A stretch of DNA of 64,000 nt from NCBI GenBank assembly GCA_963764625.1, contig CAVXTH010000007.1, forward strand, positions 1 to 64,000, in the 5' to 3' direction. This DNA is from Candidatus Krumholzibacteriota bacterium (lineage in GTDB: Bacteria > Krumholzibacteriota > Krumholzibacteriia > JAJRXK01). This document shows, piece after piece, positions 1 to 64,000 of the stretch. Position numbers and translations under genes: made by a program. Every line of letters starts with the position of its first letter. Position 1 is the first letter of the stretch. The notes beneath the pieces were generated by a model. The model was given only the letters and a program-made list of their open reading frames with translations, made no database searches and had not been told where the DNA came from.

Positions 1-62
1 GTATACAATTCGATCCGCATCGTGAATCCCCCTTCTGTACAATCTCTCCTGAGGAGTCCCTA

Positions 63-629
63 ATGAGAAGATTTATCGCGCTCTGTTTCCTCTGCTCACT
101 CGTACTGGCGATGCCAATCCAAGTCTACGCGGAGAGTACGATCGATCTGTTGAAGGAGGCGATCGGTCTCTTGGAGAAAGAGAACTATGCCGAAGCCCGC
201 GAGGTCGTGGCCATCGCTCTGGATCAGATCGACCACCAAATGCTGGATGCGACCGCCGCTCTCATCCCAGAGAAAATCGGAGAGTTCACCCGCGGTGACG
301 TGGAAACCAACAAAGCCATGGGCATGGACCTCACCGAATGCACCTATGATGACAGCAAGGGCCATACAGTACAGGTTCAGCTGATGGGAGGGAGCGGGGG
401 AGTACTGGGAAATATCGCCAATCTGGGCGCGAGCTTTGGCGGGGGGCGGAAGGTACGTGTTCAGGGTCGCTCGGGTATGTCGGTGGAAGACAATGGCGAG
501 GTTACGATCACTCTCAAACTCAAGAACGGAAAGAGTTTGATCTTTCGTTCCGACAATCTGGACGGTAAAGCGGTCAACGGATTCGCTGAAGCATTTCCCA
601 TCGCCACCGTTGACGAATCGGGACAGTAG
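63..629 (+). CDS. secreted hypothetical protein
   Basis: 188-aa ORF with RBS (gaggag) upstream and a clear signal peptide (MRRFIALCFLCSLVLAMPIQVYA); no catalytic motif recognised. Confidence 0.8.
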   Translation: MRRFIALCFLCSLVLAMPIQVYAESTIDLLKEAIGLLEKENYAEAREVVAIALDQIDHQMLDATAALIPEKIGEFTRGDVETNKAMGMDLTECTYDDSKGHTVQVQLMGGSGGVLGNIANLGASFGGGRKVRVQGRSGMSVEDNGEVTITLKLKNGKSLIFRSDNLDGKAVNGFAEAFPIATVDESGQ

Positions 630-633
630 AGCA

Positions 634-2652
634 CTACCTATAAGCCGACACGGGGTCGCTCAGACTGCCTTCCTTTCCCCCGCTGCCCACGGCGGAGATC
701 GTATAGACGTAGGTCGTTCCCACGTTCGGCTTGGTGTCCATCCAGGACGCCTCGTCACGCCCTGGCTCGGCAATGAGTTTGGCGGTACCTCCTGGAGCGT
801 GCCGGTAGATGCGATACCCGACCACACGGTCGTCGAGAATGCGGGCCCAGGAGATCTGGATACCCTTCGAAGTCGCCGTGGCACGGACTCCGGAAGGAGA
901 GGGGAGTAGCGACACAGTTTCGGGTACGTGAACAAGAAGGGGTGCGCTGCGCGCACTCCTGACTCCATTGACGTCGACCGCGACCACCGTGTACTCATAG
1001 GCCGCTCCGGCGGTCACGGTGGAATCGGTTCCGTAGTTCTGCTGCGGTGCGTACGACTCGGAGCTGAAGATCATCGCGAACTCCCCGTCGGGCATGTCTC
1101 GCCGGAAGACCGCATACCCCGCCAAAGTTGGTTCGCGTTCCAGGAACACGTCCCAGAACAGCTGCACGCGATCCGCGGCCACGATTGCTCGCAAGTTGAG
1201 AGGGGTGGAAAGCGAATAGTCCGCGGGTGGTCGCGCTGCCACGCTCTCGGAGAGTTCGCTCAGCGCATACCCGTCGCCCACGGCCCGGACCGCATAATTG
1301 TAACTTTCTCTGCTATCCAGAGTCTGCGAAGTGTCCGCGTAGCTCACCAGACCCGAATCGGGCCGAACCAGCGAGGAAATCTGTTGCCAGTCTCGTCCGG
1401 CGGAAGCGCGGTACACGTAATAGCCCAAGAGGTGCGGCCCCACGCCTTGCCACGAAACCCGAATACCCTCTTTGGTGGATTCGGCGCGAACGCGGTGGGG
1501 AGGGAGTGGGACTTCCCCTTTGGTAGCCATCGCCGCCACGACCGCGCTTGTCGCAGTCTCGTCTGCTCCCGAAGTGACGATACGGTAGTAGGAGTTTTCG
1601 TTGGCCGTGGGGACTACGTCGACGAATTCTCGTGTCTCGGGAGTCAGAGAGGCGATCCGCTGAAATGGCCCGTCGAAGCTGTCGCTGCGTTCGATTTCGA
1701 TGGAGCGAAGGTAGGACTCCCCCAAGAGCTTCCACTCCAAATGCACCTGGTGAAGATCCCCCACGGCCAGCGCGTGTAGCTTGGCTACTATGGGTACGCT
1801 TCCCGCGGGGAATGTCGATACGGTTACGGGTTCACTCGGAGCTCCGGGATTCGCGAAGTGATCGACGAACGAAGCGGTGTATTCGTAGACGGAGTTGGGC
1901 ACCACCTGGTCATCACGTGCCACTGCATAGGTCGAATCCCCTGCGGCGCGAAAGCCGGTGATCGACTGAATAGGCGCGAAATCCCCTTTCATCGCGTCAC
2001 GGCGGCGAATGAGAAGCCCGGCAGGCTCGGCATCCGCTGGGAGGAGCCACTGCAGATGCACCCGGGCTCCGTCGAAGTCTCCACCCTTAGATTTGAGCCT
2101 CTCAGGGGCGGGCAAGGAACTGTTCGCCGGCCAGCTCACCGTCTGCGTCTCTTCACCCGTACTGCCACGCTGCGCGCGGTAACGGAACTTCGCGCCACTC
2201 TTCGCGGCAGTCGCACTGGTGTCGAGCAGCGCCGTTCCCAGGGCCAGGTGCGAAAGTGGAATGTTCTGAGCCATGAGCTCGCTGACGTCATCGTGTGACT
2301 GCAGGTACTCCCAGAGACGGTCGATGCCGGCGTCGTCGAGAGGGGCCAGCCCCTCGAAGTAGGGCGTGAAGCGATGGATGCGGCCCGCGAGTTCTTCACG
2401 TGAAGTCGGTGCAGAACTCTGTCCCAGCGCTTCCTGGCCGCCAGTCTCGCGCGAAACCACGTAGGGTTCGCTCTTGGGGATCGAGCTGCCGAGGAACACC
2501 CAGATGCCGCCGGGCGATGCAACGGCCATCGCGTGGGGGCGAGTCTTTCCGTCATTCTGCGCGTACGCACTCACTGCGCCGAGGACGACGATCAGCGTCG
2601 CAACTGTTAGGACGGTCCATCTCCGTTGGGTTGTATTTCGTATCGTCGTCAT
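634..2652 (-). CDS. secreted fibronectin type III repeat protein
   Basis: Signal peptide ending AYA; repeated FN3-like units (LxW...GYxVYR...YxD...YxYxVxAV...S); ATG at 2652 chosen, ORF open to GTG 2661. Confidence 0.85.
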   Translation of the reverse strand: MTTIRNTTQRRWTVLTVATLIVVLGAVSAYAQNDGKTRPHAMAVASPGGIWVFLGSSIPKSEPYVVSRETGGQEALGQSSAPTSREELAGRIHRFTPYFEGLAPLDDAGIDRLWEYLQSHDDVSELMAQNIPLSHLALGTALLDTSATAAKSGAKFRYRAQRGSTGEETQTVSWPANSSLPAPERLKSKGGDFDGARVHLQWLLPADAEPAGLLIRRRDAMKGDFAPIQSITGFRAAGDSTYAVARDDQVVPNSVYEYTASFVDHFANPGAPSEPVTVSTFPAGSVPIVAKLHALAVGDLHQVHLEWKLLGESYLRSIEIERSDSFDGPFQRIASLTPETREFVDVVPTANENSYYRIVTSGADETATSAVVAAMATKGEVPLPPHRVRAESTKEGIRVSWQGVGPHLLGYYVYRASAGRDWQQISSLVRPDSGLVSYADTSQTLDSRESYNYAVRAVGDGYALSELSESVAARPPADYSLSTPLNLRAIVAADRVQLFWDVFLEREPTLAGYAVFRRDMPDGEFAMIFSSESYAPQQNYGTDSTVTAGAAYEYTVVAVDVNGVRSARSAPLLVHVPETVSLLPSPSGVRATATSKGIQISWARILDDRVVGYRIYRHAPGGTAKLIAEPGRDEASWMDTKPNVGTTYVYTISAVGSGGKEGSLSDPVSAYR

Positions 2653-2654
2653 GT

Positions 2655-5600
2655 CTACCACCCTGAGCTCATTCCAGCCTCATTGCCCGAGCAGGTTCCA
2701 ATCCCCAAGGACGCGTTGGAACCGCTCGTGCCCATGGACATGGTCATCTTGAGTGACTTCTGCACGGATAGCCCAGCGCACAGTTCGCAGGAGATTCCAT
2801 CAAGAGAGGGGGTTGGTACGCACTGCTGGAGCTCTCCTGCCAAGGAGATGCTCGCGCAACCTTGGAGATCGAACTGGCCGTTAGTGTTGAGAATGCCTTT
2901 CGCTCCTAGCTCCGCCGCAACTTCCCCGGTGATCTTGGTGCAAGTAATGCTCGACAGGATGAAGTAGGCGTGTACGAAGCCCATGGCTCCGATGCCTAGC
3001 TCGGTTCCTGGTCCATCAAAACTCATCCAGACGCGTGCATCCAATCCAGTTTTACCCCCGAGATGCGCGGACACCGCACCTAGATTGAAGCCGGTGTCGG
3101 GGATGCTGAACTGGGGCAGGTTCTTGCGGCCGGTGAAAAAGAAGCCCGAGATGCCTTGCTGAAACGACACGGGAATGTGCTTGTCGTACGCAAACTGCAG
3201 AAGCGTACTGGCTACCTCGGGCGGCATGGTGTCGTAGTCGCCGATCAGCATTCCCGCTTTCAAGTTACCAAACCCTGACAGGGTGACGGCGCCGCCGGTG
3301 AGGAAATACCATCCGTCCCCATCGACGCACATGTTTGCGATCCCCACGAAGTGCGTCCCCGAGAAAGTGGTGTCGATGTCGAGGGTACCTGTCATTCGCC
3401 CGTGTGGGTAGTCGTAGGTCATGGAGATGTCGCCGAAAGGCGTGGGGATGTTCTTTACGTCGACACCCTGGCCGTCAGCCGTGATGTCACCGTGAACTGT
3501 GAAGGTCTTTCGCGTGTCGCCCTGCATCCCCTTGGCGCCCTGCATGTCCCCGCTAAAGACAAACTTGGTCCAATCTTTCGAGGTGTCAGCCACGTGCATT
3601 TCACCTTCGACCGAGGCGAGCGTGGTCTTCGTCTTCCCGATGGGCAGGGTCTGTCCGAGCGGATCGACCTCGATCCAGATCTTCTTGGTCGTGCGGTGCA
3701 GCTTCGTTTTCAGTTCGACGCCTTCGCTGGACTGGATCTTTCCCTCGGCCAAGAACCCCTCGGGGCCGAGGCTCTGGGAGCCTTCGCTTTGATGGGCGAT
3801 GAACTTCACCTTGCCCGGCGCGTCGAAAGCGAAGGGTATCGGGGTGAGGTCGAGGGCGATCTTCCCCGCGTCCTTGTGGAAAGTCAGGATCGCCTGGTAG
3901 CTCTTCGCCAGTCGAGGGACTCCGAGATCGACCGTTCCTGAGATTTGAAAGTAATCGTCGTAGGCGATGAGATTCCCTGGCACGAGCGTGAAGACGTCGT
4001 AGAAGGTCACCGAGGGAGCGCTGGCGCCAAATCCTAGCAACTGGTCCCCGTTACTCAACAGATCGATGGAACTCAGGGTGAAGGCTGCGTTCTGCTTCAT
4101 GCCGGGAAGTCCGGCGAGCTTAGCCGCCGGTGTTGCACCATCCGGCAGGAGCGAGAGCTTCCAATGTCCCTTCTGATCTTCTCCCACCTTGGGGTCGTAG
4201 CCGAAGCCGGTGTTCTGCGTGAGCACCTGAAGCGGCGCCACCCCGCCCAGCGAAATGTTCTTCAGGTCGACTTGATCGACTTTCAGATTGGTCGGCGTGA
4301 TGTGGAGGCTCTTGGCAGGAACCGTGATCACACCGGTGTTGACGGTAGCCGTATCGAAAAGGATGCCGTTGGTGGAGGCATTGAGCTTCCAACCCGCGGC
4401 CGTCACCTTCCACTTTTCCAGACTGAGGGAGACCGCGCCGGGATTGTCGATCGGCAGCACTCCAGCGGGACGGGCCCGTACCCACCCGGCTGGTACATCG
4501 AGGGAAAGAGGATCCGACGTACCGACCTCAGCGTGAAGCGTGGTGTCGATCGCGAGCGTGTCCTTCCTTACGTAGGCGCCGCCTGCCTGGGCGGAAGCGG
4601 AAAAACCGAAGAGTTTGTAGGTCACGGCGCCACCCTTCGCGCTTCCACGGATCGCGTAGGAGTCTGCGTTTATCTGGCCCGGATTCGAAGCAAACGCGAC
4701 CACCGTCGTCGCGCTCGGGTGGTCCATCGGGGCGAGTTCGAGCGTGCCGGGAGCCATGCTATTGGACGAGAACGAAAAACTCGATGGATCGATGCGTACT
4801 CGGCCTCGAATCTCGCCGCCCCCGTCACCGCGAGGCGCGACCGAGATCATTTCCCCTTGTTTCTCGGGGAGAAGCTCGACATCGAAAGCATCGAAAAGCC
4901 GCAAGTTGAGCTTGGACGCCATGGTTTCCACCGGCGGATTCTGCGGGACGGCGTAGGGAACTCCCTGTCCGTCGAGCTTGGTTCCCTTCTGCAAAGACAC
5001 ATCGTGGAAAGGAAGCGTGAAGTTCGTCTCCTTGGGTTGGAAGCTCGAGTTCACGGGTAGCTTCACGAAGGAGCCGTCGATGGTCACTCCGTCGCCCTTT
5101 TCCGTGAGTGAGTTGATTTCGATCGGAATCCCGAGCAGCTGCGTGATGTCCATGTCGTTGTAGATCGTCAAATTCAAGTTCACCGGCTGATCGGTGGGGA
5201 CGGTGATTGTCTTGGAGTCGCCGACATAGGTGACCGTATTGGAGGATCGCGTGGCATGGATGGTCACTTCCGCAGGGTCCATGGGAATTCCGTGCAGAGT
5301 GTACTTACCCCCATCGGCAGTTGTGGTTTCCACCGGGATGATGTCTGAGCCCGATCCCACCTCGGCAAACACGTGCGCTCCGTCGACCGAGACGGAATCT
5401 CCAACCGTGACTACCCCCGAAATGTGCGCCGCTGGGTCGAGTACACAGCTGTAATCGCTGGCTTGGGTATTCGTCAGGTTGAAGAATTTATAGTAACGCG
5501 CAACGTAGTCGGCGTTTTCGGGCGGCGTGATCTTGGCCTTGAAAACGACACCCTGGTTGTCGAATACGAAGGTCGCAAGCCCGCGCGGATCGGTCTTCTT

Positions 5601-8354
5601 GACCTGACCCAAGAGCTCCACGGTGGCCCCCGCCAGCGGCTTGAGACTGGGCACCATGGTGAGGGTCAGTGAGCTCGTATCGATTCCGCGCAATACGGTA
5701 ATACGGACGCGGTGACGTCTCCGCACGAGCTGGAATTTGCCGAGATTCACCGGTTTGTCGGACTTTTCGATATCTACCGTGAAGGTCTTGGCAGAGTAAT
5801 CGCTGTTGTACGGGGTAACGGTCATTTTCTGGTTCTTTCCCGAGGGCGCGTGCAGGTGGAAAATCTGCGCGCCCAGGAACCAATCCGTTGCGGTGGTGAT
5901 TCCGGCGTCGAAGTGCACCTCAGCCGGAATCCCCGCGCCGGTCTCCAGGTCCGAAACGGTGCCGAAGACTTTTCCGTCGGGTTCGAGCTGCACTTCGGAG
6001 GTCAGATCCTCCTGACGTCCCCAGGCCAGAATCCCCAGGTGCTTGGTCCACGAGGAATACCCTTGTTTGTAGGCCATCAGGGTTCGATCCGGTCCCACCA
6101 AGGCTCCGCTGTCATCTTCTTGCACGTCGAGATCGTTGAAGTGGAAGTAGCCCTGCGAGCCACTCTTGGTCGACAACCAGGGCCATTGCTTCTCGGTGCT
6201 GGTTCCGGAGAAGAACTGAGAGAAAACGTCGGTTATGTTCTCCTTGTACTTGCTCTGGAGCACGAGTTGCGCCTGAGGAATCGGCGTATTGGTGTTGGAC
6301 TTGTCCATGACGCGACCGAAGATCCGTGGATGCGCCGGGCTCAGGAAGGTCTTGGTTTCGAAGGGATCCTTGAGCGAGTGTTGGCTGTTGAAAATGGGGT
6401 GCTGATTGAAGTCGGCGGGATAGGAGTAGTACCCGAGCTCGGGTTTGTAGGTGTAGTTGCCCTTGGTCGTCGAAGTCGAGGCGTAGAAGTAGTACACGTC
6501 GTTGGCGTTCCAGGGACGCACGACCCGGGTGAACTGAGCTACGCCGTTCTCATCGGCCACCGTCTGATCGACCACGTAAAAAGTTCCCTCGGGCAGAATG
6601 ATCTTGTGGTGCGTACTCGGATCACCCTCGTCGGAGGGAATCTCGGAATTTCGCGGGTGTTTGCGGAGCACCATGACCTTTGCGCCGGGGATCTTCCCTA
6701 CGGCGGCCTGATTCTGTTTGAAGATGTCCGGCACTACCGTCAGCCGGAAGCGGTAGGTCTTGACCCACGAAACCATCTTGCCCAGGTCAGTGTTGCCCCA
6801 AGGATGGATCACGATGTCTTTGTCGGGGCTGCAGTAGTACGGACTGTCGACCATCAAGCGCAGAGTACGCGTGACTTTCTTGGCCGAGAGTTCGTCCATG
6901 ATACCGTCTTGGGGATTGTACTTGTTCGCAACGAACACGCTCGCGTTCTGTTCGAACACGCCGGTGTCGAACGACTGCTCAAAGTTAAAGGAAAAGCTCC
7001 CATCGCTCTTCGTGATCGTAGTGGCAATCACCTTGTCGATGTCAGGGAATAGATCGTTCAAATCCGCGGAGGAGTAGCCTTTCTTCACCAGTTGCTTCTT
7101 GGAAAGAACGGTGTTGCTTTCATCCTTTGATCCATACGCTCCCAAATGACCGTCCAGAATGCGATAGGTCACCACGAGGCTGACCCTCACCCCACCCAGA
7201 GGCTCTGAACCCGCGGGGTCGACGAAGCCCGATTCATAGTAGGTATTGTCCGGGTTGAAGGACTGCTTCTCGACCGCACCCGAACTCGCCCCGGAGACCA
7301 ATCCGCCGCTCGTGCTGCTCGTGTTGTCATAGGCCTTGAATTTGTATGCGAGAGTTCCATGGATCGCGCTCCAGGGCGCGTTGGGCAGATTCTTAGGGAC
7401 CTCGGTATTGGCCGTGGGTCCGCTTTGGTTTCCAGTCGGCTTGACGGTGATCGGAAGCAAGAACCCGGAGATCGAATCGCCCCAGGTAAACGAGCACACC
7501 TCACTGTGTCCGCCATTGGCGAAGGGAATGTTGAGTTCGCCGTTTTGAGCCGTCACTCGCCAGGCGTAGTGACGCCCCGGTACGAACAGGGACTGCGTGG
7601 GCCCGTAGAAAAATGACGTACCGATTATGTCCTGGTCAAAGAACTCGGGCGTGGTCGCGCTCGCCATCGCTTCCTCTGGCGCCATGTCGGGATCGACCAT
7701 CTCGACGATTTCGAGCCGGTACGAAGTCGTGGCCGGAGGCGCTCCCGAGGACGGAGTCCACGCGAAGGTGACCGCCTGGAGAGCTTGCGGCGTGATCGTT
7801 TCACCGCAGGGAGGACTCAGCAGATAGGGTGGCTCGGCCGCCTTGATTTCGAACACATTGCTGCAACCCGCCGGGGGTGGAGGCGAATGGACGATCTCGG
7901 TTCTGCAGATGGACTCCGGACAGATCGACTGGAAGCACAGGCGGTAGGTGCCGGGAGGAAGGCCCTTGTCGTAGTACTGAGCCTGGGTCATTCCGGAGAA
8001 CAGCAGATTGGCAGGATCGAAGAGCGCCGTGAGGTCGGCCCCGGTGAGAAGCGTTGTCGTACTGACGGTGATGGGAAAGGGTGGACCCGGGTCGAATCCG
8101 GGCGGTGTCCTGAGTTCGATCCCGTTGTCCCCGAGGAGCTGCATGGTGAGGACGTTTTGAGCCGAACCGTCGAGGTTGGTGGCCATCAGCGTGACCCGTG
8201 TGTGATCGGCGATGGAGAAGAGGTCGTTCGTGACCGTTCCGGCTACCTGCGCCGTGATGGCAAGATCATACTGCGCAGAGGCCGGCGCTGTTCCCAGCAA
8301 TGCCATTGCCCCCATGATGATCGCAGCCACGGTGCTTTTAGAAAGACACCGCAT
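2655..8354 (-). CDS. giant secreted protein with TANFOR-like N-terminus, Ig/carboxypeptidase-regulatory-like repeats and beta-rich C-terminal region
   Basis: 1899-aa ORF, signal peptide ending ASA; LPPGTYRLCF and PPYLLSP..FAWTP..YAWRVTA..NGGHSEVCSF motifs recalled from Bacteroidota TANFOR-domain proteins; repeated G-x-V-x-D/PIPxAxV units. Confidence 0.75.
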   Translation of the reverse strand: MRCLSKSTVAAIIMGAMALLGTAPASAQYDLAITAQVAGTVTNDLFSIADHTRVTLMATNLDGSAQNVLTMQLLGDNGIELRTPPGFDPGPPFPITVSTTTLLTGADLTALFDPANLLFSGMTQAQYYDKGLPPGTYRLCFQSICPESICRTEIVHSPPPPAGCSNVFEIKAAEPPYLLSPPCGETITPQALQAVTFAWTPSSGAPPATTSYRLEIVEMVDPDMAPEEAMASATTPEFFDQDIIGTSFFYGPTQSLFVPGRHYAWRVTAQNGELNIPFANGGHSEVCSFTWGDSISGFLLPITVKPTGNQSGPTANTEVPKNLPNAPWSAIHGTLAYKFKAYDNTSSTSGGLVSGASSGAVEKQSFNPDNTYYESGFVDPAGSEPLGGVRVSLVVTYRILDGHLGAYGSKDESNTVLSKKQLVKKGYSSADLNDLFPDIDKVIATTITKSDGSFSFNFEQSFDTGVFEQNASVFVANKYNPQDGIMDELSAKKVTRTLRLMVDSPYYCSPDKDIVIHPWGNTDLGKMVSWVKTYRFRLTVVPDIFKQNQAAVGKIPGAKVMVLRKHPRNSEIPSDEGDPSTHHKIILPEGTFYVVDQTVADENGVAQFTRVVRPWNANDVYYFYASTSTTKGNYTYKPELGYYSYPADFNQHPIFNSQHSLKDPFETKTFLSPAHPRIFGRVMDKSNTNTPIPQAQLVLQSKYKENITDVFSQFFSGTSTEKQWPWLSTKSGSQGYFHFNDLDVQEDDSGALVGPDRTLMAYKQGYSSWTKHLGILAWGRQEDLTSEVQLEPDGKVFGTVSDLETGAGIPAEVHFDAGITTATDWFLGAQIFHLHAPSGKNQKMTVTPYNSDYSAKTFTVDIEKSDKPVNLGKFQLVRRRHRVRITVLRGIDTSSLTLTMVPSLKPLAGATVELLGQVKKTDPRGLATFVFDNQGVVFKAKITPPENADYVARYYKFFNLTNTQASDYSCVLDPAAHISGVVTVGDSVSVDGAHVFAEVGSGSDIIPVETTTADGGKYTLHGIPMDPAEVTIHATRSSNTVTYVGDSKTITVPTDQPVNLNLTIYNDMDITQLLGIPIEINSLTEKGDGVTIDGSFVKLPVNSSFQPKETNFTLPFHDVSLQKGTKLDGQGVPYAVPQNPPVETMASKLNLRLFDAFDVELLPEKQGEMISVAPRGDGGGEIRGRVRIDPSSFSFSSNSMAPGTLELAPMDHPSATTVVAFASNPGQINADSYAIRGSAKGGAVTYKLFGFSASAQAGGAYVRKDTLAIDTTLHAEVGTSDPLSLDVPAGWVRARPAGVLPIDNPGAVSLSLEKWKVTAAGWKLNASTNGILFDTATVNTGVITVPAKSLHITPTNLKVDQVDLKNISLGGVAPLQVLTQNTGFGYDPKVGEDQKGHWKLSLLPDGATPAAKLAGLPGMKQNAAFTLSSIDLLSNGDQLLGFGASAPSVTFYDVFTLVPGNLIAYDDYFQISGTVDLGVPRLAKSYQAILTFHKDAGKIALDLTPIPFAFDAPGKVKFIAHQSEGSQSLGPEGFLAEGKIQSSEGVELKTKLHRTTKKIWIEVDPLGQTLPIGKTKTTLASVEGEMHVADTSKDWTKFVFSGDMQGAKGMQGDTRKTFTVHGDITADGQGVDVKNIPTPFGDISMTYDYPHGRMTGTLDIDTTFSGTHFVGIANMCVDGDGWYFLTGGAVTLSGFGNLKAGMLIGDYDTMPPEVASTLLQFAYDKHIPVSFQQGISGFFFTGRKNLPQFSIPDTGFNLGAVSAHLGGKTGLDARVWMSFDGPGTELGIGAMGFVHAYFILSSITCTKITGEVAAELGAKGILNTNGQFDLQGCASISLAGELQQCVPTPSLDGISCELCAGLSVQKSLKMTMSMGTSGSNASLGIGTCSGNEAGMSSGW

Positions 8355-10086
8355 ACGAAACCTCCCCTCGTGTCTCCGTATAGGACGTCGCCCCCGCGGA
8401 CTTGGCGTTGTTGTCGTGTACGTAAAAACGTGCCGTCACCTGCTGGCGTCTTCCCTCTCTGAGCGAGGCAGTGAGCTGAAACGTGTTCGTGTCGTTCGTA
8501 TCGATTCCGTCGACGGAAGTCGTGCTCATCGTCAACGATGCACCCAAGGTGAGCTTATGCCGCAACAGTCCCACATTCGCTCCCACCAGCGGTCCCGCGA
8601 CTTTCGTTTTGCTCGTGGAAAGGTCGAAAACAGAGCGATTGAAGCCCGTGGTGAGGCTCACGTTCCAGGGGATCCAGGTGAATACATAGGCGGCGTTGAG
8701 TTGCGACGAAGTGTAACTCTGATCGACGATGCCACTCTCGGTCTTGTCCTGCATGTCCTGGAGTGACCAAACCAGCGAGAGGTTGTGAGCGGCGTGCTCA
8801 CGCACCAACGAGAGAGTCTGCGTCAAACCGATGTTGTTGGTGGCCTGCGCAATCTTGGTGGAAGTGCTGTCGATCTGGCTCTTGCTCGGTTTCTGATCGA
8901 TCGAGTAGTTCGAATAGGACAGGCCCGCCGTATACTGCGGCAGTGGCGTCCAGTCGAGCCGAGTGGAACCGATGACACGGTTGGTCTGGAGAGTCTTGTC
9001 GTCGCCGAGGTTGTCCTTCTGGAAGCCGAGACTCGCGGTGCCCCGGAGCTTGCGCTTCAGCGCGATCACGGTCGGTTCGATCGTGATCTTCTGGAGGTCG
9101 TTGTTGAAGTAGTAGGCCCCCATCGAACGGTACTTGGGGTCGATGCGTTCGAACCGGAGTTTCACCCCGCCCCATTGATCTTTCCAGTGCAGGGTTCCGT
9201 CGATTGCATTCGATTCCTGTGTGGTTCGACGATGGTCCATCAGAAAGCCAAAGGCCTTGAGCAACACTCCCTGGTAGTCACCCTCTAGAGGGCCTTCCGA
9301 GTTATCGGTGTATGCGCTCTGGGCCCATTCGAAGCTCAGCGTCAAGCGGGGTGCGAGAGCCGCCTTTGTCACCAGCCCCACCGCGAGATTTTCTTCCGGC
9401 AATGCCGTCGCCCCCGACGCCGTGATGTTCAAGGAGCTTGCGTCGTCCTTGCCGTGGACGACTACCAGGGAGGCATTGCGCTTCTCGTCACTTGCCCCGA
9501 TCCGTAGTGCGTAACCGTTGCGCTTGTAGACCGGCTGAATCAAACCGGTGACGGCAGTGCTATCGGGTTCGATGGCGCGGCGCAAACGCCCGGCAATGAA
9601 GCCGACCTGAAGTGGACCTGGCGAGAGCTCGACGCCTCCTCCCAGAATGCTGTGACCGGCCAGCGTGAAGCGTGACCAGGAGAGGCTGCGGTAGCCCACG
9701 TGAAAGGTGGCCCAGCGATAGTAGGGGCTCGCGCCGAAACGATTGAGCGGCTGCCGAAAGTCACGGCTCTGTTCGGTGAGCGTGAAACTGAAGGGCACGG
9801 TCATTCCGTAGAGTTGGAGAGTTGGGTTGCCGCGGAGGACCCAGCTATTCGGTTCTCGGCTTGCCGCCCTTCCGTCCACTCCATAGGAAGCGAGTCCGGC
9901 CGAGATGGTACCGTGGATCTTCACCTGCCCGGCGTTACCCAGAGTTTCGAGGTTTTGGGCTTTCAGTGGGGCTGCGATCAGGCAGAGGATCCCTGAAATT
10001 GCAACGGCGAGAGTTCGCAACGCGCAAGTCCTGTGGATGGAAGCAAAGACAGGACGAGAGGATGAAAGGATTCGATAAGAACTCAT
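8338..10086 (-). CDS. putative outer-membrane beta-barrel protein
   Basis: 582 aa, signal peptide, many amphipathic beta-strand-like segments, C-terminal GEVSYAVSF ending in Phe (BAM-type signature). Confidence 0.75.
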   Translation of the reverse strand: MSSYRILSSSRPVFASIHRTCALRTLAVAISGILCLIAAPLKAQNLETLGNAGQVKIHGTISAGLASYGVDGRAASREPNSWVLRGNPTLQLYGMTVPFSFTLTEQSRDFRQPLNRFGASPYYRWATFHVGYRSLSWSRFTLAGHSILGGGVELSPGPLQVGFIAGRLRRAIEPDSTAVTGLIQPVYKRNGYALRIGASDEKRNASLVVVHGKDDASSLNITASGATALPEENLAVGLVTKAALAPRLTLSFEWAQSAYTDNSEGPLEGDYQGVLLKAFGFLMDHRRTTQESNAIDGTLHWKDQWGGVKLRFERIDPKYRSMGAYYFNNDLQKITIEPTVIALKRKLRGTASLGFQKDNLGDDKTLQTNRVIGSTRLDWTPLPQYTAGLSYSNYSIDQKPSKSQIDSTSTKIAQATNNIGLTQTLSLVREHAAHNLSLVWSLQDMQDKTESGIVDQSYTSSQLNAAYVFTWIPWNVSLTTGFNRSVFDLSTSKTKVAGPLVGANVGLLRHKLTLGASLTMSTTSVDGIDTNDTNTFQLTASLREGRRQQVTARFYVHDNNAKSAGATSYTETRGEVSYAVSF

Positions 10087-10313
10087 GACGATCGGCCACG
10101 ACGAGCTGCCCCGTCACCGCCAAGGGGCAGGCTATTCTTCGTCATGATGATGGTCAAGAAGGAAACTTGTGGGTGGAAACTGGAAGAGATTGGGAGTGCG
10201 ATCTCTTTTGAAGAATGAGAAGATGCTGATCAGCTGGTCGATGTGGCCTAGGGTGGACGTCTGCACGAACATCAGCTGAGTGTCGTGAAGAGCTTTCGCA
10301 AGGAGGAGCGTCC

Positions 10314-11054
10314 ATGAAAAGTGGCTTCTTTCTGATCACGGGGACTTCACGAGGGATCGGGAAGGCCCTGGCACAATCGCTCCTGGAGGAAGGCCACACG
10401 GTCATGGGAGTGTCGAGGTCCGGCGCCGCCGACCTGCAATCACCCAAGTATGAACACTTGAAATGCGATTTGGCGGAGGCCTCTGCCACTGCTCAGATCA
10501 TCACCAAGGCCGAGACACTCATCGACGAGAGTACCTGCGAGTTTCTCTGTCTGGTCAACAACGCAGCCCGGCTCGAGCCCTTGAAAGCGATCGAGGAGTG
10601 TTCGCCTTTCGAGCTCGAAACCCACGTCCAAATCGGTCTCATCGCGCCCATGGCGCTAACCTCCCGCTTCATTCAGATCTTTTCTCATCTTTCGTGCCGG
10701 AAGAAAGTCGCCTTTATTTCCTCCGGAGCCGCGATAAATCCCATGCTCGATGCCAGCGCCTACTGCAGCACCAAGGCGGGTCTGAGCATGTTCAGCCGTT
10801 GTGTCGGAGGGGAGCAGAGCGACAAGGAGAGCGGTTTCGAGGTCGTATCGATCAATCCGGGGATGGTCGAGACCGCGATGCAAGAACTTGCACGCTCCAA
10901 GACCATCGAGGAATTCAAGATGGCCGATTTTTTCAGGGAGGCGCGCGAGACGGGAAAAGTGCGAGAGCTCGAGGAGGTGGTCGGTGAGATCAAGACGATT
11001 TTGATGGAACGTCAGGAACCCGGCGCGTTCGTGAACTGCGCCGATCACTCATGA
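10314..11054 (+). CDS. SDR family oxidoreductase (benzil/sepiapterin reductase-like)
   Basis: TGTSRGIG Rossmann motif, NNAA, SSGAA, YCSTK catalytic motif; RBS aggagg. Confidence 0.92.
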   Translation: MKSGFFLITGTSRGIGKALAQSLLEEGHTVMGVSRSGAADLQSPKYEHLKCDLAEASATAQIITKAETLIDESTCEFLCLVNNAARLEPLKAIEECSPFELETHVQIGLIAPMALTSRFIQIFSHLSCRKKVAFISSGAAINPMLDASAYCSTKAGLSMFSRCVGGEQSDKESGFEVVSINPGMVETAMQELARSKTIEEFKMADFFREARETGKVRELEEVVGEIKTILMERQEPGAFVNCADHS

Positions 11055-11124
11055 GAAAGCGGTGAGTACGCCTTTAGGTCCCAACTCGATGAGCTTCTTC
11101 GAGCTCATCAGAGAGGTGGAGAGA

Positions 11125-11793
11125 ATGACGAGACCCGTGAAATTCCTCGTTTTGTTCATGGTTCTCTTGACTGCAGGAGTGTCCCAGTCGGCAGAACTCA
11201 CGCTGTACCCCGTGCTCACCGGACACGACGAGCGCGAAGATGGGGTTACCGGTTGTCTGCACGAGACGGCGTTCAGGGCTGGTGTCGCGACGGCCGATCT
11301 GCATCTGAAGGTGGGGGGAGAGTCTGCAGGGTGCGATGCGGAATGGGCGGCGAGCTTCGAATTCGATTTGAGCACGGCGCCCCCGACCGAGCAGATCTAC
11401 AGCGCGACCCTAGTGGTCCGCAAGACCGGCTACTCGGACGATTCGCAGGGCTTTGCCTATCTCGGGGCATTCCAGTACCTGGCCACCGGCTCGGAAGTGC
11501 TGGTACCGCGCGACGATCTCGATCCCCAGACGGCCTTGGATATCGTGTATCCCTCGGCCGCCAACGGCGACTTGTCGTTCGACGTCACTCCGGCCATCCA
11601 GGCCTTTCTTGCCAACCAGGCGGCTCGGGCGGGATTGCTGCTCGCGGGCGTGTATTCCGAGGCCGGCTACGAGGACTGGATTTCGGTCGGAGGCCAGGGC
11701 TACCCCTTGCCTCCACGGCTCATCGTGGAATACCAGGGCACGGTGGATGCCCCGACGACGAGCTGGTCGTCTCTGAAGGCCAGCTTCGACTAG
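11125..11793 (+). CDS. secreted beta-sandwich-type protein with C-terminal SWxxLK tail
   Basis: ATG 11125 after gaggtgga; signal peptide; FEFDLS..IYSATL..FDVT..PRLIVEY pattern resembling DNRLRE/CBM96-like domains; ends VDAPTTSWSSLKASFD. Confidence 0.75.
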   Translation: MTRPVKFLVLFMVLLTAGVSQSAELTLYPVLTGHDEREDGVTGCLHETAFRAGVATADLHLKVGGESAGCDAEWAASFEFDLSTAPPTEQIYSATLVVRKTGYSDDSQGFAYLGAFQYLATGSEVLVPRDDLDPQTALDIVYPSAANGDLSFDVTPAIQAFLANQAARAGLLLAGVYSEAGYEDWISVGGQGYPLPPRLIVEYQGTVDAPTTSWSSLKASFD

Positions 11794-12058
11794 AATGGAA
11801 GCCTCGCCCGCGCCGCTCGGGATGAGCGCCCGGCGGGCCGGCATCCAGCTCTGTATGTAAGTTATTGGAATTGAGATAGTTAGGACACCTACCGCGGCCC
11901 TCGCCCACTCAGGCGCCTCCGTGCCTGTCATCTGACACCTCGGGATTGCGTTTCTCCAGATACAGCGTCGCCAGGCCCCGGAAGTCCCGGGCTTGGACCG
12001 CCCATGCACGATGAGCCACTTCCTCGAGCGCATCGGACGATCAACCTAAGGAGCTGGA

Positions 12059-12646
12059 ATGCCTCGCCATTCAGGGCTCGTGCGTCGTGAGGATGGGCCC
12101 ACGCGCCCGACGCGGACCATTGTGGTTCTCTTGCTTTCGCTGGCGCCCTTGCTGAGTGCCGCGATCGGGCCGGGCTTCGACCACAGCTGGTTCACCGTCG
12201 ACACAGGAGGTGGCCGGAGCGTTGGCGGGGGATATGCCCTCTCGGCCACCGCGGGACAACCCGATGCGGGAGAGATGTCTAGCAGGGGATATTCGTTGCG
12301 GGGAGGGTTCTGGGGTGGAGGGGCGATCGCCACCGCGGTTGCCGATCCGCCACCAAACCGCACGGTCTTCCACGATCGCCTCTATCCCAATCATCCGAAT
12401 CCCTTCAATCCTGCAACGACCGTCACCTTCGAATTGGCAGCCGAAAATACAGTGCACCTGCGGATCTTCAATCTCCATGGGGAGCGTGTGAGGGTGCTGC
12501 TGAACGAACTCCGACCCGCGGGACAACAGACGGTTCGCTGGAACGGTCGCGACGACCGAGATCGAACCGTCGCCAGCGGCGTGTATTTCCTCGTTCTGGA
12601 TGCCGGTGAGTTCCATGCCCGGCAGAAACTCTCACTCGTCCGTTGA
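12059..12646 (+). CDS. small secreted protein with FlgD-Ig/T9SS-like C-terminal domain
   Basis: Hydrophobic leader; Gly-rich WFTVDTGGG..GQPDAG..LRGGFW module; NHPNPFNPATT..LRIFN..WNGRD..VASGVYF CTD. Confidence 0.85.
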   Translation: MPRHSGLVRREDGPTRPTRTIVVLLLSLAPLLSAAIGPGFDHSWFTVDTGGGRSVGGGYALSATAGQPDAGEMSSRGYSLRGGFWGGGAIATAVADPPPNRTVFHDRLYPNHPNPFNPATTVTFELAAENTVHLRIFNLHGERVRVLLNELRPAGQQTVRWNGRDDRDRTVASGVYFLVLDAGEFHARQKLSLVR

Positions 12647-12681
12647 GTTCTAGGCGCTCCGTAAAGGAAAGGAAAGATCCC

Positions 12682-14073
12682 ATGCGCGCTCAAATCCTGA
12701 ACCGGTGTCTCGGAGCGTTGCTGCTCCCCTTGGTGCTGGTCTTGCCAGCCAACGCCCAGCAGCCCTTGACTTCCGCGTTCACCTACCAAGGACAGTTGGA
12801 ACTCAATTCGGGAGCAGTCGATGGGGCGACGGACATGCGTTTCACTCTGTGGGACGCGGAGACCGCGGGGAACGGAGTTGGGACGAGTGTCAACTACGAT
12901 GGAATCTCCAATCCACCGGTCCAGGTGACGGCGGGCAATTTCGAAGTGCTCCTGGATTTCGGCGTCGACAGTTTCGACGGCAACCGCCGATGGCTGGAAG
13001 TGGCGGTACGGTTTCCCGCCGGGAGCGGCGGTTTTACCACTCTGAGTCCTCGCCAGGAACTGACGGCAGCTCCGTACGCAATGCAAACTCGAGGTCTTTT
13101 CGTCGACGCAAACAACCACGTGGGGATTGGCACCCTCACCCCTCTTTGGCCCCTGGACATCATGGCGAACCAGGGAGTGGTTCGTCTGACCACGCGTACC
13201 AGCCCGAATGGATCGGTCCTCGAGCTGAAGAACATAGGAACGACTCCCTCGTATCTTGGGGCGATCAACTTCAACGACGACGCCCAAACCTATCCGGGAC
13301 AGATCTCCTACGATGTGGGCCAGAGCGATCACTTGCTGAAATTCCGGGTACAGGGGTCCACGCCGGCCTGGTACACGCGGTGGGGACTCAACCTTGCCGG
13401 CACCGGTCAGTTTCGCGAGAACGCGGCTCTGCGGTCGGTCAACACAAACTCGAGCGCGGGGATGGCAGCCTACTTCGAGAACAACAGCACCTGGGCCACG
13501 GCACACTTTCAAAACAGTGGCTCGGGGGAGATTCTCTGGCTCCAACACGAGGGTACCGGCAATTACATCGTCGCCACCGATGGAACGGATTGGAAATTCT
13601 GGGTCGACAATGTGGGGACAACGCACACGAAAGTCCTGCAGATCCTTGGCGGCGCGGATCTCTCGGAACAATTCGATGTCTCGTCACCCGATCAGGAGTT
13701 GCTGCCGGGCATGACGGTGTGCATCGATCCCAATCGGGAAGGACGGCTTCTGCTGAGCCGCCACTCCTACGATCATCGTGTGGCGGGTATCGTGAGCGGC
13801 GCGGGCGGAGTGAAACCGGGCATGCTGATGGCCCAGGAGGGGAGCATTGCCGACGGGGGTCACCCGGTGGCTCTGACGGGCCGGGTTTACTGCTGGGTCG
13901 ACGCTACATACGGTCCCATCGCACCGGGCGATCTGCTCACGACCTCGGACACTCCGGGCCATGCTATGAAAGCCAGTGATCACGTCCGCGCGCAGGGGGC
14001 GATTCTGGGCAAGGCCATGGGCCATCTCGAGACGGGCAGAGGGCTCGTTCTCGTGCTAGTGGGATTGCAGTGA
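12682..14073 (+). CDS. secreted fibre/tail-fibre-like protein (AFTYQGQL N-domain, intramolecular-chaperone-like C-domain)
   Basis: ATG 12682 after aggaaagg; signal peptide ending ANA; SAFTYQGQL..LSPRQELTAAPYA, VGIGT unit, C-terminal GGADLSEQF..PVALTGRV..GDLLTTS..GHAMKA..GKAM. Confidence 0.75.
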   Translation: MRAQILNRCLGALLLPLVLVLPANAQQPLTSAFTYQGQLELNSGAVDGATDMRFTLWDAETAGNGVGTSVNYDGISNPPVQVTAGNFEVLLDFGVDSFDGNRRWLEVAVRFPAGSGGFTTLSPRQELTAAPYAMQTRGLFVDANNHVGIGTLTPLWPLDIMANQGVVRLTTRTSPNGSVLELKNIGTTPSYLGAINFNDDAQTYPGQISYDVGQSDHLLKFRVQGSTPAWYTRWGLNLAGTGQFRENAALRSVNTNSSAGMAAYFENNSTWATAHFQNSGSGEILWLQHEGTGNYIVATDGTDWKFWVDNVGTTHTKVLQILGGADLSEQFDVSSPDQELLPGMTVCIDPNREGRLLLSRHSYDHRVAGIVSGAGGVKPGMLMAQEGSIADGGHPVALTGRVYCWVDATYGPIAPGDLLTTSDTPGHAMKASDHVRAQGAILGKAMGHLETGRGLVLVLVGLQ

Positions 14074-16761
14074 GGCCTTTTTCACTCGCAGTGCGTCGAG
14101 GGTTTGCATTGCGGCGTGAGCCTGGCGGAGCAGGGGATGATCGGGAGTCAGCCGCGCTTCCAGACCCTCCAGAGCGGATCGCAGTAGGAGCTCAGCCGCG
14201 TTGAGGTCACCGCGACGCAGGGCGCAGCGGCCGAGATCGAGCTGGATTTCGGCCAGAGCCAGCTTCTCCTCCGGCGCATGCTCCAGAAAGATGGCCTGCG
14301 ACTTCTGCAGGAGAGACTCGGCCTCTGCCACTTTGCCTTCCGCCAATGCAAGAGCACCCAAGCCACGATAGCTGAAGGCAAGGCTCGGATCGTCCTCGCC
14401 CAGAACTCGGCGCCGCAGCTCGAGCACCTCTTCGTAACGCGCCCGCGCCTCTTTCAGCTTTCCCGCACGCTCCAGGAGCACTGCCACGTTATTCAGGACC
14501 GTCAGGGTGGAGGGGTTCTCGGCACCACTCGTTGCACGAAATACTTCGAGCGCTTGCGACATCCATTCGGCGGCCTCGGCGTAGTTTCCCAGCGAGTACT
14601 CCAGGGTCCCCAGGGCGTTGAGGGTGCGCCCCAATTCATAGCTCGGGTTCACGCTGACGGCGTGATGAATCGCAACCGCCTGTCGTAGGTAGTCTCCCGC
14701 CTCTTCTAGCCTTCCTTGTTGGCGGTAGAGAAGAGCGAGGCTGGTCAAGGCGGCCGCCGTGTCAGGATGGCCCTTGGGGTAGAGTTCGCGGCGGATCGAG
14801 AGGCAGCGGAGATAGAGCGACTCGGCCTCGGCGTCGCTTCCCATGGCGGTGAGGACGGCAGCGCGGTTGTGCAGGCTGGTGGCGACATCCGGATGGAGAT
14901 TCCCGAGGCGCTTCACCCTGATGTCCAGGGCGAGCTTGTGCAGGGAGTCCGCCGCGGCATACTGGTCGGTTTTCCCCAAGTTCACGGCGAGATTGTTGAG
15001 GTCAGTGGCAACCTCGGGATCGTCCGGACCCAGCCGCTGGCGATCGAGCTGCAGCACTCGCTTGTGCAGTTCTATGGCCTTCTCCAAGTCACCTTGACCG
15101 GAGTAGGCTACCGCGAGATTGCCCAGGACCGTGCTGGTTTCTTCCGAGTGATCGCGTCCATGCCGGTCCTGGATCGCCAGTGCTTCATTGAGAATCTCCA
15201 GCGCTTGCTCGTAGAGACCCCTTTGCTCGAGCGCACTTCCTAGCTCGGTCAGCACCTTTACGGTTTCGACCGATTCCGGTCCGAAGCCCTGCTCGCTTTC
15301 GTCCCGCGCCTGGGTCAAGAGACTCTCCGCAAGGTCGAAACGTCCCAGCTTCACGTTGAGGTCGCCCAAAAGCAAAAGAAGCTCGGAACGCAACCGGGGT
15401 TGGTCGTGGAGGTGGCTCTGGAGTTTCTTGGCACCCGCATCGAGAACCTCCTCGGTGGTCACCTTCTGACCCAGTCCCACCGCTTGGCTCGATTCACTGA
15501 AAATCTCAACCAAGAATTCCTTCACCTGGTTGGCTCGTGCGGCTTGTCGTGAGGCGATACGAGCCTGCCAAACTGTCGTCAGGAGTCCCCCGAGCAGCGC
15601 GAGCAGGAGCAATCCAGCACTGATGGTTCCCGTCCGATGGCGGCGAAGGAAACGATTGGTCTTATAGCGAGCGGTGGCCGGTCGGGCATGGATGGGAAGC
15701 ATCTGACGGTATCGTTGCAGGTCCTCCGCCAGTGCTTCCGCCGAGCGGTACCTGTGCTCGGGCTCTTTGCGCAGGGCCTTTTCTACGATGGTGCCAAGAT
15801 CTGAGGGAAGAGAGGAGGGTAAAGAGGGCAGATCGGCCGAGAGAATCGCGTCTTCCCACTCGCGTTCGGTCGTTGCCATCGCCGCGAAGGGTGGCTCACC
15901 AGAGAGTAGTTCGTAGAGAACCGTTCCCAAGGCGTACACGTCGCTCGAAGTGGTAACCGGTTCGCCACGGATCTGTTCGGGTGAGGCGTAGCGCGGGGTC
16001 AACAGCCGTGCCACCGTCTGTGTCCGGTCGACCGCCTCCGCTTCTTCCGCCAGGAGTTTGGCGATACCGAAATCCACCAGCTTCACCTGACCGGCGGTGG
16101 ATACGAGGATGTTCGATGGTTTCAGATCGCGGTGCACCACCAGGCGGGAATGCGCATGAGCAACCGCCTGGCAGACATCGATGAAGAGATCGATTCGCTC
16201 GGGCACCCCGAGTTTCAAATTGGCGCACCAATGAGTGATCGACTCTCCGTCGATGTACTCCATTGCGAACCACGGAACGCCCTTTTCGGTCGTTCCACCG
16301 TCGAGCAGGCGCGCGATGTTGGGGTGCTCGAGGGGTGCGAGAATGCGCCGCTCTTGCTCGAAGCGTCGAGCCAGCTTGCCCTCTGGATCGGGTCGGTCAA
16401 GAACCTTCAGTGCTACCCGCTGCTCGAAATCTCCCTCGACTCTCTCCGCCAGAAACACGACCCCCATTCCTCCCCGGCCTATTGTGCGAAGCACCTTCCA
16501 GGGTCCGAAACGCTGGCTCGCAGCTTCTCCCTGAGCCAGGGTTTCGATGAAGTCGTGCGCCCACTGTGCCGGGGGCTTTCCGAAAGGGTCTTGGCCGCTG
16601 CGGTCGGCCCTCAACAGGCGTTCCACCTCGGCAGCGATGAAGGGACTTTCCGAGCGGAGTTGGGCCAGACGCGCTTCGCACTCGGTCTCTTCTAGCTCGA
16701 GGAATTCATCGAGAAGCGCGGTGATCCGTTTCCAGAGTTCGGGATCGGAGCGCTTACTCAT
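14056..16761 (-). CDS. membrane Ser/Thr protein kinase with extracytoplasmic TPR repeats
   Basis: IGRGGMGVV, VALK, HRDLKPSN, DFG, YASPEQ, DVYALG; TM helix; multiple TPR_12-like repeats (LNNLA, HPDVA). Confidence 0.95.
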   Translation of the reverse strand: MSKRSDPELWKRITALLDEFLELEETECEARLAQLRSESPFIAAEVERLLRADRSGQDPFGKPPAQWAHDFIETLAQGEAASQRFGPWKVLRTIGRGGMGVVFLAERVEGDFEQRVALKVLDRPDPEGKLARRFEQERRILAPLEHPNIARLLDGGTTEKGVPWFAMEYIDGESITHWCANLKLGVPERIDLFIDVCQAVAHAHSRLVVHRDLKPSNILVSTAGQVKLVDFGIAKLLAEEAEAVDRTQTVARLLTPRYASPEQIRGEPVTTSSDVYALGTVLYELLSGEPPFAAMATTEREWEDAILSADLPSLPSSLPSDLGTIVEKALRKEPEHRYRSAEALAEDLQRYRQMLPIHARPATARYKTNRFLRRHRTGTISAGLLLLALLGGLLTTVWQARIASRQAARANQVKEFLVEIFSESSQAVGLGQKVTTEEVLDAGAKKLQSHLHDQPRLRSELLLLLGDLNVKLGRFDLAESLLTQARDESEQGFGPESVETVKVLTELGSALEQRGLYEQALEILNEALAIQDRHGRDHSEETSTVLGNLAVAYSGQGDLEKAIELHKRVLQLDRQRLGPDDPEVATDLNNLAVNLGKTDQYAAADSLHKLALDIRVKRLGNLHPDVATSLHNRAAVLTAMGSDAEAESLYLRCLSIRRELYPKGHPDTAAALTSLALLYRQQGRLEEAGDYLRQAVAIHHAVSVNPSYELGRTLNALGTLEYSLGNYAEAAEWMSQALEVFRATSGAENPSTLTVLNNVAVLLERAGKLKEARARYEEVLELRRRVLGEDDPSLAFSYRGLGALALAEGKVAEAESLLQKSQAIFLEHAPEEKLALAEIQLDLGRCALRRGDLNAAELLLRSALEGLEARLTPDHPLLRQAHAAMQTLDALRVKKASLQSH

Positions 16762-17350
16762 GGCCGGAATCCGTTTCTGTGGCCTTCTCCTCCAACTCCG
16801 CTACCAGGAATGCGCGTGCCTTCCGCCAGTCACGCAAGATCGTACGCTGCGTCCGGGACTTCAGCTTGGCCACTTCTTCCACGCTGAGGCCGCCGAAGTA
16901 TCGCAACTCAACGACCTCGGCCAGACGGGGATCGACGGCGGCGAGGCGATCCAGTGCCTCGTCCAGATCGAGAAATGCCGCCACATCCTGTTCGACGGTG
17001 GCGGCTTCGGACTGCATTAGATCGAAGGAGATGAACTTCCCTTCGCCTCCGCGCTTGTCCGCCCGCCGACGTCGCGCGTGGTCGCGGAGTAGCTGCCTCA
17101 TGGCGAGGCATGCCACGCTGAAGAAGTGTTCACGGTCATTGAGTGAGGGAGTTTGCTGACCGAAAACCTTGATGTAGGCCTCGTGCACCAAGGCAGTGGT
17201 GTCGAGAGTCCGTCCGCCCCTCGGAGAGAGCTGCCGACGGGCGATGATCCGCAGTTCCTCGTAGACCTCAGGCAGGAGCAGCTCCAGGGCGCCTGGGTCG
17301 CCGTCCCGAGCAAGCCGGAGCAGACGAGTGATTTCGCCCTGATCCGCCAT
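16754..17350 (-). CDS. ECF sigma factor, TIGR02999/ECF43 type
   Basis: EITRLL..YEELRIIARR..TLDTTALVHEAY..DHARRRRADKRGG..VVELRYFGGLS..DWRKARAFL; start reassigned to ATG 17350; overlaps kinase start. Confidence 0.93.
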   Translation of the reverse strand: MADQGEITRLLRLARDGDPGALELLLPEVYEELRIIARRQLSPRGGRTLDTTALVHEAYIKVFGQQTPSLNDREHFFSVACLAMRQLLRDHARRRRADKRGGEGKFISFDLMQSEAATVEQDVAAFLDLDEALDRLAAVDPRLAEVVELRYFGGLSVEEVAKLKSRTQRTILRDWRKARAFLVAELEEKATETDSGHE

Positions 17351-17524
17351 CCTTCCGCCGTTCCTTGCGTTCAGCTCACTCCCAACTTCGAGCCGTGTCC
17401 GCTCGGGCCGCCCTACGACCCTAAAGTCACGGTCCATGATGGAGTTGATCATAGCCGAACGGATCGCGCCGGGATAGCGGCAAGGATCTGACGGGCCAGG
17501 ACGCATCCGAGGGGAAGAAACGAA

Positions 17525-20005
17525 CTAGTGGATGTCGACCGCGCCATTCGTGGCGCGCACCGTACCCCGCTTGGTGAAGGTGAGGGGCGATTCGATGAAG
17601 CTGGCGGACTTGATCGAGAGAAGTGCTCCGGGTCCGTAGGCCGCTACCGCCTCCGACACGGTGTTGTAGGGGCGGAATTCGGTGCCGTCTTCCACTCCCA
17701 CATAGGACTTGTCCACGTACACGATCGGCAACGGCTTGCAACGATACATTCCGCGCCCGTGAGTGGCGGCGATGAGGTAGCTCGTTCCCTGCCAGAAGAG
17801 CTCATCGACCTCGACGTTGTTGGGTCCTTCGTTTCCCGTGTACTGGACGGGAGTGACACTCCAAGTGAGGCCCTTGTCCTCGGAGGCATAGACCCCCATG
17901 TCTGTCCCCACGTAGACCCAGTCGAACTGCACCGGGTGGTAACGGACCGTGTTCACCTGAATGGCGGGCAGATCGTAGGGAGCGGTTCCGTTGCGGATCT
18001 GCCAACTGGCGCCCGTCGTGTTGGTATAGAGCACGGTCTGATTTGAATAGCCGCCCACCGTCACGAATACCTCGTTGTAGGCCCCAGGGTTGATTGCGAT
18101 GTCGGTCACCGGTCTCGATCCAGTGGGAAGCGCGTGATCGGTCCAGGTGCTCCCACCGTCGAGGGAGTGTGAAACCACGCCGTTGTCATAGCCGATCCAA
18201 ATTGCCAAAGAGCTGGAAGGTGCGATGTCGATTGCGGTGCAGAACGGACTGCCTCCGATTGGATTGCGGACGGAGTACCAGCTGTTGGCCGCATTCGTGG
18301 TTCGCCAAATGCTGACGCCTCCGGCCATGAGGGTAGCGTCGTTGTTGGGATCGATGACCATCGGAGCCAAAAAGCTGCACTTGGAGTCGTCTCCTGCATC
18401 ATTCAACCCGCTCACGCGCGACTGCCAGGTCGAGCCTCCGTTGTCGCTGCGGAAGATCCCCAGCCAGGCTTCATCCAGAAAAAATTGGGTGGGGTTCGGA
18501 GAGGATCCAATGGCGGCGTACACTCCGTCGCCGCCCAGTCGCTGGACCCAGCCCTGGGATCCATTCGCGGGCCGATAGTCCACGCTTCCGTTGTCCTGGG
18601 TTCCTCCCAGGATCACCGATCCGTCCACCGCCGCCGCGCCGCCGAAGAACTGCGTGACCCCCAAGTTATGAGCCAGATTCGTCCATCCCGAGTTGAGCGA
18701 GGCACTGAAGAGATCGGGTGCCTTCTGGATGCCTCCATCGTTGGCCACGAAGATCGTGCGGTTCGTGACGCCGTCGTAGTTCAGCGATGCGACAATCATA
18801 TGTTGATCAGTATGAGCGGATAGACCTGCGTTGTAGTAGCCGCCATCACTGATCCGACTGAAAATTTGGCCACTGCCCAGGGTGCGATAGAGATCGCCGA
18901 AACCACCCCATACGATGAGGGTCGGATCAGTGGGAGAAACCCAAAGGGCATTCGACCAGCGATCCGCGTTCGTCGTGACCCACGGAGTCCAGGTGGTCCC
19001 ACCGTCGGTCGAGCGGTAGATGAAGTCGGTCATGTCGTTCAGGATGGGCACATCCTTGGCGGCCTGGACGTAGATGTAGTTGGTGTTCGTCGGCGCGAAA
19101 GCGATCGCGCAGCTGCCCGGGCTGAGGGGCATCTTGTTGGGGGCACCGGTAGTCTGGGACACGAAGTTTGCTCCGCCGTTGGTGGAGAGATACATATCGG
19201 TCTCAGTACCCACTGCAATGATGTTCGAATTCGCTGGGCTGTATTTCACGTCACGAACCGCAACGCCGTTCGGGGGGGCGAAGAGTAGAGTCCAGCTGCT
19301 GCCGCCGTCCTGGGAGCGGTACAGGCCCGTTCTCGTGCCCGCGAGCAGGCGGCCGGAAGCGGCGCGTTGGTGTTCGAGGCAGCTCACGTACTGAAAGTCT
19401 GACCCCGCCGTACTCGAGAGCCAGAACCAATTGAGGCCCCCGTCGATGCTCTTGAAGATTCCCGCCCCCGGGATGCTCGCATTGCTTCCCACGAGTTCGC
19501 CGGTCCCGGCATAAAGGATCTGAGGACTGATGGGATCGATGGCGAGCGATGCTACCGGCAGCGAAGCGATGAAATCGCTAACGGGCGCCCAGCTGTTGCC
19601 AGCGTTCGTGCTGCGCCATACGCCTCCCCCCGCGCTTCCCAGCCACATCAAATTGGGATCGGTCGGATGGATGACGATGGCTCGCACGCGTCCGCCGATG
19701 TTTCCCGGCCCAAGCCATTCCCAGGCCCAGATGCCGGCGTCTCGTTTGGCGGAAGATAGACCCGAGGTGGTCCGATTCGTGAGCTGTTTCCAGGCGGTCA
19801 CCAGGGCTCCGGGGGCAATCTCGCCGGATGGGTCCGCGCGCATCATCCTGCGGGCCTGCATCCTGGCCATCACATTCTCGACTCGCTCCCCCTCTTCTTC
19901 TTCCGCGCGGGCGGTTCCTGCGACTACGAGTACGAAGCAGAGAAGAGAAACGAGCAGTGAGAACCCCCGGCTTTCGGCGCGGGTGAATCGGCTGAATCCT
20001 CGCAT
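17525..20005 (-). CDS. secreted BNR/Asp-box beta-propeller protein (sortilin/GH74-like)
   Basis: WEWLGPGNIGGRVRAI; many SxDGGxxW Asp-boxes; GGTQDNG, GGDG, AATHGRG; signal peptide from ATG 20005. Confidence 0.88.
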   Translation of the reverse strand: MRGFSRFTRAESRGFSLLVSLLCFVLVVAGTARAEEEEGERVENVMARMQARRMMRADPSGEIAPGALVTAWKQLTNRTTSGLSSAKRDAGIWAWEWLGPGNIGGRVRAIVIHPTDPNLMWLGSAGGGVWRSTNAGNSWAPVSDFIASLPVASLAIDPISPQILYAGTGELVGSNASIPGAGIFKSIDGGLNWFWLSSTAGSDFQYVSCLEHQRAASGRLLAGTRTGLYRSQDGGSSWTLLFAPPNGVAVRDVKYSPANSNIIAVGTETDMYLSTNGGANFVSQTTGAPNKMPLSPGSCAIAFAPTNTNYIYVQAAKDVPILNDMTDFIYRSTDGGTTWTPWVTTNADRWSNALWVSPTDPTLIVWGGFGDLYRTLGSGQIFSRISDGGYYNAGLSAHTDQHMIVASLNYDGVTNRTIFVANDGGIQKAPDLFSASLNSGWTNLAHNLGVTQFFGGAAAVDGSVILGGTQDNGSVDYRPANGSQGWVQRLGGDGVYAAIGSSPNPTQFFLDEAWLGIFRSDNGGSTWQSRVSGLNDAGDDSKCSFLAPMVIDPNNDATLMAGGVSIWRTTNAANSWYSVRNPIGGSPFCTAIDIAPSSSLAIWIGYDNGVVSHSLDGGSTWTDHALPTGSRPVTDIAINPGAYNEVFVTVGGYSNQTVLYTNTTGASWQIRNGTAPYDLPAIQVNTVRYHPVQFDWVYVGTDMGVYASEDKGLTWSVTPVQYTGNEGPNNVEVDELFWQGTSYLIAATHGRGMYRCKPLPIVYVDKSYVGVEDGTEFRPYNTVSEAVAAYGPGALLSIKSASFIESPLTFTKRGTVRATNGAVDIH

Positions 20006-20314
20006 CGGGTCCCTCCACGATGACGGGCCCGGGCTCTCGTGAACTTCGAGCCCGGACCACTCCGCGAATCCGCAGCCACTCGGAGAATTCTCGCTGGGCG
20101 TGGCTCCACTAAAGGGAAGAACGCAATCGGGCTCTGGGAGGTGACATGGCTCCGCTCGTGTCAGTTTGGCAGCGAGATCTTGCCAGCCGGAGAGGCGTCG
20201 AGGACACTTGATTCGTGTCATTTCGGATGGCTCGGGGGCAGGAACGAGGTCATTTGGGGGAAGAGGTCAGGTCTCCGAAGTTGTCTCAGGACTCGAGTCG
20301 AAGGAGAGGACCGC

Positions 20315-20791
20315 ATGAAAGGGCTTCCACGTGGCGTTCCACTCGCACTCGCGGGTATCATTCTCATCATGAGCGGATGCGGCAGTCAGCCCGAGATCGG
20401 CCAGCAGCGGGAACTCCTCCTCCAGACGGACCGGGAGTTTTCCGCCTACTCCGCGCGTCACGGCGCCGCGGAGGCGTTCAAGGAGTATCTGCTGGAGGAC
20501 GCACTCCAATTGCCCGCCGGTGAAGTCCCCATCCACGGCCGGGACGGAATCTACGAATCCATGTCCAAGTCCAGTGGCAGCTACACCCTCAGTTGGGAAC
20601 CGCAGGACGGCGCGGTCGCAGCCTCGGGTGACATGGCCTACACCTGGGGGATCTACACCGTGAAGGTCCCGGGAGAGAACGGGGTCGAGCGGTCGAGTGA
20701 GGGGAAGTACTTGAACGTGTGGCGGAAAGACAGCAGCGGACGCTGGAGAGTGCTCATCGACATAGGAAACCAGAACCCCGCCAGCGAGTGA
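20315..20791 (+). CDS. DUF4440/SnoaL-like (NTF2 fold) lipoprotein
   Basis: RBS aaggagagg, lipobox IMSGC, SGDMAYTWG..GKYLNVWRK..GRWRVLIDIGN. Confidence 0.88.
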   Translation: MKGLPRGVPLALAGIILIMSGCGSQPEIGQQRELLLQTDREFSAYSARHGAAEAFKEYLLEDALQLPAGEVPIHGRDGIYESMSKSSGSYTLSWEPQDGAVAASGDMAYTWGIYTVKVPGENGVERSSEGKYLNVWRKDSSGRWRVLIDIGNQNPASE

Positions 20792-20830
20792 GCTCTTTTC
20801 TTCCCGGCACGAGTGGCCTCTGTCCTTCGT

Positions 20831-21844
20831 TCAAGCCAATTCGTGGAAGCCCACCATCCGGCCCTGATCTTCGTCCCAGAGTCGAAGCGACATGGAATGT
20901 AGACTCTCTCGTAAGCTCAAGCACTTCACCTGGGGGAGGGGGGGCAGCTCTCGGTGGCACCGCTCGAGGAAGTAGTTGGGGATCCGGGAGTTGAGGTGGT
21001 GGATATGGTGGAAACCGATGTTCCCCGAAAACCACTGGAGGATCCGTGGCAGCCTATAGAACGAGCTGCCAACCAGCGCCGCCTCGGCCGGATCGTGATT
21101 CACCCGGCGGGCCCAATAGGTTCCCTCGTACTGATGCTGGACGTAGAAGAGCCAGATGCCAGCGGCTCCTCCGATCACCGTCACCGGGATCTGCATCAGG
21201 AGGTAGGCCTTGAGTCCGATGGTGAACCCGAGTGTGGTCCAGATTCCCAGGAGCGCGAGGTTGCACCAAAGCACGCTGAGTTTTTCCCGGCGTCGTGAGC
21301 TCTTTCCGGGAAAACGATTCAGCAAGGCGAACATCAACAGGGGTCCGACCGTGAGCATGAAAATAGGTTGCCGATAGCACCAGTACTTCAAGCGCTTCCA
21401 GCTGGAGGCATTTCTGTATTCCTCCACCGTCATCGTCCAGATGTCTCCAATACCCCGTCGGTCGAGATCACCCGAAGTCGCGTGATGGCGGGCGTGTTCA
21501 TACCACCATCGATAGTGTGGAGTGAGAGTCAAGACGCCGGTGATGAATCCGACGATCTCGTTGGCGCGCTTGGAACGGAAGAAGGAGCCATGACCGCAAT
21601 CGTGAAAGATGATAAAGACTCGCATCATGAACGCCGCCGCGACCACGGCCAGAGCCAGGGTGAGCCAATAGGACACACGCAGGCTGAAATAGAGCGCCAC
21701 CCACAACCCCAGGTAGGGCACCACCGAATTGAGAATCTGTCGCACGCTGCGGCTGACTCGCGGCTTGCTGTATCGTTTTAAGATGCTGGATGGGCGATCA
21801 CCCTCCAGCCGTGGAGCCTGGATCTTCAGGGCCCTAAGGTTCAT
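20831..21844 (-). CDS. des: membrane fatty acid desaturase (Bacillus Des-like)
   Basis: His boxes HDCGH, HARHH, HHIHH plus QHQYE; TM segments. Confidence 0.92.
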   Translation of the reverse strand: MNLRALKIQAPRLEGDRPSSILKRYSKPRVSRSVRQILNSVVPYLGLWVALYFSLRVSYWLTLALAVVAAAFMMRVFIIFHDCGHGSFFRSKRANEIVGFITGVLTLTPHYRWWYEHARHHATSGDLDRRGIGDIWTMTVEEYRNASSWKRLKYWCYRQPIFMLTVGPLLMFALLNRFPGKSSRRREKLSVLWCNLALLGIWTTLGFTIGLKAYLLMQIPVTVIGGAAGIWLFYVQHQYEGTYWARRVNHDPAEAALVGSSFYRLPRILQWFSGNIGFHHIHHLNSRIPNYFLERCHRELPPLPQVKCLSLRESLHSMSLRLWDEDQGRMVGFHELA

Positions 21845-21917
21845 GGATGGTTGATCCTACGTAGGAGTTGAGGAGTCGATCCCAGCTACACTATAGCCCA
21901 GAGACGACCGCCCCGCC

Positions 21918-21948
21918 AAAGAGAAGGCCACCTGGATACGGGTGGGCC
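21918..21948 (-). terminator. possible intrinsic terminator after the small 67-aa gene
   Basis: Imperfect GC hairpin (ggcccacccg-tatc-caggtggcc on minus strand) followed by ttctcttt. Confidence 0.35.
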
Positions 21949-21961
21949 CACGATTCACTTC

Positions 21962-22165
21962 TCAGTCCTCGTCCAGATCTTCGTCCAGATCCCCGTCCAG
22001 TCCATCGTCTAGTTCTTCGTCCACCTCGTCGTCGTCCTTCGAGATCTCAGGCATCTCATCATCCTGGCGCTTCATGCGTTTTCGCTCGAGTTTTTCCTCC
22101 CGCTTCTTTTTCTTCTTCAGCTCCTTCTGTCTCTTTTCCGAGCCGTAGTTCGTACGTTTCGCCAT
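21962..22165 (-). CDS. small basic/acidic bipartite protein
   Basis: 67 aa with RBS ggagg; MAKRTNYGSEKRQKELKKKKKREEK resembles a recurring small-protein N-terminus; acidic tail. Confidence 0.7.
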   Translation of the reverse strand: MAKRTNYGSEKRQKELKKKKKREEKLERKRMKRQDDEMPEISKDDDEVDEELDDGLDGDLDEDLDED

Positions 22166-22300
22166 TCCGCAGGCACCTCCAAGGAAGGTTGAGAGATCGA
22201 CACGATTCTCGTCGCATTCGGGCTGGCTCGAGCTCCAGCCCGCAAGGTCGAAAGTCTAGCCGATTGAGCCCGGCGAAGGAAAGGCCGATTGGCATCTTCG

Positions 22301-22948
22301 TCAGGCGACCACATAGCGCAAGATCGCGAAGTAGTGGCACAGACTGCCGGCGAGCACGAATCCGTGCCAGATGGCATGGTGGTAGGGGACGCGCCGCGAG
22401 AGATAGAAGTAGATTCCGCCGGAATACGCGAGGCCGCCCAGGCCGAGCAGAAGGAGGCCGGCCGCGGGCAAGCTGGTCACCAGGGGCCGCGCCGCGATGA
22501 CGATGAGCCATCCCATCGACAGATACAGTGCGAGGGAGATCCAGCGGAAGCGTCGCCGCAGAACCATCTCCTGCGCGACTCCGACCGCCGCTAGTCCCCA
22601 CACGACTCCGAAGAGACTCCAACCCCATCCTCCTCGTAGGGTGATCAGGGTGAAGGGTGTGTAGGTGCCGGCAATGAGGAGGTAGATCGCGCTGTGATCG
22701 AGGGCCTGCAGCACGCTCTTGGCTCTGGATCGGGGAAGGATGTGGTAGAGCGTGGATGCCGAGTACAGAAGGATCAGACTGGCACAGTAGATCGAAGCTG
22801 CCACGATCCGCCAGGGGTCACCGCGCGTTGCGGCCAGAGGCACCATCACCCAGAGGCCCACGAGCGCGAGGACTGCTCCCACGCCGTGGATCAGCGCGTG
22901 CGCGACCTCCTCGGCGCGCGTGTGCTCGTATTCACCACGATTCTGGAT
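22301..22948 (-). CDS. hemolysin III / PAQR family membrane protein
   Basis: STLYH, DHSAIYLLIAGTYTP, HAIWHGFVLAG; conserved EEVAHALIHG lies upstream of first canonical start (GTG 22882), so the start is uncertain. Confidence 0.9.
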   Translation of the reverse strand: MQNRGEYEHTRAEEVAHALIHGVGAVLALVGLWVMVPLAATRGDPWRIVAASIYCASLILLYSASTLYHILPRSRAKSVLQALDHSAIYLLIAGTYTPFTLITLRGGWGWSLFGVVWGLAAVGVAQEMVLRRRFRWISLALYLSMGWLIVIAARPLVTSLPAAGLLLLGLGGLAYSGGIYFYLSRRVPYHHAIWHGFVLAGSLCHYFAILRYVVA

Positions 22949-23305
22949 GTTGACCGTCCTGGACGGGAAGTTCTCAAGACCCTGGATAAGTAGTCCCTCC
23001 GCCTTCCCTTGCCAACCCCCGGGGTCCAGGACCCCCCCGGGGGGGCCCCGACGGTTTCATGGGCTCGGAGGGAAGCGGCTGCCCGCGGCCTTTGCCGATT
23101 TCCCCGGACGGATCTACCATAGAGGCTCAAGCTGCGGAGGTCCGCGCCCCGTGACCCACGCAGATTGTACCTGGCGCAACAACCCCTTGTTGAGAGTAGT
23201 GCCCCCCGGGTCCGGTTTCCTGGCAGTCCGTCAGGACGGCGTATCCGCCGTGAGCTCACTGGTCATCACGCAAGCTTGCCCCTAGGCGACGGAACAGAGG
23301 ATGGG

Positions 23306-23707
23306 GTGAAGACCAAGATGCCCGAGCACCTCAGAATCGACGAGGCGAGAGGACTCATCATCATCGATTCCTCAGGAAAGGTGAGCGTGCCGCAGATCCG
23401 CGCGTCGATCAAGGCCGTAGAGACCGTCTACACCGAGAAGGGCATCAACAAAGCGCTGGTCGATGCGCGCAACCAGGATCAACCGCCTTCCATCACGGAA
23501 CTCTACGAAATCGCCTCGAACATGCCCCGGGGCATCAGGATCGCACTTTTGACGACCGGGGGGACGACCACCGAAGACGGACTGCGCTTCCTGGAGACGG
23601 TGGCCAAGAACACTGGACTGGAAGTACGAGTCTTTTTGGAAGAGGACGAGGCGTTACGATGGCTCGATCACCGAGCTCCGAGATCCGCCCGAAATACCTG
23701 CCCGTAG
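23306..23707 (+). CDS. STAS/SpoIIAA-like small protein
   Basis: ALVDAR..RIALL..FLETVAKNTG..VRVF..EDEALRWL pattern; RBS gagga before GTG 23306. Confidence 0.7.
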   Translation: MKTKMPEHLRIDEARGLIIIDSSGKVSVPQIRASIKAVETVYTEKGINKALVDARNQDQPPSITELYEIASNMPRGIRIALLTTGGTTTEDGLRFLETVAKNTGLEVRVFLEEDEALRWLDHRAPRSARNTCP

Positions 23708-24723
23708 ATTTCCCACAGAGTCAGACACACGGCGGCGAGGATGGGCCCCAGGAGTAGACCGGGGACGCCGAAGAAGCCGAGTCCGCCCAGAGTGCTGAAG
23801 AGAATCAGAAGCTCGTGCATCTGTGTGTCCTTGCCGGTCAAGAGCGGTCGCAGCAAGTTGTCGACCGCTCCCACGATCACCAGGAACCACAGAGTGAGCA
23901 GGATCGCCGTGGTGAGATGTCCGGCCACCGCGAGATAGATGACGGCGGGGACCCAGATGAGACCCGTGCCAACCCCGGGAATGATGGACAGCACCACCAT
24001 GAGGGAAGCCCAGAAGACCGGTCCGTGCAGACCGGCTACCCAGAAGCCGAGTCCGCCGAGGAGTCCCTGCAAGAGCCCGATAGCCAGAGTACCCTTTAAC
24101 ATGGCACGGCTGACCGAGACGAAGCGGCTCATCATCTTCATCTCGTCCTCGTGGGTCAGGGGCAAATAGTAGAGGAACTTGTCCAGGGCCCTCTGCCCGT
24201 CCTTGAGCAGGAAGTACAGGCAGTAGCCGAAGAGAAAGAAGTGGAAGATGAAATTGGCGGTGCGTCCGGTGACCCCCGCGACTCCGCTGACGAAGAAACT
24301 CCCCGTACTCTGGACGATCGCCACCACTTTGGTGAGCACCTCGCGCCGATCCAGGCCCAGATCGTCGAGGATGGGCAAGTACTCGTAGAGGCGGGCCATC
24401 GGATCGGGCTTGGCGAGCTGTTGTTCCACCCAGGGTCGCACCATGCGGCTCACCTCGATGGCCTGGTCCGCCGCGACCACCACCAAGAAAAGAAGCGGAA
24501 CGATGACGATCAGAAGGACGATGAGGAGCGTGGCCAGCGAGGCAAAGCTGCGCTTGCCCGAAAAGAGTTTTGCAAGGCGCTGAAAGAGCGGTTGGAAGAG
24601 TCCGGCGAAAATGGCGGCCAAAAGGAAAGTAATGAGGAAGGGCCGGACCATCGCGAAGAACAGTACGGTGATCAACAAGGTGATCGCGAGCACACTCGTT
24701 TTGACGAAAGTCGGTCGACTCAT
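23668..24723 (-). CDS. AI-2E family transporter
   Basis: Multi-TM; YFLLKDG, SIIPGVGTGLIWVP, DNLLRP, STLGG..GLLLGP. Confidence 0.92.
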   Translation of the reverse strand: MSRPTFVKTSVLAITLLITVLFFAMVRPFLITFLLAAIFAGLFQPLFQRLAKLFSGKRSFASLATLLIVLLIVIVPLLFLVVVAADQAIEVSRMVRPWVEQQLAKPDPMARLYEYLPILDDLGLDRREVLTKVVAIVQSTGSFFVSGVAGVTGRTANFIFHFFLFGYCLYFLLKDGQRALDKFLYYLPLTHEDEMKMMSRFVSVSRAMLKGTLAIGLLQGLLGGLGFWVAGLHGPVFWASLMVVLSIIPGVGTGLIWVPAVIYLAVAGHLTTAILLTLWFLVIVGAVDNLLRPLLTGKDTQMHELLILFSTLGGLGFFGVPGLLLGPILAAVCLTLWEIYGQVFRADLGAR

Positions 24724-24809
24724 GAGTGCGAGGCTAGCATCGCGGTACCGGCAGGCCAAGAATTATCGGAGCGCGGGCCCAGGCTTGCGCCAGGCATCGA
24801 CCGGGGCAC

Positions 24810-25241
24810 TCAGCCGGTCATGATGTATTTTTCGAGCTGCTCGATGTGAAATTCGTGTTCGGAAATGATGGCCTTCACCACGTCGCCGATCGAAATGACT
24901 CCGACCACCTTGCCGCTCTCCACCACCGGGAGATGACGAATGCGACGTTGGGTCATCAGGGCCATCGCTTCTTCCACCTGTGCGTCGGGAGGAACACACA
25001 ACACCTTCGTCGACATGATCTCCTCGACCTTGCACTCGCGCGAGGACTTTCCCTGCAGAATGACCTTACGCGCATAGTCTCGCTCAGAGAGTAGTCCCAC
25101 CAGTTTCTCGCCCGTCATCACGAGGAGGGCGCCGACTCCCTTTTCGGAGAGAAGCTCGATCGCCTCGTAGACCGTCGCGCCGGGGGAAATGTGATAGATC
25201 TCGTAGCCTTTATTCTTGAGCAGGTGTTTGATCTTCTTCAT
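24810..25241 (-). CDS. CBS domain pair protein
   Basis: VGALLV..LVGLLSERDYARK..RIRHLPVV..GVISIGDVVK; RBS ggag before ATG 25241. Confidence 0.93.
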   Translation of the reverse strand: MKKIKHLLKNKGYEIYHISPGATVYEAIELLSEKGVGALLVMTGEKLVGLLSERDYARKVILQGKSSRECKVEEIMSTKVLCVPPDAQVEEAMALMTQRRIRHLPVVESGKVVGVISIGDVVKAIISEHEFHIEQLEKYIMTG

Positions 25242-25453
25242 ACGAACTCCCTCTGGGCATGCGAGAGGACCTGAAAGCACGCGAAGCTGGGCTTTCATTA
25301 AGATCTAAGGCGGTGGGAGGGCGAACGCAAGCCAAATCGCTTTTCGGCAAGGGTTTAGGCCAGATGATAGGACGCGCACAGTTTACTAGGCAAGGGGCCC
25401 GAGCCGTGGTAGGAAGTCTGGTTGTGGTCCTTTCTTGAGCCGAGGAGGTTTGC

Positions 25454-26812
25454 ATGGAGCAGCTCGTCGCCTTCTTGAAGCAGGCATCGGATTTCATCTG
25501 GGGTCCGTGGCTGCTCATCCCTCTGCTCCTGTTCACCGGGCTCTATTTGACCCTGCGTTTGCGCGGCTTGCAGTTCAGGGAACTCTACGGCGCCTTGTAC
25601 CTCGCCCTCGTCGTGCGCAAGGACAAAGGCGCCACCGGTGACATCTCCCACTTCCAGGCTCTGATGACCGCCCTGGCTGCTACGGTTGGTACGGGCAACA
25701 TCGTGGGAGTCGCGACCGCAATTGCGCTGGGAGGTCCCGGCGCGATTTTTTGGATGTGGATGACCGGTCTGTTGGGGATGGCCACGAAATACTCCGAAGC
25801 GCTGCTCTCGGTGAAGTTTCGTGTCACCGACCATCGGGGAGAGCAGGCAGGCGGTCCCATGTACTACCTCTCGCGCGGGGTACGGGCGCAGCCCTTGGGA
25901 AAGATCTTGGGGTGGCTCTTCGCGGTCTTTGCCGCGGTGGCGGCCTTCGGCATCGGAAACATGGTGCAGTCGAATTCCGTGGCGCAAGCTCTGCACGAGA
26001 GCTTTGGAGTCTCCGTTCTCATCACGGGAATCGTCATGGCCGCAGGTGCGGCCGCCGTGATCCTGGGGGGAATCCGTAGCATCGGCCGATTCACTTCGGC
26101 GTTCGTGCCGGTGATGATCGCGGTGTATACGGCGGGGACCCTCCTGATCCTGCTGCGCTTTGCCGGGGCGATTCCGCATGCCTTGGCTCTCATCTTCCAC
26201 GACGCCTTCAGCGGAACCGCGCTCACCGGAGGATTCGCGGGCGCGGCGGTAGCGGCGGCGATTCGCTTCGGCGTGGCGCGCGGAATCTTCTCCAACGAGT
26301 CAGGCCTGGGTTCGGCCGCCATCGCTGCCGCGGCGGCGCAAACCGAGGAACCGGTTCGGCAAGCCATGGTCTCGATGACCCAGACCTTCATCGACACGAT
26401 CGTGGTGTGCTCTCTCACTGCGCTCGTCATCCTCACCACCGGAGCGTGGGAGAGCGGCGCGAATGGGGCGCCCCTCACGCAGCTCGCGTTCAGCCGGGGG
26501 CTTCCCGGCGAGTGGGGCGGATGGCTGGTCGCCGTCAGTCTCTCGATGTTCGCGTTCTCGACCATTCTGGGCTGGAGCTACTACGGGGAGAAGAGCATCG
26601 AGTACCTCATCGGGGAACGATGGATTCGGCTCTACCGGATTCTCTTCGTCGCCGCCGTCTTGTTCGGCGCCATTCGGAGTCTGGATTTCGTCTGGACCAT
26701 ATCTGACGTCATGAACGGGCTCATGGCCCTTCCGAACCTGATCGGGTTGTTGCTCTTGAGCGGAGTCATCGTCAGCCAAACGCGTGAGTATTTTCAGAGG
26801 CGTTCTCAGTAG
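25454..26812 (+). CDS. alanine/glycine:cation symporter (AGCS family)
   Basis: [51 protein letters not shown]. Confidence 0.95.
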
Positions 26813-27477
26813 AGCGTGCGCTGGATCCACGCGCCGATCGCCTGGATCTCCTGCACGACGACCTGGTGCTGCATGGGATACTCGTGCCACTCCACCGAGT
26901 AGCCGAGCTCCTCGAGCCGGGCATGGGCTTCCTGTCCCTTGGTGAAGGGAACCATGGGATCGAAGATGCCGTGGGCCTGGAAGATCGGGATTTTCGCGTT
27001 GACGGCGCTGCGCTCGGCCTGAAGGGTCGATTCCAGAAGCAGGTAGGTGCTGAGAGCGAGGATTCCGGCCAGTCTCTTCGGGTAGCGCAGGCCGGTGAAG
27101 AGTGAGATTGCTCCGCCCTGGGAGAAACCGGCCACGATGATGCGCTCACAGGGAACCCCTCGTTCGTTCTCGCGCGCGATGAGGTGTTCGAGGCTTCGGG
27201 CCGAACTGCGGATCCCCGTTTCGTCGTGTCCACGTTTCAAGTCGAGTTCCACGATGTCGTACCAGGCGCGCATCACCATGCCCTGGTTGAGGGTCACCGG
27301 GATTTTCGGCGCGTGGGGGAAGAGGAAGCGGATACCATGGCTTGAGGGAAGTCTCAGCTCGGGGACGATGGGCTCGAAATCATGGCCATCGGCACCGAGG
27401 CCGTGGAGCCAGATGACCGAACTCTCGGCCGGCTTCGCGGGCTCGAGTTCCACGCAATCCAGGTAGTCAGGGGTCAA
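26806..27477 (-). CDS. phospholipase/carboxylesterase (alpha/beta hydrolase)
   Basis: [22 protein letters not shown] nucleophile, HGxxD, YPMQH. Confidence 0.94.
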
Positions 27478-27627
27478 GGCAATTCCTCGGGAATCTGGCT
27501 CGTCCAGAAGCTATTTCTATGGCTTAACTCGGGCAAGGCAAATTCCCTCCAACCAGTACTCGCACGTCACGAGCATTGTGCGTACCCTTGCGGCGAAAGA
27601 GTTCTCAACCTCAGCTGGAGGCACTCG

Positions 27628-28236
27628 ATGCGACGCTTCTCACACCCACGGGTTTTGACCCTCGCGTTCCTCTTCTCCTTGCTCGTCTTTGCCACCGCTT
27701 CTGGGGCCAAGAACGATCGCCACCAGGAACGGATCGCCAAGCAGAAGGTCGATGTACCTCTGGACAAGATCCGGGTGAGCGACGGAGACACCATGGTCAT
27801 CGATTGGGCCGAAGGTGACCGCGAGCGGGTTCGCGTGCTCGGAATCGATACTCCCGAGATCGCGCACGAAGGACACTTTCTCACCGAGGACCAAGCTCAC
27901 GGACAAGATGCGCGCGAATTCGCCACCAAACTGTTCGCCCAGGCCAAGCACATTCAACTGTTGCGCGCGGACCAGACCGACACCTACGGCCGCACCCTGG
28001 GATTCTTTTTTTTGGACGGAGAGAACTACTCACCGATCATCCTGCGCGCCCGCCTGGCCTACGAGACGGTGAGTCACTACGGTGATAACGGCTTTCCCGA
28101 GGAAGCGGCCGCGTGCTTGAAGGCGGCGCAAGAGGCGCTGAAGCAGGGCAAGTTGGATTTCGAGCAGCCCTATCTCTTCCGAAAGATGATGCGCGAGCGT
28201 CAGGACGCCGAGAAAGCCAAAGCGGACAAGCACTAG
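27628..28236 (+). CDS. secreted thermonuclease (SNase-like)
   Basis: Signal peptide; SDGDT, RVRVLGIDTPE, DTYGRTLG; RBS ggagg. Confidence 0.9.
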   Translation: MRRFSHPRVLTLAFLFSLLVFATASGAKNDRHQERIAKQKVDVPLDKIRVSDGDTMVIDWAEGDRERVRVLGIDTPEIAHEGHFLTEDQAHGQDAREFATKLFAQAKHIQLLRADQTDTYGRTLGFFFLDGENYSPIILRARLAYETVSHYGDNGFPEEAAACLKAAQEALKQGKLDFEQPYLFRKMMRERQDAEKAKADKH

Positions 28237-29486
28237 CCCGAAGACGAAACCACCGTCTCACCCAGGGTCTCGGTGAGAACGCGAAGAAGACGCTCTCCGC
28301 GTGAATCAGGACCGTAGTGCGTACGCACGAATTCGTAACCGTTTTGGGCGAGTTCGGTGGCGCGGTCTTCCTCTTGAAGGAAGCGCCAGGCGCGCACCCA
28401 CTCCGCGGGATTCTCGGCCTGCAGATAGTGAACCCCCGCCTCGGCTCCCGACCCTCGGGCGGCTACCGGTGTGCAGATCACCGGACGCCCGGCGGCCTGG
28501 GCCTCCAGCATGCGGTAGCGTAGGCCTCCCGCGTAGTCCAGAGGAACCACCACCGCGTCACAGCTCTGCAGCTCGGTCTTCAGGTCGTCCACCCACCCCA
28601 CCGCGATGGCGCCGACCTTCTCGATCGTGCGCTTCAATTTCGAATCGAGATCGGCGCCGGCGACACGAAGTTGGGGAGGGTGTTCGAGTCCACGTAAAAT
28701 CGTGGGCCAACTCTCTTGCAGGAAGCGCTCGAGACCGTCTCGATTGAAACTGGCCGACCAGTGTCCGTAGCAGAGCCAGCGTTGGGGCGCATCGGGCTCG
28801 CGCACTGGGGGCTCGAGAGGTCGGGGACCGACCGGCACCACCGCGGGCCAGAGCCCCAGAGCAGGGCGGGTTGTAGATTCCATGGTGTCCAGGGCATGTG
28901 AAGCCAGCCGGAGATCGTCCTCGGTCAGGCACAGGAGTGCGTCGCAAATGAGCAGTGCCGCCTTTTCCGCCTCGCGTAGGCGACGGGCCGTCCGGGGCAG
29001 GGGTCCCTCGGGATCTCGTCCCAAGCGCGCCGCTTCCCGCTGGTACTCCAGATCGGAGAGCACGAGGACACGCCGCCCCTCAGGGCCCAATGCCACTGCG
29101 GGAGCCTGAAACCAGAAGGGGCCGACCACGATGGCGCTTGGATCGGCCTTCGCCTCTTCGGCCACCATCCCTCGCATGCGCGGTGTACAGCCGTAGATTT
29201 GAATCCTCGGCACCTGCTCGCGCCAGGCTCGCAGCTCGGACCAGGTCCGCCGCCGCAAGCGGGACAGCGGGCGCGAATCGGCCCAACTCTCATCCAGCCG
29301 CACGCGAAAGCCCTCGCTCTCCAGCTGACGGCAGGCGGCCTTGCTTCCCGGTCCGGCCCTGGAGATCCAACAGACCTCGCCCAGAGCACGCAGACTCCGC
29401 GCGAGTTCCAGCATGAACCGTCGACTTCCCTGGTTGGCGGGCCAGGGGAGGACCGCGGTGCTCAGGATGAAGCGCACGCGGCTCAT
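28233..29486 (-). CDS. glycosyltransferase family 4 protein
   Basis: GT-B C-terminal motif VVVPL..GGLRYRMLEAQAAGRPVICT; overlaps upstream GT. Confidence 0.85.
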   Translation of the reverse strand: MSRVRFILSTAVLPWPANQGSRRFMLELARSLRALGEVCWISRAGPGSKAACRQLESEGFRVRLDESWADSRPLSRLRRRTWSELRAWREQVPRIQIYGCTPRMRGMVAEEAKADPSAIVVGPFWFQAPAVALGPEGRRVLVLSDLEYQREAARLGRDPEGPLPRTARRLREAEKAALLICDALLCLTEDDLRLASHALDTMESTTRPALGLWPAVVPVGPRPLEPPVREPDAPQRWLCYGHWSASFNRDGLERFLQESWPTILRGLEHPPQLRVAGADLDSKLKRTIEKVGAIAVGWVDDLKTELQSCDAVVVPLDYAGGLRYRMLEAQAAGRPVICTPVAARGSGAEAGVHYLQAENPAEWVRAWRFLQEEDRATELAQNGYEFVRTHYGPDSRGERLLRVLTETLGETVVSSSG

Positions 29487-30637
29487 GGCATCTCTCCGCG
29501 GTGCACGGCGAGAGTCGCCTGAGTCATCGAAGAAAGAGTGTGATGCTCGCAGTATCTCCGCCGGCCCTCACGCCCGAAACGAATGCGGGTTCCGCGATCG
29601 CCGAGGAGCTCACCCAGCGCGAAACTCAGACCGCGCGGATCGCCCGGTGAGACCAGTAGGCCGTTCTCTTCGTGGACCAGGAGCTCTTTGACCCCGTCCA
29701 CGTCGGTGGCCAGAAGCGGAAGTCCCTGGCAGAGTCCCTCGAGAAGAGAAAGCGGCATTCCCTCCCTTCGGCTGGCCAGCACCATGAGATCGCAGGCGCG
29801 CAGGATCGCCGGCACGTCGTCGCGGTGTCCGGCCAGGTGAACGCGCTCTTGTAGCCCGCAGACGTCGATCTGCTCTTCCAAGCGTGTACGGTCGGGGCCT
29901 TCCCCCACGAACCACATCTGAAACGAGGCGCCTTCGCGCGCCAGACGCGACAGGGCGTCGATGATCACGTCTCCGCCCTTGCGCGGATCGAGCGCTCCCA
30001 GCTGCACGATCCGCGGGCCGCCGCCCCGCTCGCGCGCCGACAGCTCATGGGGTATCGGCGCCTTCGCTTGGGCCCAGATCGTCCCTTCCGGATTGGTGTC
30101 CGGCACTCCGTTGAGAATCGTCACGGCTTTCGCGGGCGAGTAGTGAAAGGTGTCGGTGAGAATCCGTTGGTGGGCTTCACACACCGCGATGGAGGTGTCG
30201 ACAGCCTTGACCCCGATCCGTTTGGCCCAGAATCGCTTGCCCACTTTGCCCACGCCGGGAAGGTGCTCGGTAACGACGATGCGTTCCACTTTCGCGAACT
30301 TGGCGGCCACCGGGGCCAACCCGAAGATGCCGTCGTAGGGGTGGGGAAAGTTGAAATGCACCAGTCGCGGGCGCAGGAATACGAGCTCGCGATAGAGTTC
30401 TCTCCACCGCGCGCGCCAGCTCCCTTCGTGCAGCCGGCGGACGGCGAATCCCCGCGCTTCGAGTTGCTCGAGCCAGGGCAAAAGAGTGGGCCGCGCCACC
30501 GCGATCAGACCCAGTTGCTCGGGCGTGGCCGCTTCCAGATGCCATTGGAGGTAGGTTTCGGCCCCCCCAAAATAGGGCGCGTCGCAGTAGAACCAGTGGG
30601 GTGGGGGTGAGGCGGTAGTCATGACCGCCGAGACCAT
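29483..30637 (-). CDS. glycosyltransferase family 4 protein
   Basis: GGAE, NGV, GALDPRKG, SRREGMPLSLLEGLCQGLP..TDVDG. Confidence 0.9.
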   Translation of the reverse strand: MVSAVMTTASPPPHWFYCDAPYFGGAETYLQWHLEAATPEQLGLIAVARPTLLPWLEQLEARGFAVRRLHEGSWRARWRELYRELVFLRPRLVHFNFPHPYDGIFGLAPVAAKFAKVERIVVTEHLPGVGKVGKRFWAKRIGVKAVDTSIAVCEAHQRILTDTFHYSPAKAVTILNGVPDTNPEGTIWAQAKAPIPHELSARERGGGPRIVQLGALDPRKGGDVIIDALSRLAREGASFQMWFVGEGPDRTRLEEQIDVCGLQERVHLAGHRDDVPAILRACDLMVLASRREGMPLSLLEGLCQGLPLLATDVDGVKELLVHEENGLLVSPGDPRGLSFALGELLGDRGTRIRFGREGRRRYCEHHTLSSMTQATLAVHRGEMP

Positions 30638-30648
30638 GACACAGAGAG

Positions 30649-30678
30649 AAGCCCCACGTCCAGATCGACGTGGGGCTT
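30649..30678 (-). terminator. intrinsic terminator downstream of the PDZ gene
   Basis: Perfect 12-bp inverted repeat aagccccacgtc/gacgtggggctt with 6-nt loop, followed on the minus strand by a pyrimidine tract (ctctctgt). Confidence 0.65.
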
Positions 30679-30727
30679 GGGTTCAAGTGAGAGTCGTGCT
30701 ACTGCGCAGAGCCAATCCGAGGATCAC

Positions 30728-31738
30728 TCAATTGGCGTTCTTCTCCTCGAGCAGCTTCTGGAGCTTCTCTTCGATCTTCTCCAACCTCTCCTGCACTTTT
30801 TGCAACTCCACCTGCTTGTTCTCGAGCTGCTTCTGGTAATCCTCCATCGCCTTCTCGTATTCCGGAGCGATGATCCCCACGCTGGTGTCTCCGTCGTCAC
30901 CTCCCTGGCTGTAGAAGCGGAAGGTGTGTGGGGGGGGATCGAAGTCGTAGTGAATGCCCTTGTTGAAGTTCTTGTTGAAGTTGAAGTTGAAGTCCTTGCC
31001 GTCCAGGGGGAAGAACCCATTTCCCTCGTTCTTCTCCGGCTTGGCCTTGATCGTGGTGCTCTTGCCCTGGCGCAGAACGCTCAGGGTGATCGTATCGCCT
31101 TCCTTGATCTCTCTGAGCTTCTTGCGCAGGTCGGAGATATCGTTGACTTCCTGGTTGTCGATGCGGGTGATGATGTCATACGACTTGAGTCCCGCCTTCT
31201 CCGCCGGGGAGTCCTCGATGATCGAACGCACCAGGAGCCCCTGACCTTCCTTCAGACCGAGCTGGGCCGCTAGCGCCTCGTCGACTTCACCGATGGTGAC
31301 ACCTAGGTAGAGGCCGCGCTTGAGACCGGAGACCGCGAAGGCGTGCGGTCTGTCGCCCGCAACGTTCGAGGAGTAGGTGACGTTCCCTTCGTCGTCGACG
31401 ATGCACTGGTAGACCACTCGGCCTTCGTCATCGAGGACGATCCGGGTATTGCCATGCTTCACAATGCGATCCTCGGAGAGGGGTTCGCCGTCCTCGAGAA
31501 TCGTGTACTTTCCGTTTTCGACCTTCACCCCGTAGGAGTGGTGGGACCCATCGTCGTTCACGATCTCGATCCGGTTGCCGCTGATCTTGGTCTCGGTGTC
31601 GGTTCTGGTGTCGGTCTTAGTGGTGGTCTTGGACTGCGCGGGTGCGGCGTTCGCCAGCGCACCCCACAGGGCCAGAGCGCCCATCACGAAGAGCACCGCG
31701 ACCACGATTTGGATGATTCGTTCCTTCTTCGCGTTCAC
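30728..31738 (-). CDS. exported PDZ-domain protein with coiled-coil tail
   Basis: N-terminal hydrophobic segment; YLGVTI..GLLVRSI..SPAEKAGLKSYDII PDZ; no trypsin domain visible. Confidence 0.85.
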   Translation of the reverse strand: MNAKKERIIQIVVAVLFVMGALALWGALANAAPAQSKTTTKTDTRTDTETKISGNRIEIVNDDGSHHSYGVKVENGKYTILEDGEPLSEDRIVKHGNTRIVLDDEGRVVYQCIVDDEGNVTYSSNVAGDRPHAFAVSGLKRGLYLGVTIGEVDEALAAQLGLKEGQGLLVRSIIEDSPAEKAGLKSYDIITRIDNQEVNDISDLRKKLREIKEGDTITLSVLRQGKSTTIKAKPEKNEGNGFFPLDGKDFNFNFNKNFNKGIHYDFDPPPHTFRFYSQGGDDGDTSVGIIAPEYEKAMEDYQKQLENKQVELQKVQERLEKIEEKLQKLLEEKNAN

Positions 31739-31775
31739 CTTGGTTTCCTCCCAGGCAGGGGGTCATCCCCGGCTT

Positions 31776-32393
31776 CTAGAGTTCTTCGCGTCGTTGGGGC
31801 TCGTCCCGGGCCGGAATGGCCACCGGATTTCCCCATTCGTCGGGCGCTGCTTCATAGAGATTCTGGACCCGCCGCCGTTCGAGGATCCGGCGCAGGTAGA
31901 CGACTTCGGTTCCTTTCCCCTTAGGCGCCGGCTTGCGGTCGACGACCAAAAGCGGAAGTTCCTCCACCAGACGGCCCTCGCGGGTTCCCGCCTGCCGGTA
32001 GAGATCGAGGGCTTGCTGCATCGTCGCGGCCTTGGCCGTCGGTGTGGGGTTCGAAGGAGCGCCGGGGACTCCGGCCAACCAGAGCAAGCTCAGGCATGCC
32101 GCGGCGGCCCAACCGACCCAGGGACCCAGGCGGAAACGGGCAACTCTCGCCGATTCCGAGCGCCGTTTGTGGGCGGCCGTCTCCCGGAGATCGGCCAATT
32201 CCATCGTATTGACCGGGAGCACCGTGCTAGCGACTCCCAGGTTCAGCTCGTTTTGGTCCTTGAGCGAGAGGGCCAGGCGGTGCCAGAGTTCCGGATCCCG
32301 CCGGGCTTTCTCCTCGAGTTCGTCCCAAGCGGCCGGTTCGGCGCAGCCGCTCAGTACGCGATGAAAAAGGGTGGCTTCGTGTCTCATCTTCAT
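31776..32393 (-). CDS. putative single-pass anti-sigma factor
   Basis: ATG 32393 overlaps the sigma stop, RBS aaggag; one TM (WVGWAAAACLSLLWL); position directly after an ECF gene. Confidence 0.7.
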   Translation of the reverse strand: MKMRHEATLFHRVLSGCAEPAAWDELEEKARRDPELWHRLALSLKDQNELNLGVASTVLPVNTMELADLRETAAHKRRSESARVARFRLGPWVGWAAAACLSLLWLAGVPGAPSNPTPTAKAATMQQALDLYRQAGTREGRLVEELPLLVVDRKPAPKGKGTEVVYLRRILERRRVQNLYEAAPDEWGNPVAIPARDEPQRREEL

Positions 32394-32983
32394 TCTCCTT
32401 GCCGTGCCATCGCGGCCGAGGCGGCGGGAACGGGGGCGGACAGCTTCTTCCGCAAAAGGCGGCGCGCCCGGACCAAGCGGGTTTCCACTGTGGTCTCGGG
32501 CAACTGCAGGCTCTGGGCGATCTTCCTCTGGCTCATGCCCTCCAGAACGCGTAGGAGCAGGGGCTCTTGGTACTCGGTGGGCAGCTCGCGGGCTGCGGCC
32601 AGCGCCTTCTGGGCGGCCAGGCCGGCTTCGAGGGCGGCGATGCTGCGCTCGGCGGAGTCGTCGGCGATGGTGTGATGATGGGTTTCGAGGCGGCTGAGGA
32701 TCCGGCGTCTCAGGCCCGCTTTTCGTCCCGCCGTACGGGCAGTATTGAGCGCCACCTGCCGTAACCACGGCCGCAGCTTCGCCGGATCCTCCAGACTCTG
32801 AATTCCCGCCACCACCTTCAACGCGACCTCCTGCAACAAATCTTCGAGTTCGCCCTCGCGGGGCATGTGCGCCAGAAGAACCACCGCGAGCCAGCGCCGG
32901 TGCTCTCTCCACAGCCGATCTAGGGCCGCGGCATCTCCAGCCTGGATTTGCTGGAGGAGCTGGACTTCGGAATTTTGTTCCAT
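32390..32983 (-). CDS. ECF RNA polymerase sigma factor
   Basis: GDAAA, EDLLQEV, PWLRQVALN (region 2); ELPTEYQ..EGMSQRKIA..TVETRLVRARR (region 4). Confidence 0.92.
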   Translation of the reverse strand: MEQNSEVQLLQQIQAGDAAALDRLWREHRRWLAVVLLAHMPREGELEDLLQEVALKVVAGIQSLEDPAKLRPWLRQVALNTARTAGRKAGLRRRILSRLETHHHTIADDSAERSIAALEAGLAAQKALAAARELPTEYQEPLLLRVLEGMSQRKIAQSLQLPETTVETRLVRARRLLRKKLSAPVPAASAAMARQGE

Positions 32984-33181
32984 CTATCCACTAGGACGCG
33001 TGAGGAAAAAGGTTCCGTCCAAAAAAATCCGACCTCGACCCAGGAAGTCGCACCGGGCCGGCCGCGACGGTTTCTTGTCCGGCCCCTACTCAGTTCCTAC
33101 TGTGGGGCGAATCCCACGACCGAGATCCAGGAGCGCTCCCCTCGCGACGGACTCCAGTCCCCCAACCCCCAAGAGTGAGCC

Positions 33182-34321
33182 ATGGACTACGATTTCAACG
33201 AACGCGAAACGATGATCCGCGACCTGACCCGTAAGATCGCGAAAGAGAAGGTCTTACCCGTGCGGGCCGAGTTGGACGAAAAGAGCGAGTTTCCAACCGA
33301 GGCCATGGCGGCCATGGCTCAGGCCGATCTCTTCCGGGTGTTCATTCCCGAGGCCTACGAGGGAATCGGCGGGGGATGCATGGAGATCTGCATCGTGGCC
33401 GAAGAGCTGAGCCGGGTCTGCGCCGGGGTGGCCACCACCTATTCCGCCAATGCGTTGGCGGCCCAGCCCATCGTCATTTCGGGCAACGAGGAGCAGAAGC
33501 GCAAGTATCTGTCGCGGATCGCGAGCGGGAAGAGTTTCGCGGCTTTCGCCCTCACCGAGCCCGGGGCAGGAAGCGATGCCGGCGCAATCCAGACCACGGC
33601 CAAGGAGACCGACACCGGCTACGTGCTCAACGGGACCAAGCAGTTCATCACCAACGGGGAAGTCGCCGAGATCTACACCGTGCTGGCCAGCACCGATCCC
33701 TCGCGCGGAGCCCGCGGTCTTAGCGCCTTCATCGTCGAAAAGGGAACGCCTGGTTTTTCCTTCGGTAAGGAGGAAAACAAGATGGGAATCCGCGCGTCGA
33801 AGACCACTGAGCTCATCTTCCAGGACTGCGAAATCCCCAAGGAAAACCTTCTGGGGCGCAAGGGCGCCGGCTTTCTGACCGCGATGAAGACCTTCGACCA
33901 TACCCGCCCCGGGGTGGGAGCCCAGGCGGTGGGGATCGCCCAGGGCGCCCTGGACGAGGCCATCCACTACGCCAAAGAGCGCGAGCAGTTCGGCAAACCC
34001 ATCACCGCCTTCCAGGGAATCCAGTTCATGATCGCGGACATGGCCACCCAGATCGAGGCGGCGCGTGCGCTGGTCTACGCCACCGCCCGCATGATCGACC
34101 GTGGGGTGAAGAACACCGCGCGTGAATCGGCCATGGCCAAGCTCTTTGCCAGCGACATGGCGATGAAAGTGACCACCGATGCGGTGCAGGTCGTCGGGGG
34201 CTACGGCTACATGCGCGACTACCCCATGGAGAAGTTCATGCGGGACGCCAAGATCACCCAGATCTACGAAGGTACGAACCAGATTCAACGCCTCGTGGTG
34301 GCCAACGCGGAACTGAAGTAG
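33182..34321 (+). CDS. acyl-CoA dehydrogenase (butyryl-CoA dehydrogenase-like)
   Basis: FALTEPGAGSDA, NGTKQFITNG, KMGIRAS, REQFGKPI, GGYGY, IYEGTNQIQR. Confidence 0.96.
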   Translation: MDYDFNERETMIRDLTRKIAKEKVLPVRAELDEKSEFPTEAMAAMAQADLFRVFIPEAYEGIGGGCMEICIVAEELSRVCAGVATTYSANALAAQPIVISGNEEQKRKYLSRIASGKSFAAFALTEPGAGSDAGAIQTTAKETDTGYVLNGTKQFITNGEVAEIYTVLASTDPSRGARGLSAFIVEKGTPGFSFGKEENKMGIRASKTTELIFQDCEIPKENLLGRKGAGFLTAMKTFDHTRPGVGAQAVGIAQGALDEAIHYAKEREQFGKPITAFQGIQFMIADMATQIEAARALVYATARMIDRGVKNTARESAMAKLFASDMAMKVTTDAVQVVGGYGYMRDYPMEKFMRDAKITQIYEGTNQIQRLVVANAELK

Positions 34322-34376
34322 CTCGTCACCGATACCCTAAGAGACGCGTGGCTCGCCGAGTTGGTGGGCTACGCTC

Positions 34377-35468
34377 TCAACCCAACCAGCCCTTCCTCTT
34401 GAAATACAGAAGCAGGACCACTGCGACCGCGATCATCAGACCGAGCGCGAACGGGTAGCCGAAATACCAATTGAGTTCTGGCAGATTCCAGGGTGATTTC
34501 TCGGTATTGAAGTTCATGCCATAGACACCGGCGATAAACGAGAGTGGAATGAACAGGGTCGCGATGATGGTGAGTACCTTCATGACCTCGTTCATGCGAT
34601 TGCTCACGATGGAAAGATAGAGGTCCATGAGTCCGGAGCTGACGTCGCGATAGGATTCGACGATGTCCATGAGCCGCAGAGCGTGATCGTAACAGTCCCT
34701 GAGATACACTTGCGTCGATTCATCGATCAGGCCGCTTTCATCGCGGGACAGTGAACCCACCAGTTCGCGTAATGGCCAGATGTATCGTCTGAGAGTGGCC
34801 AGATCGCGCTTGACTTCATGCAGTTTCGCGATCGTCGCCTGGTTCTGGTGCTCGAGCACATCGGCCTCGAGTTCTTCGAGCAGATCACCGTAGTGCTCGA
34901 GCAAGGGAAAGTATGCGTCCACGATCGCGTCTAACATGGCATAGGCCAGATAACTGGATGAGCCGCCGCGGATTCTCTGGCGTCCTTCCCTAATGCGCAC
35001 GCGGACCGGTTCCAGGCAATCGCCTTTCTGCTCCTGGAATGTGAGCACGAACCCCGGGCCCAACAGAAGACTGAACTGCTCGGTCTCCAGGGAGTCGTTC
35101 GATCGTAGCATGCGAAGTACGATCAACCGGTGATCTCCGTAGTCATCCACTTTGGGGCGTTGATTCACGTGCACGATGTCTTCGACGGCCAAGAGGTGCA
35201 TGTCGAAGGCGTCAGCGACCCTTTGGATCACCGTTTCATCGCCCAGACCGTCCACGTTGACCCAGGTCACGGCGTGCTCGTGCACCCGCCCACGCAAGGA
35301 CGCGAGATCGGTCACGTCCTCCTCGATGAGATTCTGCTCGTCGTAGGCCACCAGCCGGACCGCGCTGGCGGCAGCGTCGGGGTCCGGGAAGATCGTTCCG
35401 GGCGAGGCACCGACCGGGGCACGGCGCTTGGCTAGGTTCCTGTGCTTCTTGGAGTTGCGTTTCATCAC
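34377..35468 (-). CDS. corA: magnesium/cobalt transporter CorA
   Basis: QRPKVDDY, MNEVMKVLT, YGMNF signature, two C-terminal TMs. Confidence 0.96.
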   Translation of the reverse strand: MMKRNSKKHRNLAKRRAPVGASPGTIFPDPDAAASAVRLVAYDEQNLIEEDVTDLASLRGRVHEHAVTWVNVDGLGDETVIQRVADAFDMHLLAVEDIVHVNQRPKVDDYGDHRLIVLRMLRSNDSLETEQFSLLLGPGFVLTFQEQKGDCLEPVRVRIREGRQRIRGGSSSYLAYAMLDAIVDAYFPLLEHYGDLLEELEADVLEHQNQATIAKLHEVKRDLATLRRYIWPLRELVGSLSRDESGLIDESTQVYLRDCYDHALRLMDIVESYRDVSSGLMDLYLSIVSNRMNEVMKVLTIIATLFIPLSFIAGVYGMNFNTEKSPWNLPELNWYFGYPFALGLMIAVAVVLLLYFKRKGWLG

Positions 35469-35882
35469 AGAATCCTCGCGTGGGTAGGTCGAGATTGCCC
35501 TGAATCACCCCGTCTGGGCCCGAGCGCGGAGCGGAGGGAATCATAGCAGAACCACCTCATGAGGAAAGCTCGGGCTGAAATGAGAAAGATCAGCGCTCGA
35601 GGGGGAGGATCCGACGAATTCTCGTCTTTGTAGGAGAGTCCATTGCTCCTTCGGCGCTGGTCCCACCCCGCCGATCGAGTTGGGCTCCCGGGGATGGGGG
35701 GACCACGTGAGGAAAGGGAGCCTCCTCTACGGGGCCGCCCCTCCCCCTCGTTTTCTTCCTCCGCATGGCTCTCCACCCGAGTCGCTAGACGGTTCGACGA
35801 GCCAAGGGGTATCGTCAACGCGTCTGGACTTCACTGTTCACTGACTGATTGATATCTCGATCCTCGCACTGAGGGGTTTCCC

Positions 35883-37214
35883 ATGAATTCCCTGTTTCAC
35901 CAGCGGCAGATTCGGCGCTTTGTCGAACTGCTGGTCCTTACCCTCTGCCTTCCCTGCGTTTTCACCAGCTCATCCCGCGCCGCGGTTTCTCCTGATCAAG
36001 CGGAGCACTTGATCATCTGTCCCGCGGCCTTCGTGCCCCAATTCGAGGTCTTGGCGAATCACCGCACTTTCGTGGCCGACTTGCCCAGCTGTGTGGTGAC
36101 TCTCGAAGATGTCCTGACTAGCGCGCCCGCTGGACGCGATGACGCCGAGACTCTCCGCAACTACCTGATCCAGCAGTATGCACTGGGCCATCTTCGCTAC
36201 GTTCTCTTGGGCGGCGATAGTGGTGTCATGCCGGTGCGCTTTGCGAGGAGCGCCTTCAATCCCTATGGAGGTTATACGGACTTAGAAACGGACCTTTATT
36301 TCGCTTGCCTGGACGGCGATTGGGACGCTGATGGCGATTCTATTTTCGGCGAAGGATATACTACCTACGATGATCCGGGCGACGACGTGGACCTGAGTCC
36401 AGAACTCGCCGTGGGCCGTGCACCCGTCAACTCCATTGCTCAGGCAGAGCGCTTTGTTCAGGGCGTTATTTCGTATGACACCCTGAATCCTGCCCCTCAT
36501 CTCGCATCGGCTGCGATGCTCGCGGAGGTCCTCTTCCCGAGCGATTGGGACGGTACAGAATCGATCAATCTCGATGGAGCAACCTATGCGGAGGACTACG
36601 TGATGGCCTTGGCCACCCATCCCTCTGCACCCATGATCACGCGGATCTACGAAAATTGGAGTGATTATCCTGGATCACAGCCACTGACAACGGCCGCGGC
36701 GCTCTCTACCCTCGACTCGGGAACCTTTGGTCTTCTGTGCTTCTTGGGGGAGGGTAGTCTCACCAGTCTTCCCGCCGGCAATGGCACGTTCTCCATCACT
36801 CAAATCGATGCTTTGACAAACGCACCGCGCTTTTACTTCGCCATCTCTGCGTCAAACAACTCCGCTTCCTTCTTCGACGATTGTGCCTTAGAACATCTGA
36901 TTCTCGCTGCGGACGGTGGATGTGCTGGGGCAATTGGGTTTACCGAACTGGTGCTCGGTACTGAATTCTCCCAGTACACCAAGGAGTTTCTCCAGCAGGT
37001 TGCTGCAGGTACCGGAATTCTCGTGGGAGATGCCATGCGCTCAGTCCTGCAGCACCATGCCCCCAGCTTGCCCTATGAAACTCTCTGGCGGTGGAACAAC
37101 TTGACTTGGTGCCTTTTAGGAGACCCCGCCACTCCCTTTCGGACGGAGTTGTTGCCGATCCCTGCGAAGGCGACGAGTCTGGGCGGTTTGAAGGCGCGGT
37201 TCAGGCGGCGCTAG
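35883..37214 (+). CDS. peptidase C25 (gingipain) family protein, catalytic residues apparently substituted
   Basis: Signal peptide; YVLLGGD, TDLYFACLDGDWDADGD, ELAVGRAP, GGCAG, LLGDP; the expected His/Cys positions read GEG and ASNN. Confidence 0.85.
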   Translation: MNSLFHQRQIRRFVELLVLTLCLPCVFTSSSRAAVSPDQAEHLIICPAAFVPQFEVLANHRTFVADLPSCVVTLEDVLTSAPAGRDDAETLRNYLIQQYALGHLRYVLLGGDSGVMPVRFARSAFNPYGGYTDLETDLYFACLDGDWDADGDSIFGEGYTTYDDPGDDVDLSPELAVGRAPVNSIAQAERFVQGVISYDTLNPAPHLASAAMLAEVLFPSDWDGTESINLDGATYAEDYVMALATHPSAPMITRIYENWSDYPGSQPLTTAAALSTLDSGTFGLLCFLGEGSLTSLPAGNGTFSITQIDALTNAPRFYFAISASNNSASFFDDCALEHLILAADGGCAGAIGFTELVLGTEFSQYTKEFLQQVAAGTGILVGDAMRSVLQHHAPSLPYETLWRWNNLTWCLLGDPATPFRTELLPIPAKATSLGGLKARFRRR

Positions 37215-37430
37215 CAAATTCCCCATTTCTTGCGCGGAGAGCTTCGCGCCGAAATGCCTGGCGGATGCAAGTACGGCCAGTGGGGTTCCCTCTTCGCTCG
37301 CGTGCGCCGTATTCTTCCACATGAGGCTCCTCTGACTCTCTCGATGGGAGGCACGTCGTGCTTTGCCGGCGATGAGTCGAGCTGGTCGTTCTTGGATTCT
37401 TGCTCCTCGCGAGCCACTGGTTCCTATCCT

Positions 37431-37812
37431 CCGCCAACGCCGACTGCGGACTGATGGGGGCGTTTCCGACCAATTGCGACACCAAGCTGGAGCTTCCGGC
37501 GGGGGAGACATCCCACAGGGACAGCCGACGGGCCTTCGCACTCGGTTGCTGGGAACTGCTCCCAATCCCTTCAACCCACGCACCCAGATCCGCTTCGAGC
37601 TCGAGCATGCGGCGGACGTACGGCTTCAGATTTTCGACGGGGCGGGACGCCTGGTACGCAGCTGGAGTTGGTTCCAGATGGAGGCCGGACTTCACGCGGT
37701 ACCGTGGGATGCCCGTGATGAGCACGGGAATGCGGTTGCGAGCGGGGTGTACCACCTGCGGCTTCTGACCGGTGGAAAGGCGATAGCCCATCCGATGGCG
37801 CTTCTGCTTTGA
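37431..37812 (+). pseudogene. truncated, frameshifted copy of a FlgD-Ig/T9SS-like CTD cassette
   Basis: Encodes ANADCGLMGAFPTNCDTKLE, then shifts frame into PNPFNPRT..VASGVY; no credible 5' portion. Confidence 0.7.
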
Positions 37813-37965
37813 AGCTCGGCGCGGTTGCCGCGAAGACGATTCTCTCGAGCTGTCTACCCGGGTAGAACGCGGGCGCGGGCGTTTTAGCGCCAGGGTTGCC
37901 CCTTTGGCTCCTTTTGAGGTACGCTTGCCGGTGGCTCCTCTCACTCGCGAGATTGGAGGCGCGCC

Positions 37966-39511
37966 GTGTTCCCCCGACGCTGCATTGGGCTGTCCCTTCT
38001 CCTGAGCATTCTGATCGTTGCGTTCCCTCGCCTTAACTTCGCCGCGACGCTTCTCGTCCCGAAGACTTTTCGCTCGATGAGGCGCTCGCCAGCGCCGCCC
38101 CGGGCGATACCGTCTCGGTGGCAGGTGGAGCGATCGATCGGGGGTGGTCACCCTGCCTCCGGGGATCGTTCTTCTCTCGCGCGAATCCCAGGGCAATACT
38201 CTGATCCAGCTGCTTGCCTGGAATCTGAGCCTGGCCCTCGAGGTAAGGGGATTTCACTTCGCTCTTTTTCCTGTGCGGATCTTCACATCCAACTGGCACG
38301 GCGTCATCGTGGACAACTCCGAAGTATCGTTCGTCGACTGTCAGTTCATTGGTCCTGGAGTCGTGGGTGGTACTCTCGACGGTTCGGAGTACCCCGGAGT
38401 TGGTGATAGATCGTTTTCCGCTCCAGATCGTCAATGGTTCCACGGTGAGTTTGAATTCCTGTACGTTCCGCATGAATTAATCAATTTCATGTCCTTCCGA
38501 ATGATCCCAGCGCGATCAGTTCCCAGGATTCTTCGCTGGAGATCCTGAATTGCCTATTCGAGGAACAGGATTTCGCGATCGATTCGAATGGTCCCTTGAC
38601 CATCACCGACAGCACCTTTCGCCACTGCAACTGGGCTTTCCTTCGTTCCAGCTGGCCCGCTCTGGATGTTGGGAAACCTCTTCGTGGATTGTGGTCCGTA
38701 CTACTGGGTCGATCGTTACTATTCGACCTCGACCAAGGACCCCTATCCCTACTGCCGGCAGACCAGGAGCATCGTTCTCAGCGGCTCGGTTCATCTCTAT
38801 CGCAACACTTTCGTAGACAATCCAATCCACTTTGGCTTCGATTACTATTGCGATCTGCCCGAGCCCGATCTGCGCCTTCCCCTCGTCACGATCGATTCTT
38901 CTGCCCAGGGCTGGATCCAGCGCAACCTCTTCATCGGTCTCACCGGTCCCGCGGTCGAGGCGCCCGCATCGATCGAGGTGTCGTGCAACGACGCCTGGGA
39001 CGGTTTGGGGCAGTATTGGGTCGGCGGAATCGGCGACGTGACCGGCATCAACGGGAACATCTCCGAGGCGCCGATCTTCTGCGATCGACGCAATGGTGAC
39101 TACACTCTCAGCGTGCAATCTCCGGCCGCCAACGCCGACTGTGGTCTCATGGGTGCTTTTCCCACCAACTGTGATACGAAGTTGGAGATTCCGGCGGACG
39201 GAGGAGACCTTCCGAAGGGGCAGCCGGCGAGCCTGCGGACCCGTTTGCTCGGAGCCGCGCCCAATCCCTTCAACCCGCGTACCGAGATCCGCTTCGAGCT
39301 GGAGCACTCGGGAGACGTGCAGCTGGAGATCTTCGACGTCGCCGGCCGTCTGGTGCGCAGCTGGAGTTGGTCCCAGATGGAAGCCGGGCCTCACGCGGTA
39401 CCGTGGGATGCCCGCGATGCGCACGGGAATGCGGTTGCGAGCGGGGTGTACCACCTGCGGCTCCTGACCGCCGGAAAGGTGATGACTTCGCGCGCGGCGC
39501 TTCTGCGCTGA
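37966..39511 (+). pseudogene. frameshifted secreted right-handed beta-helix protein with FlgD-Ig/T9SS-like CTD
   Basis: Signal peptide ending AATLLVP; EALASAAPGDTVSVAGG and VTLPPGIVLLS fall in successive shifted frames; intact 3' ORF 38666-39511 with SCNDAW..NGNISEAPIFC and PNPFNP CTD. Confidence 0.65.
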
Positions 39512-39567
39512 GTGAGGTCGTCTGCTGTCGCAGGGAAGCGCGAGCGGTATCGGGAGTGGCCCCGTCC

Positions 39568-41296
39568 TCAGGGCTGCTGGGCCTTCTGGACGGCGGCACG
39601 CAAGAGCGGCGCCCAGCCATCGTCGGGACCGAGCTGCTCGTAGCGCTGCAGTAGCCTCTCCGCGGTTTCCACTTCGTGCAGGGCGAGCGCCACTTGGATC
39701 TCGTCATAGAGCGCACGGAGATAGTGTGGCGAGGAGCTTTCCACTCTCTTCAACAGCGCTTCGGATCGTCGCAGGTGAGCAGTTCGTTCCGCTTCACTCT
39801 GCGCCTTCAAGGAACGCTGATACTCCACGATCGCCAGACCGATGAGGGCTTCGCCGTTGAGGGGATCGTGCTGGAGCGACTCCCGATAGTTCTGCTCGGC
39901 CAGATCCAGTTTCCCTCGCGCCAATTTGAGATGCGCCAGGGCATTGCTCGTTCCGACTGGATCGACTCCGCGGCTGCGTTGCAGGATGAGGGTTTCCTCG
40001 GCCGCCAGCATCTGCGCCTCGCTGGCGCCACTCGTCGCTGCCGCGGCGATTCCCGGGGGCCTCCCGGGAGAAATCCTGCGCCAGGCGAAGGGGCGCGGCC
40101 ACTCCGCTCGGGTACTGAAGATGGAGCTCCTCGGGAGCCACCGGCTGGGTGGTCTCGCCGAGAATCGGATCGGGGAGCTTCGAGCGCAGAAGGGGGGAAA
40201 CGGCGATGAACAGGACCGCCGCGGTCGCCAGGAGAACTTCAAGGGTTCGAGGCCGGGGCCAGCGCGGGAAGTTGACGACTGCCGAGGAGCTTCTCCGTTG
40301 GGCTCGCGCCAAGAGAGCAGCGTAGTACGCCGGGATGTCCTCCTCGTGGAGGTGTCCCCACTGCTTGGGATCCAAGGGGGCATCCAGGAGAGCGACGACT
40401 TCGGCCAAGGCACGACGGGCGTTCGCGTCGCGGCTCAGCAACTCCATGCGACGTGCGGTCGTCGTCTCGTCCAGCTCTCCCAGCACGAACCCGAGGATCT
40501 CCTCGGAATCACGCCACCCATCGCCGGAGGGACCCCCGGGCTCAAAGTGGCCGTCATCGATCGAACGGGAACGAGCGCCGGGTCCTCCAAAATGCCTTTG
40601 GAGGACCATGCGACCCCGCTCGATCACTTTCTCCACGCCGCCCCGGCTCAATTCGAAGCTGGCGATCGAGGCAATGCGCGCGGCAGAGAGCTGTTCCATG
40701 AACGCCAGGTTGCAGATGGCGATGTCCCGTTCACACGTGGAATGTTCACTCCAGTTCTTACGCAGAATCGGAGTGATCTGCTCTTTGATCTGCTGTACGT
40801 GAGTCCAGTTGTCGGGAGTCATCGCGCCGTCTTCGACCTGCGCGAGAACGAATTCGAGCCTATCTCCATCCAGCTGTGCGATTCTGGGACGCTTGATCCT
40901 GCTTTTCGCGTTGAGTCTGTCCCGCACCGTGTTTACGGCGGTCTGCCGCAAATACATGTGAAATTCGCCTTCACTGCGATTCGGGTGCTCGCGGAGGTGC
41001 TTTCGATCGTCGCGCAAGAGTTTGACCCAGCTTTCTTGGCCGACATCCTCGACGTCTTCAAGGGTGTACTTGCCGGGCGCGAGAAGGTGGAAGGTCCCTC
41101 GCGCGGCCTTTCGTACCACCGGATGGAAGCGGCGGATGAGCTCGTTCCATGCCCCCTGGTCCTTCGACTCGACGCAACGCGCGTACAGAGTTGAAAAGGG
41201 GGTGTCCTTGCCGCAGTCCACGCTGGCTCCCACGAGAAGACGATTGTGTTCATTCCCGGAAGAAGCCAGTTTGCTGGCAGACTCAGGGGCCGTCAA
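39568..41296 (-). CDS. ECF sigma factor fused to anti-sigma-like domain, TM helix and TPR domain (frameshift near 40010-40070)
   Basis: Region 2 (AWNELIRRF..EDVEDVGQE..YLRQTAVNTVRD), region 4 (ERDIAI..LSAARIA..VEKVIERGR), EEILGFVLGEL helix, TM LLATAAVLFIAV; TPRs continue in the overlapping frame ending 39568. Confidence 0.7.
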
Positions 41297-41398
41297 GACG
41301 GGCCCTGGTCATTGCCTCTACACTCAAGACGAGAATACGTGGATAATTCCTAGTGAGTTTTCGGTTTTATCCAGATCCCGCGATCAACGCATGAGGAC

Positions 41399-44300
41399 AT
41401 GGCCATTCATTCCAACCCGAGAGCCGCCTGGCCGTCTCCAAGGCCTCTTTCCCTCGCTCTGCTTTGCGGGGCCTTGGTCCTTTTCTTGGCCTGCGCGGCT
41501 CACCCCGAAGAGACAGATCTTCCCGGGCCCTATACTCCGCTGCTGCCCCCCGAGTCCTTGGCGCAGGCCTCTGGGGCTTCGGGGAGTCAGGAGGAATCCG
41601 AGGGGATCCTCGACGCCCTGACGGCCCGGACCGCGACGCAGCCGCAGAGCTTTTCCAACTGGACTCACACGGTGATTTTGCAGCTCTCGTTGCAGCGGCC
41701 GCTGGGAGCGTTGCGGACTCTGGAGCGCGCGCGAAGCCTTGAGTGGTCCCCGGAGCAGAGCGCCCAACTGGACTTTCTAAAGGCGGCGGCCGAGGTGGCC
41801 GTCGAGCCTCTGGAGGATGACGCACTCATCGGAGAGGAACATCTGGATCGCGCCCAAACGATCTTTCGACGCCTGCACTCACGCCCGGACATGGAGTTGC
41901 CCGCCTCGTTCGGTCTGGCGTGGATCTCGTGCGAGATGGGTCATCCCTCGGCGGCGCGAGAACTCCTCGAATCGAAGACCGACTTTCCCCCGCGGGCGGC
42001 GCAGCGTTTGTGGGAGGCCATGGTGCGTGCCTGCGGCTCCACCATGGACAGTTGGTTGCCCCACTTCGAACGAGCCCGCGCGGAGAACGATCGCGCGAAG
42101 CTCTCGGCCGCCGCCCGTCTGGCGCCCGGTCCCTACCTTCTCTATCTGCAGCAAGCGTTGGATGCCCCCATCGAAGAGGGCCTCTCCCTGGGCCGGGGTG
42201 GGCGCGCCGTGGATTTCTCCGCCGTCGATTCCCTCTTGAAGAGAGTGGAGCCTCCTTTTCCCGGCGCGTACTCGGGAGTTCGTGCCCGCATGCAGACCAT
42301 CCGAGGTCTCGATGGGCACGAGGGGTTGAGAGCTCTTTCGCTGGTGAGAGCGCTCCATCGCTTCGATGCCACCTTTGCCGACAAAGAGCTTGTGTGGCAA
42401 CGGCGCTGTGAGCTGGCGGTGCAGCTCTCCGAAGGCAGGGCCGATTCGTGTGAGGCCATGGGACTATGGTATCTGGCGGGACGCTGGCATTGGGGGCGTG
42501 GATTCGCCCAGGCGCAGCTCGGTCGACCCCTGGAGCAGGTTAAGGAATACGAAGCCGCGCTCGAGGCGGCCAAGAGACTCACTGACGCCGCATATCTTTC
42601 CAAAACGGCGTTCAATCTCTTCATGGTATGCGACGAAACCGCCAAGCAAGCGCAGCGCCTGGAGCTTCTTCCCATGCTGGTGAAGCTCGCGGAACAGAAG
42701 GGCGTCTCGGTTGCGGAGGTGGAAGTGGCCGAAGGAAGGGCGTACGAGGATCTCGGTGATCTCGAAAAGGCGTGGCGGATTACGACGAACGCGTATCGAG
42801 AGAGCCGTCGTCACGGAGCTCCTTACACTCAGATCACGGCGCTTTCGAATCTGGCGGGGCTGGCTCTTCGGCGGAATGAAAATGAAACGGCCTCGCGCTA
42901 CGCGCGTGCGATCCTCGCGCGGACTCGACCGGAAGATCTCCCGCCGCGTCTGCCCTCGTATGGAGAAGGTATTCTCGCGATGCGCACCTGGGCCATGCTG
43001 GATCTCGGCAAGGCTCTGCCCCCGAATGACCCGGAGCGCTTGAAGTGGTACGAGAGCGCCGAAAGCTCGGCTCGCGGACAGGAACAGTACGCGCAGCTGC
43101 TCCACATCCGATTGGCCAGGGCCGAAGAGTATCTGGACGAAAACGACCTGTTCGCCGCCACCAAGACGCTTGCTTCCGCGCGTGCGCTCGCCTTGCGCCA
43201 CGACTACGAGTACGGACTCTGGAGGGTCGACGCGCTCCAGGCTCGCTGCGAGAAATTGGCGGGAGACTACCAGGCAGCCGCGCGTAGCTACGATGCCGCT
43301 CTGCGGGGTTTGGAGGGGATCAGCGAACACATCAACAATGCGGAGCACCGGGCCGGGTTCCTCTTACCCGCCTCGAGGGTCTTTCAGGACGCGATTACGC
43401 TCTTGCGCGGGCCCCTGCACGATCCGTCCACGGCGTATGCCGTCGACGAGCGAGCGCGGGCACGAGCTCTCCTTCAGAGAGTCAGCGGGAAGGTCTCGGG
43501 TTCGCAGCTTCGCAGCGCCGCCGAAGTTTGCTCCAGTTTGCGGGACGATCAGGTGCTACTCCAATACCGCGTTCATGAGGATGGAATCGATCTCTGGATT
43601 CTGACTTCCACCGGGATTCGCCTCGAGGAGATCGCGCAAAAGGAGAGCGAGCTTCAAGAGAACATCCAGCGTTGGCGGACCGAAATCGGGCGAGGCTTCA
43701 CCAGTAGCTTGGGAGCGAAGCTAGGTTCGCTTCTGTTGACCCCGGCCGCCGGTGAGTTGGCGGTCAGCGATCAGGTCGTCGTCGTCACGGACGAACCGCT
43801 GAGCCGCGTACCCTTCGCGTTGCTGCGACTCGATGGCGAGTACCTCCTCCAGCGCCACGCCGTTTCGTGTGAACTGAGCGGAAGTATCCGCTGCGCCCTG
43901 ATGGAAAGAAAACCGCTCGGCCCGAAAGAGGGTGTCCTGGCGGTAGGCTACGGTGGTGGTACGGCCGCGCAGACACTGCACCTGCGGGAGCTTCCTTTCG
44001 TGGAATCCGAGGCAAGCCTGGTGGCGGGGTTGGCGTCCAGTAGCCGGCTGCTCCTGGGCGAACACGCCACCGCCGACAGTGTGGCCGCGTTGTTGCCCGA
44101 GGCGGGCATACTTCATCTCGCGGCGCATGCCGGACTCGATGCGTTTGGTGAACCGTTTTTGCTGCTGGCGCCCCGAAAGGATGGGGATGGACTCGTTCAT
44201 GGAGAGCAGCTCTCCGCTTGGCCTCTAAACAAGGTGTCGTTGGTGACTCTAGCCGGTTGCGAGACAGCGCGACTCGGCTCATCCGAAGTACAGGGTGATC

Positions 44301-44530
44301 TCTCCTCTCTGGGCGTTTCCGTTTTTGCAGGGGGAAGTCGGGATCTAATCGCGTCTTTATGGAGTGTGGGGGACGACTCGACCATGAGACTCATGGCCTT
44401 GTTCTATCGAGAACTGTTCGAATCTCGTCGTTCTCCGGTTCAAGCACTCCGACACGCTCAGTTGGAATTGGCAGGCTCGGACGGGGCTTTGGAGCGTGAG
44501 TGGGGCGCGTTTTGTTTCTTCGGCCCTTGA
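41399..44530 (+). CDS. TPR-CHAT domain caspase-like protease with N-terminal export signal
   Basis: ERARARALL, LLLTP, PLSRVPFALL, ELPFVESEA, LHLAAHA (His), LAGCETA (Cys), ASLWSVGD, ALRHAQL, WGAF; helical repeats upstream. Confidence 0.92.
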   Translation: MAIHSNPRAAWPSPRPLSLALLCGALVLFLACAAHPEETDLPGPYTPLLPPESLAQASGASGSQEESEGILDALTARTATQPQSFSNWTHTVILQLSLQRPLGALRTLERARSLEWSPEQSAQLDFLKAAAEVAVEPLEDDALIGEEHLDRAQTIFRRLHSRPDMELPASFGLAWISCEMGHPSAARELLESKTDFPPRAAQRLWEAMVRACGSTMDSWLPHFERARAENDRAKLSAAARLAPGPYLLYLQQALDAPIEEGLSLGRGGRAVDFSAVDSLLKRVEPPFPGAYSGVRARMQTIRGLDGHEGLRALSLVRALHRFDATFADKELVWQRRCELAVQLSEGRADSCEAMGLWYLAGRWHWGRGFAQAQLGRPLEQVKEYEAALEAAKRLTDAAYLSKTAFNLFMVCDETAKQAQRLELLPMLVKLAEQKGVSVAEVEVAEGRAYEDLGDLEKAWRITTNAYRESRRHGAPYTQITALSNLAGLALRRNENETASRYARAILARTRPEDLPPRLPSYGEGILAMRTWAMLDLGKALPPNDPERLKWYESAESSARGQEQYAQLLHIRLARAEEYLDENDLFAATKTLASARALALRHDYEYGLWRVDALQARCEKLAGDYQAAARSYDAALRGLEGISEHINNAEHRAGFLLPASRVFQDAITLLRGPLHDPSTAYAVDERARARALLQRVSGKVSGSQLRSAAEVCSSLRDDQVLLQYRVHEDGIDLWILTSTGIRLEEIAQKESELQENIQRWRTEIGRGFTSSLGAKLGSLLLTPAAGELAVSDQVVVVTDEPLSRVPFALLRLDGEYLLQRHAVSCELSGSIRCALMERKPLGPKEGVLAVGYGGGTAAQTLHLRELPFVESEASLVAGLASSSRLLLGEHATADSVAALLPEAGILHLAAHAGLDAFGEPFLLLAPRKDGDGLVHGEQLSAWPLNKVSLVTLAGCETARLGSSEVQGDLSSLGVSVFAGGSRDLIASLWSVGDDSTMRLMALFYRELFESRRSPVQALRHAQLELAGSDGALEREWGAFCFFGP

Positions 44531-44553
44531 CCCCTCGTTTCAGGAGGCGCGCG

Positions 44554-45219
44554 ATGAGCCACTTCAAGGCCTGCAATCTAGAAAAGGACAATGCGGCACT
44601 TCCCGGATCCATGGAAAATTCCTGTCTTTCGGTGCGCACCGGCAAGATGTCCTTCATTCAGTTCGGTTTCCGTCAAGATCCAGGTGCGAAGGTAACAGGC
44701 AAGTTTCAATCGGATAAAGTGGTCCTCCTGGTGCTCAACGACCACCGTAATGTCCAGTACCAGATCGAGAACGGGAACGAGGTCCTCGATCTGAGCTCAC
44801 AGCAGCTGAAGGATCACGTCTGCATCCTGTGGCCAAAAGGCAAGACGGTGCCCGTCGAGCTCTCACCCGAATACCTCTTTGGACACCGTTCGCCGGACAC
44901 CAGGGGACAGGGCGAACGGATCTGGCCCCGCGAGTCCTACACGGACGATCAGGGGATCCGCAGAGACTGGGATTCGGCCCTGGTCTTCCGGGACCCTTCG
45001 AACCAGTACGCCTACGAGTATCGAACCGGCGCCGACGGGTGCACCGACGATTACCGCTTCGCCCTCGAGTCGGAGGAGATCGTCGCGTGGCTCTGGAAAA
45101 AGGATGAGAGCGCGCCGAAGCTCCTGCTTCCGGAGGGACAGACCGTGACCCGCGCCCTGCAGGCCGAGAGCGGTGGCGCCCAGGGAGAAGGAGGCGCTTT
45201 GCCTTACCCTCCGGGCTAG
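44554..45219 (+). CDS. hypothetical protein downstream of the CHAT protease
   Basis: Strong RBS aggagg before ATG 44554; 221-aa ORF that fills the gap between the CHAT and S8-like genes. Confidence 0.72.
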   Translation: MSHFKACNLEKDNAALPGSMENSCLSVRTGKMSFIQFGFRQDPGAKVTGKFQSDKVVLLVLNDHRNVQYQIENGNEVLDLSSQQLKDHVCILWPKGKTVPVELSPEYLFGHRSPDTRGQGERIWPRESYTDDQGIRRDWDSALVFRDPSNQYAYEYRTGADGCTDDYRFALESEEIVAWLWKKDESAPKLLLPEGQTVTRALQAESGGAQGEGGALPYPPG

Positions 45220-45228
45220 AGCGAGGCC

Positions 45229-46659
45229 ATGCCGTCGCCCGCGAGCGAGGGGAAAGCGGCGCTGCTGGTTCAGGGGTACTGGCGCACCGGGTCTTCGGCG
45301 CCGCCCGCTTCCCGCGCGAAGTTGCTTCGAGAATGCTCAGGTATTTCCACGGACTTGAGCGAGAGGATTCAGGCCTCGCTGCCCTCGGCCTCGGTAGAGG
45401 GTAGCCTGGCCCTTGCGCCGCTCTTGTACGTCCGATGTGACGCCGCAAAAACGGCGGGCTTCGTCGAGGAACTTCGTGGCTGGAAGCAAGTCGAGCGCGT
45501 CGAGGAAGTCCTCCCCGAACCAAAGAACGCGAGGCCGGCTCTTGTTCCGCTTGCTCCACGTCTTTTGAACTCGGAGTTGATCGTCGGCTTCGCGGATATC
45601 GGCACACCCGACCTCCGCTCTCCGCTCCTTCGTTCTCTGCTCCCGCGCTTCGATGGAGCCCCCTCTTTCGATTTCCACGGGGAGGGCTTGCGAGGCGGTC
45701 ATCCCACGGCGGTTCTTGCCTGCTTCCTTGAGGCCCTCCAAACGGACGACTTTCCTCGCTGTGTTTTCGAGAGTCTCAGTCTTGACGCGGGACCCTTCGC
45801 CTGGCTCGCGGCTCTGGACCGACTGCTCTGCCGCGGAGCGGCCGTCGTCAACTTGAGCTACGGTCGTCTTCCCCTCGAACGAGAAATGGGGTGGGGTGGC
45901 CTCGCGTGGGGCACCGAGCTCTTGTGCCGAAGCAGTGGTGCCGTCGTCGTTGCCGCCGCGGGACGGCTCGATACCGAATTGCGCCTGGGGCAGCATCTCT
46001 ATTTGCCCGCTTCCGCTCCGCACGTGCTGGTCGCCGACGAGAGGGGGCGCACGGGCGCGGGCCGTGCGAGGGGCGAGGGGGAGAAAGTCCTTCTTGCCTC
46101 CCGAGCCAATCCTACCGGAGGACGGCCCGGATCCTCCTACTCCACGCCGCGCATCGTCGCACGGGTGGTAGATGCCCTTCGCGTGCTTGGCGAGCCCGCG
46201 CGCGATTACGAGTCGCTCGTGGCCCTTCTGCTCGCCTCGGCGCGCCCCCATGCTTCGGACTCTCTCAGTCCCGGCTCTCCCGATCGAAAACGCCTGCGGC
46301 GAATCGTGGCGACCGGGAGTCTCATCACCGGCACCTCAAGCCGGAGCCTGGAGCTTCCTCGTTCGGTGGGGATTCCCCTCCGCCTTGCGATCGCCTGGCG
46401 GGATTCCGGACAACAGGCGCGACTCATCGCTCCCTCGTGCCGACGCCTCTACCGGCTCCGCCGGGCCGCGCAGTGGATGGTCATGGACTTTCTCCCCGGC
46501 GATTCCCGGCTCCACGTGCTCCGAGTCGGCGGCCGGTGGACGGCGGCCTGGTTGCCTCTGACGAAGGGTGATCTCTCGTGCTTGCGAAGCGCCAAGCCGC
46601 GTTCTGGCGAGCGATCTCTACCGCTTGGGGCGGCGCTCCCGCGCCCAGCAGCATTCTGA
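45229..46659 (+). CDS. divergent S8 (subtilisin-like) peptidase
   Basis: Ordered motifs VGFADIG (Asp), GGHPTAV (His), VVNLSYG, VVVAAAG, PASAPHVL, GSSYSTP (Ser), LRLAIAW. Confidence 0.65.
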   Translation: MPSPASEGKAALLVQGYWRTGSSAPPASRAKLLRECSGISTDLSERIQASLPSASVEGSLALAPLLYVRCDAAKTAGFVEELRGWKQVERVEEVLPEPKNARPALVPLAPRLLNSELIVGFADIGTPDLRSPLLRSLLPRFDGAPSFDFHGEGLRGGHPTAVLACFLEALQTDDFPRCVFESLSLDAGPFAWLAALDRLLCRGAAVVNLSYGRLPLEREMGWGGLAWGTELLCRSSGAVVVAAAGRLDTELRLGQHLYLPASAPHVLVADERGRTGAGRARGEGEKVLLASRANPTGGRPGSSYSTPRIVARVVDALRVLGEPARDYESLVALLLASARPHASDSLSPGSPDRKRLRRIVATGSLITGTSSRSLELPRSVGIPLRLAIAWRDSGQQARLIAPSCRRLYRLRRAAQWMVMDFLPGDSRLHVLRVGGRWTAAWLPLTKGDLSCLRSAKPRSGERSLPLGAALPRPAAF

Positions 46660-46717
46660 GCTTTTCTCCTCCGTCGAAGCGGGCCATATTCACCTGAGTC
46701 TCAATCAGGGAGTGATC

Positions 46718-47740
46718 ATGGTGCGCAAGCCGGTTGTTCTGGTGACGGGGGCCAACGGCGAGATCGGCCACGGTCTCATCGAGAGAATCGCCCGTGAGGG
46801 GGATAAGGACGTGCTCGCGGTCGATCTCCTACCTCTCGACGAAGAGCTACGCACCTTCTGTCATGACGCGTTCGTGGGCAGCATTCTCGATACCCACCTG
46901 ACCGAGCGTATCGTCAGCCAGTACGAAGTGGTGGAGATCTACCATCTGGCCGCCCTGCTTTCCACCCGAGCAGAATTCACTCCGGAAACGGCGCACCAGG
47001 TGAACGTCGAGGGTACTCTGGGGCTTCTGCAGCTGGCGCTCGAGCAATCGAGCTGGCGTGGGGAAGCGGTGAAATTTCTCTTTCCCAGTTCGATCGCGGT
47101 CTACGGCCTGCCGGACTTGAAGACCAAAGTACGTGCGGGACGCGTGAAGGAACACGAGTGGATCGCGCCCACCACCATGTACGGATGCAACAAGCTCTAC
47201 TGCGAGGCGTTGGGCCGTTACTTCTCGCGCTACTACCGCCAGCTTGCCTCAGAGCCGGATCAACGCACCGTCGACTTCCGCAGCATCCGTTTTCCCGGCC
47301 TCATCTCCGCGGTCACCCTGCCCAGCGGAGGAACCAGCGACTTCGCGCCCGAGATGCTTCACGCCGCCGCCAAGGGCGAGTCCTACGCATGTTTCGTTCG
47401 GGAGGATACCACCATCCCCTTCATGGCCATGCCCGACGCGGTGGACGCAATCCTGGCGCTGACCGAGGCCCCGCGGGAAAGCCTGCGCCATTCGGTGTAC
47501 AACATCTCCTCCTTCGCGGTCAGCGCCGGAGAACTGGCGCAGAAGGTGCGCGAGTACTACGCCAACGCGAATATCTCCTTCGTGCCCGACTTGAAACGGC
47601 AGGGCATCGTGGACACCTGGCCGATGGATACGAACGACGAGGCGGCGCGCCAGGATTGGGGATTCGACCCCCACTTCGGTTTCGATCAATCGTTCACCGA
47701 ATATCTCGTGCCCGCGATGCGCGAACTCTACGCTCGTTGA
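46718..47740 (+). CDS. NAD-dependent epimerase/dehydratase family protein (L-threonine 3-dehydrogenase-like)
   Basis: TGANGEIG, YHLAALLS, PSSIAVYG, PTTMYGCNK, RFPGLIS, GGTSDFA. Confidence 0.9.
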   Translation: MVRKPVVLVTGANGEIGHGLIERIAREGDKDVLAVDLLPLDEELRTFCHDAFVGSILDTHLTERIVSQYEVVEIYHLAALLSTRAEFTPETAHQVNVEGTLGLLQLALEQSSWRGEAVKFLFPSSIAVYGLPDLKTKVRAGRVKEHEWIAPTTMYGCNKLYCEALGRYFSRYYRQLASEPDQRTVDFRSIRFPGLISAVTLPSGGTSDFAPEMLHAAAKGESYACFVREDTTIPFMAMPDAVDAILALTEAPRESLRHSVYNISSFAVSAGELAQKVREYYANANISFVPDLKRQGIVDTWPMDTNDEAARQDWGFDPHFGFDQSFTEYLVPAMRELYAR

Positions 47741-47851
47741 GCGCCTGCTCTGGCCCAAACTTGCGCCTGTTCTCGAGCTCTCCCGCTACCTACTTTGGAG
47801 CGCGGTAACGCGTTCTCAACGCGCGTATAGATAGCTTGGCGCAGGAGGATA

Positions 47852-49333
47852 GTGATGAGTGTCTCGGTCTTCGAGAAACTGGAACCCGCTCTCATTTGGA
47901 AACACTTCGAAGCTTTGACCAGCATCCGGCGCCCCTCCGGAGAAGAGGAGCAGGCCCAGGATTACGTGAGAAGCTGGGCCAAGGAGCGCGGGTTCCCGCT
48001 GCTGGAAGATGCGACCGGCAACCTGGTCGTCCAGGTGCCCGCTACAGAGGGGAAGGAGAAGGCCCCCGTGGTCATCCTCCAGGGGCATCTCGACATGGTC
48101 TGCGAACGCAATTCGGACAGTCCCTACGATTCCTTTGCGGGCCGATTGCATCTCCTGCGCAAGGACGACTGGATCACGGCCGACGGCACCACCCTCGGCG
48201 CGGACAACGGTATCGGGGTGTGCGCGGGGATGGCGGTGGCGGACGACCCTGCGCTGGAGCACGGTCCGCTAGAACTTCTCTATACCATCGACGAAGAGAC
48301 GGGCATGACCGGCGCGCGCGGACTCTCCACCGACATGCTGCGCGGAAAAGCAATGCTGAATCTCGACTCAGAGGATGATGACCTCATATTCGTGGGATGT
48401 TCGGGCGGAAAAGATACGCAATACCGGATGCCCATCACTCGGGAATCGGTGCCCGACGGTCACGTGGCCCGTGCGCTGCGGATCAGCGGACTCAAGGGCG
48501 GTCACTCGGGTCTGGACATCAACCACAACCGTATGAATGCGATCCAGGCTCTGGTTCGAGTACTGGACGAGGCGCGCCGCGAAGCGCCCTTCGAGCTGCT
48601 TCAGCTGGAGGGGGGCAAGATGCGCAACGCAATTCCACGCGAGGCGCAGGCCCTGATCTCTCTCGATCCCGTGCGCGAAGATGCGCTTCAGGCCGTGGTG
48701 AAAACCGCTACCGAGGAGTTGCGCGAGCAATATCGCGGCTTCGATGACGGTTTCACCCTGCAGTTCGAGGCGGTCGATGAGGGGGACCAACGCCTGAAAG
48801 CCGGTGTTTTCACCGCGGACGTGACGGATCGTCTCCTCGCGTTTCTGCGGGCGCTTCCCAGCGGAGTGGTGGCGATGAGCCAGGACATCGAGGGGCTGGT
48901 CGAGACCTCGACTAATTTGGGTGTGCTCAAGACCGGCTCCGATGCGGTCGAGGTCGTGTCGTGCTCGCGCTCCTCGGTGGCCGAAGCCCTGAAGATGGTG
49001 CTCGGACAACTCTCCTCGATCGCCCATCTCGCCCAAGTAGAAGCGGAAGAGGTCGGTGGGTATCCGGGTTGGAAGCCCAAGCTGGATTCGATGGCGCTGA
49101 AGGCGGCGAAGGAGAGCTACCAGCGGCTGTTCGGGGAGGAGCCCCATGTGACCGCCATCCACGCGGGACTGGAGTGTGGGCTCATCGGAGAACACCTGCC
49201 CGGGATCGACATGGTCTCTTTCGGTCCCTCGATCCGAGGGGCGCACTCACCCGACGAGCGGGTGAGCATCGCCTCGGTGCAGAAGTTCTACCGGCTCTTG
49301 GGCGAGGTGCTGAGGAGCTTGGCGCAGCTCTGA
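47852..49333 (+). CDS. pepD: aminoacyl-histidine dipeptidase PepD (M20C)
   Basis: LQGHLDMV, GTTLGADNGIG, DEETGMTGA, NLDSE, GGHSG, IHAGLECG, HSPDE. Confidence 0.94.
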   Translation: MMSVSVFEKLEPALIWKHFEALTSIRRPSGEEEQAQDYVRSWAKERGFPLLEDATGNLVVQVPATEGKEKAPVVILQGHLDMVCERNSDSPYDSFAGRLHLLRKDDWITADGTTLGADNGIGVCAGMAVADDPALEHGPLELLYTIDEETGMTGARGLSTDMLRGKAMLNLDSEDDDLIFVGCSGGKDTQYRMPITRESVPDGHVARALRISGLKGGHSGLDINHNRMNAIQALVRVLDEARREAPFELLQLEGGKMRNAIPREAQALISLDPVREDALQAVVKTATEELREQYRGFDDGFTLQFEAVDEGDQRLKAGVFTADVTDRLLAFLRALPSGVVAMSQDIEGLVETSTNLGVLKTGSDAVEVVSCSRSSVAEALKMVLGQLSSIAHLAQVEAEEVGGYPGWKPKLDSMALKAAKESYQRLFGEEPHVTAIHAGLECGLIGEHLPGIDMVSFGPSIRGAHSPDERVSIASVQKFYRLLGEVLRSLAQL

Positions 49334-49464
49334 GGCGCCAGTTCCAAGTCCCGTCGCTGCGACGAAAGAGACGAGGGGTCCCGGTTTGGGTGCACGATCC
49401 GCTGGTCGTTTGACATTGGTGGGTTTTAAGCATATGTTCATAACTACTTGAGCCGGAGGAGACC

Positions 49465-49887
49465 ATGCCCCGCCCACCAGTCCCCCGACGGATCTCACGC
49501 GGTCTGAGTACTTTGGTCTTCAAGCCGCGCGGGGTACCCACGAGTGGGCTCAGCACTCTCGAACTCACCCTCGATGGACTCGAAGCGCTGCGACTTGCCG
49601 ATCAAGAGGGTCTCTATCAGGAAGAGGCCGCGCGGCGCATGGGGGTTTCCCGGGCGACCTTCGCGCGAATCGTTGCCGAGGCCCGGCGAACGGTGGCCAA
49701 GGCGCTGCTCGAGAGAAAGGCTCTGGTGGTGAGAGGGGGAACGGTTGAGCGGGAGGAACGTCAAACGTGGCCGTGTCCGGTCCACGGACACCGGCATCGC
49801 CAGGGGCGGGGATGCCGCTGCCAAAAATCGAGGCCAAGAGGAGGAGAGCATGGAAACGCAAAAACGGACGATCGCGATCGCGAGTAG
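49465..49887 (+). CDS. DUF134 family HTH protein
   Basis: MPRP..FKPRG..LEALRLAD..QEEAARRMGVSRATF; Cys/His tail. Confidence 0.9.
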   Translation: MPRPPVPRRISRGLSTLVFKPRGVPTSGLSTLELTLDGLEALRLADQEGLYQEEAARRMGVSRATFARIVAEARRTVAKALLERKALVVRGGTVEREERQTWPCPVHGHRHRQGRGCRCQKSRPRGGEHGNAKTDDRDRE

Positions 49888-50236
49888 CGGCACGCTCGGA
49901 TTGAAGGGGAGTGTCAGTCAACACTTCGGCCACTGCCGGAGTTGGGTGCTCGTGACGATCGAGGGGGAGGAGATCCTCGACGTTCGCACCGTGGCCAATC
50001 CCTTCGAGCATGAGCACAGTTGTTCGGCGGTGGCCGGGTTCATCTCCGAACAGGGAGCAAACGTGGTCCTGGCCGGGGGCCTCGGACGCAACGCCCACGG
50101 CCATCTTCTGAGCCTCGGGATCGAGGCGGTTTCCGGCTTCAGCGGGGGGGTCGACCAAGCCCTGCGCGCCTGGATGAGCGGGGCGAAGCCAGGACCGGCG
50201 CTCTGTGATCACAACCTGTCCCGGCACGACCACTAG
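49850..50236 (+). CDS. NifB/NifX-like (dinitrogenase Fe-Mo cofactor-binding fold) protein
   Basis: IAIAS..VSQHFGHC..NP..VVLAGGLG; RBS gaggag before ATG 49850. Confidence 0.88.
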   Translation: METQKRTIAIASSGTLGLKGSVSQHFGHCRSWVLVTIEGEEILDVRTVANPFEHEHSCSAVAGFISEQGANVVLAGGLGRNAHGHLLSLGIEAVSGFSGGVDQALRAWMSGAKPGPALCDHNLSRHDH

Positions 50237-50264
50237 AGCAGCGCGAACTGGCCGAGGCGTACTC

Positions 50265-50753
50265 TCAGATGCGCTGAAAGCTCCACGAAAGCGGTTCGTC
50301 GTTCTCGTAGGGCATGTAGCCGTGAAAACAGCGCGGATCGTCGTCGAAAACCAGAGCTAAAAAGTAGCGATCGCCTTTCCACATGGGCAGGCGATCGAGT
50401 TCGTCCAGAGCGTGCCAAGCCAGGGTGCCCTCGGCGTTCTCCCGGAAGGGGCTCCCCTCGAACTCCTCGATGAGAAAGACGAAGCCTAACCAATCCTCAC
50501 CCTTGGGTCCGAACCCGGTCCAGTTGACGGTGCCCCGCAGACGCATGGTCTTCACCCGTAGCCCGGTTTCCTCCAGAATCTCCCGGCGCATGCAGCTGAC
50601 CACGTCTTCGGTGGCGAGCATCTTCCCACCCACACCGTTGTACTTTCCCAGTTGGTCGTCATCCGGGCGGAAGGAGCGGTGGACCAGAAGTGTTTTCGTG
50701 CGATCGGGAGAGAGAATGTAGCCCAGACTGCCGACGATGGGCGTATAGTGCAT
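50265..50753 (-). CDS. NUDIX hydrolase (8-oxo-dGTP diphosphatase-like)
   Basis: GKYNGVGGK..REILEETGL Nudix box; EGTLAW, LPMWKGD. Confidence 0.9.
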   Translation of the reverse strand: MHYTPIVGSLGYILSPDRTKTLLVHRSFRPDDDQLGKYNGVGGKMLATEDVVSCMRREILEETGLRVKTMRLRGTVNWTGFGPKGEDWLGFVFLIEEFEGSPFRENAEGTLAWHALDELDRLPMWKGDRYFLALVFDDDPRCFHGYMPYENDEPLSWSFQRI

Positions 50754-50891
50754 GGAGTTCCTTCCCAGAGCGAGCGCGATGCAACCATTCGTTGGATTCG
50801 TGCGTCTTGCCATAGTAACCTGTACCCGCTTCTGTGATCATCGTTTTTCCGCGCCGGCTCGAGAGGGCGCGTGGACCCACTGGAGGATTTC

Positions 50892-52040
50892 GTGTCCAAG
50901 CGTAACGCCCGGTGCGCTCTCGCCGCACTCGTCCTGTCCGTCAGTCTCTCTCTGTTCAGTGCCTGCGGCCACCACGGCTCCCAGAATCACGGCGACTCGA
51001 GCTCTTCCGATGCTTCGGCGGATTCGACCGTCCAGACCGCGAAAGGCGACTCGAGCTCGAAGAAAGACGAGGCCATTCCGGTCGAGATCGCTGTGCTGCA
51101 GACGGGCCCCATGGAAGCGGTGATCAAGTCCTCGACGAACATCGAAGCCGAGAGCCACATCGAGGTGGTGTCGGAAGCGGCCCGACGGGTGCGACAGCTC
51201 TTGGCCGAAGAGGGCGATCACGTGAAGAAGGGTCAAGTGCTCTTACGCCTTCAGGACGAGGATCAACGGAGCAACGTGGACAAGGCCAAGGCGCAACTCG
51301 AGCACTCACGCGACGAGCTTTCACGCCAGCAGGAGCTGCAGAAGAAAGGGTTAAACACCGAGCAAGCCCTCAAGGACGCGCGCTACACTTTCGAGCAGAA
51401 CCGTCTGGCCCATGAAGACGCGATGCGAGAGTTGAGCTACACCGAGCTGCGCGCTCCGATCGAGGGAACGGTCACCAAGCGTCTGGTCAGTCTCGGGGAC
51501 AACGTCACCGTCGGGCAGCCGCTATTCGAAATCATCGACTTCGAATCGATGGTCGCCCGCGTCTACATTCCCGAGAACGATCTACCCCAGCTGGCAATTG
51601 GCCAAACCGTGCGCGTTCATGTGCCGGCCGCCCGCGAGCAAGCCTATCAGGGTGTCGTTTCGCGGATCGCACCGGTGGTGGACGCGCGCAGCGGTACGGT
51701 GAAAGTGACGGTGGCGTTGGGGAAGCAGCCGGGATTGCGCCCCGGCCTCTTCGTCGACCTCGAGTTGATCACCGCGGTGGATCAAGACGCCTTGAGGTTG
51801 CCCAAGCGCGCACTCGTGTATGACAACGATCAGATCTACGCCTATCGCCTCGTGGCCGACCGGAAGGTCGAGAGGCTCCCCGTCGTCCCCGGCCTCACCG
51901 GACAGGACTACCTGCAGCCGCTCACGAATTTCGCCGAGGGGGATACCATCGTTGTGACCGGCCAGGCGGCCCTGAAGGACGGAACCACGGTGCGAGTCGT
52001 CAACTTCGATGCTCTCACCGCGGAGGCCACGCGGCAGTGA
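50892..52040 (+). CDS. RND efflux periplasmic adaptor (MFP) lipoprotein
   Basis: Lipobox LFSAC; EEGDHVKKGQVL, LRAPIEGTV, LRPGLFV; RBS ggagg before GTG 50892. Confidence 0.93.
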   Translation: MSKRNARCALAALVLSVSLSLFSACGHHGSQNHGDSSSSDASADSTVQTAKGDSSSKKDEAIPVEIAVLQTGPMEAVIKSSTNIEAESHIEVVSEAARRVRQLLAEEGDHVKKGQVLLRLQDEDQRSNVDKAKAQLEHSRDELSRQQELQKKGLNTEQALKDARYTFEQNRLAHEDAMRELSYTELRAPIEGTVTKRLVSLGDNVTVGQPLFEIIDFESMVARVYIPENDLPQLAIGQTVRVHVPAAREQAYQGVVSRIAPVVDARSGTVKVTVALGKQPGLRPGLFVDLELITAVDQDALRLPKRALVYDNDQIYAYRLVADRKVERLPVVPGLTGQDYLQPLTNFAEGDTIVVTGQAALKDGTTVRVVNFDALTAEATRQ

Positions 52041-55000
52041 ATTCTGAGAGAGTGCGTTCCTTCGTAACCGACCGACCGGTCGCGGTTTTGATGCTCTTCA
52101 TCGCGGCGGTCGTGTTCGGTGGGTTTTCCTACGGTCGTCTCGCTCTCACCCTGATGCCCGAGCTGAGCTACCCGACTCTCACGGTGAGAACCGAATATCC
52201 TGGCGCTGCCCCGGAGGAAGTGGAAAACGACATCTCTCGTCCGGTGGAAGAAGCCCTGGGCGTCATCGGAGGATTGCGCAAGATCAGCAGCGTGAGCCGC
52301 TCGGAAGTGAGCGACGTGGTGCTCGAGTTCTCCTGGGACACGGACATCAACGACGCCACCCAGTCGGTTTTGGAACGGCTCGATCTTGTGTTTCTACCCG
52401 ATGAAGCGAAGCGCCCGCTGATTCTCCATTTCGACCCCTCGCTCGATCCGGTGATGGAGCTGAGTCTCTCCGGCAAGGGCCAGCGCTTCGAGGGAGAGGA
52501 AGGTCTGCGCAGGTTGCGCCGCCTGGCCGACCTGTACGTCAAGCGCCAGTTGGAGCCCATCAAGGGGGTCGCGGCGGTTCGGGTGAAGGGAGGGCTGCAG
52601 GAGGAGATCAACGTCCTGCTCGACGAGGGCCAGCTGCGCCGCACCGGCATCTCCATTCAGCAAGTCATCGACCGTCTGGCGCAGGAGAACATCAATGTCG
52701 CGGGTGGGACCATTCAAGAGGGCCGCACCGAGTACCTCGTCCGCACTCTGAACGAGTACGAGAACCTGGGTCAAATCGAAGACACGATCGTGGCCAGCGT
52801 CGATGGCCGTGACGTGCGAGTGAAAGATCTGGGCAAGGTCGAGTTCTCCCACAAGGAACGCCAGATCGTCACGCACACCGACGGCAGCGAGAGCGTTCAG
52901 ATCGAAATCTACAAGGAGGCTGATGCCAACATCGTGGCGCTGGCCAAGAGTGTGAAATTCCTTTTGGGTTCTACCGATCCCGAATCGGGTTCGCCCAGCG
53001 GTTTGGCGGGGCAGATCTATCAAAACGAAGGGGCAGTGCTCAAGGTCGTCGCCGATCGTTCGGTTTTCATCGAGAGTTCGATCAAGGAGCTGCGCAGTAC
53101 CGCGATTCTCGGCGGGCTGTTGGCGATCTTCGTGCTCTACCTCTTCCTGCGAGAATTCCGAAGCACCGCCATCATCGCCGTCAGCATCCCGATTTCGCTC
53201 TTGGTGACTTTCGCGCCGATGCACCTCTTCGGGGTGTCGCTCAACATCATGTCCCTGGGAGGTCTTGCCCTGGGGATAGGTATGTTGGTGGACTCGTCCA
53301 TCGTGGTTCTGGAGTCCATCCATCGTTGCCGGCAGGAAGGGGACGAGTTCGTTCCCGCCGCGGTTCGGGGAACGCAAGAGGTGCGCTCGGCCGTCTGGGC
53401 TTCCACTCTCACCTCCATCGCCGTGTTTTTTCCCATGGTCTTCGTGGAAGGGGTGGCGGGTCAGGCCTTCGGCGACCTCGGGCTGGCGGTGGTGGCTTCT
53501 CTCTTGGCTTCTGCCGCGGTCGCTCTCTACCTCATTCCCATGCTGGCCAGCCGCGGTGGGGTGAGAGTGGAGGAACTCTCCACCCGAGAGTTGCATCTGA
53601 CCCGATTCCACGGCTTCGCGAAGTTCAAGAGCGCGTACCGGGACCGGTCGATTCGGGCCAGAATCCTCCTGATGGCCACGGTGCTCCCGAGCCTCTACTT
53701 CCTGCTGCGTCTAGTGGTTGGATTCTTTCTGGAGCTCGTCGGCAAGTTCATTCTCCTCCTCTTCTTGCTGGTGGTGGGTGTCTTTCGGCGTCTGCTCTGG
53801 CCGCTCGGCGCCCGCGTGCTCCATCTGCTTCTCCTTCCCTTCCTGAAGCTGACGAACGCCAGCCTGGGCTGGCTCCACCGCGCCTATCCACGCGCGCTGC
53901 GTTGGACTCTGGCGAATCCGGGCGTGACCATCGTGTTCATCCTCGCGGCGCTGGGAACCACAATCTGGGTGGGAGGATCTCTCGACAGCGAACTGCTTCC
54001 CCAAGTTCATCAGGGTGAGTTCACGGTGGAGGTCACGCTTCCGGTGGGCACACCCCTGAAGGAAACGCAGGCGCGATTGCAACCGGTAGAGCAGGCCATC
54101 CTGGCTCACAAGAAGGGGATCCAATCGGTCATCGTGACCTACGGCTACGACCCCGCCCAGTCGGAGGACTCGGACGAGGGTGAGCATACCGCAAAGTTCA
54201 AGATCCTCCTCGCCAAGGGTTCGCGCGGCGCAAAGGCGGAGGAGAGGATCATCAGGAGCCTTCGGGCGCGCCTGGCGGATCTGCCCGACATCAGCTCGCA
54301 GACCACGCGTCCCGTCATCTTTTCCTCCAAGACTCCCATCGAGGTCGAAATCTACGGCGACGATCTCGTCGAGCTGAGGCGTATGTCCGAGCGCGTTCGC
54401 ACCGTGATGGAATCGATGAGTTCGCTGGCCGACGTGGAAGCCACTCTCCAGACCGGAGCTCCGGAGATCCAGGTCGTTTACGACCGCGATCGTCTCTCGC
54501 GCTACGGACTGAACATCATGAAAGTGGCGCAGATGGTGCGCGACAAGGTGCAGGGACACGAGGCCACCCGATTCAATCTCCTCGACCGTCGCGTGCCCAT
54601 CCTGGTGCGCCTCAATGAGAACGAACGGGAGACTGTGGATGACGTCGAGGGCCTGGTCGTCAATCCGGAAGGCGAGCGTCCCATCACTCTGGGATCGGTG
54701 GCCAAGGTGGAAGTGGGAGAGGGCCCGAGCGAAGTGCGCCGGGTCGACGGGCGCCGGGTTGCCTTGGTTCGCGCCAATCTGAACCAAGGCTCCCTGAGCG
54801 AGGCGGTGGGTTCGATCCAGCGTGAGCTTCATCGCCAGGTCGATTGGCCGGCCGGAATGGGCTTCTACATCAGCGGACAGAGCGAAGAATGGGAGCGCAG
54901 CAAGGGCAGCCTTTATCTCGCCCTCGGTCTCTCGATCTTTCTCGTCTACGTGATCATGGCCATCCAGTTCGAATCGCTGCTGCATCCGCTCGTGGTCATG

Positions 55001-55462
55001 TTCAGCATTCCCCTGGCTTTTCTCGGCACGGTGGTCGTGCTGAAGCTTCTGGGCTTCGCGCTCTCGGTGGTAGTGTTCTTGGGGATGATCATGCTGGCCG
55101 GAATCGTGGTGAACAACGCCATCGTCCTGGTGGACTACGTGAACCAACTGCGACGGCGCGGTATGGAGATGAAGGAAGCCATCGTCCAGGCGGGCAGTGT
55201 ACGCCTGCGTCCCATCCTCATGACGACGGCCACCACGGTTCTCGGACTCTTGCCGATGGCGGTGGGGCTGGGTGACGGCTCGGAAATTCGAACTCCCATG
55301 GCGGTGTCCGTCATCAGCGGTCTGCTCTCGTCGACCATACTCACGCTGCTCGTCATCCCGAGCCTCTACCTCATGCTCGATTCCCTCGTTTCCCGCATTC
55401 GCAAACGCGTCACCGGAAGCCCCGCCCTCGGTCCGGCCGAGAGCACGGGGGGCGAATCATGA
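52037..55462 (+). CDS. RND efflux permease (AcrB/AcrD/AcrF family)
   Basis: RPVAV, YPGAAPEEVE, GMLVDSSIVVLE, GIVVNNAIVLVD, RLRPILMT. Confidence 0.95.
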   Translation: MNSERVRSFVTDRPVAVLMLFIAAVVFGGFSYGRLALTLMPELSYPTLTVRTEYPGAAPEEVENDISRPVEEALGVIGGLRKISSVSRSEVSDVVLEFSWDTDINDATQSVLERLDLVFLPDEAKRPLILHFDPSLDPVMELSLSGKGQRFEGEEGLRRLRRLADLYVKRQLEPIKGVAAVRVKGGLQEEINVLLDEGQLRRTGISIQQVIDRLAQENINVAGGTIQEGRTEYLVRTLNEYENLGQIEDTIVASVDGRDVRVKDLGKVEFSHKERQIVTHTDGSESVQIEIYKEADANIVALAKSVKFLLGSTDPESGSPSGLAGQIYQNEGAVLKVVADRSVFIESSIKELRSTAILGGLLAIFVLYLFLREFRSTAIIAVSIPISLLVTFAPMHLFGVSLNIMSLGGLALGIGMLVDSSIVVLESIHRCRQEGDEFVPAAVRGTQEVRSAVWASTLTSIAVFFPMVFVEGVAGQAFGDLGLAVVASLLASAAVALYLIPMLASRGGVRVEELSTRELHLTRFHGFAKFKSAYRDRSIRARILLMATVLPSLYFLLRLVVGFFLELVGKFILLLFLLVVGVFRRLLWPLGARVLHLLLLPFLKLTNASLGWLHRAYPRALRWTLANPGVTIVFILAALGTTIWVGGSLDSELLPQVHQGEFTVEVTLPVGTPLKETQARLQPVEQAILAHKKGIQSVIVTYGYDPAQSEDSDEGEHTAKFKILLAKGSRGAKAEERIIRSLRARLADLPDISSQTTRPVIFSSKTPIEVEIYGDDLVELRRMSERVRTVMESMSSLADVEATLQTGAPEIQVVYDRDRLSRYGLNIMKVAQMVRDKVQGHEATRFNLLDRRVPILVRLNENERETVDDVEGLVVNPEGERPITLGSVAKVEVGEGPSEVRRVDGRRVALVRANLNQGSLSEAVGSIQRELHRQVDWPAGMGFYISGQSEEWERSKGSLYLALGLSIFLVYVIMAIQFESLLHPLVVMFSIPLAFLGTVVVLKLLGFALSVVVFLGMIMLAGIVVNNAIVLVDYVNQLRRRGMEMKEAIVQAGSVRLRPILMTTATTVLGLLPMAVGLGDGSEIRTPMAVSVISGLLSSTILTLLVIPSLYLMLDSLVSRIRKRVTGSPALGPAESTGGES

Positions 55463-58400
55463 CGCCAAGGCCGAGCGACAAAGAACCGTCCCTGCCGCGT
55501 TTCTCGCTGCGGCGTCCCATCACGGTGCTCGTCCTTCTGGCGGCGGTGATCGTGGTGGGTCTGGTGGCGGCGCTGGGGATTCCCGTCGAACTCATTCCTA
55601 AGGGCTTCACCAATCCATCCCTGACCGTCTTCGTGCCGTGGCGTGATTCACCGCCGCGCGAGGTGCTCGAGAAGGTCACGCAGCCACTCGAGGACGAAAT
55701 GGGAACGGTTCGTGGGCTCGAGAGTGTGTCCTCTGCGTCCTCGGTGGGCCGGTCGCGGGTCTTTCTGCGCTTCAAGCAGAGCACCGACATGGATCTCGCC
55801 TATCGCGAGGTGAGGGACCGGGTCGAACGCGCCCGCAGGACGTTTCCCGACGATGCCGACAAGGTGTACATCTTCAAACATGACACCTCGGGCATTCCCG
55901 TCTACGTGGTGGGAGTGGCCGTCGATCCCGACGTGAGTGATGCCTACAATCTCATTCAGAAGCAAATCGTGCTGCCGCTGGAGAGAACGGATGGGGTGGC
56001 CAAGGTCGAAGTACAGGGACTCGAGGAGAAGGAGATTCTCATCGAGCTCGATCGGAATCGCACCGAAGCGGCCGGCCTCAACATCTACCAGATGGCCCAG
56101 GAGTTGGGCAGCGACTCCTTCACCATGGCCAGCGGGAAAGTCTACGAGGGGGGTAAGAAACTCCTGCTTCGCTCAGTGGCTCGCTACCGGAACATCGATG
56201 AATTGAGGAATCGTCCCGTAGCCCCCGGGATCCGCCTCAAAGACGTCGCCACCGTCAAGTACGAGGAGCCCGAAAAGCAATATCGGGTCCGCGCCATGAG
56301 CCGCCCTGCCTACGCGCTGGTCGTGTTCAAGGAAGGCGAGGCGAACGCCCGCGCGGTCTGCCGGCGCCTGGACAAAGTCTACGAGGAACTGGAAGCCGAC
56401 CCACGTCTTTCGAGCGTCGAGTTTCTGGAGATCTTCGATCAGGGGGACGTGATTCAGGAGAGCCTCAGGACACTGCTGCAAAGCGGTGCGATCGGCGGCC
56501 TCATCGCGGGGCTCGTGCTCTTCTTTTTCTTACGGAGATTCCGGGTGACGATGGTGGTGAATCTCGCCATCCCTCTGAGTCTCCTCGTGGCGCTTACCGT
56601 CATGTTCTTCGCCGGCCAATCGATCAACATCATTTCGATGCTCGCCCTGATGGTGAGCGTGGGCCTACTTGGTGGACAATTCCGTCGTGGTGGCCGAAAA
56701 CATCGACCGAATGCACAAGACGGGGCTCACTCGTCACGATGCAGCGATCTGGGGTGCGGGTGAAATCGGTATCGCCATCACCATGTCCACCCTGACCACA
56801 GTGATCGTCTTCTTGCCGGTCGCGCTCGTGCAGGGACCGGGTCAGTTCTTCCTTCTGCGGATGGCGATTCCCATTTGCGTGGCTCTGCTGGCATCTCTCC
56901 TGGTGGCCCTGGTCTGCATTCCCTTGGGCGTGTACCTGACCCTCCCCAAGAGAAGCTCCGGGGCGACGAACAAAGACGGGATCGTGCGCCGTTGGTTGCT
57001 GCGTGCCTACGAACACAGCTTCGGACCCATGAACCGCTTCTATAATAAGATGTTGGCCCGCGCATTGGTGATGCGTCTGGATCTGGTGCTCGCACTCATG
57101 CTGGTCTTCGCCGCCACGGTGGGAATCATGAAGGCACGCCATCTGCGATTCGTGGATGTTCAGGACAACGAGCGCAGCGGCTTCAATATCGATGTCGACA
57201 TGCCCGATACCTACACGCTGGATGAGACGGGCCAGTGGTTCCTTGCTGCCGAGAAGATCATCGAGGATCACCAAGACGAGCTGGGGCTCGAGGGATGGTT
57301 TCTCTGGCATAGCAAGACGCAGGGTGAGTTGGAGGGGTGGTTCACCACGCCGCGAAGTTCGAAGCTCTCCCCGAACGAAGTGACGGCGCGCGTCATGAAG
57401 CTGCTGCCCCAGAGACCGGGGATGGAGCTTCGTTCGGGGGAGGACTCCCCGGTCGAGGACGCCAAGGGCCAGTCCACCTTTCAAGTGACTCTCAACGGTG
57501 AGAGCGTCGACATTCTCGATCACGTATCCGATCAACTGTCGGGGGTCTTCCTGCAAGTGCCCGGGGTTCTGGCCATGCGCAAGTCCGACGACAAACCCCC
57601 GAACGAACTGGGACTGGTCATCGATCGGGAGCGGGTTCAGCGCTACGGAGTGAATCCGGCGGTGGTGGCGGGAATGGTGGGATACGCGCTGCGCGGTCAG
57701 AGCCTGCCCAAGTATCGGGATGAGGGCAGAGAGGTTCCGGTGCGAGTGCGCTACCAGAAGAAAGACCGGGACAACCTGGAGGCGCTGGAGAGTTTCATGG
57801 TGCCCACTAACGACGGGGGAGGGTTACCCCTCTCGGCCGTGACCAGGGTGGAGCAACTCCAGAGTCCAAGCACGATCTGGCGACGGGACAAGCGGATTTC
57901 CCGTACCATCACTCTCGACCTCGTTGAAGGGGAAGCGAAGTCGACGCGCGAGGACTTGAGCGCGATCATGAAAAATCTGGACCTGCCAGAAGGGGTTTCG
58001 TTCTCCGATTCGACTCCGCAGAAGAAACTCGACGAAGACCTGAAGGGACTCATCTTCGCCCTGATGATCTCGGTGGTGTTCATCTACCTGCTGATGGGTC
58101 TGCTCTTCGAGAGCTTCATCCTACCGCTCTCGATCATTTTCACCATTCCCTTGGCCAGCCTCGGGGTCATCTGGATTCATCTTCTGGCCAGAATGGACAT
58201 CGATTTCTTGGGAGCGGTGGGGGTGGTGCTTCTGGTCGGAGTGGTGGTGAACAACGGAATCGTCCTCATCGACTACGTCAATCGTCTCCGCGCTCAGGGA
58301 CACGAGCGTCGTGAGGCGATCCTCTTGGCAGCGGACCGCCGATTCCGTCCCATCATGATGACGGCGATCACCACCATCGGAGGCATGGTTCCGTTGGCTC

Positions 58401-58597
58401 TCAGCGGTCGAATGGAGTCGGGGATTTCCTACACGAGCTTCTCGCTGACTCTGATCGGGGGGATGACCACCGCGACGCTGTTGACGCTGCTCGTGGTGCC
58501 GGTCTTCTACACTTTCTTCGACGACCTGCGCGCTGCCTTCGAAGCGGCACTGCGACGCGTACTCCGCGTGCGCCGTACCGCCACGAAAGCGATATGA
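55459..58597 (+). CDS. second RND efflux permease, one frameshift at ~56669
   Basis: ORFs 55459-56763 and 56669-58597 join across GLL/VDNSVVVAE if one extra base in ggcctacttggtggac is removed; GVVVNNGIVLID, RFRPIMMT. Confidence 0.88.
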
Positions 58598-58627
58598 ACC
58601 CAATCCAGGAATCGATCCGAAGCCGGG

Positions 58628-59215
58628 TCAGGGGTTCCCGTATCCCGACTTGATCACGCCCCAGGAGGGCTGCGTCGTTTCCACCCCGGCGCAGTCGGTG
58701 TCATTGTAGTCGTAGAAACCATCGCCGTCGTTGTCCAACCCCTTGCGATCACCGTTGTAATCCTCGCCGCCGTTGTTCTTGCCGATGGCGCACGGCTGGG
58801 TGAGGTTCACATCGGTGCGGGAGTAGTAGGCGGGCAAGGTGGTCTCCGGCGGAGGCGTCCCGTCCCCGGAGTGGCAGCTGCTGCAGACCGTGATGCCGTG
58901 GTCCGTGGCGTGGGCCAGTCTCAGTCCCTCGCCCATGTGACACCCGTTGCAGCCGTGGTTGGCGTCTGCAGCGCTGGCATCCGTGTGGGGACTGCCGAAA
59001 CCGGTATAGTGACAGAGATTACAATTGTTCGTCATCTGACTGCCGCCGACGTGGAGGTCGTGCAGTGCTCCTCGGCTTTGGAAGCTGAGGTGGCAGTTCA
59101 CGCAACCGCCGCTGCCGGTGTCGGCGTAGGTTTCGTACGCGAACGCCGAGAGCGGAGTCAAGACTAAGGCGATGACCCCCAAGATCACAGCGCCGGCCAG
59201 GATCCTTTGGTTCAT
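58628..59215 (-). CDS. secreted tetraheme c-type cytochrome with acidic Ca-binding-like motif and SWGxIK tail
   Basis: RBS gaggagg; signal peptide ending AFA; CVNCH, CNLCH, CNGCH, CSSCH; DNDGDGFYDYNDTDC; ends VETTQPSWGVIKSGYGNP. Confidence 0.88.
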   Translation of the reverse strand: MNQRILAGAVILGVIALVLTPLSAFAYETYADTGSGGCVNCHLSFQSRGALHDLHVGGSQMTNNCNLCHYTGFGSPHTDASAADANHGCNGCHMGEGLRLAHATDHGITVCSSCHSGDGTPPPETTLPAYYSRTDVNLTQPCAIGKNNGGEDYNGDRKGLDNDGDGFYDYNDTDCAGVETTQPSWGVIKSGYGNP

Positions 59216-59261
59216 GGAATCCTCCTCGATTGGGTTCAGGGTCCAAAGGAAAGTAAGACCG

Positions 59262-60590
59262 CTAAATCCTAACAGAGGGGGTGGGGGTGTGGGAAGCGGA
59301 GCCTCCGGCGGCGCGGATCGCCAGGAAACGCGCCAAAACCACCCCGAGGACGGCGCCAAGGCCCAAGGAGAGGGCATCGGTCAGATCCGCGGTGCGCGCG
59401 GGTAAAAAAAGTTGTGCCGCCTCCAGCACCAGGCCGACCAAAAAGAACTCCAGACCCACCCGGCGCGGCGAACGCCGCGGCCATAGACCGAAGCTCAACA
59501 GCCCCAAAGGCACCCCCATGCCAAGCTCGCGCAGGAAGTCCGCCAGCGCCCCGAGTCCCAGGCGCTCGAAGTAGGGGAAAAAGGGAAGCCAGCGGCGCCA
59601 TTCCCAATGCGCGGCGTGGGGGAGAGACCACGCGAAGGGAGCGAGCCGTTCGATGAGGACCACGAAGAGCCACACCGAAAGGCCGGCCGCCGCCGCGCTT
59701 CTCTCGTTGGGCCCGCGCTCCATCCACAGAGCGCCGAGCAGCGCTCCCGCGAAGGCCAAGACGACCACCGTCAGGTCGGTTCCTCGTCCCACTACCGCCA
59801 ATTGACCGAGCTCGACGCAGAGCGCGGTCAGCGTTGCCCCGGACACTGCCACCAGCACTCGTCCCAAGGCCGCCTTCGGGTGGCTCTCGCGACGGCAGGC
59901 CCAGGCCAAGAACCCGCCCAGAAGGGAGAACCGGGCCACGTCCGCTAACCAGGCCAGAGGATCAGAAGCCACTGGCGCCCCGAGGAAGGTGCTGCCGAAA
60001 GGAATCAATCGCGCCCCTTTGAGCGCTCGCTTGAGATCGTCGACGTCGAGGCTGAAGTTGAAGGGAAGCGCGCCGGCCAGGATCCACACGAGCACCAGCG
60101 CGCCGGCCAGGAGCCGGTAGGGATGCAATGCCGCCTCTTTCTCGTACCGCGGTAGCGCGTACTTTTTGCCCCAGGCGTCCCAAATCCCTCCCGAGACCGC
60201 ACCCAGGCCCGCGCCCAGAGTGTTGGTGAGTACATCGCTCGCCGCGGTCGTGCGCAGGGGTGAGAAGAGCTGAAGCGTTTCCACCCCGAGGCTCAAGGCC
60301 AGTCCGTACCCCACGGAGTAGAGAAGCGAGGCAAGAGGAGTCCGACGCCGCCCGCGGATGGTCAGGAAGGCCAAGAAGCCCAAGGGGACGAAGAGAAGGA
60401 CATTGCTGAAGAGATCGGTGCGGCTCAGATGGTGCGCCGCCGAAAGGCCGAAAACCTGCAGCTGAGCGTGAGCCCAGCCCTGGGCGGCGGTTGCCGCGTC
60501 GAAGCGAAAGTCGAAGGGAATGGTCGTTCCATAGATGATGAAGAGAGCCCAGAGAACGAGCAGGATCGTGACCAGTCGCAGGCGGTGCAT
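59262..60590 (-). CDS. VanZ family multi-pass membrane protein
   Basis: NVLLFVPLG, ETLQLF..R...SDVLTNTLGA; similar E-x-x-Q..R...D motifs repeated twice more. Confidence 0.85.
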   Translation of the reverse strand: MHRLRLVTILLVLWALFIIYGTTIPFDFRFDAATAAQGWAHAQLQVFGLSAAHHLSRTDLFSNVLLFVPLGFLAFLTIRGRRRTPLASLLYSVGYGLALSLGVETLQLFSPLRTTAASDVLTNTLGAGLGAVSGGIWDAWGKKYALPRYEKEAALHPYRLLAGALVLVWILAGALPFNFSLDVDDLKRALKGARLIPFGSTFLGAPVASDPLAWLADVARFSLLGGFLAWACRRESHPKAALGRVLVAVSGATLTALCVELGQLAVVGRGTDLTVVVLAFAGALLGALWMERGPNERSAAAAGLSVWLFVVLIERLAPFAWSLPHAAHWEWRRWLPFFPYFERLGLGALADFLRELGMGVPLGLLSFGLWPRRSPRRVGLEFFLVGLVLEAAQLFLPARTADLTDALSLGLGAVLGVVLARFLAIRAAGGSASHTPTPSVRI

Positions 60591-60634
60591 CTTTTACTCC
60601 AGGCGTTGCCGGTTCCGTTCGTGAACGAGGTCTC

Positions 60635-62329
60635 TCAGGCCGGGGCAGGTTCCTCGAGGAAATAATTGAAATCCTCCGAGTCCTCCGCATGCAGAATCTC
60701 GTAAGCGTGGGCTGGGCTCTTCGCTCTGTAGAGCTGACGCTGCACGTTCAGATCGGAGCCGATGGCTCGGGCCATCGCGGCAATCACTTCCAGATGCCGC
60801 TCTCTCCGGTTCTGCGGAGTGGCCAAGAGGAGTACGCAGTGGATCGGTTCGCCGTCGGGCGCAGAGAACGCGAGCCCCTCGCGACTGATCCCCATGACCC
60901 CAACGATCTCCGGACCCTCCTCTAGAACACCGTGGGGAATGGCCAGACCATGCCCCACGCAGGTCGAGATCTCCTTCTCCCGTTCGAGCACGCTCGCAAG
61001 AAAGCGTTCTCGATTCAGGCCCACATGCGTGGTCGCCGCCAGATGGTCGACGAGACTGTCGATCGCCTCCTCGTAGGTGGACGCGCTCAGATTCACCACG
61101 ATGTGTTCTTCGTGCAAGAAGTCGATGAGGCGTGCGCGATCCTTCCCGACCTCGCCGGAACGAATCAGAGCAATCCGGGTCAAGATGGGACCGACAATTT
61201 CGTTGAGGGTGACCGAGGTGAGACCGACCGCGAGGAAGAGTTGGCTGATTTCGCGAAAACTGGGATCTTCCTGCACGATCAGCACCAGGCCCACCGCGAC
61301 CCCGGCTTGCGGCACCAGAGCCAGACCGAGGTTCGACCGGACTTTCCTCGGCGCACCCGCCAGCCGCATGGCCAGGCGTCCGGCGAGGAGCTTTCCCGCC
61401 ATCCGTACCACCACCACGATCAGCACCAGCAGCGCACTGGCTCTGAGGTAGCCGAAATCGAGCTCCATTCCGGCCACGGTGAAGAAGATGGCGAAGATCG
61501 CGCTCTCGAAGTTCACGAAGACGTTGTGGCCGATTTCATCCTTGTCGGGTGTGAAGTTGGCCAGGGCCATCCCCAAGAACAGGCAGGCCAGAAGCGATGA
61601 GAAACCCAGGAAATCAGCCAGACCCGCGGTGAGGAGGATGGCCGCCATCGACGCGGTGGCGAGTTGATCGCTTCGCACCAGTTTACGAGTGGCCAGAACC
61701 AGAATGGCGCCGATGCCAAAGCCAAGCCCCGCGCTGGACGCCAGCTCCAGGAGCGGCGCCATCAGAATCTCGTGAAGATGCGGCGACACGGCGGAGCCCA
61801 GGCTCACGTGGGCCGCGGTGTGGGCCATCTCGAAGAGTGCGATGCACGCGATGTTGTTGAGGGCTACCGCCGCCATGAGGGTCTTCACGAACACCCCCCG
61901 CGCGCGCGCCTCTTTCACGATGGCGACGATGGTGGCGGGAGCGGTGGAGACGGCCATGGCCGCGAGCAAGAAGGCGAAGCTCCAGGAGACGTCCGCCACG
62001 AAATAGACGGCAGTGAAGACGAGGAGCGGGGTGAGCGTCGACTCGAAGAGCAGCAACCAGAGCAATCGTCGGCGCGCATTGCGCAGGCGCTTGACGTTGA
62101 GATGATTTCCCACCGCGACGGCGATGAGTCCCAGGGCGAAGTTGGTAATGGGATGAAGCGAGTGGATGGCATCGATACTGGCCAGATCCAGAACGCTGGG
62201 ACCGATCGCCACGCCGGCGAGGATCTGTCCCGTCACGGCGGGCAGCCGCACGCGCCGGGCCAGCTGCCCGGAGAGCACACCCGCCACCAGGATGACGGCG
62301 AGCGTCAGAAGGGGAAAGGCATCCAGCAT
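60635..62329 (-). CDS. cation:proton antiporter fused to a PTS EIIA(Ntr/Fru)-like domain
   Basis: LPAVTGQILAG, STAPA, PQAGVAVGL membrane domain; C-terminal EREKEISTCVGHGLAIPH. Confidence 0.9.
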   Translation of the reverse strand: MLDAFPLLTLAVILVAGVLSGQLARRVRLPAVTGQILAGVAIGPSVLDLASIDAIHSLHPITNFALGLIAVAVGNHLNVKRLRNARRRLLWLLLFESTLTPLLVFTAVYFVADVSWSFAFLLAAMAVSTAPATIVAIVKEARARGVFVKTLMAAVALNNIACIALFEMAHTAAHVSLGSAVSPHLHEILMAPLLELASSAGLGFGIGAILVLATRKLVRSDQLATASMAAILLTAGLADFLGFSSLLACLFLGMALANFTPDKDEIGHNVFVNFESAIFAIFFTVAGMELDFGYLRASALLVLIVVVVRMAGKLLAGRLAMRLAGAPRKVRSNLGLALVPQAGVAVGLVLIVQEDPSFREISQLFLAVGLTSVTLNEIVGPILTRIALIRSGEVGKDRARLIDFLHEEHIVVNLSASTYEEAIDSLVDHLAATTHVGLNRERFLASVLEREKEISTCVGHGLAIPHGVLEEGPEIVGVMGISREGLAFSAPDGEPIHCVLLLATPQNRRERHLEVIAAMARAIGSDLNVQRQLYRAKSPAHAYEILHAEDSEDFNYFLEEPAPA

Positions 62330-62347
62330 CTTCGTTTCCCGGGCGCG

Positions 62348-63358
62348 CTACCAGCGCATGAGGACGGAACCCCAAGTGAATCCACTGCCGAAGGCGGAGC
62401 AAGCCACGAGCATGCCCTTCTTCAACACGCCGGCTTTTACCGCCTCGTCCATTCCGATGGGCAATGTGGCCGCGGTGGTGTTGCCATACTTCTGAATCGT
62501 GTTGAACACGCGCCTCGGCTCCGCATCGAGCGCCTGCGCAACCGCCTCGTTGATCCGAAGATTCGCCTGGTGGAAGAGGAAGAGATCGACCTCGTCCGCC
62601 GTCAAGTGATTGGCCTTCAGCGCTTCCCGAATGGAGTCAGGCATGAGTTTGACCGCGCTGATGTACACCCGGCGGCCGTCCATCTTGGGGAAATGCTCCC
62701 CTCGCTCCAGAGTCTCCGCATCGATCCACTGCGCTCCGTTGCCCATTCCCGGCGCCTTGGTCCACAACATGTCCGCATAACGTCCGTCGGCGTGGAGATG
62801 CGAACTCAGGATGTGCGAGTCCTTCGTGGGGTCCTTTACTTCGCAACTCTCCATCACGACCGCACCCGCGCCGTCACCGAAGAGCACGCCCAGGTCGCGA
62901 CCGCGGGGAGTCTTGTCCAGACCCTTGGAATGCAGTTCCGCTCCCACCACCAGGACACGATGGTACATGCCCGAGCGAATGAACTGGTCGGCCACGGACA
63001 TTCCGTAGATGAATCCCGTGCACTGTTGACGGATGTCCAGGGCTGCTACTCCCGGAAGCTCCAACTTGGCCTGCAGGAAGCAGGCGGTGCCGGGAAAGTT
63101 ATGATCGGGACTCAGAGTGGCGAGGATGATGAGCTCGAGGGTGGACTTGTCGATCCCCGCGCTTTCGACCGCGCGATTGGCTGCTTCCAAAGCGAGATCG
63201 GAAGTCGAACTCGACGCGTCCGCCCAAAATCTCTGTTCGATCCCCGTGCGCTGTCGAACCCACTCGTCACTCGTGTTCATCATTTCGCTGAGTTCGTCGT
63301 TGGTGACGACTCGGGGCGGGGCGTAGGAGCCGACACCGATGATGCGAGAACGATGCAT
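62348..63358 (-). CDS. fabH: 3-oxoacyl-ACP synthase III
   Basis: TSDEWVRQRTGI, QCTGFIY (Cys), LFGDGAGA, FHQAN (His), YGNT (Asn), FGSGFTWG. Confidence 0.93.
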   Translation of the reverse strand: MHRSRIIGVGSYAPPRVVTNDELSEMMNTSDEWVRQRTGIEQRFWADASSSTSDLALEAANRAVESAGIDKSTLELIILATLSPDHNFPGTACFLQAKLELPGVAALDIRQQCTGFIYGMSVADQFIRSGMYHRVLVVGAELHSKGLDKTPRGRDLGVLFGDGAGAVVMESCEVKDPTKDSHILSSHLHADGRYADMLWTKAPGMGNGAQWIDAETLERGEHFPKMDGRRVYISAVKLMPDSIREALKANHLTADEVDLFLFHQANLRINEAVAQALDAEPRRVFNTIQKYGNTTAATLPIGMDEAVKAGVLKKGMLVACSAFGSGFTWGSVLMRW

Positions 63359-63454
63359 GACAGCCTCTCCTTCTCGAGAGCCGAGTGGTTCGACCGAAGA
63401 CGATTTCATCCCATTTGGACGGAGCTGGCAAGGTCGAAGCCGAGACGCGTGGGA

Positions 63455-64000
63455 TCAGGAACCCTTCCGCTGGCTCTCCACCACCCTGACATGCCGACTC
63501 TCGGGTTCGACGGAAAGACTCACTTGCCCGTCCAGCATGCGAAGGAGATGACGGCCCGCGAGTTCATACCGCCAACCCTTCATGAGGGGGAGATCGTTCA
63601 CCGTGTCGTCATCTCCCCTCAGCCGCTCGATGAATCGCACCAGGTCCTTCTTGGTGGCGACATAGCTCGTGGCGATGCTCACCTTGCGGGTGATCTTGCG
63701 GAGAAACACCGAGAGTAGATCAGCCGTGAGCTGGATGTCTTGATCATCCTCGCGGATCGCGGGCAGCTTGGGCCACTCCGCCTTCGGCACTTCAGTCCCT
63801 TTGCGCACTGCCTCGATGATTTCCTCCCCGCTGCGGCTGATCTCGCGGCTGTGCAGGCGGCGCAGGAGGTGCAGGTCTTCCACCAATTTCGGTTGACGGC
63901 GCGAGAGGTCGATCAAGACGTCGTCGGCGACCACACGGTTTCTCGGCACGTTGCGATGGGCGGCGCTCCGCTCGCGCCAGTCGGCGAGTTCCCGAAGCAC
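63455..64000 (-). CDS. rnd: ribonuclease D, 3' portion (5' end outside the window)
   Basis: HRDC motif LRELADWRE..A..RNVPRNRVVADD and C-terminal GWRYELAG. Confidence 0.85.
   Translation of the reverse strand: MLRELADWRERSAAHRNVPRNRVVADDVLIDLSRRQPKLVEDLHLLRRLHSREISRSGEEIIEAVRKGTEVPKAEWPKLPAIREDDQDIQLTADLLSVFLRKITRKVSIATSYVATKKDLVRFIERLRGDDDTVNDLPLMKGWRYELAGRHLLRMLDGQVSLSVEPESRHVRVVESQRKGS

Follow-up and report, generated by a model that had tools for sequence, protein, structure and literature searches.

In two-partner secretion (TpsAB, CdiAB) a 16-stranded Omp85 barrel lies behind two POTRA domains, while ushers carry an internal plug with N- and C-terminal periplasmic domains, and a TonB-dependent receptor has 22 strands and, within one chain, an N-terminal plug. 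SprA of the T9SS exceeds 2,100 aa and is closed by separate partner proteins, and PorP/SprF-type barrels hold T9SS cargo. Ushers have 24 strands (PMC7198977).

The closest described passengers are the TANFOR proteins, described as polymorphic toxins by Jana, Salomon and Bosis (2020; PMC7073777), who proposed the T9SS as their export route, a T9SS being present in >95% of TANFOR genomes. How these proteins leave the cell without a T9SS tail was raised by a reviewer in the review history of that paper, whose main text contains the words 'barrel', 'porin' and 'translocon' 0 times each. Our literature searches found no description of the barrel family reported here, and the parts of PMC4175972 covered hold nothing on these genes. 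The barrel is a concrete candidate for the missing exit: what is new in our locus is the pairing of a barrel with the TANFOR module, a pairing that departs from known systems in their defining features, and not the TANFOR passengers, which were already known. A first-pass annotation had called such gene sets uncharacterised in Bacteroidota, which holds for the barrel, undescribed in PMC7073777, and not wholly for the TANFOR proteins described there.

A three-gene cassette for putatively secreted proteins

We analysed a stretch of 64,000 nucleotides (the window), in which the cassette has the following features:

8338-10086, minus strand: barrel gene, ORF of 582 aa
2655-8354, minus strand: giant TANFOR gene, ORF of 1899 aa
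7470..8273, minus strand: N-terminal module of the giant, TANFOR (~28-170) plus FN3-like (~171-290), the constant partner of the barrel
5175..7469, minus strand: middle region of the giant, variable in length among relatives
2658..5174, minus strand: all-beta C-terminal region of the giant (1061-1899), conserved, AF2 model
634-2661 from GTG (675 aa) or 634..2652 from ATG (672 aa), minus strand: multi-FN3 gene

The ORF coordinates agree with the earlier description of three close-packed minus-strand genes, the first two overlapping by 17 nt and the last two adjoining. The ATG of the giant is formed within the Tyr-Ala codons of the barrel's C-terminal YAVSF, and that of the FN3 protein, at 2652, lies 2 nt past the giant's stop, the GTG at 2661 being a mechanical start. 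The barrel may in fact start at a TTG at 10017, given the 560-aa length of its closest relatives. A scan for promoters and terminators gave no signal exceeding shuffles.

By a hydropathy heuristic, all three proteins have one N-terminal hydrophobic stretch with an A-x-A site at its end, as expected from the signal peptides first noted, and none has a transmembrane-like segment beyond the N-terminus. FlgD/T9SS-type C-terminal domains occur on other window proteins (12059-12646 and 38666-39511), and an S-W/L-G/S-x-x-K tail on 3 of 400 window ORFs; domain and tail scans found neither on the barrel, the giant or the FN3 protein, as had been claimed for the two partners. TIGR04183, Por_Secre_tail and CHU_C match the protein at 12059-12646 and neither the giant nor the FN3 protein. 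The third protein contains an FN3 domain match (E 1.4e-11) and has a signal peptide, but lacks both a TANFOR module and a T9SS tail; where it accompanies all-beta giants it is probably a helper or second subunit.

A predicted plug-less barrel with MtrB as its nearest fold

An AF2 model of the 582-aa protein (pLDDT 90, pTM 0.82) predicts an outer-membrane beta-barrel of ~26 strands, by our own count from the DSSP string of the model. A Sec-type signal ends at about residue 43 and the strands start 16 residues after the signal site, filling residues 60-581 with 12 turns (2-4 aa) alternating with 13 loops (2-28 aa); there is no plug and no inserted, terminal or periplasmic domain. Loops 2, 3 and 7 are conserved, with an SMGAYYF motif, and 65 of 68 aligned barrels end in Phe. 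The amphipathic beta protein ending in Phe that had been read from the letters is thus predicted to be a barrel, with a strand number unlike those of porins or TonB receptors. That reading had also recognised no POTRA, TonB-plug or usher feature, in keeping with the model and with family searches: among the 68 barrel members there was no match to Omp85/POTRA families, to the usher Pfam family or to TonB receptor families.

The window barrel has no sequence match in Pfam, NCBIfam or the PDB (best PDB profile E 0.99). Its closest fold is MtrB (6r2q_B; Z 20.3, rmsd 5.4, 450 aligned residues, 12% identity), the next fold scoring Z 16.5, and Foldseek relates it to LptD chains at TMq 0.20-0.26. ESM Atlas matches comprise only unnamed or DUF5723-named Bacteroidota clusters with no common Pfam family, the nearest named one being DUF6029 (0.93). 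The family is large, with 1,834 clusters at 50% identity (E<=1e-30, fragments included), and has no Pfam or NCBIfam model; the nearest relatives of the window's system are Krumholzibacteriota, outside Bacteroidota. Culturable, non-pathogenic carriers of the cassette include Pedobacter frigoris, Flavobacterium terrae, Runella sp. SP2 and Emticicia oligotrophica.

Like MtrAB of Shewanella (6r2q), the system is predicted to have a barrel of 26 strands, the N-terminal ones short, and a partner from another gene seated in its lumen; it has no haem, however, and its FN3-like partner is predicted to sit at the outer mouth, while MtrA comes in from the periplasmic side. With two-partner secretion it shares a barrel gene followed by one for a giant Sec protein that is rich in beta structure, has a conserved module at its N-terminus and, at some barrel loci, ends in a C-terminus that varies, can be toxic and comes with an immunity gene. 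Its barrel, though, has ~26 strands and no POTRA domain, and neither a TPS nor a haemagglutinin domain was detected. Ushers (FimD, PapC; Z 14.0-14.5) are likewise large pores that could pass Ig-like domains singly, whereas the window barrel differs in its strand number and in having no inserted or terminal domain, and genes for pilins or chaperones were not found here. LptD has the same strand count but adds an N-terminal beta-jellyroll, and the TonB-dependent receptor differs in both strand number and plug. The SprA and PorP/SprF barrels of the T9SS occur in the same phyla and belong to a system whose cargo genes flank the toxin-type loci, and SprA is also closed by a separate partner; the window barrel, by contrast, is far smaller than SprA at 582 aa, and its passengers lack type A/B tails.

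The barrel travels with the TANFOR module

Gene neighbourhoods were surveyed at the best 80 of 345 GTDB matches, with four plasmid records representing more distant ones. A TANFOR/FN3-like module gene is present at 79 of these 80 loci, starting <=300 nt from the barrel end at 76; at the single locus without one, the contig stops 137 nt past the barrel. Full-length relatives of the giant come after the barrel at most of the 80. Where at least 9 kb lies downstream (59 of the 80), the conserved all-beta C-terminal region is found at 52 loci and the FN3 gene at 57, the two loci missing the FN3 gene (L044 and L062) being without the all-beta region as well. The barrels of L044, L062 and L070 nest among those of all-beta giants, and only the module is kept there, with different cargo; L044 has three module genes behind one barrel. 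The FN3 gene is found neither at these three loci nor in the displayed part of a plasmid locus from Emticicia. Of the gene set first proposed as linked, the barrel-module pair thus proved nearly invariant and the FN3 gene inconstant.

Across 72,556 plasmid records, two barrel and two module queries all gave the identical four records, the barrel and the TANFOR module being found together in both search directions. In the Persicobacter record the gene next to the barrel has no module, which follows three genes downstream. One sequence (P0244) is a natural fusion in the order TANFOR-FN3-FN3-linker-barrel (module E 2.5e-21); no further barrel fusions of 1,020-2,910 aa were found among 7,999 candidates, a result that counts as weak evidence. 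An apparent barrel-giant fusion at L029 was rejected because it spans a run of N (a scaffold gap). The pairing may also recur in the PMC7073777 table, where, in 148 of its 339 rows, an unannotated gene of 528-593 aa lies directly upstream in 80, and the directly upstream gene is not both barrel-sized and unannotated in the other 68; among the 80, the Tannerella forsythia gene shows the identical 17-nt overlap. Toxin-bearing rows (SN254, 255, 258, 273, 275, 276) have upstream genes of 549-593 aa, which are putative barrels.

A giant with exchangeable cargo behind a constant module

The giant contains 16 Cys but lacks CxxCH motifs, any recognised toxin domain and a T9SS tail, and its N-terminus resembles a cleavable A-x-A signal by hydropathy, relatives being classed SPI in supplement 1 of PMC7073777. 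TANFOR (TIGR02542) matches it weakly, at 22.6-24.9 bits against a cut-off of 67; of the 68 aligned modules it recognises 66 at E<=0.01 (best 9e-20). The second domain is called FN3-like only from its sequence pattern and from weak titin and G-CSF receptor matches (E 0.1-0.3). The middle region probably consists of small beta domains in series, and a carboxypeptidase-regulatory-like (Ig-like) domain occupies residues 978-1063.

The C-terminal region is modelled (pLDDT 85, pTM 0.63) as a long run of amphipathic strands that closes with long strands and paired cysteines. It has no good structural neighbour: LptD forms the top Foldseek rows at TMq <=0.14, and the leading VIA matches, of which the best reaches Z 10.6 over 142 residues, include TamA barrels; TamB/AsmA and LptA are absent from the fold matches listed. 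The best PDB profile E-values are 0.1 for the module and 0.086 for the C-terminal region, and ESM Atlas matches to the latter all fall below 0.9, DUF6603, at 0.81 (23% of members), being no more than a lead. No toxin family matches this region, and the downstream gene encodes FN3 domains, not an immunity protein.

The window giant shares with TANFOR polymorphic toxins a Sec signal followed by an N-terminal domain that matches TANFOR, here weakly, large size, FN3 neighbours and the lack of a T9SS tail, but differs from them in its conserved, toxin-free C-terminus and its lack of an immunity gene. Cargo behind the module varies, from the conserved all-beta giant here to short cargo or a WHH nuclease with immunity gene elsewhere. 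The Emticicia relative follows the toxin pattern, with a variable toxin C-terminus and a downstream immunity gene: its plasmid carries the barrel, directly followed by a module-to-WHH-nuclease gene and then an SMI1/KNR4 gene.

Predicted binding of barrel and module

Complex modelling of the barrel with the giant's module gave a score of 0.66, against 0.00 for the best of three controls; 116 of 157 solved pairs attained the mark, as did 2 of 215 mismatched ones, a comparison that is rough because our own alignments were used. The model supports the direct binding that the first-pass annotation had left to be checked in this way, with a pose that differs among the three runs (contact agreement at least 0%, partner pLDDT at least 77). 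In the best run, the FN3-like domain corks the outer mouth of the barrel: 42 of 95 barrel contact residues lie in outer loops and none in periplasmic turns, and of the 53 in strands 48 point into the lumen. Because the three runs share no pose, outward corking rests on a single run. Conservation of the barrel interface shows no overall excess over the rest (0.54 versus 0.52, p 0.28), only two of four such tests being positive, uncorrected. Coevolution between barrel and partner (MI-APC; 68 and 39 paired rows) showed nothing clearly over shuffles and is uninformative, since the intra-barrel control is weak too. Taken with the gene linkage, we consider it likely that the barrel binds the TANFOR/FN3-like module, whatever the export route.

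A candidate export-and-anchor pore

The barrel is a possible surface route or anchor because it travels with TANFOR proteins and has a predicted grip on their front end; that it is their cognate outer-membrane exit and dock is the reading we prefer, at a probability of about 0.45. Sec would carry all three proteins over the inner membrane, as their signal peptides suggest, and the barrel would be inserted in the outer membrane as an empty 26-stranded pore, as its predicted fold implies. The giant's N-terminal module, linked to the barrel at nearly every locus and predicted to bind it, would recognise the barrel, and the giant could then leave one domain after another, the folding of its beta-rich body on the far side being the probable driving force, by analogy with two-partner secretion. 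In the best-scoring pose the FN3-like domain would stay as a cork in the outer mouth, sealing the pore and tethering the giant; MtrB, the nearest fold, likewise keeps a separate protein in its lumen, by way of 'stalled' excretion (PMC7198977). Cargo past the module would be exchangeable: a toxin-free all-beta rod with its FN3 helper, short cargo or antibacterial nucleases. More broadly, and tentatively, an MtrB-like 26-stranded barrel might export and anchor any protein with a TANFOR/FN3-like module, as a two-component, T9SS-independent route in Bacteroidota and related phyla. Several points count against export: the barrel lacks POTRA and other periplasmic domains that could catch a substrate, its genes come with no linked energy source, the Persicobacter module sits three genes downstream, and 68 of the 148 table rows show no barrel-sized, unannotated gene directly upstream.

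Of the earlier proposal of a dedicated translocon or anchor, distinct from the named types, the predicted barrel and its linkage stand, supported by the predicted binding, and translocation through the barrel is a candidate role beside anchoring alone. TANFOR proteins might exit by the T9SS, through a non-standard signal or a tailed partner, and then be captured by the barrel; we judge this, the main rival, rather unlikely, and the T9SS cargo genes at the toxin-type loci speak for it. SprB-repeat or T9SS-tail proteins are encoded at all four plasmid loci, flanking the cassette, the gene preceding the Persicobacter barrel is PorP/OmpA-like in our own reading, and the window encodes T9SS-type tailed proteins; the prevalence of the T9SS in TANFOR genomes fits as well, and outer-side docking in the best pose suits capture as well as export. 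Against capture stand the giants' lack of a T9SS tail, a 26-stranded empty pore that a mere anchor would not seem to need, and the lack of any recurring T9SS-cargo-like family, judged by sequence starts, beside the 80 close loci (best 80 of 345). In P0244, moreover, the module is tied to strand 1, such that docking outside would mean passage through its own barrel, and in the PMC7073777 tables, as far as covered, SprA = 0 is given for two Sphingobacterium genomes in which a gene of barrel size accompanies a TANFOR giant and an FN3 gene. Even as a mere anchor, the barrel would offer a new means of attaching giant proteins to the outer membrane and would put an MtrB-type fold to non-respiratory use.

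Quite improbable is a periplasmic bridge in which the giant never leaves the cell, closes the barrel from the periplasmic side and ferries lipids or other cargo along a beta groove, like TamAB or LptAD. The long run of amphipathic strands, the LptD and TamA matches, the 26 strands that LptD likewise has (PMC7198977) and the variable pose would all suit it, but those matches are poor (rmsd >40 by Foldseek, and to half-barrels at the Z-scores above), hydropathy suggests no inner-membrane anchor helix, no inner-membrane transporter gene recurs beside the cassette (best 80 of 345 loci), the best pose makes no periplasmic-turn contacts, and a WHH nuclease with immunity gene on the same module is sensible only outside the producer. 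That toxin cargo speaks also against an uptake device, in which the giant would act as a lid or bind substrates on the outside and the barrel would import the catch, by a SusCD-like logic without TonB. Docking on the outer side in the best pose and a LytTR-type response regulator near the barrel at 20 of the 80 loci (best 80 of 345; label read from sequence) would accord with uptake, whereas the model has no plug domain and no catabolic genes recur at these loci; we regard it as highly improbable. An MtrAB-like electron conduit, suggested by MtrB as the clear best fold, is largely refuted by missing haem motifs (CxxCH occurs in none of 83 module-bearing ORFs and in none of the three cassette proteins, and of 809 neighbouring ORFs only 1 is multihaem-like), and the low identity to MtrB also argues against it.

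The labels Rikenella (several MAG loci) and Omnitrophica (L072) were set aside as pointers to T9SS-free hosts because they could not be checked. The L072 barrel is 62% identical to a Lentimicrobium barrel.

Gene linkage of the barrel

The barrel, giant and FN3 genes of the window, together with the TANFOR and FN3-like domains that open the giant (hereafter the module), lie as follows:

8338-10086 (-), barrel, 582 aa
2655-8354 (-), giant TANFOR protein, 1,899 aa
7470..8273 (-), module, at the giant's N-terminus
634-2652 (-), FN3 protein

The window sequence bears out the first-pass annotation on all three reading frames, their tight packing, their signal-like N-termini and the barrel's terminal Phe. 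The 17-nt overlap of barrel and giant originates at the barrel's terminal Tyr codon and is seen again in many relatives; it is conserved, yet partly forced by the terminal-Tyr motif. A GTDB scan, driven by one motif and thus skewed toward close relatives, confirmed 345 of 356 candidate matches, of which the best 80 were analysed as loci. By record title these 80 include 74 Bacteroidota, 3 Krumholzibacteriota, 1 Latescibacterota and 1 Omnitrophota. The window barrel's closest relatives in the scan (Krumholzibacteriota, 83% and 81%; Latescibacterota, 50%) form with it a single branch amid Bacteroidota sequences (support 100); the root of the tree being uncertain, we infer no direction of transfer.

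Downstream of the barrel, a module gene follows in 79 of these best 80 loci, starting at most 300 nt away in 76, and the sole exception is a contig end; the profile behind this count was built from the same loci, and the window module as lone query matched 77 of the 80. Among the 59 with at least 9 kb of downstream sequence, the module is present in 59, the FN3 gene in 57 and the giant's C-terminal region (residues 1061-1899) in 52. Three loci (L044, L062 and L070) retain the module with everything behind it exchanged, and no FN3 gene was found in their available sequence. The proposed linkage to TANFOR genes holds, whereas a constant FN3 partner does not. The FN3 gene co-occurs with beta-rich giants more consistently than with the barrel, so its product is probably the giants' helper. 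TANFOR repeats run in tandem in 19 ORFs, with up to 7 copies and the FN3-like domain behind the last; some single genomes have two divergent cassettes with giants of different classes (L037 and L076; P0057 and P0058); and a natural fusion, P0244, carries both module and barrel on one chain. The stretches behind short module proteins at L044:14593-21170 and L062:13261-15522 hold, between them, a W-P-x-x-H repeat protein and secreted proteins of 750-780 aa whose His/Asp motif resembles a metal-binding one.

As a check independent of the GTDB motif bias, 72,556 plasmid records were searched by tblastn. Each of two barrel queries found the barrel in 4 records; two distant module queries returned the identical 4, and the window's own module 2 of them. 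The Runella plasmid reads barrel, giant, FN3, PKD protein and T9SS cargo; that of Emticicia, SprB-repeat protein, barrel, module protein ending in a WHH nuclease (E 5.5e-11) and SMI1/KNR4 gene. On the Persicobacter plasmid the barrel is set apart from the TANFOR genes by the FN3 gene and by a beta-rich protein that lacks the module, and the fragmented Bergeyella record holds several module genes, deaminase-labelled genes, one FN3 gene and one barrel. These orders indicate that the barrel accompanies toxin-type TANFOR proteins too. Barrel and module co-occur in both directions, cargo is exchangeable behind a fixed module, and one fusion exists; their pairing is well supported. The Persicobacter protein (L082:21736-26424; 1,560 aa) shares homology with the body of the L076 and L042 giants. 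Its size equals that of the unannotated genes which precede TANFOR toxins in Chryseobacterium (PMC7073777, supplement 1, rows SN60-62, 65 and 178), and the toxin loci may represent an extension of the barrel cassette.

The barrel in the literature

No published description of the barrel emerged from the literature searched, which misses most subscription papers. In a non-random choice of 148 of the 339 rows in the table of PMC7073777, 80 list an unannotated 528-593-aa gene directly upstream: 68 form a consecutive run for which no toxin domain is listed, and 6 have a toxin in or beside the TANFOR gene. Coordinates link the F. terrae row alone to a barrel (L075), the other upstream genes being matched on size only; among the 54 rows in parts 1, 4 and 10, none has such a gene. 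The Tannerella forsythia giant was found in vesicle proteomics (PMC10682907). Rows SN185-195 of PMC7073777 supplement 1 place varied small nuclease-like genes directly 3' of the four-TANFOR T. forsythia giant, before a ~665-aa gene.

Predicted structures

The window barrel matched no Pfam or NCBIfam family, 68 aligned barrels gave scattered weak matches only, and the best PDB sequence hit had E 0.99. At E<=0.001 a profile search gathered 3,581 representatives, and at E<=1e-30 it gathered 1,834. The barrel system is real and widespread. Fold prediction, which the first-pass annotation had proposed, upheld its barrel: the AlphaFold2 model (pLDDT 90, pTM 0.82; 116-sequence alignment) has 26 strands, counted by eye from the DSSP string, and neither plug nor periplasmic domain, suggesting an empty 26-stranded pore. 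Turns of 2-4 residues (n=12) alternate with loops of 2-28 residues (n=13), as is usual in outer-membrane topology. The closest fold is MtrB (Z 20.3, rmsd 5.4, 450 aligned, 12% identity), with porins (Z up to 16.5), ushers (14.0-14.5) and SprA (14.2) lower. The giant's residues 1061-1899 are predicted as a long all-beta fold with amphipathic strands (pLDDT 85, pTM 0.63), poorly matched by known folds (TMq <=0.14; the highest Z, 10.6, covers 142 residues of a barrel wall) and weakly by other giant classes.

The proposed complex of barrel (50-582) and module (28-295), modelled by ESMFold2 with self-supplied alignments, scored 0.66 (runs 0.86, 0.65 and 0.66) against 0.00 for the best control; 116 of 157 solved pairs attained the score mark, as did 2 of 215 mismatched ones, a yardstick that applies roughly here, the alignments being self-supplied. 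The runs share at least 0% of contacts, with partner pLDDT at least 77; the prediction supports binding without fixing the pose. In the best run, 55 of the 69 module contacts come from the FN3-like half. The module reaches 18 of the 26 strands, where 48 of the 53 residues contacted lie on the polar face, as well as 42 outer-loop residues but no periplasmic turn, and the closest pairs include invariant Q112 and Y325. Conservation tests, uncorrected, were mixed: p 0.019 for the module interface and 0.017 for the barrel's best pairs, against 0.28 for both the barrel interface and the module's best pairs.

Proposed mechanism and alternatives

As a hypothesis, we propose the barrel as a putative translocon. 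The cassette proteins would cross by Sec export, the giant would pass through the barrel pore, and the exported protein would be retained as a cork at its outer mouth; we give export through the barrel plus anchoring a probability of about 0.45. That the barrel instead anchors proteins after T9SS export is less likely. PMC7073777 treats TANFOR proteins as polymorphic toxins, for which it proposes export by T9SS, and T9SS cargo genes are always close by at the toxin-type plasmid loci; the barrel is predicted to be an empty pore.

A periplasmic bridge is improbable. Still less probable is an uptake device. An electron conduit is scarcely credible: no haem motif was found in the cassette proteins. 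MtrB itself has 26 strands, the first of them short, and its lumen holds a second, separate protein captive (PMC7198977). The barrel-module system resembles two-partner secretion in gene logic and MtrAB in architecture, but departs from each in a defining respect, as it does from ushers, LptD, TonB receptors and T9SS cargo.

Neighbouring genes

Other features of the window are:

11062-11793 (+), 35883-37214 (+), 58628-59377 (-), C-terminal tail [ST][WL][GS]x[LIV]K[AS]x[FY], also at barrel loci L001 and L003
12059-12646 (+), 38666-39511 (+), FlgD-Ig/T9SS type A-like C-terminal domains, the first above the TIGR04183 cut-off
12643-14073 (+), 476-aa signal-bearing protein, overlapping the preceding FlgD-tailed gene
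14056-17506 (-), ECF sigma factor (TIGR02999) and, paired with it, a Ser/Thr kinase-TPR protein
41399-44530 (+), CHAT-domain protein, further along from that pair
55459-56763 (+), 56669-58597 (+), AcrB-family gene split over two frames (profile positions 3-398 and 398-1020)

The FlgD-Ig/T9SS-type tails suggest that a host outside the Bacteroidota has a T9SS-like pathway. The short tail ends 3 of the 400 window ORFs, including one Peptidase_C25 and one DNRLRE-like protein, occurs nowhere else within those 400, and may be a sorting signal of Krumholzibacteriota and Latescibacterota. The 476-aa protein has no Pfam match, and its hit to the N-terminal model of a Bdellovibrio adhesive fibre is weak (E 0.096); the split AcrB-family gene is a frameshift or sequence error. 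Near the barrel in 20 of the 80 loci (for example L034:8960-9757 and L040:5179-5943) stand sensor-like genes and a response regulator family, LytTR-like on reading its sequence, which may control the cassette. Directly upstream of the barrel at 13 loci (L045:8155-9960 and 12 others, mostly Pedobacter and Mucilaginibacter) is a lipoprotein with collagen-like Gly-x-x repeats.
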